64,000 nt of DNA from Ruditapes philippinarum (GCF_026571515.1 NW_026860239.1:1-64000); one strand, 5' to 3'; counted from the first letter of the stretch, positions 1-64,000 are shown. Notes: generated by a model not told the origin, from the letters alone. A program made the numbers and translations.

Positions 1-139
1 TTCCGGTCGGTGCGGGCCACTTTCCTTATGATAAATCATGATCATTTGCACTGTACCCTCTGCTATGGCATGTAAAGAAGTTGTAGTTCCTTGTGAAAGT
101 GAAGGCAACAAGAATTGTAAAGGCTGAACTTTGCTCTGG

Positions 140-960
140 TAAATTCAATGTGGCTTATTGCCATGATCCAATGTGAAAACTACCAATACCACCACAACCA
201 CCAGCTGGAACCATAAGCCTGGGTAGCCTGAACTTCAAGTCAGGCCTGTTCAAAACAAACATCAAGTCTGAACTACCAGTCAGTCTTAAATAACCAATCA
301 GGCCAGCCTGAACTAGCAAATTCTGACTACCAGTCAGTCTTAAATAACCAATCAGGTCAGCCAAAACTACCAGCCAGGCCAGTCTGAACTGCCAGTCAGT
401 CCTAAAATAACCAATCAGGTCAGCTGAACTACCAGCTAGGTCAGTCTGAACTGCCAGTCAGTTTTTAACCCAATCAAGTCTAAATTCAATGTGGCTTATT
501 GCCATGATCCAATGTGAAAACTACCAATACCACCACAACCACCAGCTGGAACCATAAGCCTGGCAAAGCTGAACTTCAAGTCATGCCTGTTAAAACAAAC
601 ATCCAGTCTGAACTACCAGTCAGTCTTAAATAACCAATCAGGCCAGCCTGAACTAGCAAATTCTGACTACCAGTCAGTCTTAAATAACCAATCAGGTCAG
701 CCAAAACTACCAGCCAGGCCAGTCTGAACTGCCAGTCAGTCCTAAATAACCAATCAGGTCAGCTGAACTACCAGCTAGGTCAGTCTGAACTGCCAGTCAG
801 TTTTTAACCAATCAAGTCAGCCTGAACTACCAGCTAGGTCGGCCTGAACTACCAGCTAGGTCGGCCTGAGCTACCAGCTAGGTCGGCCTGAACTACCAGC
901 TAGGCCAGTCTGAACTACCAGCTAGGCCAGTCTGAACTACCAGCTAGGCCAGTCTGAACT
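140..960. repeat. ~341-bp direct duplication followed by a 22-bp tandem array (CCTGAACTACCAGCTAGGTCGG-like)
   Basis: TAAATTCAATGTGGCTTATTGCC starts at both 140 and 481. The 22-bp period is visible at 843/865 and continues to ~960. Confidence 0.9.
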
Positions 961-2319
961 AGCAATACAGAGTAAGACTGTACTAGAACTTGTACCATGG
1001 ATCATTCTAGTCACACCCATGCTGTATAAGATCAAATGTACATAATTTAATTCATTGTTTTGCCTCTTTGACTAATAAGCACTAGTGATATATAAAAAGC
1101 GCAGTCAAACCCTGTGATGAGCTTAAAACCTTAATTCCAAACTTAATCGGACACATATCTTAAATCATTAAGCCAAAACTGCTCCTGTGCAGTAAAGGTC
1201 ACACAGTACACTATTTTTTCTGCTATAAGCAGGCATATAGCACAATGACATGACTGGTTATTTCTTAGTCACATGCCCCATTTCGATTGAGCCCACTTAT
1301 GTAAGAACTCAAAACCCTCCTTTAATGTCAGTAAGACCTTCAACCTAGATATGGAAACACTAAGGTTCATCTTCAAGTTGATGAAAAACATTTACATGTT
1401 AAAAATTAAAAACGCTGCCTTTTTTATAGCACAGTTCTCACAGGCTTTAATATCATATTTATGTAAATTAATACACAGTCATGTATTAGTATAGTATAAG
1501 AATCCATATTCCATTAAAGCACCATACATTAAGGGCATAATATAGAAATATCACACAAAAAACTTAATAATATCTAAAATAGAATATAAAATTCCACATC
1601 CGTCTCTCTGACCAAAGAGTTGTTGTTTTTTTCACACCCTAGCCTGCCTATCTGACATATCATCTACTGGATTGCACCAGTTCTATTTCTAGTTTTTGTG
1701 GCTTCTTTACATCTGATAAGCACAGCCTGTTTTTTTTCTGAGAGAAACAATAAATATAACAACAATTATAGTACCTGATACCTATATAATTATACCCCTA
1801 ACAAAATATTAGAAAAATATCTCCTATACTTGTAATCTTATAATTATTATAGAACAGAATATATTATTATTATAAATATAACTCTACTCAATTAATAATA
1901 TATAATTCTACTCATAATAATTAGTCATAAAGCACTTGCCTAAATTATGAAGCAATGAGCTGCAGCTAATGTTTTTGTTTTGTTTGGTTTTACTGTGCAT
2001 CAACACAATTTAAGTAACATGTCACCGTAACAGGAAAGATGATTTTGGCTAACCTCAGGTGTTACAAAGTTAAAGCAACACCAACTCACCTGCTGGAACT
2101 TAGGGATGCATATTGACACCATTTATTCGAACCCATTTAGTCACAGGAATAAACAGAGATGGCAATGATGATACCCCAACCTTTGAAGACAACCCCTCAC
2201 CCACAATGGGAACAGACTTAATATTAATAAGCAATTATATGAGAGCCACCAGTATCAGGGTATTCAACTCTATGCTATCCAAACCTCAAAACGATTCTAT
2301 GGTGAAATCAATGCTTTCT

Positions 2320-3040
2320 TAACATTAAAACCACTTTATGTTGTGATCAAAATTTCTCCATCATTAAAGCCACTCTTTGGTTATATCAATGCTTCCCCTA
2401 ACATTAAAACCACTCTTTGGTTATATCAAATCTTCCCCTACCATTAAAACCACTCTATTGTTATATCAATGCTTCCCCTAACATTAAAACCACTCTTTGG
2501 TTATATAAATGCTTCCCCTAACATTAAAACCACTCTTTGGTTATATCAATGCTTCCCCTAACATTAAAACCACTCTTTGGTTATATCAATGCTTCCCCTA
2601 ACATTAAAACCACTCTTTGGTTATATCAATGCTTCCCTACATTAAAACCTCTCTATGGTTATATCAATGCTTCCCTAACATTAAAACCACTCTTTGGTTA
2701 TATCAATGCTTCCCTAACATTAAAACCTCTATATTGTTATATCAATGCTTCCCTAACATTAAAACCACTCTATTGTTATATCAATGCTTCCCTATACCTG
2801 TAATAACACTCTATTGTTATATCAATGCCTCCCCACTCTATGTTTATAACAATGTTTCCCTACAATAAATCCACTCTATGTTTATATCAATGCTTCCCCT
2901 TACATTAAAACCACTCAAGATGGTTATATCAACACTTCCAACTCTAGGTCTATATCAATGCTTCCCCTACCATTAAAACCACTCAATTGGTTATATCAAT
3001 ACTTCCAATTCTATTGTTATATCAATGCTTCCCTAATATT
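2320..3040. repeat. 39-40-bp minisatellite (ACATTAAAACCACTCTTTGGTTATATCAATGCTTCCCCTA)
   Basis: The unit is directly repeated, e.g. at 2481, 2521 and 2561. The overlapping ORFs are repeat translations. Confidence 0.95.
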
Positions 3041-5493
3041 CAAGCAACTCTATATAGCAATGAAACCTCTTTTATTTATTAAACAACCAACTATATAGAG
3101 CCTGACAGAGCCTGATCTTGTTAGCCAAGTCTATATTGGTGGCATAGACATGCCAGGGTGAAAAAATGTGAAATTTACACAATTACTCAAATAACAAGAT
3201 TTTACATGCACCGGCTGCCTAATTAAAGCCTACATTATCTGTCAAAATAAGCACCCACCAAATGATAAGAGTAAACAGTTAATCAAAATGTATACCTTTA
3301 TTTTCCAAGGAATTTTCTGTCAGATAGTATAACACAGAAGTTAATTAGTTTTCACAATAAATCTCAGAAAAGATAAAGGGGGGTGGGGAAAGAATATTTT
3401 CTGTGAATTGTTTTTTCTTCAGATAGTCAAGATTGAAAAAAAAAATATTTGAAATAATACAAATTTCCTCAACTTCTGTATTGAATTTCAAAAAGGCAAT
3501 TTCAGAATAAATTAAGTTTGTCCGCAAATAGGAACATCTTAAAAATACAAAGGTCAAATTTAACATAAAATACTATTCGGATTTCATTCATATCTGAATA
3601 AGATACATAGTTTAAAAATATGTATGGATTTCAGTAATGCAAAAAAGAAGTAACTTAAAACTTAGCATGTAACCTAATTAATTTCTTAAACAGCCTTGTC
3701 CATTTTTGGAGTTGTCCAAAGCCAGTGCATTTCTGCTGCGAATAAGAATCTGTGCAATACACGCTTTCCATGCTGTCAAGTTTTTCATTTTCAATTTAAA
3801 CCTCCATAGGTCTCATGAACAATAAACAAAATTTCTAAAATATTTTTTTTTTTCATTTTGTAAGGGAATTTTTTGTTGGGTTAAATTGGACACATGAACT
3901 CTGAAGCATGTGACACAAAAAATGATGTCACAGTTGGAAACATCTACTTCAGTGACATTAATGTACTAAAATTAGATATAACATGAACTGTTGAAAGAAG
4001 TCAACATTGCAGGCATATTAAGAAAATATTCAAAATAAGTCAATTACTTCAAAAGTTCATTAATAGGATTCATAATTTCTTTAAGGGATAGATATGAATA
4101 ATCAATTCAAGAATATTAAGATGGGGCGTAACAGACTCGTGCATGTCCAGCATACTATCCCTGGTTTCTTTTTTCCTTATTCCTATTCCACATGGACACC
4201 TGTTTTAACACATAAAATTATGTGACCAGTAGAAATCCATGATCAGCCTGCACATCCATGGAGTCCGATCAGGAGTCAGAAATTCTTCTACGACTATAAA
4301 AGCAAACATTGGATCTGCCGGCTGCTAATTGGATCAGCACTGGTCGTTTACGAGATTAAACATATATCCATGTGGAAAAGGGTTAAACCATTGAAAGCTT
4401 ATAGGCAGCAAAAATGAAATGTTAATTTTTAACAGTTACACAATCATAACTGTATACATGTATTAATCGGGTCGGGCTCGGACCGGACGGCCCTCAATAC
4501 TGTTGATTGCTCAATCTTAGTGTTTAATTTATATTTAAATCCATTAAATTAATGAAAATTATGATTATTTTCAAATGCAACACTGGTAAATTTTATAAAA
4601 AACTTTTTCAAAGACTGATTTACAGTTACAAATTAACTTGAATAGCCAACCTTTAAAATTATAATATATTTCACTGAAATCTTAGTGACATTCAAAATTC
4701 TGCATTTTGAAATGTTTTTGCTAAATATCAAATCTGATTTTTTTGTCACAACTAATGGGTTTGTACTTTTAATGTTTGTCAATAATTTCAAGAGCTATAT
4801 TTACAACTAAAATTTTGTGGTTTTCCTAAAAATTTTAATATTAAAAATAATGAGTAATATGATATATATACCTGTGTCATAACAAATTTATAGATTAAAT
4901 ATTAAAATATACCTTTAATATTACACCTTTATCTTTTATCTTTCTTTCAATAAAAATATCCCATACATATTAATCATGAAAACATAAACAATCTCCAAAA
5001 GGGGAAGAAAAAGTCTTTTTATTCGTGAAATATCACTTCATATTCCTAAAATCCATGTTATATCTCGAACAACGATCTTGATAGGCGGCCTTCACAACTC
5101 AAGTGTCTATAGTCATTGAGAAATAATAATAATAGCCACTATAAATTTGCATCCTTAATCGTTCGTTTATACCGTTATTAGTCACTGCAATAAAAGTCAC
5201 GATGCGACCTCAACATAATTACACCTCATTGTCAATACTCCGAAACAATGAAAATTAGAAAATGTAGTATAAATTGTTACGTTAATTCTAAATAATACAC
5301 CTATATTAGGAGTAAAATGTTTTAAATCTCGTTAACACTATAGTTTACATTAAATACTTTCATTCAAACACGCAAGGTACATTAATAGCAACTATTGCGG
5401 CTTTTTACAGTAATGGGTTCTCGATAATCAATTTTAAATTTTCAAGGTACACAATACAAAAAAATACTGCGTTTACTTTTCCAACACAAAATG

Positions 5494-5570
5494 TGTAAAC
5501 AAGTCTATAACATGTAAACAAAGGTCTTAGCGTGTAAACAAAAGTCTTAGCGTGTAAACAAAAGTCTTAA
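5494..5570. repeat. Short 19-20-bp tandem repeat, each unit carrying TGTAAACA
   Basis: TGTAAACA occurs at 5494, 5513, 5533 and 5553. Confidence 0.85.
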
Positions 5571-7029
5571 AAATAATAATATTACAATTAAATATATAAA
5601 TAAAAACCATTACCCCGAGCCATTTATAAAGAACAAACATACAAATATCATCATCCGTAATCCAATGTTTATTTAATTCTCCGACTCAAAATAAGAATAA
5701 AATTGCGAGATTTAATATTACACCACCTACACTATATTATTAAAATATACACCACCGAGAGGGGGAAAAAAAGAGCACAAACTCCAAACAAGCTTTTAAT
5801 CATAATATTAAATACCTGTGTGCGTCTATAAATAGAACATCAGTAGATTTTAACTATTATCGTTTCAAGTGGAGTCACAGTATCATATCATAAGATACAT
5901 TCTCAAAATTCCGATCATTAGTGACATAGTACCTATAAAACAACCTCAATCTGTAGTACCAGGCTATCTCGAAAAAAAAGTCTTTATCATATTAATTCTC
6001 ACAGGAATATGAAAGCTACATTATCCACAGCTTTAAGTTATAAAATTTAAAAAAGAAAAGAAAAAGAGATTTATAAAACTAAAAAAGAAAAAAGAAAGAG
6101 ATTTAAATAAACTTGTTACCTTTAAATCTAACAAGTTCATTATTATTTCATTAAAAAGAAATTTTTTAGAATTTATAAAAAAAAATTGATTTACAGATAA
6201 AATACAGTATAACCTTTGTAAAATCTCCAGATATTCAATTTTTTAATTGGATTTTTAGTCGCACATTTAAGTCACGCCCACACTATTAATGTCCCTCCCA
6301 CATTTTTAAAGGTCAGGCTGACACTGTAAAATGTCATATATAGCAACTTTCTAGATTTTACTGGTGTTGAAAAAAGTTTATACACATGAACCTGAGAAGA
6401 ACAACCAACAAGACCTTCTGTTACCCCGATAACTTTTAATCTTTGTTCTTCAGCAATTTTAAAGTAACATAAATCATTCAGCTAAAAAGAAAAAGCTATG
6501 GAACCTGGCCACATTGCAAGGATGTGCAGGTTGGTCGGTCTCTATAGTGGTGACAATAACTAAATCACTTTACAAGTGTTAATGACTACAGTCCCAGCAA
6601 TATATTTACCAATATAAACCGTTTTATATATATAAGGTCTATAATCATTTTTATACATAAAAGGTCTACCGATCAAACAGAGTTAAATATGGGCTTCTGA
6701 AAATTTTGAACAAATCAAATGCCACAGCTTACTGCAAATTGAAGTACTAGGGTTAGTTAATCTTGTTTTTGTTTTTTTTAATACATATATGAGAAATAAG
6801 CTTTAAATGAAGATATAAAAAAGAGACGTTTTTATCAGTAGGAATAGATGGTAAGTCCTACAGTAGAAATATCCAAGCAGCAATTATAATATCAAAGAGT
6901 GGGATACAAGGAGTATCAAGTTAACACAATTATCAGCAACTGTTTACATCAGTCTGCATTCTCTCTCTTTGTTTCTTTTTCTCATTTTATTTTCTATAAC
7001 AGCACATCAGATGACAGCTGGGATGATGG

Positions 7030-7560
7030 GGGGTTTTAGTATAAGTGTAGGCTGGTGGGGGAGTTGTATGTATCTAGGGTGGTGGGGGTGTTGTGTAAGT
7101 GTAGGCTTGTGGGGGAGTTGTGTAAGTGTAGGGTGGTGGGGGTGTTGAGTAAGTGTAGGGTAGTAGGGGATTATTCCGTGTAAGTGTAGGGTGGTAGGGG
7201 TATTGTGTAAGTGTATGCTGGTGGGGGAGTTGTGTTAGTTTGTAGGCTGGCAGGGGTGTTGTGTAAGTGTTGGCTGGAGGAGGAGTTGTGATAGTGTAGG
7301 GTTGTGGGGAATTGCATGTGTAGAGTTTTAGGGAGTTGTATAAGTGTATGGTTGTGTGGAGTTGTGTAAGTGTAGGGTTGTGGGGTGTTGTGCAAGTGTA
7401 GGGTTGTGGGGTGTTGTTTAAGTATAGGGTTGTGGGGAGTTGTGTAAGTGTGTAGGGTGATGGGGTGTTGTGTAAGTATAGGGCTGTGTGGTGTTGTGTA
7501 AGTATAGGGTTGTGGGATGTTGTTTAAATGTAGGGTTGTGGGGTGTATATGTATATGGTG
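7030..7560. repeat. G/T-rich ~26-27-bp minisatellite (GTGTAAGTGTAGGGTTGTGGGGTGTT-like)
   Basis: Degenerate tandem units with GGG/GGGG runs. Confidence 0.9.
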
Positions 7561-8394
7561 TTTGAGTATTGTTTATGTGTAGAGTGATCTTCATATATAA
7601 CTGTTAAGCCTGCATGGAGACTTTCAACATAAAGGCCCCTCCACACCCACTCCTTTGGAAAATGTTTTATCCCCAGGCATTATTACAGAATATACAAGAA
7701 ATATGGTACCAGACAGTGATTGACTATTATAATCGTTATAATTGAACAATAAAATCACTTTTAAGGTTATATTATATCTATGATACAGACTTGAATTGGA
7801 TACTGAATGTTTGACATAAACTGCCAATGAAATTTCTGTTCCTAATATGTCAAAAAAGAACTGCCAAGCTTAAAGTTCATAATAACACAGTACTGCGTAG
7901 ATATAGGGAAGTATTTTACAATAATTTGTCCGATTTTAAGGTCACTAACAATTCAATTTTATAAACTAAATATATACAGATCACTATCAAAATTTCACCA
8001 TAATCTAACTGTAGAGCATATTTCCTGGTCGTACTAACAGTTTCAATAAATTTGATTATACAGTTTCAATTTTATGTCTACATGTAACTGTACCATTAAC
8101 CTTTTAACACATAAAATATGGCTTCACCAAATTATCATCATCATTATTGGATATAAAAAAAACACCACTAACATTTAAAAAAAAACCCAGAAAACAACAA
8201 CACAGAAACAATAACAACGGCAGCAGATACAGTACTATCATATTCACAAGACTGTTATACCATCATCATTATGACTCATCATAAAAAATTACGTCCTCTT
8301 TATTATTAACAACCAATAAAATTATCATAATCCTTCAGTCATACACCTTGTTTATCAGGATTTCATGTTGCATTGAAAATAAAACACATAAGCA

Positions 8395-8977
8395 TAACTA
8401 ACAACTACACAAACAGTACTGTCAGCAAAAAGTGCAGCTATCAACACCAACACCTTCATAAAAACATTACAAACAGTACTGTCAGCAACAAAACAAACAG
8501 TTGTACTGTCAGCAACAACACAAACATTACTGTCAGCAACAACACAAGCATTACTGTCAGCAACAACACTAACAGTAATATCAGCAACAACACTAACAGT
8601 ACTGTAAGCAACAACACAAGCATTACTGCCAGCAACAACACAAACAGTACTGTCAGCAACAATACAAACAGTACTGTTGGCAACAACATAATTAGTACTA
8701 TCAGCAACAACACAAACAGTACTGTCAGCAACAACACAAACATTACTGTCAGCAACAACACAAACATTACTGTCAGCAACAACACAAACATTACTGTCAG
8801 CAACAACACAAACAGTACTTTTGGCAACATTACAAACAGTACTGCCAACAACAATACAAACATAACTGTCAGCAACAACATAAACAGTACTGTCAGCAAC
8901 GACACAAACATTACTGTCGACAACAACACAAAGAGAATTGTTGGCAACAACAAAAACAGTACTGTCAGCAACAACAC
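8395..8977. repeat. 24-bp minisatellite (AACAACACAAACAGTACTGTCAGC)
   Basis: 24-bp period. It generates repetitive ORFs on both strands. Confidence 0.95.
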
Positions 8978-11070
8978 CATGAAACAATGAACAGGATGAC
9001 CATGAGGCAGGGACAGAATTACCATTAGACAGTGGACAGAATTACTTAGAGATAGGAACAGGATTACCATGAGACAGTGGACAGGATTATCAAGAGACAG
9101 GGACAGGATTACCATGAGACAGGGACAGGATTACCATGAGATAGGGACAGGATTACCATGAGACAGGGACAGGATTATCATGAGACAGGGGACAGGATTA
9201 TCAAGAGACAGGGACAGGATTACCATGAGACAGGGACAGGATTACCATGAGATAGGGACAGGATTACCATGAGATAGGGACAGGATTACCATGAGACAGG
9301 GACAGGATTACCATGAGACAGTGGACAGGATTATCATGTGCAAGGGACACCATAAGACAGGGGACAGGATTACCATGAGGCAGAAACAGGATTACCATGA
9401 GATAGGGACAGGATTACCATGAGACAGGGACAGGACTACCATGAGATAGGGACAGGATTACCATGAGACAGGGACAGGACTACCATGAGATAGGGACAGG
9501 ATTACCATGAGACAGGGACAGGATTACCATGAGACAGTGGACAGGATTATCATGTGCAAGGGACACCATAAGACAGGGGACAGGAATACCATGAGACAGG
9601 GGACAGGATTACCATGAGAAAGAAACAGGATTACCATGAGATAGGGACAGAATTACCATGAGACAGGGACAGGATTACCATGAGATAGGGACAGGATTAC
9701 CATGAGATAGGGACAGGATTACCATGAGACAGTGGACAGGATTATCATGTGCAAGGGACACCATGAGACAGGGGACAAGAATACCATGAGACAGGGGACA
9801 GGAATACCATGAGGCAGGAACAGAATAACCATGAGACAGGGGACAGAATGAACATGGGACAGGGAACATGATAACCATGAGACAGGGGACAGGATTACTT
9901 TGAGACAGGAGACAGAATTACCATGAAACAGGGACAGGGTTACCATGAGACAGGGACATAATTATCATGAGACAGGGACAGAATTACCATGAGACAGGGG
10001 ACAGAATTACCATAAGACAGGAGACAGAATTACCATGAGACAGGGACAGGATTACCATGAAACAGGGACAGGGTTACCATGAGACAGGGGACAGGATTAC
10101 AATGAGACAGTGGACAGGATTACCATGAGACATGGGACAGAATTACCATGAAACAGGAACAGGATTACCATGGGACAGGGACAGAATTACCATGAGACAG
10201 GGACAGAATTACCATGAGACAGGAAAAGGATTACCATGTGACAGGGACAGAATTACCATGAGACAGGGACAGGATTACCATGAGACAGGGACAGGATTAC
10301 CATGAGACAGTGACAGGATTACCATGAGACAGTGGACAGGATTACCATGAGACAGGGATAGTATTACCATGAGACAGGAACAGAATTACCATAAAGCAGA
10401 CAGTATAACCATGGGACAGGGACATAATTACCATGAGACAGGGACAGGATTTACCTTAAGACAGGGACATAATTATCATGAGACAGGGACAGGATTACCA
10501 TGAGACAGGGGACAGGATTACCATGAGACACGGACAGAATTACCATGAGACAGACAGTATAACCATGAGACAGGGACAGGATTACCATGAGACAGGGATA
10601 GTATTACCATGAGACAGGGACAGAATTACCATGAGACAGACAGTATAACCATGGGACAGGGACATAATTATCATGAGACAGGGACAGGATTACCATGAGA
10701 CAGGGGACAGGATTACCATGAGACAAGGACAGGATTACCATGAGACAGTGACAGGATTTACCTTAAGACAGGGACATAATTACCATGAGACACGGACAGG
10801 ATTATCATGAGACAGGGGACAGGATTACCATGAGACAGGGGACAGAATTACCATGAGACAGTGACAGGATTACCATGAGACAGTGACAGGATTTACCTTA
10901 AGACAGGGACATAATTATCATGAGACAGGGACAGAATTACCATGAGACAGGGGATAGGATTATCATGAGTCAGGGACAGGATTACCATAAGACAGGGGAC
11001 AGGATTATCAAGAGACAGGGATAGGGTTACCAGGAGACAGGAACAGGGTTACAATGAGACAGGGATATAG
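8978..11070. repeat. 22-23-bp minisatellite (CCATGAGACAGGGACAGGATTA), ~2.1 kb
   Basis: The unit is repeated continuously and directly abuts the 24-bp array. Confidence 0.97.
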
Positions 11071-11769
11071 TTTTTACAATAAAACAGGCAATTTACTATT
11101 GGACAGAGTTAAGTTATTTTAGTAACAGGGATAGGGATTTTTACCATCCCATTGGGATTTTACTATCATATTGAGTCTTTTTCCATCAAACATGGACAAT
11201 GTTCTTTTTTACCACCACACAAGGATTTTACCATGCATTTTCTGCTTTCAAAGTTCCCATTATTCTATGAGCTGTTACAAATGACATGTGCAGCATCAAT
11301 ACTTAAACCTTATTGCAGAATATGAGATTATGTACTCTTAAATTCCTTTACATTAGTTGCATTCACCTTGAAATATTTAATTTCTGTGACAACATTATAT
11401 AACCTTGGAAGGCATTTAGTTCATATTGTATGATGAAATAATTCAAATTAAACTAATTTCTACATGCTTTATCATGTAATAAAGGCAAAGTTGAAGTTAC
11501 AGAACAATAAATGTGAACATATGATTTTACTACACAAGAAAACCTAACAAATCTGTAGTATACCGCCTCAGCTTCTCATAATATTCTTGAGAAATGTACA
11601 ATTCTTATTACTATTTTCTTTACATCTTTCTATAATTTATGTTGGTCAACTGAAAAGGACTCTTTCCCCTCCAGTAATTATATGCTCTTTCCAATTATTT
11701 GTTCATATGAAGCCTGTTTCATCATTCATGCAATAAAAAGTTGTAAATATCACTGAAATATCCTTCATA

Positions 11770-13740
11770 TCACTCATTGTATGTCAGTCAAAGTATGTCA
11801 CTCATTGTACCTCAATCATATCATTTCACTCATTGTACATGAATTATAGTACAATGTATATCACTAATTGTACATGACTCATAGTATATCACTTATTGTA
11901 CATGTACATGAGTCTTGACTCATAGTCTATCACTCACTGTACATGACTCATAGTCTATCACTCACTGTACATGTACATGAGTCATGACTCATAGTATATC
12001 ACTTATTGTACATGTACATGAGTCATGACTCATAGTATATCACTTATTGTACATGTACATGAGTCATGACTCATAGTATATCACTTACTGTACATGACTC
12101 ATAGTATATCACTCACTGTACATGACTCATAGTATATCACTCATTGTACATGTACATGAGTCATGACTCATAGTATATCACTTATTATACATGACTCATA
12201 GTGTATCACTCATTGTACATGACTCATAGTAAATCACTCATTGTACATGACTCACAGAGTATCACTTCTTGTACATGACTCATAGTATATCACTCACTGT
12301 ACATGACTCAAAGTATATCACTCACTGTACATGACTCATAGTATATCACTCATTGTACATGACTCATAGCATATCACTCACTGTACATGACTCAAAGTAT
12401 ATCACTTATTGTACATGACTCATAGTCATAATATCACTCATTGTACATGACTCATAGAATATCACTCACTGTACATGACTCAAAGTATATCACTAATTGT
12501 ACATGACTCATGACTAATAGAATATCACTCATTGTACATGACTCATAGTGTATCACTCATTGTACATGACTCATAGTGTATCACTCATTCTACATGACTC
12601 ATAGTATATCACTTATTGTACATGACTCATGACTCATAGATATATCACTCATTGTACATGACTCATAGTGTATCACTCATTGTACATGACTCATAGTGTA
12701 TCACTCATTGTACATGACTCTATAGTATATATCCCATTGTACATGACTCATAGTATATCACTCATTGTACATGACTCATAGTATATCACTCAGTGTACAT
12801 GACTCATTGTATATCACCCATTGTACATGACTCATAGTGTATCACTCATTGTACATGACTCATAGTATATCACTCATTGTACATGACTCATAGTATATCA
12901 CTCATTGTACATGACTCATAGTATATCACTCAGTGTACATGACTCATTGTATATCACCCATTGTACATGACTCATAGTATATCACTCATTGTACATGACT
13001 CATAGTATATCACTCATTGTACATGACTCATAGTATATCACTCATTGTACATGACTCATAGTGTATTACTCATTGTACATGACTCCTAGTTTATCACTCA
13101 TTGTACATGTACATGAGTCATGACTCATGGTATATCACTTATTGTACATGACTCATAGTGTATCACTCATTGTACATGACTCATAGTATATCACTCACTG
13201 TACATGACTCATAGTATATCACTCATTGTACATGACTCCTAGTTTATCACTCATTGTACATGACTCCTAGTATATCACTCATTGTACATGACTCATAGTT
13301 TATCACTCATTGTACATGACTCCTAGTTTATCACTCATTGTACATGACTCCTAGTTTATCACTCATTGTACATGACTCCTAGTTTATCACTCATTGTACA
13401 TGCCTCCTAGTTTATCACTCATTGTACATGACTCCTAGTTTATCACTCATTGTACATGACTCATAGTTTATCACTCATTGTACATGACTCATAGTTTATC
13501 ACTCATTGTACATGACTCCTAGTTTATCACTCATTGTACATGACTCATAGTATATCACTCATTGTACATGACTCATAGTTTATCACTCATTGTACATGAC
13601 TCCTAGTTTATCACTCATTGTACATGCCTCCTAGTTTATCACACATTGTACATGACTCATTGTTTATCACTCATTGTACATGACTCATGGTATATCACTT
13701 ATTGTACATGACTCATAGTGTATCACTGATTGTACATGAC
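11770..13740. repeat. 28-bp minisatellite (TATCACTCATTGTACATGACTCATAGTA), ~2 kb
   Basis: 28-bp period. Variant units carry the palindromic insert ATGAGTCATGACTCAT, and many later units read TGACTCC. Confidence 0.97.
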
Positions 13741-16700
13741 TAATCTTTATTACAACTAAAATGACATAAAATTTACCTGGATTCATTTTTCTACTTATGC
13801 ATGTGTAATTCATATTCCTTCATAAATGACAAATCAAATTTAACAAATTAAAGAATAGTTATAAACAAAATATGTCAAACAAGTCAAAATGTTAATATTA
13901 CTCCACATCATCATTAAAACTACATTAGTATCAACAAGTTATTTAGAAAATTGAGGTTTTAGTTTTTTGACACTACACCTTGGGTGGGGAGGCGGGAAAT
14001 GGGGTAGGAGGAAAGTGAGGGCCGTTATTAAGATATCATTAATGCTATAACTGATTATAACTAAAATTTAAAGAGAATGTAATTTGTATAAAGTAAGTGA
14101 ATAACATACACTAGTGTATGATAGATAAATGAATGAGTTTTACAACTTTAAGAACCATTGGTACTAGTGGAAATAAAAATATGCTTACTCTGCAAAAATT
14201 ACAAAATACAAGAATTTTTGTTTCAAATTTGAGAACATTATTTAGTTTTTCTAGAAGCAGTAGTATTAATAAGCAGTATAGATAGAAATACAGAATGTTG
14301 TTGTTGTTTTTCCTATTTAATTGTGACACCTCCTACGTCTTTCTCCTACACATACAACAAACTTATCAAGTCCAAGGACAACTTCACACTTAATTAAAAT
14401 TGTTCTGTATTTAAGTTTCAAGTGGAATACATTATTGAAGCAATACCCCCTATCCTTTTCCATGCTGAAATATTGAGATGGACTTTTCTTGCTTTGAAAA
14501 TAAAAATTGGTCCATAATAGTGCAAAAAGAGAAAGTCCAGAACTGTCCAAAAATGTGTGGTTTTTATGCCCATCTAACCTCGGGGTATTTTTACAGTTAC
14601 AATTCGGTACGTGCATATCAAAAATAACACCAATAGGTTGATCACTGTACAATAGTGAACCCTGAAAATATAACGTTTTTTATACTCCGATTAGATGTGA
14701 AAAACCAAAATTTGTCCTACCTGGTAGCTCCAGATAATGACTGAAGGATATTAAATATTCTGCTTTTTCAAAAACTTCTTTGACACCTGAATAAAGCTAA
14801 GCAATGAAGAGTGAACTTCTTACTCAAGGAACATAGCATTGTCCTTAACGGGACACAAGCCCAGGACCTCTCAGTCTAGAATCATAATCATGTTTGACCA
14901 CTTGACCACTGCTAATATCTTTTGCCTTTCATAGTCTCATGCCTTATTTTACTGTGTGAGCAGCAGACGAAAGTGGACAGGATTATTCTCAAACAACTTA
15001 TAAGAGAAGATTTATATAAATATTACATTTACCCCTAAACCTGCTGCATCAGAAATTCATAAGCCATTGCCATCCATACAGGCTCTTTACTCTGATGTTG
15101 AAATTCCTTAACTTTATAGACTTACTCCAGAATTAACAATATTTTCCATTTTGCAAGTTATTCTGGGGGTAAAATCCAACTTTTTAAAGCTACAAATTCA
15201 AAAACATATGTAAAAGGTTGAATGGTAATGCACAACGAAGCTATAGTGGTAAAAGTTTGCTTTTGGTGGGTATAGCTTGGGAAAACCCACATTTGCAGAG
15301 TTCCGGAAAACAACTATCATACTGACTGCACCAAATTTAAAGGTCAAATTCAGCAGGTTAAGGGTTAAAGAGAAAAGTTAAAACATAGACAGAATATTAT
15401 CATGCTTGAATGATCAATTCAATACAAGAGATTGGACAGAGTATCCGAAAAACATTGTTGGGAAATACCAAGAATTTTCAGAAAAAGTGATGGATGCAAA
15501 ACACAAATAAACTAAAACTATTCCCTGAATACTTACAATTCATGATGTTAAATGCTAATTAAAGCTTACAGAACTTTTACAATGCTGTAACCGAACCTGC
15601 CAAACTTTCTCCTACCAGTATATAAAAGTCATCTGACCCTACTAGCAGTATGACCAGGCTTGCTGACTCAAACTTCTAAATTTTCAATGTGATATAAAAA
15701 TTATGTCTAAAATTGATTGCAAGCTGGACAATTAAGTCAGTTCAAAATATTCAACAGGTTATTATGATCTAATTATCTTCAAGGTTACTGTGCAAAGTCA
15801 TCAAAGTGTTGTCTTTTTTACTGACAGTCTTTATTTGGTCTTTATGACTGTATTTAATAATTACCCTTTTTATGAAATGTATTTATTAACCTTTTCATAA
15901 ACCATTCATATGTTAAATTTCTCAAGACTTATGTGTGTGTTCTAAGTTTAATAAGGGTCTATCCGCCCTTTCAGGCACTGAGAGTATGGACCCTGGGCAT
16001 GTCACCAAATTTTACTCAAAGAGTTAGAGAAGCCCAAATGTTCAATAATCAACATATAATTAGTTAAAAATGATTAAAAGTTATAATAAAATATTGATTA
16101 TTAGTATCAAAATATGAATTGTGAGTCAATTTTGATATTATAAGATTTTAAAAACAATGATATAAAAAAATCTAGAGAACCATAAACTGTCCTGTAGACA
16201 GGGAAATTCACTTTTCTCAGTGCTGGATAGTTAAAAGCAATAGAGAAATGGGACATAACTTTGTCAAAAAATAATTTTAGGATAATTTGCCATTATGAAA
16301 TGGGTCCTTTTGTAACAACAAACATGTACATCAAGTTTAAAGAAGTAACCTTAAATAGTGTCTGTGAAGGTTAACAACGCCAACGAGAGGGACTGGACAA
16401 TAGCTCAACTTCTACTTATCTTCCAAAAATGGAGCTAAAACAAAAATTATAAAACTTATTTTTTTCGAAAAATTCTATGGTTTCTGACAGCTTTTCTGTT
16501 AATTCTACAATACAGAACAAAGTTTAGTTAAGTGAAAACAGGCACTGGTGAAAAGGGACAATTTAAAAAAAAAAAAGAATGTAAAAACAAAATTTATACC
16601 CCCCCAAAAAAGGGCTGTTTTCTTTTTTATAAAAGTTGAGAATAATGCAGAAAAAAATGCATGTTTTTTATGCATACTACCAAATGAACAGAATTATTGT

Positions 16701-17094
16701 TTTCACAAATCAAACAAACAAATACTAAATGACTGAATAAAGTATAGTCAAATAGTATTCATGAAAATAAATAAATTATGAATAAAACAAACAAACAAAT
16801 GAATGAATGAATGACTAAAGAAATGAATTAATTTTGAAAATGAATGAATGAACAAACAAACAAAGAAACAAACAAATACATAAACAAATGCATTAATATG
16901 TATTGATATAACAGAATAGAATAAAATAAGAATATGAGGTAGAAGTTTAAGGAATCTGTTTAAACAAATTCTTCCAAAAAAAATGATGAATACCTAAACA
17001 ATAAGTGACAATCTGATTCAGATTAGAGTCTAATGGTGAACAAGCTTAATAAATTAGCACCAGAAACATAAAAGTGAAAACTTTGTAAAGTAAA

Positions 17095-18585
17095 CTTTTT
17101 CAGATTTCCAACTTATCTCCCCTTTTTTCCAACTTCTCTGTCCTGTTTTCCAACTTCTCTCCTGTAGTTTCCCATTTCTCTTCCCTGTTTTTCCCACTTT
17201 TCTCCCCTGTTTTCCATCTTCTCTCCCACTGTTTTCCATCTTCTTTCCCCTGTTTTCCCACTTCTCTCCCCTAGTTTCCCACTTTTTCCCCCTGTTTTCC
17301 CACTTCTCTCCCCTAGTTTCCCACTTTTTTCCCCTGTTTTCCTACTTCTCTCCCCTAGTTTTCCCACTTCTCTCTCCTGTTTATAAACTTCTCTCCCCAA
17401 CTTTCCCACTTCTCTCCTCTGTTTTCCATCTTCTTTCCCCTGTTTCCCCACTTCTCTCCCCTAGTTTCTCACTTTTCCCCCCTGTTTTCCTACTTCTCTC
17501 CCCTAGTTTTCCCACTTCTCTCTCCTGTTTTCAAACTTCTCTCCCCCTATTTTCTCAACTCTCACCCCTGTTTTCCATATTCTCTCCCCTGTTTTCTCCC
17601 CTGTTTTTCATCTTCTCTCTCCTGTTTTCCAACTTCTCTCCCCTAGCTTCCCACTTCCATACCGTTTTCCAACTTTTCTCACCTTAATTCCTACTTATCT
17701 CCCCTGTTTTCCAACTTCTCTCCCCTAGTTTCCCACTTCCCTCCCCTGTTCTTCCACTTCTCTCTCCCTTTTTTCCAAATTCTCTCCCCTGTTTTCCAAC
17801 TTCTCTCCCATAGTTTCCTACTTCCATCCTGTTTTCCAACTTCTCTTACCTTAATTCCTACTTATCTCCCCTGTTTTCCAACTTCTCTCCCCTAGTTTCC
17901 GTGACTTCCCTCCCCTGTTCTTCCCACTTCTCTCTCCCTGTTTTACAACTTCTCTCCCATAGTTTCCTACCATCCTGTTTTCCAACTTCTCTTACCTTAT
18001 TTCCTACTTACCTCCCCTTTTTCCAACTTCTTTCCCATTGTTACCCACAAACCTCCTGTTTTCCATCTTCTTTCCCCTGTTTTTGACTTATCTCCCTGTT
18101 TTCCAACTTTCGTCCTGTAGTTTTTCACTTCTCTCCTTTGTTTGCTTACTTCTCTTCTCTGTTTTCTCACTTCTCTCCCGTTTCCCCACTTCTCTCCCCT
18201 AGTTTGCCACTTCTCTCTGCCTGTTTTGCAACTTCTCTCCTCTGTTTTCCAAATTCTCTCCCCTGTTTTCAAACTTCTCTCCCCTGATTTCCCACACCTC
18301 TCCCTTGTTTTCCCACTTCTCTTCCCTGATTTCCCACTTCTCTCCCCTGCTTTCCCACTTCTCTTCCCTGATTTCCCACTTCTCTCCCCTGTTTTCCCAC
18401 TTCTCTTCCCTGATTTCCCACTTCTCTCCCCTGTTTTCCAACTTCTCTTCCCTGATTTCCCAATTCTCTCCCCTTGTTTCCAACTTCTCTCTCCCCTGTT
18501 TTTCTACTTCTTTCCCCTGTTATCCCACTTCTCTCCCCTAGTTTGCCACTTCTCTCTCCCTGTTTAAATTGTCATTTCTCCCTGT
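17095..18585. repeat. Polypyrimidine ~21-22-bp minisatellite (TTTTCCCACTTCTCTCCCCTG-like)
   Basis: Nearly pure C/T on the + strand, with dimeric higher-order units around 18300-18470. Confidence 0.95.
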
Positions 18586-21269
18586 ACAGGACTGTGACCA
18601 TAGTGCCCCATGATGATCATTTTAGCTACCAATACCAGCTAGGAATAAATCTATTAACATGCATCCTCTTCCTACACAATAAACTGGGATTGAGCCCAAA
18701 CAAAACCTTCCGCCTTAGCTTAATCCTTACTACTACCTTTTCCATTAAACAAGATTTTATAAGCGGCTCAAAAAATGTCTATCAATAATAAAGCCTATAC
18801 TGAATAAAGTTCATCTGCTTCCATGTGGTTTTTCTTTTAAATGAACCTCCCTTACAGAGGAATAAAAAAAAACTTACACCATTAAAAAATAAAATTATAA
18901 ATCTTCTCCAGTACAACAATGAAATTGATGTCATAAAAAAATGGTCCCTTTTCACCTGGTACATCTCAAAGTTTGGATGATTTGATGACCACAGCGTGCA
19001 GTCTGGGAAAAGTTTAGTAGCAATAAAATAGTAAAATAAACAACAACAACAACACCCATGATGCATTAGGTCCATTCCAAGATAAGGACGTCTGAAATTA
19101 ATTCTAACTTTTAGACAAGATTTGTCATTATTTTCAAAACAAAACAAAATTCCTACTTTTAAAATTATTAAAAAAAGTCATGAACAGGAAAAATAAAACA
19201 AATTTCAATAAATATTAAAAAGTTTTAGCAAAGCATGTAACTTTAAATTTCTGAAATGAAATAATATTTTGGGTAAAAGATAAAATGGAAAACATAATCG
19301 AAATTGTTCAAAATGGCAGCATTCGTTACTATGGAATCCTATCGTAACCATTACAAAATAAGTCAATACAAAGAAGATACAAAAATATTGAAGCCTGCTC
19401 ATAATAAATTATATTTTCTTTAGAAATCATGAAAGTTAGAATTTATTTCAGACTATCTGAAAAACAAAGCACACTCACTGATATGTTTGTAAGGTCTCCC
19501 GACAACTGTTAAAGTAAAAAAAATAAAATAGAAATTAAATTTTAAATACAAAAACACTGAAAATAAAGGTATCTCTGTAACAATTAGAAATACAAGATTT
19601 CGTTAAATCAATCTCTGTTATTTTTTAAATTAAAATTAATACACTTCACTTTATTCAAATTCCATCCCCAGTTTCTTTATGACTTAAATTGTTCTGGTCT
19701 ACCTAAGGTCATGGGCTCAAGACCAACATTTATGAAACCCACACCAGTTAATCTAGTTAATGATCTCCCTCACATTGCTGAAACTAAAAGTGGTATAATG
19801 GTATAAAGTCTTTGCCACTAGTATACAGCCAGGCCAACCTATATCCTCATGCAGTCTAACCAACTTATTTTTTGGCCGACGAAAGCTTTAAATTTTCATC
19901 CTGATATACCTTTAATTGAAAATGGACTTTTACATACATGGAACCTGGACAAGTCCATTTAAGGAATTCAGCAGGATAAGGGAGATTTTTGATTTCCAAA
20001 ATCAAAATTAAATGAAAATTTATATGAGTTGAAAGAAAAGCTAAAAATATATTCACTGAAATGCCAAATAATACAATGCTGTGGATTTATCTCAGCTGTA
20101 ACAGCTCTAACCTATAGAACTGTCAAATGTGGGGCAGTCTTTTTTTTGTTTTGTTTTAAGGCAGGTTTCCAATATCAACTGTTGGTCAGTCACCATTAAA
20201 ACAGTCAATCTTTAGAGATATATATTAATCAATTTAATTCAACTTGACAATGAAAAAAATGAGTATAATAGTCAACACATTAATTCATATGAAACTCTTT
20301 CCCTTTATAATATTAAAATCCAGTTTTCTTATTTAATAAATGAATCAAGTTATACATACCTGACTCATGTATTACATGTAGATATAGTTCATTTATTAAC
20401 ACATGTATCAGGCCAATAAATAATCATTGTATTATCAATAAAAGCTACAAAATGTTAATTAAAGTCATATCATAATGATTTATTTAACTAAACACTAAAA
20501 GTGACCGTGTCAATACTACTTCAGTAATGTTGATAAAGGGACACAATCATGTCAGACTTGTTACAAATGGTCATCTTCTTGTTACCTCCCTTGATACAAT
20601 AATTTTTATATTTCTATTTTTTTTCGGTTTAATTTATCATTTATTTATTATTTGTTTACATTTTATGTAATCAAACTATGTAAAGGTTAAACTGGCATCG
20701 ATCCAGCTTAACTGGTGTACCTAAGGTGCCTCTATTAAATATTTAAGGAAGTTAAATTCTATAAAGCTGGAGATTATACATTAAAATATGTCAGGTGTCT
20801 ATACTTTACAACTAATGCTATTATAAAGTAACAACAACTCCCAACTGTTTAATCATATTATACATAAAAGTGTGAATTCTTTATAAAAGTAAATAAAGGA
20901 AGCAAATTCTTTAAATTTTAGGATTATAAAAACATGTAAATACATAAAACACACTTAAAAAACTTTTTCTCACAAAAAAAGAAAATGTAAACTTCCTTAC
21001 TTTCAAAGCAATCATTAATAAACTTTGAGGAGCAATGCATTCTGAATTAACTGTCGCAATGTTGGCAATTCATTTTCAAGACAAGTTTAATTTCCAACTC
21101 TCTAGATATTTCTATTTTTCCAAAAAGAGTGACAATAATTTTTCTAAATTTCTCTGTTGACGCAAGTAATATCTATCGAATTTACCTTATTTTCTGAATT
21201 AAAAACTCCAATGAGAGAACTGCCACCCTGTTCCCAAACTGTAGCATAGTATAAATAACCAGTTACATA

Positions 21270-21544
21270 TATTTTCCAAATTAATCAGTATTACTAACTG
21301 GTTTTCCAAACTGTATACTTTTAAGATATTTTCCAAATTAAATTTCATTATTTATGTATGATATTTTCCAAATAAAATTGTACTACTTATGACATTTTCC
21401 AAATTAAATTGTACTATTTATCATTTTTCCAAATTAAATTATATTACTTAAGATATTTTCCAAATTAAATTGTATTACTTATTATATTTTCCAAATTAAA
21501 TTGAATTACTAATGATATTTTTCAAATTAAATTGTATTACTTAT
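21270..21544. repeat. ~31-bp AT-rich minisatellite (TTTTCCAAATTAAATTGTATTACTTATGATA-like)
   Basis: TTTTCC recurs at 21364, 21395 and onward. The array ends at the LINE tail. Confidence 0.9.
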
Positions 21545-22300
21545 TTCAATTCAATTCAATTCAAAACTTTATTGTCAGAGTCACAGTTTACAATATGCAA
21601 AAACATGTGAACATATACAATCATTAAGTTAGCAGCAGTAGTACACGTAACAAAAATATAATCTTGTCAAAAAGATTTTACAAAACTAATGCTCTAAGTA
21701 TGGAGGGGAAGTGATTGGACTACATTTTTTTACTATTTAAAATGTAAAGCAAATTAACAGGTTGTAACAGGTACAATAATACGAACAGCAGAGAAAGAAA
21801 CAAAATTAATACGGATTTCTTAAGCTGACACATATAATGAATATTAGTTTATGCTTGTTTATATATGTAAAAAACAAAACAAAAAACAATAAAGAACGAG
21901 GGCACAATTTAAAAGATTTATAAGATGCGCTTATGACTACACGCCCTATAGTAAAATAATCAGTAGACTGACGTAATTTTACCTGGCAGATCTATAATTA
22001 GACTGGTGTAGACCAGTCATCCAGGTATAGGTGTGACGCATTTCTTAACTCTATATTTGATTGGACATTGCTATACTCATGTGGAGACATTGTAATCTAA
22101 CGGGACTTGCAGTCGAGCAGCACTTTTAAAACGTGCGAGACAAGCGAACTTGAAACACGACGAAAGGTAACCTACTTTATCATAAGATGTAAACATAAAT
22201 ATTTTTATTTGGATAGTAACCTAGTTTCATATTGTGTAAACACGAATTTAAACATTTTACAATATGCGGTTACACCCGTATATTTAAAGATTGAAATTTT

Positions 22301-24690
22301 TTAGCTAAACTTTTTCATGATATGCTGAATAAAATAACATAAATTATATAGACGTGTTAAATCGTTACATGTCATTAACTCTTTATATTTCAGTATATTA
22401 GGGTGATGGAATAGATGACGTGGAATGTACTTATGTCTATCCTCATTGAAATATGGACATTTTAAAAGGTAGTGCAGTTCATCACCAATTTCCTGGAGCG
22501 AACACAGATGGCAAATGCGCTGCTCGTGGACAACATAAGACTGTCTCCAGCGTCCTACCTCTACTGGAAGCCTATGGTTCCCTGTTCTGAAGAGGAAGAG
22601 GCTAGTCCTTAAAGTACACGGTAATGACAACAAGTAATTTTCTATATTTAGATTATCTTTAAATAAGTAATACCCCAAACCTTTAGATGAGTTTCTTAAA
22701 GAAGCTGACCATTGTTGGAAGAATTGGTCTATTAAAGTGCGCTTAATTATTTGACCTACATCGTTTTTAGTTATTGTTGACTGATTTAACCAATAAAAGG
22801 AGTGTCCAGTACTATCTAAGATATTCTTTATATAATTTGACCATTTAGAAAAACGAGATGACTGTACAATGTTTTGATAACATATATAAACCAATTTAGA
22901 GTGCTTTGATGTTATAATTCTATTCCAGAATGTGACCATTCTTGATTTGACAGTAACCTCTATTGGATACCTCCCAAATTCGGCATACAACATGTATCTT
23001 GGTGTACTTTTCTTACATTTACCAATTTTTCGCAGAAAAGAGCAATGGACATTTTCAATAAGGTCTAAATTACTGAAACCCCACACCTCACACCCGTAGA
23101 TTAGAATAGGTAGGATGGTGTTGTCAAACAACTTTAACTTAAGATCCACGGGAAGGTCAAGGTTATTAATTCTTGAAAAAAGAGCAAACATTGCCCGATT
23201 AGCTTGGGAAACTAAATATTTAATACATTGAACAAAACTGCCAGAAGATGAAAAAGTAACACCTAAATATTTGTATACTTTAACAATTTCGATATTATGA
23301 TCATTTAGAGTAAAATGGTAATTTTGAGGTTTATTTGTTCCGAAAACAATAACTTTCGTCTTAGAATAATTAACTTTAAGTTTCCATTTTTTACAGTAAG
23401 CAGCAAAATTGTCGAGACATTCCTGGAAGTCCTGTTCATTATCACTAACAATTACAGTGTCATCAGCGTATAAAAGTGTAAGTATCTTAATAAACATAAT
23501 GTCATCATCTATATCTGCACTTATCGCAATTCCGTTATTACTCCTACACAAAAAATCTTCCAAATCATTAAGATAAAGAGAAAATAAAATTGGTGATAAA
23601 TTTTCTCCCTGACGGACACCACATAGGCTTTGAAAAATTTCAGAGATGCGACCTTTAGATGAAACACAAGATTTAACATTTTTATACATATTATTAATAA
23701 CATTAAATATTTTGCCACGAATTCCAGTTTTGAATAATTTACTCCATAATCCTGATCTCCAGACTAAGTCAAATGCTGAACTAAAATCAATAAAACAACA
23801 GAACAATTTCTTTTTACTTGATCTAAGCTTTTCAATCAAAAAATTAAGTGTAAAAATATGATCATTTGTGGAGTAACTAGATCTAAATCCTGCTTGATTT
23901 TCATTAAGCAAATTATTATTGTTTAAAAATTGCTTGATTCTATTATCTAAAATTGATGTAAAAATCTTACCCAAGCAACTCAAAATAGTAATTGGCCGAT
24001 AATTATTAGGTTCAAGGGGGCTACCTTTATTTTTAAAAATTGGCTGGATAGTGCCTATTAACCAGGAGTCGGGTAAAATACCTGTATCCAAAATTTTATT
24101 AAAAAGTTGACAATAGATAGGTGTCATAACATTTCTTGTACTTTTAATATATTCATTCGAAATTCTATCAAAATAAGACGTTGCTTTGTTATTTTTGCTA
24201 TTTTGTATTACTTTATTTATTTCCTCTTCTGCGATAGGTCTGTTTAATGAGTCAATATCTAGTGTATTTATAAAAGATGTATCATCATAAGGCTCGCTGT
24301 AATCATCATGTCGAGTTTCATTTATTGATTTAAAATAGTCAAAAAAAGTTTCAATATCCGGAGACTGCTCTGTTTTATTATTATTGATACTATTTAATAA
24401 ACGCCAGTAGTCTTTAGGCTTATGTGAATTCATGTACCGTAATTTTTTCTCATGACGTAGGTTGTGCGCGGATACATGTGTATTGATTATTTTTCTGTAT
24501 TTTCGGCTCGCCACGAAAAGTTTGTGTTTGTTTAACCTTGACCTATTTAATTGATATACTTTTCTCGCGTTATTATAAATATTTCGTGCACGATTGCACT
24601 GTGGCCCGAACCAAGGTTTACATTCGGACTTCTTTTTATTAAAAGCTGGGCTTGAGGTTTTAAATGTTAATTTCGCTGTGTTTTGAAAAA
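22301..24690 (-). pseudogene. LINE ORF2 reverse transcriptase plus C-terminal CCHC-like finger
   Basis: Motifs NYRPITILSCLGK, NQAGFR, FIDFSSAFD, GVRQGENLSP, YADD, YKYLGV and RICHLC...DELHYLLKC. The same frame extends upstream of the annotated start through KPWF to ~24690. Confidence 0.95.
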
Positions 24691-25704
24691 GACGTTATTT
24701 ATAAGTAATTTTGGATCATCACAGATATTTTCTTGCAGTAACACCGTAATTTCAGCAATAGATGAAGTATTTAGATTTTTTATAAAATCATCTTTTTTAT
24801 TTTCTTTCCATTTTGGTGGCCGATCTACACCATCGTTGAAAACAGTATTATTAGCACGTGCGGTATTTTCGTAATTAATATTCAAGCAGGTTTCAAGCAA
24901 ATTGTGACCGTCCGAGAGTAACGGGTCTGTTTCTACTATTTTAAAGTCGGTAATATATTGCAACACCGGAAGTGACGACATTGAGTAGTCAATAACGGAA
25001 ATATTACGGAACGTATAGGAGCCATCCTGGTCTGAACCTAGCCTACCGTTATGAATAAAAAGACCATTATTTTTGCAAATATCTAACAATTTCTGGCCGA
25101 GCCTATCGACCTTATTACATTTTGAAGACCTATTAATTTCAATATTTAAATATGATAAAGCCTGAAATTCGTTTAATGCATTCATATTTTCTAAATCAAA
25201 GTGATTTATTAAGAACTCGTCAAATATAACATAGTCTGGTAGAGAGCCGGTATGCCCGTTTGCATCTCCTACTATTATAATGTTTTTATATTCCATACAT
25301 TTGCGTTCAATATCAGATTCAAACTCGAAGTATTCGTCTTCGTTTAAAAAACGCGATTGCTCAGGAGGCACATACATATTGCCAATAACTAAGGAAAAAT
25401 GAGCGCTGAGTTCGAGTTTAAGCCAATACACATACTCATTACTACTTGTTAAAGTAACAGTTTTATCAATCAAAGAATTTTTAACAAAAAATCCTAGACC
25501 CCCAGATTTTCGTATCATATCTTTTGACCTAGGTTTTGAGAAAAACGTGTAGTTCGGAATATCAATATTGTCATATATGTCAAGTTTTGTTTCTTGTACG
25601 CAAAAAATAGAATATTTTGTGATCATATCAATAAATTCTGAAAAATTTAGCCTTCCCTTGAGACCACAAACATTGAGCGAACCTATACTAATATTATTGT
25701 CATA
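24667..25704 (-). pseudogene. LINE ORF2 apurinic-like endonuclease domain, frameshifted from the RT part
   Basis: Motifs SIGSLNVCGL (upstream of the annotated Met, same frame), QETK, SGG, YVPP, GDANG, IDY and SDGH. The frame changes near 24690 and near 25705. Confidence 0.92.
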
Positions 25705-26036
25705 TTACATATTAATGGTGAAGAGCAAGAATTGAATGAAGGTATATCGCCTTCACAAATCGACGTTTCATAAATTTCATCATGAAAAAGATCATCACTA
25801 CTCTCATATATTGAATTAAAAGAATTGTTTACCATGTTAGAATTATTAAATCCATCATTATTCAAAAGTGTTCCACTCTTTGTATTATTAGTTATTAAAG
25901 AGTTATTAAATCCATCATAATTGAAAATTGTTCCACTATTTCTAATTTCAGCATAATGAATACACGACAGTTGCTTAGAAGAACACGGGAGATTTGCACA
26001 CCTGTCACAAAAATAGGTCACGTTCCCCACGTGCTC

Positions 26037-26348
26037 CTATTTAACATTGTTGGCGTAGGGGCTACGTTTGTCAGAATGCTTTGCTTTCACCGAGTGCTGT
26101 ATTGGTGGGTGAACATCAAGTAGATATCCTGGAGCAGTGTTAGTTTTGACGGGAATTCGAGATGATACACGGCGACTAGTTGTTTCGTCGTCTGATGAAG
26201 AACTTTCGGAAAATGTTACTTGTTCAGATTCGTTTTTCTCAGCTGGTTGATCAAGAACATCTTGGCTATTAAGATATGATGACTTTTTAACTATTTGATG
26301 ATATTTGTTTTCAACTCTAGATCTAACATTAGAATTACGTGATCCACG
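26037..26348 (-). pseudogene. Probable C-terminal remnant of LINE ORF1
   Basis: About 100 open codons (RGSRNSNVRS...SSSSDDETTSRRVSSRIPVK...ANNVK*) immediately upstream of ORF2. No domain recognised. Confidence 0.55.
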
Positions 26349-26942
26349 GAGAATTAGTAGATGTATTAAAATAAAACATATCTCGAGTATGTTTGTGTGA
26401 AAACTATCAGGTGGTTCTAGGTGACAAATCTTGGTTAGATATATCTGTATTATGCTAAAATAAACCTTTCCCTTCTTTGTTAAAAATGAACTTATTAGGC
26501 TGCTTTAAAATTTTTTAAACTATTTTTTTATTTTCTTTATGGACTAGAATGAATATATTCTTATCCAATAATTATAGTATAAAAAGCTGAAAAATTGTGA
26601 AATTTCTAAGACCATTTATTATTGAGTAAATGGTTTAAATCTCGCAGCAAAAACATAAAACCTGTCCTGGCACTTTACAAAAAGCATAATTATGCAAGTC
26701 CTAAGTGATCACAACTATAGTGCAAAGAATTAAAACTTTAAATAATTTATATATGAAAGCTATAATTTTAATTGACATTTTAACAAAAATTCAAAAATCA
26801 TCAATAGGACGCTTTTAATTTTTTATATTTTTTTTCAAATAGAAATACATGTATATGTAATGGTTTTAGTCATTTACTGTGTTGCCATGGTAATATAACC
26901 TGTTTGATAACTGTGATAACTTTTTGGTGTTATTAATGACGT

Positions 26943-28189
26943 TTGTTTGTTTGTTTCATTGTACGCCTTTTTCCAACAGTATTTCAGTCATATCAGGGCT
27001 CAAGCTACTGGGCGATTCGGGCGAAATAGTCGCCGAATTCCGTCTGACTTCGCCGACATCCTACATGAAAGCGAAGATGAAGTCGCCCGATTTTATTGAT
27101 CCATTATTGACAATTACCAACAATAACTGTGAATAACATGTTGTGTGTGTTTGCTTAGTTTACCCTCGCCGCCGGAAAAAGGGACTGTCATGCATCTCAA
27201 TCAACACGAAATGTCATTAATCCGTTTGTTTACCAACATGTCATAAAAGTCTAATTAACAGACACTGGAGGAACAATTAGACTCCGCCCACGGCGAGATT
27301 ACCGATACATGCGAGAAACCAATCGCAATTCACGTTTCAATCGAGGCGACATTATTAAACCAATCATTAAATCGCTAACATACAACTACCAGTAACAATT
27401 ATTTATGATGGACGGATCAAACGTCAATTAAATTTTCACTATCGAATGATTGTCAGAATTAAGAGGACCGCTCGACATATAACTGTAACGGTAATTTTAA
27501 ATGAAAGTTATGATAACCTTTTTTGTTGACGAGTTAAATTTGATAAAATTGACGGCGTATTACAATGTATTTATTACAAATGTAGTTAAATTAAAGACCG
27601 TTTCTTTTGTTATCTACTTTCATTTTCTTTACAACATAAGTGAATATGAATTTAATGTCCGGCGCAAGCTTTTTAATAGTAAATCAGAAGGGAATAACTG
27701 TTAATCCACCCATGATATGATCCATGATAGGAATCAACTATGTCTTTTTTATCTTCATTTAATGCAATGGTTGCATTACATGATACTCACTCTTATTATT
27801 ACTTGTTTCAAACTACTTTTAAATTAAAATTGAATATTCTGTTGTAACACAAATCCAATTCATTTAATAAGATATGTACAGCCGAGTCAACATAATTGCA
27901 ATAACATACAACAAACATCGATAAATGAATCTCCTCACTTCTCCCTAAAGTCTCCCACTTTTCCCTAAAGCAGCTGGAGGGAGAAGTGACTTCTCCCTAA
28001 ATTTTGAACCTAGCTTGAGCCCTGCATATAAGCGGGAAGTTTCCTAACCATCGTTCCTGGAGAGTTACACCAGTACTAGACTACCTTCCTCCGCGCTAAA
28101 CTACCAAAGCATCTCCCGGGGATTGAACCCACGCCAGAGAGGTTACTGGATTAGAAGTCATCGACTCTAACCCCTCGACCACGGAGGCG
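26943..28189 (-). mobile_element. tRNA-derived SINE interrupted by a DNA transposon
   Basis: 14-bp TSD GTTATTAATGACGT at 26929-26942 and 28190-28203. The minus-strand head has A box TGGTCGAGGGG and B box GGTTCAATCCC, with an (AAAC)n tail at ~26943-26955. Confidence 0.9.
26994..28024. mobile_element. Non-autonomous TIR DNA transposon with hAT-like termini and a 5-bp TSD (hAT5-like)
   Basis: 14-bp TIR CAGGGCTCAAGCTA at 26994-27007 and 28011-28024. TSD CATAT at 26989-26993 and 28025-28029. Confidence 0.88.
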
Positions 28190-28259
28190 GTTATTAATGA
28201 CGTATTTATCCCAGATAAAAATTATCGTTTGTTTCCTCTGACCCATTCTATTTAGTAAA

Positions 28260-28592
28260 ACATTTTATCTGCATATCAAATTAAAGCAATCCCAAGCTGC
28301 CTCTTGATATAACCTACCCATATACCAAGTTTGGTGTCAATAGGCCAAAGTAAACTCAAGTTATTGAGCGGAAACTGAATTTCTATTTTTAGTAACAGTG
28401 ACCTTGATCACACACACCTTGGTAGCAATCCCAAGCTGCCTCTTGATATAAGCTACCTACACACCAAGTTTGGTATCAAAAGGCCAAAGCAAACTAAAGT
28501 TATTTAGTGGAAACCAAAAGTTGACGCCTGCCCGCCCCCCCGCCAACTTCGGCATTACAATAACCCGGTTTTCGTTGAAAACCTGGTTAAAA
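28260..28592 (-). mobile_element. Partial Helentron-associated (HINE-like) element
   Basis: Two internal repeats (GCAATCCCAAGCTGCCTCTTGATATAA), a CGCC microsatellite, and the palindrome AACCCGGTTTTC...GAAAACCTGGTT before an A-run. Confidence 0.6.
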
Positions 28593-29534
28593 ATCAACTT
28601 ACTAATCTATTGAGACCACTGCACTTACCTAACTGGTATTTTGGATTTCGATCTTTAAGTCTTCCATAAAATAACATTTTATTAATAAAAGAGAAAGTGA
28701 ACAGTCTTCCTTCAAATCAAACATATTTGTAAGTAGATATGTAAGTTTCTTTAAAAGTATGGTGCAAAAGAAAACTATGCCAGTTATTATCAGTCAAACG
28801 GAATAAAAAAGCTGTGTTAGAATTCAGTGTTGTGCGGTGCTCTAATATGCATCTCCGTTAGACTTTTTGCATCACATATTCCCAAAAAATTACAATAGAA
28901 ACACACACATTTGTGTGGAACTTTATGTTATGCTGAACCATTACATATATACGGCTCGTCAGGTCATAGCAAAATCACATCGTCGTTAAAGCCCAGGTTT
29001 TTGTGATAAGTACAAGTCATGTTGAGGTTGACATGACCTTTTGTAAACACTATTTCTTCGAAATATGTGATGTTCTGCCAATTGTGTCGTGCTAGATAAA
29101 CGATGAAATGTTTCAAAAATTTGATGGAATAATTAAAACGTTGAAAAAAGTTTGCAATCTCTTACAGTAAGATATTTTATAAGCTATTTCCTATAATTTG
29201 ACTAGCCCGCCACAACTATTTTGTCCAGAAAGATACGGTGTCTCGGGCAGAAGTATGATATTTTGACGTTGCGCGGAAAAGTTGTGGTAAACGCCCTATC
29301 ACTGTGTATGATTTTAATTTGTGTTACATGCTTCTACGGCCTTAAAATAAGAATGATCTACAGATAAAAGTAAATTTAAAGGAATATATTTACAGTCTGT
29401 ATATAAAACAGGCTATCCTAGCTCTGCAGTCCATATTTGTGGAAATAGGTCTATTTAAATTGGCACACACCCATAATAGACACCCATTCATAATGGTGCT
29501 TATCAACTCAAAAAAGTAAAAATAAAGTCAAATA

Positions 29535-30200
29535 AATTTAATCAAAGCACAGAAGGCGCTGAATTTGTTTGGGTCTCAGAATGTCAGAAAGGTGAAGGTT
29601 GTGAGATTATAAACCAATTTGTTTTTGTATAGTGCCACCAATGCTGTTTCTAGTGTTTTAACTGTAGTAAATAGGCTATAAGACTAATTGCAACACTGTT
29701 ATTCAATTCAATGTTTATTTGACTTAAACAATTTTTAAAAAAAAATGAGTTGCCTTAACTGGGATTTGAACTCCAGACTTCTATCTTCCTAAGCGAGCAT
29801 GCAAACCCCTCGGCCACGGTGAATTTATATGATATTGGCGTGAAGAAAACCACATTATTCTAAATTAGGGTTTGTAACCCTTATTATTTTGAAACCTGCT
29901 GTTTCACACAGATGTAAATAATCATGGAGCTTACTATAAACATGTATATCTATAAAGAATAAAACAATATTAGAAATCTTCGACCATTCGGAAACTATTT
30001 TGCTTGAAAATGAATGCGCCTGTCATTTGACAATCTTTACGCAGTGATCTCCCCTGAATTTTTCGGCGTTAGTATACATATAAAGGGAAGTAATCGCTTC
30101 AGCAAAGCGGACTACTTTCGGCATTTGCAATTAACAGCATCACACTCTGAAATTTCGCTACCATTATTTGTTTGGTCTGATGACCCAAACAAATAAAAAT
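29535..30200 (-). repeat. ~660-bp module that is an inverted diverged copy of ~39888-40562
   Basis: For example, CACAGAAGGCGCTGAATTTGTTTG and TGTATAGTGCCACCAATG have reverse complements in 40460-40560. Confidence 0.9.
29747..29823 (-). pseudogene. tRNA-Pro(AGG)-like sequence followed by a T-run
   Basis: Minus strand reads TGGCCGAGGGG...CTCGCTTAGGAAG...GAGTTCAAATCCC, then T9. The acceptor stem does not pair. Confidence 0.6.
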
Positions 30201-33200
30201 CAATAAACACTTTTTCATTTTTAAAATATCAGGAGCAATCACTCAGATAAGATAACATAATATTTTGCATTTCTATACTTCAGAAAATTTATTTTGTTAG
30301 CATTTTAGAAGCTTAAATTTTTATTTTCTTAAAGCCAATCAAACATGCTGAAAATTCTACTTTAATATCGATAAACCTGATATAAAATGGTGTATGCATA
30401 ATTTATTGCACTTAACAATTTTATGAATGCAACCATTCAACTACATATTGCTTTTTCAAAATATTAACTTGTATAAAATTTACTAACAACCAATATTTAA
30501 GCTATGAAAAACACAATGCAACTTTAAAGGCCTTAAGAAATATATTATACATTTACTTACAGGTTTCTCGCTTTGAAATAAAAGAAAAAACAACAGATTT
30601 TTGCAACAAAATCCTTTTTCCTATATTCAATATTTAGCTCTAACTCATTGTTAATGCAGCCCTACGGCTCTTAAATGGTATCACTGGAAAAACTAAATCT
30701 GACGACTTTTTTTTGTAAACAGCCTAATCTGGCCTTTTAATCTTATCTAACTTTACTAAAAAGAGGATTTCATGCCTGACAAACTTAACTGATTATGAAA
30801 TAAACCTTTTCATTCATCAGAATATTTTCATTCATTACCTAATGATAATGTTAATAAAAAATCTGAGAGAAAAAAAAAACACATTCGCAAATGAACATAA
30901 AATACAAAGTGATTCATTGAAAGACAGACTTTGACCATGTGTAAATTACAACAATTAAGTAGCTAATTGGTGAGAATTAGAACCTCCTGTTCTTTGAATA
31001 CAACTTGTTAACCTTGTTTTGTACAATATCCTCTACAAAAATGTTCACTTGGTTTAATATAAAAAATAAAATAAAACTAGAGACGTCCATAAGACTACCT
31101 GCTCAACTATTCTCAGTGCTTGACAGTAATTAAGAGGGGTATAATGCTGTAAAAAGGTAACTCAGGAGTTATGGGACCTGTGCCCATCATGTTAGATAAT
31201 CACAGAGAACAAGACAGTGTGTGAAGTTTCAACCCTTTCCCATCAATAGTTTTGGAGATACCAGCTTGCCTGTAAAACCATAACCCAAAGTTGGATGGTG
31301 AGGTCAACACCCATGCCCACACCTGAGCTCCCTATCTTTCTAGTTGAGCTAAAAATAGGATCAACAGAGCCTTGTTTCAGTAAGATTTTAATTAACACAT
31401 GCATGTTATATTGACTTAATTTAGGCCAAATATAAATTTTTCAGCTTTACTGGTAAAGATCCCATTTGCTTGCCCGAACTACAATTTATCTTCTAAAACT
31501 GATACATTCTTAAACCTCCAACTTTCTAAAAGCTCCTTCAAAAGTTCAATCAATGGAAAAAAACTTCAAAATCTTCAACTTAATTTGAACCACAATAAGG
31601 TGGTGAGGAAAAAGTAATTAAAGACTACTTGCAATAAGTGGAGCAGGTGGTTAAAATATCTGTCTGATTGTTGTGTAACAGGCTTTGTCTTTTTCCTCGG
31701 AATTGTATTTTTACAAAAAAGACACCAATACTGTGTATTGTAGCTTAATTTGTACATAAAAAATATTTTTTAAGTTAAAAAAAAGCCCACAACAGTAAGT
31801 TGGCCACTTGTTGTTGAGAAATTTGTCAGAAGGACTGGAAATAATTTGAATACTGGTATTTTAATAAAGTTTTCTGCTTTTAGTTCATGAAATTGTTGTA
31901 AATTAGATGGTGGGTGTTTCTGTTAAACGCTCTGAACACTTTAATTCTAAGAAACCAGGCAACTATTTTAATGTACTATACATTGTTCTTTGAAACATCT
32001 TCTTGCTTCAAAAAGTCTGAAATATATTTTAATTTTTTTCCAACTTTTATTCTAAATATACTGTATTTTTACCACATTTATAAAACACTATACTTGTAGT
32101 GATGAAACTTTCACTTAGTTCTTTCTCAAAATATTCATAATAAGAGTTTAAGAATTAAGAAGACTAGGTTTTCTTGACTAATCTTGGGGTATGTGAACTT
32201 CCTCAGTTACAACTTCAAAAATAAGCACAACTGGTTGACGAATCTATTGTGAACAGCAGTGCACTGTGAAGAGTGTGTTATGGAAAATGATAGGGTTCCT
32301 TTTTCTGGTGAACCTCACACTCGTTAGAGTTGAAATTTGCTATGTCCAATCCTGTCCGAAAGTTCTAGTTTATCATAATGTGTCTGTCACTTTATAGTCA
32401 GTTATACTATTGTGTCACCCTATCATACCCTTACATTACTTTTGGCTGTTTCTGGCAAGACATTGATATATGCCAAAAACAGGAAGGGTCCAACATGATA
32501 CTGAGGGACACTGGATAAGATTGATAAGACCAATGACCTTCAAATGCAACCCCCTGGTTCTGGTTGGTCAAAAAAGACCTAATCCAGAATGACACTTGTT
32601 GGTTGTCTTGACACCCATATTTTTGTTTGTGTATAAACCTGTAACTTTGTCAAAAAACTTTATTGTCCTTTGTCTTGGATGTCAAAGACCTCTGAAGAGA
32701 AACTTAGAAACTGAGTTTTGTAACTATGTTTAGTAAGACGGGAACCATGTTGATTGGGGATGAAGATACTGTGCTTATCAATGTAAATCATCAGGTTTAA
32801 GACTCTTTTTAATGGTATTTACTCAACACAGGATTACATCAAGATTACGAAGATGCTGAAAAAAATTAAATAGTGATGCTGACCCTGTATAAAAATATTA
32901 GTTTTATTTAAAGGTATAATTATGTATATATTAAACATATTTCATAATAGCTCTATGAATAATTTCATCCTTCTATTAAAATTATAAACATTCAATAATT
33001 ATAACTAGTTACTTTTTTAATTCAGCAAGTTTATGGTTGTGTATAAAGTAACAACATACATGATACATTAGCTTAGAGTTCACTAGACTGTACGTAACTT
33101 TGTAGTTTAAAGTCTTCAGCATTACAGGTTACATTCTATGACATGACGTGAATGCCACATCAGACAAAAGAAAAAATGTTTAAAATGTGGATTTTAAAGT

Positions 33201-33531
33201 TTTGGAAGCCAGAACTAGACTACATGTGAAATCATATGTATGCAGATTAAACTAAAAGAAAATGGAATGAACATTATTTTATGTATCCATGTTTTAGGCT
33301 ATACCATGATATATTCAAAGTCTTAAACGTTAATCTGACTAACCATAGTAGATTACACCTTTTTGATAAATTCAAAATTTATTAACATTAGAAACCGTAA
33401 TCATTTTTGGCGTTTTATTTGCATTTGCACAAAATTTTGACACATTAACATTTTTTTTTATACAGGCATCAAATAACCAGCTCTTTTCGTGCATGGAAAA
33501 ATAACTGAAAAGAAGAAAAAGGCTGACTTAC

Positions 33532-33633
33532 TGCTCTAAATATTTTCCATGGGCCCGTCAGCTTTTTTTCCGGAGGAGATTTTATCATCCAACCCGAGTA
33601 AACTACGTGGTTCATTTCTTTCTTATGGCTCAT
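33532..33633 (-). CDS. GAB: First coding exon of a GRB2-associated binder (GAB/DOS) PH-domain adaptor
   Basis: Translates MSHKKEMNHVVYSGWMIKSPPEKKLTGPWKIFRA, matching the GAB1 N-terminus VVCSGWLRKSPPEKKL. It ends at a phase-0 GTAAGT donor and has an in-frame TGA upstream of the ATG. Later exons were not found in the window. Confidence 0.9.
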
Positions 33634-33749
33634 TAACCTTTGTTTAACATTATCTTCAAAGTTAAAATGCAGCTGTCACTTTTAAAAGCATGTAAATAAG
33701 TGAAATAATGCCAAAATTGTAAAAATTTGTTCCAAACTAATTGTTTTTC

Positions 33750-33860
33750 TTAAAAATGGCTCACACCCGGAAGTACGTCAAGTTGAGAGTAAGTAATTCC
33801 TAACGCTATATCTGATTGGACAAAACGAAAGTAGAATATAATTTTATCCAATGAGAAAAC
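33750..33860. promoter_or_regulatory. Candidate bidirectional promoter (GAB leftward, calpain-D rightward)
   Basis: ETS site CCGGAAGT at 33767-33774, TACGTCA at 33774-33780, opposed CCAAT boxes (ATTGG 33815-33819, CCAAT 33848-33852) and YY1-like AAAATGGC at 33753-33760. Confidence 0.65.
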
Positions 33861-33889
33861 TCGTAATAACTGCTTAGTGTTGACTAAAA

Positions 33890-34063
33890 GTCATAGGTCA
33901 AATTGCTGTCAACAGAACAGTTGTAGGTATTTTAATATTTATTTTCTGTTTTGAATTCAGATCGTGTTATTGTAGATGTTTATATTTAGTACATACGGAA
34001 GTTAATGAGTGAACCAAAAAAGTAGAAATCGCTTGAATGCTTAAAACAGATTGATTTTCTAAG
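33890..34063 (+). other. Candidate non-coding first exon of the calpain gene
   Basis: Lies just downstream of the promoter motifs and ends at AAG|GTAAAA (34063/34064). The start is a guess. Confidence 0.35.
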
Positions 34064-34714
34064 GTAAAAAATAACTGTGATATGAATGGTTTAGAAATCT
34101 TGCTGTTCTAGTAGAATGATTCATACCACGCTGTGTGAGTCAAGCATGGAACATACATGAAGTATTAATTGGATTTATCCTCTTCATCATACTTCCCTGT
34201 TTTTGTTATTTTGATTTGAAAGTTCCTGCATGCCAATTTAATTTGTTAAAGGGTAGGCAGCTGAGTCTGGAAATGTTTGTAAGGTGATACATTGTATCAA
34301 GTCACTTTTATTCTACTGTATATCATGAACATGCCTCCAGAACAACAATCAATATTCATGCACAAAATGAAGTAGCTTCCTGCTTAATTGGTAATAATTG
34401 TTTCTAATTTGCATTGGCCATCAAGTCAGAATATAAACAAAACAATCTCATCTGCAGTGATAGTGGCAATAGTGCAGTTAAACACTGTCATTGTCAGGGA
34501 TGGGCCAAAATTTAGAAAAGAGCATTTTAACACAGACCTGTTTTACACATAAGTAAATATGGTTCTTCAATTAAGAAGTAAAAAGAATTACTTTGTGTTA
34601 TGTCATTAATAAATAATCTTGCACAATTGCCTTCTGTCAGTATTATAGGTACTTTGATTTAGATTGCTGACCCTTAAAGTTACTTTGTAGATATGTATAA
34701 TGCAGAAATGAAAT

Positions 34715-34935
34715 GAGCCGCGCCATGACAAAACCAACATAATGGGTTTGCGACAAGCATGGATCCAGACCAGCCTGCGCATCCGCACAGTCTGATCAGG
34801 ATCCATGCTGTTCGCTTACCAACCCTAGGCTATTACAAGTAGAGAAACTGATAGCAAACAGCATGGATCCTGATCAGGATGCGCAGGCTGGTCTGGATCC
34901 ATGCTGGTCGCAAACCCATTGTCATGACTCGGCTC
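34715..34935. mobile_element. MITE, Sola2-like (GAG termini, 4-bp TSD), internally deleted copy
   Basis: GAGCCG...CGGCTC termini, AAAT on both sides, long internal inverted repeats. Same family as 50787-51021. Confidence 0.85.
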
Positions 34936-35174
34936 AAATACATTTTGATGCATATAGGCAATATATATATATACACAGCATTGAATGTCAAGTTTAAAAA
35001 ATGTACTGTTCTTCATGCCAAAAAAGTAAAACTACATGTACATGTCAATGAATTAATTTAAAAGAATAAAAGTAACATTAGCATCTCCACTCATACTTTC
35101 TTTTTTTGTATAAATTAAAAAAATTATCCTGTCCAGCTTAGCTTTTTTATTTTGTTCACAGAATTTTTTTCAGG

Positions 35175-35531
35175 TTAAAGCAGCACGCCTCCAGATTCAC
35201 GCTAATTTTCATGAAAATTTTGAAAATGTATTTATACGTTTGATATTGTGAAATATCCAAAAGGAAACAATGGACTCATTATAAATGGCACTTACAACCA
35301 ACGTAAATTACCAAAAAGCGGTCAAAATATGCATAAATAGCCCTTACTGCGTTAGTAACTCAGTAGAAATAAAGTTGTAAATACTGCAAAATCAGTCATT
35401 AACCGCACATGAGATGTAAAATATTACTTGAATCTTGAATCATATTACTTTTCCTAAAACCGTCTTACATATTTCTCAAGTTTAATTTTATTGATACATT
35501 TTGACTCATCTGGAGGAAGCATGCACCTTTA
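35175..35531. mobile_element. Degenerate MITE with TTAAAG...CTTTA ends
   Basis: Imperfect inverted repeat TTAAAGCAGCACGCCTCCAGAT / ATCTGGAGGAAGCATGCACCTTTA. Confidence 0.55.
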
Positions 35532-36990
35532 GAAAGTCTTGCATAAATGTAGATCAAGTGATGCATTTAATCAGGATTTTTACAAACAAGTTATTTAGTC
35601 CAGACTTACATCAAACGAAATTCCAGTCCCTCAAAAAAATTAGCGAAGTCCCTCTATGGTAGATTTAGATACTGAAATTTTGAAGCCAAATTCCTTACTC
35701 AAACCTGGTCAGACTACACAGAAATGTTGGCTAGGCAGCTGGGGTAGGAAAGTTATTATTCCACTAATATGTTACAACGGATTAATAATATCTTTATTTC
35801 CTCGAAAAGAAGTAAAAGAAAATCAAAAACAAAAAAAGCTACATATGTACTTAAATAAATGACTTTTATAAATGAAGTTAACATTGACTTTCATCACCTT
35901 ATCATCATCACAGGGCCAATGTGAAAAATTCTGTTGTAAGTTGACTCATGAATGTTAGACAGTTTAGAATAATGAAAGCTAAAATGTAAAGAAAAATGGC
36001 TAGTTAAGTTATACAATTAATTATTTTCATAATAACTCTTCAGACTAGGAGATATTTAACTTCCAAAGTATGTTTCTTACAGATACTTCACTTTTGTTTG
36101 TTTTTCTTTAGCGTTGAGGAATTTGCGTTCAATAATATTATTGATTTTTATTGATTTACTCTTCAGCTATAACAATGTAGAGAAAACATGTTTGTAGTTG
36201 ACAACTGATGAATATATAATATATGAAGAAAGTAAGTCACATGACTACAATTATTATTTTACAATATATAATAATAGTGTGAGTATTAAAGTCCACTCAT
36301 TAAAACCAGAAGTAAATAAATTATTAATAATAATAATTATAATTAGTTCATAATTGTAATAGTCATGATCACAAAAAATTATAAACTATTAGTCCGTCAG
36401 TTGTGTTTTGATCAAAAATAAGAAGCGATATTCTATGAAATGTTGGAAATTACAATGGATTCTGAATCTGTTAGTAATGTAGAGTAAATTGGGAACCCAC
36501 CAGAAAATTTTCAAATATGCGAGAATCAGTATTAGAAACAAGTTTCACCTATGGCCTAAAAGGAAAGATTAAGACCCGGAGGTTTTCAATATAGTGAAAT
36601 TTCTGATGAAATTAAATGTATAACGCATCTAAGTTTTATACATTTTCAGTGATGCTTAAAAAACTGTTCAATTTTCATTTCCTGCAGTAAAACCTTCCAT
36701 TATTTGGAAATATTGTTAAATATTAAAATGTTTAGTCTCATGTCAGGAGGATAACAGTTCCGTATAAATTACAGGAACTTAACTATTTATCTATTTCTCA
36801 GTATAATATTATTCAGGTTAGAAATTGTTTTAACCAAGTAGTTTGACCTTTTGTAATATGAAAGTAAAGTTAATTATTTGTTCTGACCTTCAAGAAGAAG
36901 GTGAAATGTAAAGGTCACAGTTGTTAAATATTAATATATCCATGTCTTTACATACATTATTATAAACTGTCAAAGGTCAAAAACATTTCA

Positions 36991-38079
36991 TTTTTGTGCC
37001 CCCACGTTAGTGGCGGGCATTTAGATTTACCCTTGTCCGTCCTTCCGTCCGTCCGTCCGTTCACTTTTGTGTCGCACTTAACTCAAAAAGTATTTGACCT
37101 AGAGTCATGAAACTTTACAGGAATGTTGATCAGCATCTGTAGTTGTGCACCTGGGTATTTTGGTCTGGATATTTTTAGTATTTTCAGAGTTATTGCCCTT
37201 GACTTAGTAAAATTTTGCAATTTTCACTTGTGTCGCATGTAACTCAAAAAGTATTTGACCTACAGTCATGAAACTTTACAGGAATGTTGATCAGCATGTG
37301 TAGTTGTGCACCTGGGTATTTTCGTCTGGATATTTTTAGTATTTTCAGAGTTATTGCCCTTGACTTAGTAAAATTTTGCAATTTTCAACTTGTGTCGCAC
37401 GTAACTCAAAAAGTATTTGACCTAGAGTCATGAAACTTTACAGGAATGTTGATCAGAATGTGTAGTTGTGCACCTGGGTATTTTCGTGTGCATATTTTTA
37501 GTATTTTTAGAGTTATTGCCCTTGACTTAGTAAAATTTTGCAATTTTCAACTTGTGTCGCACATAACTCAAAAAGTATTTGACCTAGAGTCATGAAACTT
37601 TACAGGAATGTTGATCAGCATGTGTAGTTGTGCACCTGGGTATTTTCGTCTGGATATTTTTAGTATTTTCAGAGTTATTGCCCTTGACTTAGTAAAATTT
37701 GGCAATTTTCAACATGTGTCGCACATAACTCAAAAAGTATTTGACCTAGAGTCATGTAACTTTACAGGAATATTGATTAGCATGTGCAGTTGTGCACCAG
37801 GTATTTTCGTCTGGATTTATTTAGTATTTTTAGAGTTATTGCCCTTCACTTAGAAAATTTTTGCAATTTTCAACTTGTGTCGCAAGTTTCTCAAAAAGGA
37901 TTTGACATAGTCAATAAACCTTATGGGCAGGTTGCTCAGCATATTTTAGATTTGCACCTGGGGTTTCGCTTGTGGATTTATCCAGTATTTGTAGAGTTAT
38001 TTCCCTTGACTTAGTAAAAAGATTGACAGAACAGTGTTGCGGTGGGGGCACCCGTGTCCTATGGACACATTTCTAGTTT
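36991..38079 (+). mobile_element. Helentron-associated non-autonomous element (HINE/DINE-1-like) with ~6 x 162-bp internal repeats
   Basis: Subterminal IR GTGCCCCCAC (36996) / GTGGGGGCAC (38042), a (GTCC)n microsatellite, 162-bp period (37242, 37404, 37566, 37728), 3' hairpin GTGTCC-TAT-GGACAC and T-rich flanks. Confidence 0.88.
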
Positions 38080-38169
38080 AAGCTATGATTAAGAAAGGGT
38101 CAGTATGTGACCTACAAGGTGAAAGGTCATCGTAGAAGTTTGGAGTTGGTTATAGAATTTTATTTGATT

Positions 38170-41100
38170 CAATGTGGCCATACCACGTGACTTTTCGGAT
38201 ACGGAACACGCCGATTTTTCTCCCGACTCAGGTATGTTTTTTATTCATAACTTATTTATTACTCAACCGATTTTGATGAGATAAGGCGCAGAGTACCCGT
38301 AATTATATCAGTTATCCACGGTATATTAAAATTCTGAAAACCTCTGAATGGTTTTTGAGAACATTCGAGTACAGTTTTCTTTTCATAGCCTGGGCCGAGG
38401 GGAACGGTACACACTCATTTGGCATAACAGGCGATTTCTAGCAAGTCATATGTTTTTTGACACTATTTCATAGAAAAATACATGTTAAATCTGATATATT
38501 TACTATGTCCAACGTATCGAGTGAATGCAGTCATGTTTTAGCATATTTTCATAAAGTGATGTTGAAATGATACGGAACACACTGTTATTTCAAAAGATAC
38601 GGTACACACACAATTTCTGTCTTTGAAACAATTCTAAAATAAAATATATAAAAAAATTAATTTAAATTATAATGTGACTGATTTTTTTCATAGTTATACA
38701 TTTTATTAATTTAAACGAGAACCCTGGGACCTGTTTTGCAAAGTATCATTATGCCTACAGTTTGATGTAAACAGGATTATTCAAAACATAAAAGAACATT
38801 TTGAGAGTACGTTGCGCAAAATTCGATTTTATATGTTGAGCAACTATAAAATGTTAAAATTTTATGGAGGGATACGGAAGACATTCAAAATTTTGTTTTG
38901 TTTTGATTTTCATTTGAAACAATTAGGTATATTCTTTTGGATTATAAAACGAATTATGAAATTCATGGACATCTGTTATGTGCGATTATTATTTCATTTA
39001 ATTTGTTTGTTCGAATATATAATGACTGTCTAAACGTAGTATGAATATATAAACAACAAGAAGTTAGGAGTAAGTTGGAAATATATGTTCCTTGCAAAAT
39101 GTTGTTTAAATAATCGAATTTGGAGAAAAAACGCTGGTTTTGATGTAAGTGGATTTTTTTTTAAATCACGGAAAGTTTAAAGTTTTTTTCGGCCACATGA
39201 TATTTGGTATGAAACATCTGACGGGGTCCCAAACTAACTGCATGTATCTAAATTATCAAATTATCTACATATGGACAAATATATTTCGCAGTTTTACGTG
39301 CAATCAAAATTAAAATTTGATAATTTGAAGAACCCATATGGGAACAAGGCCTGTTATATAACGTAACGTAGTTCATACAAGGTAACCTTGTTGCATAATA
39401 AAATTACATGTAAGGATATACATGTTAGGAAATTTGGTAAAATTATGCCTATCTTGGACTTTCATTTCAAGATGCATTTAACACTTGAGTTCATGGATAT
39501 GTGTGCTTGCGTGTTTGTGTTAAAAATAAAATGATATTTTAATAATACCCATTTTGTCAATCAAATGCTATGGATTTTGGAGGCTGCGTTCTGTTTTATA
39601 TACTACATGAAGTAGGTACGAGACCACAAGTGACTTCGATGTTTCGATTTTTTATGTGAGAAAGTTTTCTTACTACCGTACAGAATGTCGGTCGTTTTAC
39701 TCAGGTGCCCGTTCGTTCCTTTATTTATACCCAAAGGGGCACTTGTAAAACTCGAAAGTCGCCACATGATAATGTCAGTTTTATGAGCCGTGAAACCAAA
39801 CCAAAAATGACCTAATTACATGAATTAAAAGTTATTTTTAAAGCTTCATGCCTTTAAACATTAAAAATTTAAGCAATGGCGACTACATTTTTATTTGTTT
39901 GGGTCGTCAGACCAAACAAATAATGGTAGCGAAATTTCAGGCTCTGATATGCTTATTTGCAAAATAAGAAAGTAGTCCGAACCCCTGGAAGCGGTTACTT
40001 ACCTTTATATGTACTCTAACGCTGAAAAAATAAGGGGGGATCACTGTGTTAAGATTGTCAAATGACGGGCGCATTAATTTTCAAGCCTTCTCGGGAGAAG
40101 AAAAAGTAGTTCCCGATTGGTCAAAGATTTCAAATATTGTGTAATTCTTTAAAGATATACATGCAATATTAAGCTCCATGATTATTTACATCAGTGTCAA
40201 ACGAAATTAATAAGGGTTACAAACCCTAATTTAGAATGATATGGTTTTCTTCAGGCTGTTATCTGATAACTTCCCCGTGGTCAAGGGGTTACACGCTCGT
40301 TTAGGAAGAGAGATGTCCTGAGTTCAAATCCAAGTTAAGGCAACTCATGTTTTTTTGTTTTTTTTTTTAATTGTTTAAGCCAAATAAACAATGAATTACA
40401 TATCAGTGTTGCAATAAGCCTTATAGCCAATTTACTACAGTTATGACACTATAAACAACATTGGTGGCACTATACAAAAACAAATTGGTTTACAATCTCA
40501 CAGCCTTCACCTTTCTGACATTCTGAGACTCAAACAAATTCAGCGCCTTCTGTGATTTGATTTATTAAAAATGGCCATGATATTGCAAAATTGTACCTAA
40601 TGACTTGCTTATTATTAACAAAATATAAATATATATAAATTGTTATCAAGTAATGATACTTTTCAGCGATTTAGGTCATGACCTTGTTTTATTTTTTCAG
40701 GATGAATCAAAAAGACATATCTTACTTCACTTAAACTAAAAGAAATAAAAAACAACAATAAACAACAATAAACACAGCATTATATAACAACATTTTATTT
40801 CTATATAGCGCAACTACCTGATTCTGTGAATATCGAAGTGTTTAACATACCCTAGGTGATTTTAAATAGGACAATTACATGGAGGTTGTAAATGTTAAGT
40901 GTGATCTCTTGAAATTTGGGCACAAATACATATAAACATTAAAAGTAAGCATTATGATACATTGCAAATCAGGTCCCTGGGTTCTCTTTTAGATTAATAA
41001 AATGTATAACTATGAAAAAAATCACTCACATTATAAATGAAATTAAATTTTAATATATTTTATTTTAGAATTATTACAAAGACATAAATTGTGTGTGTAC

Positions 41101-41532
41101 CGTATCTTTTGAAATAACAGTGTGTTCCGTACCATTTCAACATAACTTTATGAAAATATGCTAAAACATCACTGCATTCACTCGATACATTGGACATAGT
41201 AAATATATCAGATTTAACATATATTTTTCTATGAAAAAGTGTCAAAAAACATATGACTTGCTAGAAATTGCTTGTTATGACAAATGAGTGTGTACCGTTC
41301 CCCTCGGCCCAGGCTATGAAAAGAAAACTGTACTCGAATGTTCTCAAAAACCATTCAGGGGTTTTCAGAATTTTGATATACTATGGATAGCTGATATAAT
41401 TACGGGTACTCTGCGCCTTATCTGATCAAAATCGGTTGAGTAATAAATAAGTTGTGAATAAAAAACATACCTGAATCGGATGAAAAATCGGCGTGTTCCG
41501 TACCCGAAAAGTCACGTGGTATGGCCACATTG
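38170..41532. mobile_element. 3.36-kb non-autonomous DNA transposon with ~600-bp TIRs and a 5-bp TSD
   Basis: CAATGTGGCCATACCACGTGACTTTTCGG at 38170, with its reverse complement ending at 41532. Inverted homology extends to ~38770 and ~40935. TGATT flanks both ends. Confidence 0.92.
40271..40346 (+). pseudogene. tRNA-Pro(AGG)-like sequence followed by T-runs, inside the long-TIR element
   Basis: TGGTCAAGGGG (A box), CTCGTTTAGGAAGAGAG (anticodon-arm-like), GAGTTCAAATCC (B box), then T7 at ~40350. Confidence 0.6.
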
Positions 41533-42649
41533 TGATTTAAAGATCCTTTAACACAAATCTTTTATGGTTTTATATCATAAATATGATGCTCAAATTAAGA
41601 TTTATCAATTTTGTAAGTTCCAAAATGCATTATTTATAAAGATATTACCGAATTTAACATTTCATGTAAATAAAGGGAGGTAATAAAAATTTATTTTCTA
41701 TATATAAGTCAATTTTTTCAATAAGAAATGAATGCATATATTTTAATGATTACATAATTTTATAATATGTACAAATATTTGCAGTATATATTTTACATAT
41801 TCTTCGATGTTTGAAAATTATTTTATAAGCATAATTATATTTCACTTAAATGTGGTATACAACCTCAATTACAACATACAGGATGTTTAAGGAACATTAT
41901 ATTATGATTTATCCAAATTTTCCATTTTAAGCATAAAATAAGTGGTAAAAATAAAACAGTTTCATCAGTACAAATACAGAACAATTAACAATGATTGTCA
42001 CCGTTTTTTTTTTCTTGTTTCAGTGAACATTTAAATAAACATCTCTTTTTAACAAAACTTGCATTGTTACAACTGAACATTAGCCCCTTTGAGCCTAGGT
42101 GATATCAATTACTTCACAAAATACCCGAGTTCATTGACTTACAATGTACATGAACCCATAAAGGAAATGACATATCGGCGGGTAATGAAATCTATACATT
42201 ACATACAATTTACATGTATGTATAACCAAGTTGATTTTGCCAATAAAATAAATAAAGAAATACTATGTTATTATTCAGTACAATGACACGGTAAAATAAC
42301 AAATTACCACATGTACAATGTACATACCGTAATTACACCAAATTGTTATATTTTTAGTTGCATTAAAATCTTGTACTATTTAAATTGATTGATTTTAAGC
42401 TTAATTTTTCTTCACCTTATCACACTGTTGTAATGTGTAAGTGATAGTTTTATGTATTCTTTTACTGGTAAGTAATTTTTGTGATTTTTTATGGCATAGA
42501 GATGAGTTACATTTTGTATATTTATATATAACACATTTACATTTAAGGTAATAAGGGATGGCAAAAGATTATACTTTTGTAACTAGTGCAGACCAAGATA
42601 TGATCCAAGCCGGTCTGCACTGTTGGCTTACAAATTTTCTCAATAAATC

Positions 42650-42721
42650 ATCACCTTAGTGCAGTAATGGGTTAACTACTATTGATTAATAGGAGTTAAC
42701 CTGTTACTGCACTAAGGTGAT
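42650..42721. repeat. 72-bp near-perfect palindrome (mini-MITE or hairpin)
   Basis: The 36-bp arm ATCACCTTAGTGCAGTAATGGGTTAACTACTATTGA and its partner differ at 4 positions. Confidence 0.9.
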
Positions 42722-44224
42722 AAAATGATGAATAGTTTTTATGGACAAGTCCATTTAAGATATTAAGGGTTAAGATAAGAAAATGCAAATTTATCTATTA
42801 AGTGGGTTTTTTATGTTCCTTTTGGGTTATTTGACCTTTTTCTTTTTAACACTTTTACAATATACAGACTTAAGATAGTGTATAAATCCATAAAGTTTAC
42901 CATTTAGTTGTCATTTTATAATAAAAAAACAATCTGTTCTTGTTTTTTTGAACTTACACATTTATATAAAGCATTGAATTAAAAAGAACGTCTCAAAAAT
43001 GTCATATCCCTGAATTTTTGCATGATGTTCATTAACCTAACAGTGCTCTATGCTTTTTATTGCAAAAAAATGACATTAATAGAGTGTAGAACATAAATTG
43101 CATAACCATAAACTGGATTGAATATAAGTCTATATTACCCCCCCCCCCCCCAAACAAAATGTTAATGAAATGCCACAAAAGGTCAGGACAGGGTTTTTTT
43201 TCCCTACAAAAGACAATGACATATATATAAGAAAATTTTAATCATTTATCTGTATTGAGGTCGCTATTTTCAGAAAATATTCAATATATAATAGTCATGT
43301 GACAACTTAAACTTAATACATTATTAAAGATATATACGCTAATGTATGGTTAATAAATATTTTATGACAACATAATCATGTGAGATTTGGCTTAGATAAT
43401 CTATTTTTTGACCTGCAGGTAAATTTACTTATTTTTATTATCAATTTCTGTATTTTTTTTATCTTATTGGATAAGTGGTTTATATATTTAGTACACAATG
43501 TCTTATTGTAGTTTTAGGTCATTCATTTATTGACCAATTAGAATGACCCAGATATATGGATGAATCTACGGCTTTCCGGTTTTCCGTTTGCGTACTATTT
43601 GTACAGGTTTACCAACTATTATTAATAAGTAAGATTTAATCTGATTGGACAGGATATTCAATAATACCTGTATAAACATTTTACATTAATCTTTCTAAGA
43701 AATGATTGCTAAATATATGTCTAAAAAAATACCGTCATTTTGAGGTATAAATTTGAAAAAGTTTTATCATTATTGATGTGTTTGAAATATTTTTACAAAT
43801 ATCATCTGATTTAATGCGATGAAAATTTGATGAAAGTTAAAACAGTTTCAGAATTTTATACCAAAAGTTAGTATTATTTTTTATTCTATAATTTTATTCT
43901 TGTTTCACCAGTACAGTTGTAATGTACACCTAATTTTTATAATTTATGAAAAATAATTCTACTTTAAAATTCATGGGGGAAATAAAATCTGCAAAATTTA
44001 AGAATTGAAAATAAATAATGAAAGCTGAAAGGTAAGGAAATATAAGGGTTTTATTTAAATATGTGACAAAACTTGTAAAAAACGAAAAAAAGAACTTATT
44101 TTGCTGTTGGTACTTCAATCATATTAAAAAATTGTAAATTCTGATATATTTTACATTTATAAAACATTCAAAGTTTCATTTGGAATTTGAATATTAAAAT
44201 TACATAAATGTACTAAATTGTTGG

Positions 44225-44433
44225 CATGGCTGAGTGGTTAATGCGCCAGACTAGTAATATAAGGATGCTTGGCCTCGTGGGTTCAAAACCCATCAGGGGC
44301 AAGCTGTTGTTTCTTTGAAAATTTTACACTCATGGTTTAGTACTGGTTAAAGGAACAGATTTGAAGGTTGTTTCAAAATGCTTATAGCTTCTAACACAAT
44401 CAAACCAGAATACATTTGTATAAACTAAACTAA
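44225..44433 (+). mobile_element. Degenerate tRNA-derived SINE (CORE-like body)
   Basis: A box TGGCTGAGTGG, B box GGTTCAAAACC, a body with TTAGTACTGGTT and a (TAAAC)n tail. Confidence 0.7.
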
Positions 44434-45344
44434 ATTTATTAAGAACATGTGTGGGTGTAATTGTTATTCTTAAGAAGATTTAGTTTGCTCATCTTAAAGT
44501 GTTTTTTTTGTACCTCTGTAAATTCTTATGAATGGTTCTGGTGATATTGACATATCTTTATGTGTCTTAATATTTAGTTACATAATAGTTACATCATCTT
44601 TACATCTAAACATAGCAATTTGATCCCTTCATTATTATTTTTTTTTTCTTCAAAAAATGAAGAAAAAAAAATCCTTTCATGACATTGATTAAAAAATTAA
44701 AAGAGACTTCTTATGAATAATTTTGTACATTGAACTTTGAATTTAATATAAAAGTGCTTTGGTTAAAAGATCAACCAATTATATTTTACAGGTACATTTA
44801 TATAATGTAAATAGGTACAATGTTCTACTTTTTTGATTCCAAGGACGTGACAGGTTTATGTTTCAACATTATGTGATGAATTTATCATCAGAGACATTCA
44901 AGAAATTGCATGCACTGTCTGAATCTATTGATTTTACTTTACTTTAAGATTGAATTTCTCTGATATTTTAGACAAATTTAATATTCCACAGTAATAAAAA
45001 TTGATAAGTTAATTTCATTATTAATGTCAGAGAAATTTACAGGTTTTGAGGTCATTGTAGTATTTTTCAAAATGTTGGTTGAGTAATTATTCATGTTTCA
45101 TTATTCAGCACATTTAGCTCAGTTACTACAAGGTGTATTGCCTGTATCTCCATAAAATATAATGTTCAACACCTTTGGTTCTTTTCCATATGAAGTGGTC
45201 ACAGATTACCTTTGTGTTGTCAATTTGTTAAAATTCAACCAAATAAAATGATTCATAAACTGTATTCACTGCCAGTGCTTAGATATTTATTCACTTTGCT
45301 GACAGTGTTTGATGGCTTTATATTCATTCAGTGCTTGTGCCTAA

Positions 45345-47370
45345 CAATATATTCACTTGACTGCCATTGCCTAGCTATATATTCACTTGACTGCCATTGC
45401 CTAGCTATATATTCACTTGACTGCCATTGCCTAGCTATATTTTCACTTGACTTACCTAGCTATATATTCACTTGACTGCCATTGCCTAGCTATATATTCA
45501 CTTGACTGCCATTGCCTAGCAAAACATGTTTATTTACATTTACTTGACTTCCATTACCTAGCTATATATTCACTTGACTACCATTGTCTACCTATATATT
45601 CAATTGACTGCCATTGTCTAGCTATATATTCTCTTGACTGCCATTGCCTATCTAGCTTTATATTCACTTGACTGCCATTGTCTAGCTATATATTCACTTG
45701 ACTGCCATTGCCTAGCTATATATTCACTTGACTGTCATTGCCTAGCTATATATTCACTTGACTGTCATTGCCTAGCTTTATATTCACTTGAATGTCATTG
45801 CCTAGCTATATATTTACTTGACTGTCATTGTCTAGCTTTATATTCACTTGACTGCCATTGTCTAGCTATATATTCACTTGACTGTCATTGTCTAGCTATA
45901 TATTCACTTGACTGTCATTGCCTAGCTATATATTCACTTGACTGTCATTGCCTAGCTATATATTCACTTGACTGTCATTGCCTAGCTATATATTCAATTG
46001 ACTGCCATTGCCTAGCGATATATTCAATTGACTGCTATTGCCTATCTATATATTCACTTGACTGCCATTGCCCTAAGCTATATATTCACTTGACTGTCAT
46101 TGCCTAGCTTTATATTCAATTGACTGTCATTGCCTGGCTATATATTCACTTGACTGCCATTGCCTAGCTATTTATTCACTTGACTGTCATTGCCTAGCTA
46201 TATATTCTATTGACTGTCATTGCCTAGCTATATATTCACTTGACTGCCATTGCCTAGTTATTTATTCAATTGACTGCCATTGCCTAGCTATATATTCAAT
46301 TGACGGTCATAATACCTAGCTATATATTCACTTGACTGCTGATTGTCTAGCTATTTATTCAATTGACTGTCATTGGCTAGCTATATATTCAATTGACTAC
46401 CATTTCCTAGCTATTTATTAAATTGAATGTCATTTCCTAGCTTTATATTAACTTGACTTTCATTGCCTAGCTATATATTCACTTGACTGCCATTGCCTAG
46501 CTATATATTCAATTGACTGTCATAATGCCTAGCTATATATTCACTTGACTGCTGATTGCCTAGCTATTTATTCACTTGACTGCCATTGCCTAGCTATTTA
46601 TTCACTTGACTGTCATTACCTAGCTATATATTCTCTTGACTGTCATTGCCTAGCTATATATTCACTTGAATGTCATTGCCTAGCTTTATATTCACTTGAC
46701 TGTCATTGCCTAGCTATATATTCAGTTGACTACCATAGCCTAGCTATTTATTCACTTGACTGCTATTGCCTAGCTATATATTCTCTTGACTGCCATTACC
46801 TAGCTATATATTCTCTTGACTGCGATTGCCTAGCTATATATTCAATTGACTGCTATTGCCTAGCTATATATTCACTTGACTGCCATTGCCTAGCGATATA
46901 TTCACTTGACTGCCCTTGCCTAGTTATATATTCACTTGACTGTCATTGCCTAGCTATATATTCAATTGACTGCCATTGCCTAGCTATATATTCACTTGAC
47001 TGGCATTGCCAAGCTATATATTCAATTGACTGCTATTGCCTAGCTATATATTCACTTGACTGTTTTTGCCTAGCTATATATTCACTTGACTGCCATTGCC
47101 TAGCGATATATTCACTTGACTGATTTTGCCTAGCTATATATTATCACTTGACTGCCATTGCCTAGCGATATATTCACTTGACTGTCATTGCCTAGCTATA
47201 TATTCAATTGACTGTCATTGCCTAGCGATATATTCACTTGACTGTCATTGCCTAGCTATATATTCACTTGACTGTCATTGCCTAGCTATATATTCACTTG
47301 ACTGTCATTGCCTAGATATATGCTCATTTTAGTGCCTTACTATTATATCACTTCTTAGCTATATATTCAC
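45345..47370. repeat. 30-bp minisatellite (TATATTCACTTGACTGCCATTGCCTAGCTA), ~2 kb
   Basis: 30-bp period. It yields CHCLAIYSLD-repeat ORFs broken by indels. Confidence 0.97.
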
Positions 47371-48380
47371 AATGCTTGCTTTCTTTAATTTTCATTTGTT
47401 ATGAGCCCCAAATTACCTAAAGTTAAATTCCAAACACCCCAAAATCAAAACCCGGGCTTTTTTGGCTCTCTTTTTTGATAATACTAATTATTCGAAATTT
47501 AATTTTACAGATTTTAAAAAGTTTTTAAAATCTCTGTTACACATCCACACTTCCTTGATGGTATCATCATGTACTGTTGTATAGATTATACTTAAATATG
47601 CTACCTTATTTCAAGGCCCTTTGATCAATTTGTACATTAAAACAATATTTAAATAACTTTAATGATTCAAAAACTTAAAATATTCTTGTTAAATCATAAA
47701 ATTATAAAATAATTGTCACAGTAAATTATTAACGGGATCATATTAACAAATTAACGGGATCACAATGGTTTGGATGTTAATAAATTATCATATTGAAATC
47801 ATCTTAATTAGCATTTAATTGATGAATCCCGGCACAGGTTTTATTTGTCAGTATGACTGAAATAGTAATGTCCCACCCAGTTCATGACATTCTGGAAGGG
47901 TGAATTAATTTCATAATGGTATATGCCTTCAAATGTCAAAACTGCATTGATGAAAGTTACTGAATGAAATGGTGACAATGTGTTTACAAATTAGGTCAAA
48001 TTGCACAATGAAATATTTTGTAGACTTCCTCAGCAAAGTGATTTAACCGAAACTGAAAATGATGTGTTTGCCACCATTATAGATCAGAGCCATCCTGCAC
48101 TTCTGTACAGACTTTCCAAGGGTCTATACTGTTTGTATTTTGATTTTGAAATTCTTTAAAAATTCTATAAATTAACTGTTCAAATTCAAATCAGGACAAA
48201 ATTCATTATGAAAATATTGCAGGTTAATGGATCAAGGTGTATTTGTTTGCACCTCACCTTAAGTAATTCAATTACATTTGTAGTTTTAAATCAGGTAACT
48301 GTTCAAGTTACAAGTTTAGAAAGTCCCATCGGATGATCGCTAATGTAACCTGTACGAGAAGTTATTCTTATACCATTAAC

Positions 48381-49799
48381 TTTTTATACGCCCGTTTGAA
48401 AAACGGGACGTATTATGGGAACGCCCCTGGCGGGCGGGCGGTTGGGCGGGCGGGCGGCGTCCAATTTTGTCCGGAGCATATCTCCTACATGTATGGAGGG
48501 ATTTTAATGAAACTTCATAGAAATGTTCACCACTATGAGGAGCAGTGTCGCGCACATGAACCAGGTCTCTAGGTCAAAGGTCAAGGTCACACTTAGAGCT
48601 CATTGAAAAACGCTTGTCTGGAGCAAAACTTCCACATGCATAGAGGGATTTCAATATAACTTGGCACAAATGTTCACCATTGTGAGGCGGAGTGTTGCGC
48701 GCAAAATTTAGGTCCTTGCGGCCAAGGTCAAGGTCACACATAGAGGTCAAAGTTTAGATAAAAATATGAAGATGTGCATAGGGACGATTTAATCATCATT
48801 TATTGAGGGATTGTAACACAAATGGTTATTATCATGACTACAGCTGTGACACATGTACTTTAGGTCAATATATGCAAGGTCAAGGTCACTAAAGATGGTG
48901 AAATATCCAGATTTTGTCTGGAGCATATCTCCTACATGTATGGAAGAATTTTTATAATACTTTAGGAATTGGAAATGTTCACCACCATGATATGTATTGC
49001 TCCATGCATGATCCAGGTCTCCAGGTCAAAGGTCAAGGTCACACTTAGAGCTCATTGAAAAACGCTTGTCCGGAGCAAAACTTCTACATTCATAGGGGGA
49101 TTTCGATATAACTTGGCACAAATGTTCACCATTTTGAGGCTGAGTGTCGCACGCAAAATTCAGATCCCTGCGATCAAAGTCAAGGTTACACATAGAGGTC
49201 AAAGTTCAGATAAAAATTTGAAGATGTGTATAGGGACCATTTAGTCATCATTTATTGATGGATTGTAGCACAAATGGTAACTATCATGACTACAGGTGTG
49301 ACACATATAATTTAGGTTAATATTTGCAAGGTCAAGGTCACTGGAGATGATTAAATATCCAGATGTTGTCCGGAGCATATTTTCTACATGCATGGAGGAA
49401 TTTTAATGTTACTTTATAGAATTGTTCACCACCATGAGACGTAGTGCCCTGCACATGAACCAAGTCTCTAGGTCAAAGGTGAAGGTCACAGTTAGAGCTC
49501 ATAGAAAAACGCTTGTCTGGAGCAAAACTTCTACATGCATAGAGGGATTTCAATATAATTTGGCACAAATAAACATCATTGTGAGGCTGAGTGCCGTGCA
49601 TAAAATTCAGGTCCCTGCGACCAAGGTCAAGGTCACACATCCTGTGCATATCTTCCCTACTGATTTGTTTTAAGGTTCATTTAACAACACAGTGCCAAGA
49701 ATAAAAACTTGCTTGCTAGATAACACTTATCCATAATGCCCCCATCTCCATCTAAAGCTTTCGTAAACGGGCGTATTTTGTGACTATGGCACCCTTGTT
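48381..49799 (+). mobile_element. HINE-like element with ~450-bp internal repeats
   Basis: Subterminal IR ATACGCCCGTTT (48386) / AAACGGGCGTAT (49765), (GGGC)n, repeats at 48469, 48916 and 49368 rich in AAGGTCA, and a CTTGTT end. Confidence 0.85.
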
Positions 49800-50786
49800 A
49801 CCTCTTGAATTTGTATAATTACTTCCCCCTGATTTGAATCTATAAGCAGTCAATTTAATGATGAAGTGTTTTCTATTTGGATATACAAAAACAAGAGCTG
49901 CCAACAGTATCTGCTCAAACTGAATGGAAGTGCAGGCTGGCCAGTGGCTCTATAGTCTATGAAGACTGACAACTTTTCTGAGATTTTAGACACATTAAAA
50001 AAATATCATGTGTAAACAACAACAACAGTAGTTCTTACAAATTTATTGCCTATTTTACATTATTTTCTTAATTGATTTATAATTTATTATTTGAGTTGAC
50101 AATTTACAATCAATCACAGTGACAAGACAGTGTGAATGAAATATTTAAATTTGGTCTGAATTGATCTGACATACACATATATATACTGTACATTATTTGC
50201 ATTTATTAAAGGTACATTGTGTAAGGTACTAGACTAAATTATTAATGTACAATGTGTTTGATAAATATTATGAGCAAGAAAATGAACAAAACTCAAAGTT
50301 CTTATATTTTACCAAAATGACTGTTTGATTATTACCATTAAAACTTTTAATTGCCATTATTGACAGACACTTTTTGGTGGAGTATTGCCTTAGATGCTTT
50401 GAACCGGAAAATTTAAACTTTAATTTACAATTTTAATATTTAAATTACACATACAGTAGAGTTAAATACGAACAGTTTCACTTTCAGAACTTGAAAATAA
50501 CAAATGTTATTATATAATCAGGAAGTAAACAAATTTTGGTATAAATTCAAAAAATTTCATCATAAATAAAACACAGTTTTAGTTACAGATATAGTTGTAT
50601 ATCCAGAACTCAGTAGATGTTGTTTTTTGAAAGCTTAACTCCTCAGGTACAAACAAACGTTTGCTCTGTTATAGCTTCACAGTGCACTACCATTCACAAT
50701 AGATAAGTCATCCTGTTTGCACCTATTCTCAAAATTGTCACTGTACAGGTGAAATGTATCCTGGATTCGCTAGGAAAACCTAAAAT

Positions 50787-51021
50787 GAGCCGTGTCATGA
50801 CAAAACCAACATAATGGTTTTGCGACCAGCATGGATCCAAACCAGCCTGCCCATCCGCGCAGTCTGATCAGGATCCATGCTTTTCGCCTACAAACCCTAT
50901 TACAAGTAGAGAAACTGATAGCGAACAGCATGGATCCTGATCAGACTGCGCGGATGCGCAGGCTGGTCTGGATCCATGCTGTTCGCAAAACCATTATGTT
51001 GGTTTTGTCATGACATGGCTC
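50787..51021. mobile_element. MITE, Sola2-like, full-length copy
   Basis: TIRs GAGCCGTGTCATGACAAAACCAACATAATGG / CCATTATGTTGGTTTTGTCATGACATGGCTC of ~100 bp. TSD AAAT at 50783-50786 and 51022-51025. Confidence 0.9.
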
Positions 51022-51939
51022 AAATATTCTTAATAGATGAATAGATGTTATACGGAATTTGGCAAATGTGGGTTTTTCCAAGCTAATTGCGGAGTACAAA
51101 CAAAATTTACTATTAAAGCTTTAAGGTACACAACCTGTAACAATAGATTAGTCAACCCTATTGTATTTATTTTCAAAGCTGTAACTGTAAAAGTTTGTTT
51201 GTACCCCTGGATTAGTTGGGAAAAACCCAAAATATTCTTAATTCCGGAGTAATTAAGTCAACATAATCTACTTGTAATATCAATATGAACATGCATATAT
51301 TAAGACACAGAATGCTGTGCTTTTATAAACTTTACTGATTATAATTTATCAATCAATATTTAAATCCACCTGTGTATTTTAAACTTAAAATTTCAAAATA
51401 AAGATTTTTTGAAAAGAAGACCTTTTAGATGGACAACTTTAGAAATACATATTTGGAAGAGCACCTTTAAAGATAAATATTAGGTGTAAAACCTTTAAAG
51501 ATTTCAGCATAGTAACTGCAGTTGCCACAAAACTGTTTTTCAGCATGTAGGTTCTTTTTTAAAAAGTTTGTATACTAGTAATTATATATATTGAAACAGG
51601 ATACTGTTGTTATAGTGTTTACAAATATAATGAATATATAAAATGACAGATACATTTGAAAAATAAAACCTGATGTATTTTGCCAGTGGAATGAAAATGT
51701 TAATGTGTCATTCAAAGGATACTTTTCTTACATGTTAAGTATGAATTATTTTTCTGATATATTTACATGTATATGAAAATTTTCAGTTGAGTTTTTGAGG
51801 ATTGGAATTGGGTGTTTTTTTGCCATTAGTGGTTAAAGTTGCTGATATTTTAATCACTTGCAAATTGCAACTGTCTGCCCAAATTCCGTAACAACAGGTT
51901 TTTTTTAGATTCTTTCATGTGGGGGAACTATCTGTAGTC

Positions 51940-52442
51940 AGTGGTTCTACTCAGGTTTCCCTTTCAAGCTTCAGGTTCTACTCAGGTTGTTCTACTCAGG
52001 ATCACACACAAGCTTGGTTCTTCTCAGGTTCCCATTCAAGCTTCATGTTCTACTCAGGTTGTTCTACTCAGGTTCACACACAAGCTTGGTCCTACTCTGA
52101 TTCCCACACAAGCTTGGTTCTACTCAGGTTGTTCTACTCAGGTTCACACACAAGCTTGGTTCTACCCTGAGGTTCCCACACATGCTTGGTTCTACCCTGA
52201 GGTTCCCACACAAGCTTGGTTCTACCCTGAGGTTCCCACACAAGCTTGGTTCTACCCTGAGGTTCCCACACAAGCTTGGTTCTACCCTGAGGTTCCCACA
52301 CATGCTTGGTTCTACCCTGAGGTTCCCACACAAGCTTGGTTCTACCCTGAGGTTCCCACACAAGCTTGGTTCTACCCTGAGGTTCACACACAAGCTTGGT
52401 TCTACCCTGAGGTTCCCACACATGCTTGGTTCTACTCAGGTG
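51940..52442. repeat. 30-bp minisatellite (GGTTCCCACACAAGCTTGGTTCTACCCTGA)
   Basis: Exact 30-bp period over 52141-52440, with degenerate units upstream. Confidence 0.95.
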
Positions 52443-54106
52443 AAATAATACACACAAAAGTATATCTGAGGTCTGCCTTACTGCCAGTAAAGCTGAAAAG
52501 GCATAAGATATTGGCAGTGTAATTTATAAATCTAGCCAAATTAAAACAACTAAAACAAATAGAAATCACATTTTTTCTGAGTAAAAGCTTACATTTATGA
52601 CCTTATAAGGTTAGTTGTTAAGTGTGTATGCAAAATATAATGGTAGAAAGTCAATTTAGTAGTAATTATGACTTTGACAGTGTTTTTCATGGACTTACAT
52701 GTAAATAAATCCAAAGGCATAAGAATTTTAGGTTGTACAGTGACAAAAGTGGCATTATCTAATTAAGCTTACTTTTAAACATTTTACCATTTTAAATTCT
52801 TAACCTTCAACAATTTTGGAACTGTCTGTTTTGAAGAATTTTGAGTTACCAAAATAAAAAATTAGTTAAAAAGTTAGTAAAAAAATTAGTTAAAAAGTTA
52901 GTCAACCAACAGTATATAGAGCCTGGTCAAACTACAAGAATCCTGCAATGCACAGGCTTGCTTTGCTCGATATAAGTGGCAAAAGCTTATCATTTTCCGG
53001 TTCCAGGGAGTTAAGAGTTTTTCAATGAATATACCCTCTATTACTGTTTATTCATTCTTTTTATGAATGTAAAAATTTATGGCCATTTTATGATTTATAT
53101 TTTTAAAATTTGTCCGGACTACTTCTCCTATACCTCTAATGCAATTTCAATGGACTTTAACATGATTAATTGGTAGCTCAAGTACTTGTGCATATGACAC
53201 GGTTGTTCCGGTTGAATGATTTTTGGCTGAGTTATGGCCCTTGAATAAAAAAAGTGCATATTTCCCAGTTTACATGCAATTGGCTATCATGAGCTGCTGG
53301 TTGCTCTTCTTGCATACCAGACTGATGTTTAGGATGGCATCACTAAGGCATTATAAATGACATTATTGTAAATCATACACTGCTATAATTATGTAAAAAA
53401 TCAAGACAACAGTTACATATTTTAGTAATAGTTTTGACGAAAATATGTCTTCACAACATATAAAAATAACATAACAACATGGTAGCAATTTTTACATTTA
53501 GCATACCTTAATAAATATATTGATCAAAATGTACATTTAAAGTAAAGTAGAATACAGACATGTTCTTACAGTTTTGATAAGAATATCTGTCCGTTGGGTA
53601 CCCCACCCCCCACCCTCATGGGTGGTAACTCTTAGGCAAGCCAATGAGCAGGTACTGTCAGTCATAACAAATAACTACAACACATGATAGATATTATCAT
53701 TATGATTCCTTCCCAGTTTTATTATTTGATAGGAAACAATATTTTTTTGTGCCAATAAATAACAAAATATTTTACTAAAAACTTAAAAATACTTACACAA
53801 AAATAAAAGTTGAAAGATTTGTACTTAAATTATAAATCAATTTCAGAGGACATTGTTGTGTGATTTTTTGTTTGTTGTTTTATATTTACGACAATACATG
53901 ATTGTCATGATTGTTTCGTTCTGACATTATCACTGATTTCTTATCATTAACCAAATATGGATTTCTTTACTTTTACTGAAATAGGAAGTTCATAAAAGAA
54001 CTTTATACTGTAAGTTTTATCATAGTGATTTATATCAACCAATTATTGATAATGAGCTTTAGTGGATAACATATCTCTAAATTTTTGATAAATTTTGATT
54101 TTTCAG

Positions 54107-54213
54107 ATGGCAGAAAAAATCAAACCTAAAGGTCACAGCGGACAAAAATTTCGCAAACGAGGAACTTAATTAAATGAAGTTAGCAAAGCAGTTTTAGAAG
54201 AAGAAAAAATCGG
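54107..54213 (+). other. Candidate 5'UTR exon with a 20-aa uORF
   Basis: TTTTTCAG|ATG acceptor and CGG|GTATGT donor. The uORF is MAEKIKPKGHSGQKFRKRGT* (54107-54169). Confidence 0.4.
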
Positions 54214-55497
54214 GTATGTAAATACGTTATTATATTTAGAATTTAGATTTTTATCTTTCGTTGAAAAATATGTACCAAGTTTCAGTATTGTTTCTCAGAA
54301 ATGAAAAAGAAAAATTGTGTCAATAATTACATATAATGTATACATTAACATGGATATATTTTTTGTTTGCTTGATTTTTGTAGTTAGGTAAGTCAGGTTA
54401 GTAATTTAATTAATACTCTAGTGAAACTGAAATTCTCTGCAGGTTGTTTGAGGTACAAAGTTAATGTAAATGTTTAAACGTAGAGGCATGAAAATTTTGT
54501 AAGATGTTTTACTTTCATTATTCAATACTGAGAAATATGTTAAGTTACTTCTCAAAGCAATGTAAAGTAAACAATATATGTACATAGTTACTTTTTGCAA
54601 GCCATTAACCACTTTTGATGTCAACCTAACAACATATTTTCATTTTTATTCGATTTCTATACTCTATTTGAATAGAGTTAACATTTTTTACAAATGATGC
54701 AATACTTAATATTTGTGAATTTTAAGCAACCTTTAAACAAAATGAATGAAAATGATAATAAGAAGCAAACAGTATTGAATCTGATCAAACAAATGAAAGT
54801 GCAGACCAGTAGACTGATCTGATCAGACTGTTTGAAAGTGCAGACCAGTAAACTGATCTTGTCAGGCAGCATGGAATTGCAGACCAGTAAACTGATCTGA
54901 TCAAACAGAAAGAATTGCTGCCCGGTCTATTGATCTGACCCTATACTTAAAGCTCAGGCAATACAGTATTTCCACCAGTATTCATATTGGTGATATAATT
55001 GTTTTTTATGTGATGGACTATAATGGTTTGTAAGTAATATTGGACTGAAATTAGGTCACCATAGCTGAAACTGAAAGTAGAAAAATGAATGGGTGATAAC
55101 CTTAGTTTACTCAGTATTGAGGCGCTGATAATAAATAAAATATTTTGGTGTATTAGTAGATTATGAAGAGATCAAGGTTATCTTTGTAACCCAGGCCCTA
55201 TTGGCTAAGCTCAGGGTCATTATAATTATTGATAAAAATTTTGAAAAAGGTTAACTTTATATAGGATTAATTGTTTTTTAAAATTTTATCAGTTTTTCTT
55301 TCTCCACAACATTGATGCAAGGGTTTCCATTGTCAAGAAGTTAACGTCTTTGACTTCATGATCCGCACTGTTGGCTATTCAGTCTGTACATATTTTGAAA
55401 ATTTCACTTTTGATATTATGACAAATCGTTTTGTCCAGTTTGAAAGATGCACAAGGCCATTTTAGATATAAAAGTGTGGTAAGGGTTCAAAAATGTA

Positions 55498-56726
55498 ATT
55501 AGTCCCCTACCGGTTTACCGGAGGGGACTTTAGGTTTACCCTCCGTCCGTCTGTCCGTCCGTCCGTCCGTCCGTCAGTCCGTCCGTCTGTCCGTCCGTCA
55601 GTCCGTCCGTCCACAAAACTGGATCCCGCGATAACGCAAAAAGTACTGAAAATATTTTAATGAAACTTGATATATGGATAGATGGCAGTATGGAGATTAT
55701 GCACGTCTTTTTCTTTTCTTCCTATGTTAAAAATTCTGGTTGCTATGGCAACAAATAGACTGAAAATATGGCAAATTTTACACATAACCTGGATCCCGCG
55801 ATTACGCAAAAAGTACTGAAAATATTTTTATGAAACTTGATATATAGATCGATGGCAGTATGGAGATTATGCACGTCTTTTTCTTTCCTTCCTATGTTGA
55901 AAATTCTGGTTGCTATGGCAACAAATAGACTGAAAATATGGCAAATTTTACACATAACCTGGATCCAGTGATAACACAAAAAGTACTGAAAATATGTTTA
56001 TGAAACTTGACATATGGGTAGATGGCGGTATAGAAATTATGCACATTCTTTTCTTATCTTCCTATGTTGAAAATTCTTGTTGCTATGGCAACAAATAGAC
56101 TGAATTTCAAGATTTCTGATTCTAGTTTTTAAGTTTTTTCACTATAAGTTCTTTATTTCTTAAGGTATTTTCTTCAAACTTTAAATATAAGTTGCTTGTC
56201 ATCAACCACATCATATGTGACAAGGTTTACAACTCTAGGACAAAATTTTTCAGAATTACCTCCCTTGAACTTAAAATTTTCATGAAAAAAAAACATTGTT
56301 TTTTTAATAACTTCTTTTTCTGAATGTATCTACTTCAAACTTCATATAAATGTTTCTTATTATCACTCAACATTTATGAGTGTTCAATACTCTAGCAAGA
56401 CTATTTCCAGAATTATGCCCCTTTTGAACTTAGACTTTTTTTGAGAAATTGGTAATGTTTACTCCAACTTCTTCAATCATGATAGGATTTTAAAAATGTT
56501 ATATTTTGATAACAGGGATGTTTAAAAAATAAATTTAGAGTGTCCTTCAGTCCGTCTGTCTGTACATTAAAACTGTTTCCTGTGATCACTTTTAAAGAAC
56601 TTTTTCGACAAATTTACTTAAAATAGGAACCTAAGTGAATGGCCAATGGCCCTTCAGAATGTTGCTTGGGCTCTTACTGGTAGGGGACTAATGGATTGCT
56701 TGCAATACTATGATAATTGCTTGTTT
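55498..56726 (+). mobile_element. HINE-like element with ~3 x 170-bp repeats
   Basis: Subterminal IR TAGTCCCCTACC (55500) / GGTAGGGGACTA (56679), long (GTCC)n, 170-bp period (55621, 55791, 55961) and a CTTGTTT end. Confidence 0.85.
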
Positions 56727-56798
56727 ATTGCTTATTTTTATGAAAGCAAATGTAAATTATGTTTCAGACAGAACTAAAGGACATAAATAAAAGCTGTG

Positions 56799-59000
56799 AT
56801 GGATGAAGAACTTGTGAACTGGAGCTGTAGAACCTGTACCTTTATCAATTCCTTCGCCCAAAATGTCTGTGAAATGTGTCAAACTAAAATGCCTGACATA
56901 CCTGAAAATGTGCCCAAAGTTTTTAAAACTAGTGAGTTCAACTCCTCTAACCATTTACCTAGAGTTTTTAAAGGTGTTGACCCAAGGTCAAGCTCACCAG
57001 AAATACCTCCAAAAGTGTTTAAAGGTGTTAAAATTGAGGGAAATAAAGCACCAGGTGTAGATGTAATTGATGGAGTTGGAGCAGTTGAGACTGCTAAGGC
57101 AGATGATAAGAAAATAACTAATGGTAATTCAGAATCTGGTGCAAGCAAAAGTAAAGACGCAAATTCAAAAGAAGCAGTAAAAGAAAAGAAACCTGTAGGA
57201 AAAGTTACTGATAATGCTGGAGGAGCTAAGAAAAAGACAAGCCCTGGAACATCAGCAGTTAAAGGAAGAGCTGCAGGAGATACTAGTAAAGAAAGTAAAG
57301 GCAAAGAGATTAATAGTGATAAACTGAAGAAAGTGAATAAGGTTGTGACTCCTCCAAGTAAATCTGAACTTCCGAAAGTTGCAAAGAGCACTCCTGGTAA
57401 ACATAAAGCAGGTGAGAGTCCACCTATAGTTGAAGATGACTATAAATGGGTTTGTCCAAATTCTACCTGTAATGTACACAATGATGTGTACTTTGACAGT
57501 TGTATATGCTGTCATACAAATAAAACAGCAAATGTGATAATGATTAAACAAGATAAATCAGAGAAGCGAGTCAAACCAAATGAGCCTGTTAAAACTGGTA
57601 AAGACAAAGTTGATATAAAAAGTAATGGAAGTGACAAGAAAGGAAACAGTGAAACTGATCTTAAACAAGATACAAAAGTTGATGATAACAAAGGGGCTTT
57701 AAAAGAAGAGGAAGAAAATTGGTCATGTAAAAGATGTACTTTTAAAAATTCAAAAGCTGCTCTGAAATGTAAAATGTGTGAAGCTCCAAAAAAATCAAAT
57801 ATTCCAAGTCCAGATGAAATTCCAACTGATATTGATTACTCCAAATTCCCCCCTTCAACTTCACCAGTTTCTCCAAATAAGGAAAAAACTGACAGGCGCA
57901 ATATTGTGAATTTGAATAGTGAAGAAGCTGGAGGTGCTAGACCCAAAGTAGTGAATGGTGCAAAAACAGGGGAAAATGTTGATCTAGATACAGAGGAATG
58001 GAAATGTGATAAATGTACATTTTCTTGTAATCCTTCATTTAGTGAAAGATGTACAAAATGTGAAAAGGGACTTAGACCATCTAAATATAAGAAGAGTTCC
58101 CCTAAAACTATTGACAGTGACAAGCCACCTAAAGACCCTCCTAAAGTCCCAGAAAGACTTAAAACCAATGGCAAAGGCATAAAAGAAAATGGTAAACCAA
58201 CTATCCCCAGCAGAGCTCCAGTTGCTGGAAAAAAGCCTGTTGCAAAACCAACAAATACCAAAACTGTAATTCCACCTCCTAAGCCATCAACCTCTGGTGT
58301 GCAAAAACAATCCCCTGATAAGATTGAGAAAAATGCGGAGGAGAGCAAAAATTGGAAATGCTCCAAATGTACCTTTGAAAATCCAAGCTCACAGCTGGTT
58401 TGTAAAATGTGTGACCTCAGTAAAAGTATAAAAATAAAGGAAGGTGACTGGGTTTGTTTGACTTGTACTCTTATAAATGCTGTGTCAGAAACTTCATGTA
58501 CAGCATGTGGTACGAAAAAGGACTTAAAACCTGCAGTAACTGGTGACAATAAGAAACCTGAAGACAAAGAAACAGGTAAAAGTGCTAATGCTGGTAAGGC
58601 AGCAAATGTTGGAAAAGATTCTAAAGATAATAAAGAAGTGATTGAGGTAGATACACCAGAAACAAATGTGAAAGAGAAAAGAATTGTTAAAAAAGGAGCT
58701 AGTAAAGAGCAAGTTAATCAGCAAAAAGGAAAAGATAAAGTCCCAAAGAAAACTGATAAAATGACAGGAAAGCAGTGTTCAGTCTGCACTGTTATGAACT
58801 CTAAATCTACAGGAGAGTGTAAAGTGTGTGGTTACGATCTAGAAATAGGTAAAGGGGACACGACTGAGTCATTGTGCGGGACGATAAGACCGAGACATAC
58901 TTTACAGCGCCAGCAGTCCGTCTCTTTCATTGAGCTGAGGGATATTGAGGACCAAGAGGCCTTAGAGCTGTGGCAAAACATACGATTCTTCTGTAAACAG
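56799..59000 (+). CDS. CAPN15: SOL/calpain-D (calpain-15-like) first coding exon with seven RanBP2-type zinc fingers
   Basis: Acceptor TTTCAG at 56767, in-frame stops before the ATG at 56799, 734 codons, W-x-C-xx-C-T-x-x-N...C-xx-C fingers and a phase-0 donor CAG|GTGAGA. Confidence 0.92.
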
Positions 59001-59707
59001 GTGAGATAAAAATTCCAAATGTATGATACAATGACGGTTTTGCACTACTTTTGATATGAAAGTAAGATTATAGCATTATTTTTCTTGAAGCTGTATGAAA
59101 AAGCCAAGTTTTAAATACAAATGTATAATGGATACTTGTGCCCCTGAAATGTTTGCAAATTGATCTTTATCTTTCAATTAATATACTTGTTAGTGCAGTT
59201 AGTTCATGAAAATATAATTGTGCTAAAGGCAACATTGAAATTAAAGCAATTTTCATTGTGCACAATATCTGTATCTAAAAATGACATTATGCTAATTTTG
59301 TCACTGTCATGTTAAGCGCTGAGTAAGTTACATATTTCAAAAGTTTGATCATTATTTGATAATGACAAATGATGAGGATAAAATATTAAAAAAAGACTGC
59401 CATACTTTTATCAATTACCGATTTTCGAGGGATATTTATTGAATTTTCAGTAGAAAACCAGTCCTTGGTCATAAGATTATTCAAATAATGAAAATCATAA
59501 AATTAAAAACAAATATGACAAAATGTAAAATTAAGTTTGAATTTTGCTTGTACACTTCACATTTTCACTTGTATGGGAAGAATGTCACTACAGTTTTGTT
59601 TTTCCCTTTGAACAATTTCAGACCATGATTACTAGTTCTAAGAGACCACTTTTGGATATTAACCATTCATATAAGGAATTTAAATATATGTTGTTTTTTA
59701 ATTTCAG

Positions 59708-59912
59708 AATAAAGAAAAGTTTGTTGATGATTCATTTCCACCAGTCGACAAATCTTTGTATAAAGACCCTAGTAGTTCGTTAGCTCGCCATTTAGTTCAG
59801 TGGTTACGCTGTGATAAGATTCAGTCGCATCGCTCTGAAGACAAGGTGCCGTGGGTTGTTTATAGAACGCCAATGCCAGATGACATATCACAGGGAGAAT
59901 TAGGGAATTGTT
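59708..59912 (+). pseudogene. CAPN15: Calpain catalytic-Cys exon, copy 1 (1-bp deletion at the donor)
   Basis: Translates NKEKFVDDSFPP...QWLR...DDISQGELGNC. It ends TGTTGTAAAT instead of TGTTG|GTAAAT. Confidence 0.8.
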
Positions 59913-61441
59913 GTAAATATTGTAATTTTGAGTGATATTCGCTTTCTACTTCATTAAAGCAAAGATCATATTCCATGATTAGCTTAGGCTTTGATAAACC
60001 ATTGAATGATATTGTGATGTCTGTTTTGAAAAACCCTTGTAAATGAAATCTTGCCTTAAAAGACCCTAAAAAAATGAACTGATTAAAGGTAATGAAAAGC
60101 CCTAAGATTTGAAATTTAAACTTTTGATTGTAAATTCTACATTGTATTTAAAAATTGTATGAAAGTACAGTAATACCGAAACCAGTAGAATTTTTAATGA
60201 AATTAGTTAAACTGTCCCCATGTTTGACATGTAGTTCCTCCTTATACCCTTTCAACAAAATTGTAAGAATATTGAAGGAAATGTAATTTTCAATTAACAT
60301 TGGTCATAGTGCTTATAACCACTTCCCTAGCTTTTGATTTTTAAGGCCTTAAAGAAATCCTTTAAAAAATCCTTACATTTGCTTCTGAAAATTTGTATGA
60401 ATCAAGTATTTACTTTCTGTTTGCTTAAGCAAAGATGTTGATGAATCATAAAAAAGTTTAGAAATAAAACTAGCCAAATTGGATTCAATAAATTGGATAA
60501 TTTTAACATAAAATTACAGACTTCGCTTAAAATTTCCTAAAATTGTAATTTTTTCGTAACACACTTTATATGAATGTTCAATTGATATTAGTCATTACAC
60601 ATTGTCATAATAACATTTTAATTTTGTTAAATCTTCTTCACTATAAGATCTGCTTTGACAAAACAACTGCTCTGTTTTGTGTGGGCTCATGTGATTATAA
60701 GTAAAGACATCAAATTCATTTGTGGGAATTACTAATAGGAAGCTTTCATGAAGTGATTTAAATTGTATGACGAGGGATATCAATTCAACAAATTTGCTCG
60801 AATTTAATTTGTGATTGTTTTGTTTTCAAGGTTATTTTTTAGGTTATTGGGAATATTTAAATCACTTGAGATAAAAAGGACTTGAATATTTGTCATCTAT
60901 AAACTGATTTGCTTTGTGATTGTTTTCCACTGATTTTTATCAAACCTATGAGACAGCTCCTTTAAAGGAACAGATTTTATTTTATCTATTTTTGATGTCA
61001 AGTGGTTGAAGATGTTTAGTGTAAGAAAGTAATTAAAGCTTAATTGACATTTAAGGAGGTAAAATTCCAAAAATGGAGAGCTGGCTGCTGATTGGCTCAT
61101 TAAAAAACATTCTGTACATTTGATTGGTCAAGATTTAGATTAAGCATTATCATATACATCTAAGGTATAATTTGTCATAGGGGTGATGTCTCCCTCGAGA
61201 ATTTGAGATATAGATTTTTATATTTTTTCTCAAGCCTTTATTGATACATTAAATTGAACAGGAAACCAAGAAACACCTACACTATGAGTCATTTAACTAA
61301 TAAAAAAAGGTAAAATATATGGTTACATCATCAATACGATCAAACACTGTGTTAAATTCCATTAAGAGTAAAGACTGCATGAAAAAAAGTTATAGTAAAC
61401 TTGAACACTATATGAAACTGATTCCCCTCTACAGAGCACCT

Positions 61442-61722
61442 TTCCCCCCTTGTGACAGAGGGATGCCTTTAAAGGTCGAGGCATCAGACTTGAAGCCACC
61501 ATTTATCTCTGCATGATTGTAAGGGGCGACTAAATAGGTTCAATTACTGGAGTCTATGCATCTCTTAGCTCCAGCAGGTGAGGTGGTTTTGACGCCTTGT
61601 GTTGCAGCAATGCTTAACGTTTGTAACACCCAAGGTTAGCCAAAATCATCTTTCATTTTTTAGTGCCATTTGACCTAAATTTTGTTATTGCGTTGTAAAA
61701 CCAAACCAAACAAAACAAACAA
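61442..61722 (+). mobile_element. SINE-like retroposon with an 11-bp TSD, nested in an older SINE-like remnant
   Basis: TSD ACAGAGCACCT at 61431-61441 and 61723-61733, with an (AAAC)n tail. Confidence 0.75.
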
Positions 61723-61934
61723 ACAGAGCACCTATCATTTCAAGGAGTTCTAGAAATTCTGGTGTTATTTTGTGCCTCAAATAATGCATGAACTGGGGCA
61801 CTTGAGATCCTCCACAGGGAAAGCTGTTAAGGCACCATAATTATAACCTTTGCAATATAAATGTGACTTAAAACCCAAAATTGAAAATAAAATAAACACC
61901 AAGGGTTGTTAAATATGAATTGTTATATAAACAG

Positions 61935-62118
61935 GTTTTTAAGTGCTCTAGCTGTATTGGCCGAGCAGCCTGAACTGATCAAGAAAATCATCCCGACGAA
62001 GGATTATTGTCCGGAAGGTGTATATCAGGTGCGGTTATGTAAGGACGGCGTGTGGCAGATAGTCTTAATAGACGATGTCTTACCATGTAATGAAAATGGA
62101 AGGCTGATATTTTCTCAG
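61935..62118 (+). CDS. CAPN15: Calpain catalytic-domain exon following the active-site Cys (copy in the first duplication unit)
   Basis: Phase-2 acceptor ACAG|G. Translates (W)[61 protein letters not shown], with a phase-0 donor CAG|GTAAAA. Confidence 0.85.
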
Positions 62119-62617
62119 GTAAAAATCAACATAATTTATTGTATTTTGAATTTGAAAAAAAATAAGGAAATTAAATACGATATCTTATCAGTGAGAGAGA
62201 TAACTTATATCGAACACTGTTTATTCCCAAGTTTGAAATTTTTTTTATCATTTTTATCATAATAAAAATAAATAAAATAAAAATGAAAATATTTCTTAAA
62301 ATGATAGTACATAGCTCATCTTTTAGTGATTTTGTATTGAAATTTCCACTTCAGCCATGCAAATTAAACTCAAATAATTTATATCAATGTAAGAATTTAA
62401 GCATTACTATGATTTATAACTATTAATTTGTGCCAGGCCCTAGATTTTGTGAAAATTCATACACTTAAGCATTTTCACTAGTATGGGAATAGTGTCACTA
62501 CAATTTTGTTTTTTCATTTGAACAATTTCAGATCATGATTACTTGTTTTAAGAGACCACTTTTGGATATTAACCATTCATATAAAGAATTTAAATATATG
62601 TTGTTTTTTAATTTCAG

Positions 62618-62823
62618 AATAAAGAAAAGTTTGTTGATGATTCATTTCCACCGGTCGACAAATCTTTGTATAAAGACCCTAGTAGTTCGTTAGCTCGTCA
62701 TTTAGTTCAGTGGTTACGCTGTGATAAGATTCAGTCGCATCGCTCTGAAGACAAGGTGCCGTGGGTTGTTTATAGAACGCCAATGCCAGATGACATATCA
62801 CAGGGAGAATTAGGGAATTGTTG
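62618..62823 (+). CDS. CAPN15: Calpain catalytic-Cys exon, copy 2 (intact)
   Basis: 206 nt, phase 0 to 2, carrying the QGELGNC(W) active-site motif, with an intact TG|GTAAAT donor. Confidence 0.9.
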
Positions 62824-64000
62824 GTAAATATTGTAATTTTGAGTGATATTCGCTTTCTACTTCATTAAAGCAAAGATCATATTCCATGATTAGCTTAGCT
62901 TTTGAAAAACCGTTGAATGATATTGTGATGTCAGTTTTGAAAAACCCTTGTAAATGAAATCTTGCCTTAAAAGACCCTAAAAAAATAAACTGATTAAAGG
63001 TAATGAAAAGCCCTTAGATTTGAAATGTCAACTTTTGATTGAAAATTCTACATTGTATTTAAAAATTGTATGAAAGTACAGTAGTACCTAAAGTGGTAGA
63101 ATCTTCAATGAAATTAGTTAAACTGTCCCCATGTTTGACATGTAGTTCCTCCTTATACCCTTTCAACAAAATTGTAAAAATATTGAAGGAAATTGTAATT
63201 TTCAATTAACATTGGTCATAGTGCTTATAACCACTTTCCTAACTTTTTTAATTAACATTGGTCATAGTGCTTATAACCACTTCCCTAGCTTTTGATTTTT
63301 AAGGCCTTAAAGAAATCCTTTAAAAAATCCTTACATTTGCTTCTGAAAATTTGTATGAATCAAGTATTTACTTTCTGTTTGCTTAAGCAAAGATGTTGAT
63401 GAATCATAAAAAAGTTTAGAAATAAAACTAGCCAAATTGGATTCAATAAATTGGATAATTTTAACATAAAATTACAGACTTCGCTAAAAATTTCCTTAAA
63501 TTGTAATTTTTTTCGTAACACACTTTATATGAATGTTCAATTGACATTAATCATTGCACATTGTCATAATAACATTTTAATTTTGTTAAATCTTCTTCAC
63601 TATAAGATCTGCTTTGACAAAACAACTGCTCTGTTTTGTGTGGGCTCATGTGATTATAAGTAAAGACATCAAATTCATTTTGTGGGAATTACTAATAGGA
63701 AGCTTTCATGAAGTGATTTAAATCGTATGACGAGGGATATCAATTCAACAAATTTGCTCGAATTTAATTTGTGATTGTTTTGTTTGCAAGGTTATTTTTT
63801 AGGTTATTGGGAATATTTAAATCACTTGAGATAAAAAGGACTTGAATATTTGTCATCTATAAACTGTTTTGCTTTGTGATTATTTTATGCTGATTTTTAT
63901 CAAACCTATGAGATAGCTGCTTTAAAGGAACAGATTTTATTTTATCTATTTTTGATGTCAAGTGGTTGAAGATGTTTAGTGTAAGAAAGTAATTAAAGCT

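Follow-up and report, generated by a model that had tools for sequence, protein, structure and literature searches.

The question raised by this locus is whether a clam calpain gene carries its active-site exons twice, and whether the extra exons serve the enzyme, disable it or are a product of assembly. The window is the whole stretch of Ruditapes philippinarum DNA that was analyzed, 64 kb of AT-rich animal DNA with no N at any position, and the gene and the duplicated unit described below lie on its plus strand. The coding part of exon Z (56799-59000) is a 2,202-nt open reading frame of 734 residues that ends in phase 0 and encodes RanBP-type zinc fingers. Profile matches to PF00641 (E = 2.3e-17) occur in four stretches of exon Z, a pattern made for this analysis marks six C4 motifs, and the encoded protein is 38% identical to Mactra calpain-15 along its whole length. 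Exon A1 (59708-59912, 205 nt) runs from the start of the calpain catalytic domain to the catalytic Cys and is frameshifted, being one G short at its donor. Exon B1 (61935-62118, 184 nt) completes the Trp codon, ends with ...IFSQ, and is intact and 93% identical to Mactra calpain-15. Exon A2 (62618-62823, 206 nt) is intact and ends in GNC TG|gt. Exons Z, A1, B1 and A2 all have canonical AG/GT ends. Positions 1-58 of PF00648 are matched by A1 and by A2 and positions 60-121 by B1, and the QGxLGxCW motif is whole when A2 is joined to a B exon and broken in A1. Alignments and profile matches bear out the order Z-A1-B1-A2 proposed in an earlier, sequence-only reading of this DNA.

This organization resembles that of the SOL calpains (CAPN15, calpain-D), in which N-terminal RanBP-type zinc fingers are followed by a Peptidase_C2 domain with the QGxLGxCW motif. 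The nearest named homologues are Mactra antiquata calpain-15 (P0005) and Dreissena polymorpha calpain-D (P0004), with 75-76% identity on A2, and the A2 protein is 75-77% identical to calpain-15 of other heterodont clams. All named nearest homologues are calpain-15/D; the C-terminal SOL homology domain would fall outside the window. The catalytic His and Asn of P0005 lie 160-185 residues past the Cys, and the equivalent region is beyond this window. The protein database searches returned no protein of this species, the best match being 77% identical on A2, and scans of metagenome contigs gave no match. The Trp codon is split by an intron, and exon read-through products in the database suggest the same for other SOL calpains. 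The difference from these enzymes is that A and B are present twice here with A1 frameshifted, whereas full-length mollusc homologues have the motif at most once. The 162 stored proteins include 58 of at least 400 residues that match both A and B, and an A+B cassette repeat is found in none of the 58. The 1,141-residue SOL-type protein P0013, in which A+B is matched twice at positions 426 residues apart, was rejected as a parallel, its repeat spanning the whole catalytic domain and representing a different event. P0013 is possibly an annotation artefact, and its self-BLAST returned only the diagonal. P0077 has two partial A matches and was also set aside, its N-terminus being repetitive and doubtful. 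Judged from search listings, the literature covered, which includes few subscription papers, contained no paper on intragenic SOL/CAPN15 exon duplication.

Alignments place copy 1 of the duplicated unit at 59489-62449, about 2.96 kb that comprises the end of the Z-A intron, A1, an intron, B1 and the start of the post-B intron. Copy 2 begins at 62450 and runs off the window end at 64000. At the junction (62449-62469) the post-B intron is joined to the pre-A intron with no N gap. The breakpoint had been put at 62460 in the sequence-only reading; it lies near 62450, at a position matching 59489, and copy 2 lacks 59507-59559. The first ~20 nt of copy 2 are an imperfect match to 59489-59506, and upstream of 62450 there is no homology between the copies (score 27, reached by 34 of 200 shuffles). 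The repeat itself is far above chance (blastn E = 0.0 over 1,541 nt). At the window end the offset between the copies is 2,960, which predicts B2 near 64.9 kb, outside the window.

The two copies differ by 45 substitutions in 1,489 aligned bases, or 3.0% (59552-61040 versus 62461-64000). The five indels from 59560 onward are all extra letters in copy 2 (1, 1, 46, 1 and 1 nt), the longest being a 46-nt local tandem insertion at 63204-63249 found in copy 2 only, and one further extra copy 2 letter lies at the left edge. The 53-nt segment at 59507-59559 of copy 1 is a polymorphic indel, missing from copy 2 and also from one contig (record 3) of DNA run X1; record 12 of DNA run X6 enters the segment and reaches 59526. 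Apart from the missing G, A1 and A2 differ only at 59743 and 59788 (2 of 205 sites), and both changes are synonymous as the sequence-only reading had stated, an outcome with a chance probability of ~0.04. Divergence is 1.0% in the exon and 3.3% in the introns (Fisher p = 0.077).

The A1 donor has one G fewer than the A2 donor (GTT|gtaaat versus TTG|gtaaat), and its effect on the reading frame was followed by translating six exon routes with B1 used in place of B2. The routes Z+A1+B1 and Z+A1+B1+A2 reach a stop at codon 805 (...GELGNCCF*), just after the catalytic Cys, as had been claimed. Z+A1+A2 stops at codon 803 and Z+B1+A2 at codon 747. Z+A2 and Z+A2+B stay open, again with B1 standing in for B2. 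A2+B amounts to 390 nt and runs from phase 0 to phase 0, in agreement with the earlier account of the pair. Among these six routes, with B1 in place of B2, the intact Cys-Trp motif is restored only by skipping both A1 and B1, and to this extent the frame logic behind the claim that active enzyme needs both to be skipped is right.

Whether the missing G is real or a consensus error is nearly balanced. The four 1-nt indels from 59560 onward are all letters missing from homopolymers in copy 1. Homopolymer letter loss is a long-read error type; one of the four, at 60283, is a natural polymorphism. A single indel combined with no amino-acid change is more typical of an error than of neutral decay. 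On the other side, the consensus near the missing G looks highly accurate: 1,169 nt are identical to short-read contigs, and the 2,202-nt exon stays open through 65 homopolymer runs of at least 4. X6 contigs barely cover the site, which does not appear among the indel rows listed for the DNA runs.

The age of the copies was approached through other alleles. Four runs of 24 listed (DNA X1 and X6, RNA X21 and X23) were compared with 56700-62617, which is 5,918 of the 7,501 bases searched. X1 is the best-matching run, with 0.63 of the words against 0.35-0.39 in the other DNA samples, and runs X15-X17, judged by word count only, hold 0.21-0.33, about the exon share. Measured against the window, other alleles represented by seven contig pieces from two animals show 2.3-6.7% divergence, a range that includes the 3.0% between copy 1 and copy 2. 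Among the letters listed, five of six copy 2 letters are shared with X1 record 3 and X6. This allele-level divergence, together with the absence of the 53-nt segment and the five letters held in common with another allele, makes the copies resemble a pair of alleles, probably set in tandem, from a functional single-copy gene. A divergence pattern of this kind means that the duplication would postdate the divergence of the alleles, and it is probably either very young or false. Unequal crossing-over and an assembler alike can place alleles in tandem. A long-evolved regulatory cassette would not be expected to look so allele-like.

Four X1 pieces are identical to the window (58787-59123, 59212-59377, 60960-61458 and 61747-61913), together the 1,169 nt with 0 differences and 0 gaps, and X1 therefore carries the window haplotype. 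Its record 3 is a 1,753-nt contig that extends from the left flank through exon A and differs from copy 1 by 31 substitutions and 16 gap letters, for a net change of -12 nt. Over the same span copy 2 differs from copy 1 by 37 substitutions and by extra letters only. Position 60405 is A in both copies and T in X1 and X6. On these letters record 3 is a third sequence, equal to neither copy, and copy 2 appears to resemble it only in part. If X1 comes from the diploid animal that was assembled, then copy 2 would itself be a third sequence and not the second allele, and the duplication would be real on one chromosome. Both record 3 and copy 2 could instead be mosaics that each combine two haplotypes, in which case this argument would fall. 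The intronic intervals 61452-61700 and 56700-56730 are dispersed repeats of very high copy number, where contig depth is in the thousands and RNA reads come from both strands. Matches to the dispersed repeat at 61450-61700 crowded the comparison tables, and the results given for these runs are those among the rows listed, with 391 substitution, 30 indel, 23 joint and 6,641 piece rows beyond the cut.

No contig of X1 or X6, the two DNA runs compared, spans the junction. X1 leaves 62394-62441 uncovered, and record 7 alone accounts for its depth over 62244-62441 (2.36 expected and observed). At a haploid depth of 3-4 the probability that a word occurs fewer than two times is 9-20%, and the window-identical B1 is also missing from X1, so the lack of a junction-spanning contig in this low-depth run says nothing. 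The depths of X1 records 3 and 5 (7.66 and 7.07 versus ~3 for haploid pieces) were rejected as evidence on copy number, as they fit two or three copies alike. X6 comes from a second animal and has higher depth. Its depth is 9.75 over 62244-62441 and 0.58 over 62442-62617, the latter equivalent to ~11 bases at its depth. This step suggests that the X6 contig leaves the window at the junction, that is, that the animal has one unit and the duplication is not fixed, for one other animal and from contigs, which show presence and not absence.

RNA runs X21 and X23, of which about 4 and 6 in 100 were read, contained no splice joints, at a depth too low to inform: mostly 0-3 over the exons, with one bin near B1 at ~8. 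Depth is similarly low on exons and introns, and X23 covers 5 of 30 bins, none of them wholly within exons. The A1 and A2 acceptors are one base apart in their last 48 nt, and the intronic donor GTAAAT is common to both. A weaker A1 donor would favor the skipping of A1 alone, which is itself a stop (codon 747), and nothing in the splice sites would couple the skipping of A1 with that of B1. Near the A1-B1 junction, 12 cryptic donor/acceptor pairs keep the frame open, and each of the 12 either uses weak, non-consensus-looking sites or loses the GNCWFLS motif. A real duplication in which such sites rescue the frame would give an in-frame protein with a mutilated first copy of the subdomain; the poor sites, the loss of the motif and the lack of support in the low-depth RNA of X21 and X23 leave this outcome barely credible.

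The duplication may instead be a false exon gain. By this account an assembler would have joined the animal's two haplotypes end to end over a heterozygous 3-kb interval, the gene itself would contain a single A and a single B, and the missing G would stem from polishing that left a consensus error in the GG run. The sequence-only reading had called a false duplication equally serious; it is still serious, at a likelihood that we put short of even, and the leading place goes to a young, unfixed duplication that had been missed. An assembly error agrees with the allele-level divergence and its pattern of purifying selection, with the resemblance of copy 2 to the other X1 haplotype at the 53-nt indel and at five of the six listed letters, with the lack of a junction-spanning contig in both DNA runs compared, and with the loss of a copy 1 homopolymer letter at every single-base indel. 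It also agrees with the absence of the cassette repeat from all 58 homologues, of which only P0013 has a repeat, over its far longer interval. The class of error is described: the false exon gains reported by Ko et al. 2022 (PMC9516828) resemble this locus in their tandem exon copies, allele-level divergence and highly heterozygous setting. The same report finds an N gap between most false duplications, unlike the gapless join here. The third sequence in the best-matching DNA run is a further difference, the second X1 haplotype departing from copy 2 at 60405 and in its pattern of gaps, and the apparent accuracy of the consensus nearby also argues against an error.

A regulated cassette is very unlikely. 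By this account the choice of A1+B1 would switch the gene between active calpain-15 and either mRNA decay or a dominant-negative protein of zinc fingers only that binds ubiquitin. Drosophila sol may make a short zinc-finger-only product, which would count for such an isoform. Exons 3 and Ab of U2AF1 are reportedly tandem duplicated alternative exons of the poison type; the likeness is that inclusion gives a premature stop and that the cassette stems from exon duplication. The frame logic allows the switch, inclusion leading to the stop at codon 805 if the missing G is real. The zinc fingers of SOL proteins bind polyubiquitin (PMC12002525, citing Hastings 2018), and dominant-negative SOL impairs plasticity in Aplysia (PMC5650170). 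The earlier proposal that inclusion acts as a poison cassette, or purposefully yields a zinc-finger-only protein, nevertheless found no support. The age of the copies does not exceed that of alleles, X6 apparently lacks the junction and has almost no cover past it, and the near-identical acceptors and common intronic donor would, with a weaker A1 donor, favor the route to the stop at codon 747 over coupled skipping. Neither of the two RNA runs, at their uninformative depth, gave a spliced read, and the cassette is not conserved in any of the 58 homologues. Proteins P0158-P0162, which consist of zinc fingers only, were not accepted as evidence of such an isoform: they stop within a few residues of crossing the Z-exon boundary, as expected of intron read-through in genomic contigs. 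Known poison cassettes are generally old, fixed and conserved and have diverged splice signals, unlike the allele-like copies here, for which no spliced RNA was seen at low depth.

We give about an even chance to a real, young and unfixed tandem duplication that constitutes a broken, largely non-functional allele. Out-of-register recombination between two ordinary alleles would have duplicated two exons of the catalytic domain in tandem. Default splicing of Z-A1-B1-A2-B2 would then reach the stop at codon 805, long before the coding sequence ends, and the transcript would either be subject to nonsense-mediated decay or yield a truncated protein. Should the missing G prove an error, this splicing pattern would instead place 130 extra residues, a second catalytic Cys among them, inside the protease domain, which is also likely to be disabling. 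Normal enzyme would come only from rare skipping of A1+B1, leaving the animal dependent on the other allele. Low-frequency polymorphic duplications are reported to pervade the Ostrea edulis genome, both coding and non-coding (bioRxiv 10.1101/2025.06.24.661118), and oysters are reported to carry a high genetic load (PMC5804265); these reports make a young, unfixed duplication an ordinary reading. The locus resembles the polymorphic segmental duplications of bivalves, as described in Ostrea edulis and for mollusc hemizygosity (bioRxiv 10.1101/2020.09.15.298695), in being of kilobase scale, probably present in some animals only and touching coding DNA. It differs from those described in lying inside the active-site exons of a conserved gene and in being known from an assembly and contigs rather than from read depth or spanning reads.

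The feature is real as assembled and ordinary in kind. In the likely case it either adds to the deleterious structural alleles of a highly polymorphic bivalve or reflects a mistake in assembly, and its practical value is as a warning when this gene is annotated. An improbable variant is a self-rescuing allele, in which a frameshifted null would have gained a working A+B from another allele by unequal crossing-over. Active enzyme would then be made by skipping A1+B1, and transcripts that include the pair would be degraded or would encode a product able to bind ubiquitin but dead as a protease, an incipient poison cassette. The locus would matter more only if carriers skipped A1+B1 efficiently, for two alleles would then be seen to give rise to a poison or rescue cassette in a single step.

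Several other features of the window were recorded. Three-copy tandem units of ~450 nt and ~170 nt occupy 48464-49718 and 55616-56125, respectively, and local tandem duplication is common in the window. Long minisatellite arrays, all without N, lie at 45265-47370, 52077-52495, 8976-11100, 11767-13750 and 17100-18580, the first two with 30-nt units. A short MITE-like element at 50786-51022 has 102-nt inverted arms at 95% and an inner hairpin. On the minus strand, 22301-26504 holds a near-intact LINE retrotransposon whose endonuclease (345 residues) and reverse transcriptase (797 residues) frames have no internal stops. Its single frame break, near 24680, lies beside short T and A runs and points either to a single slippage in a young copy or to another homopolymer consensus error.
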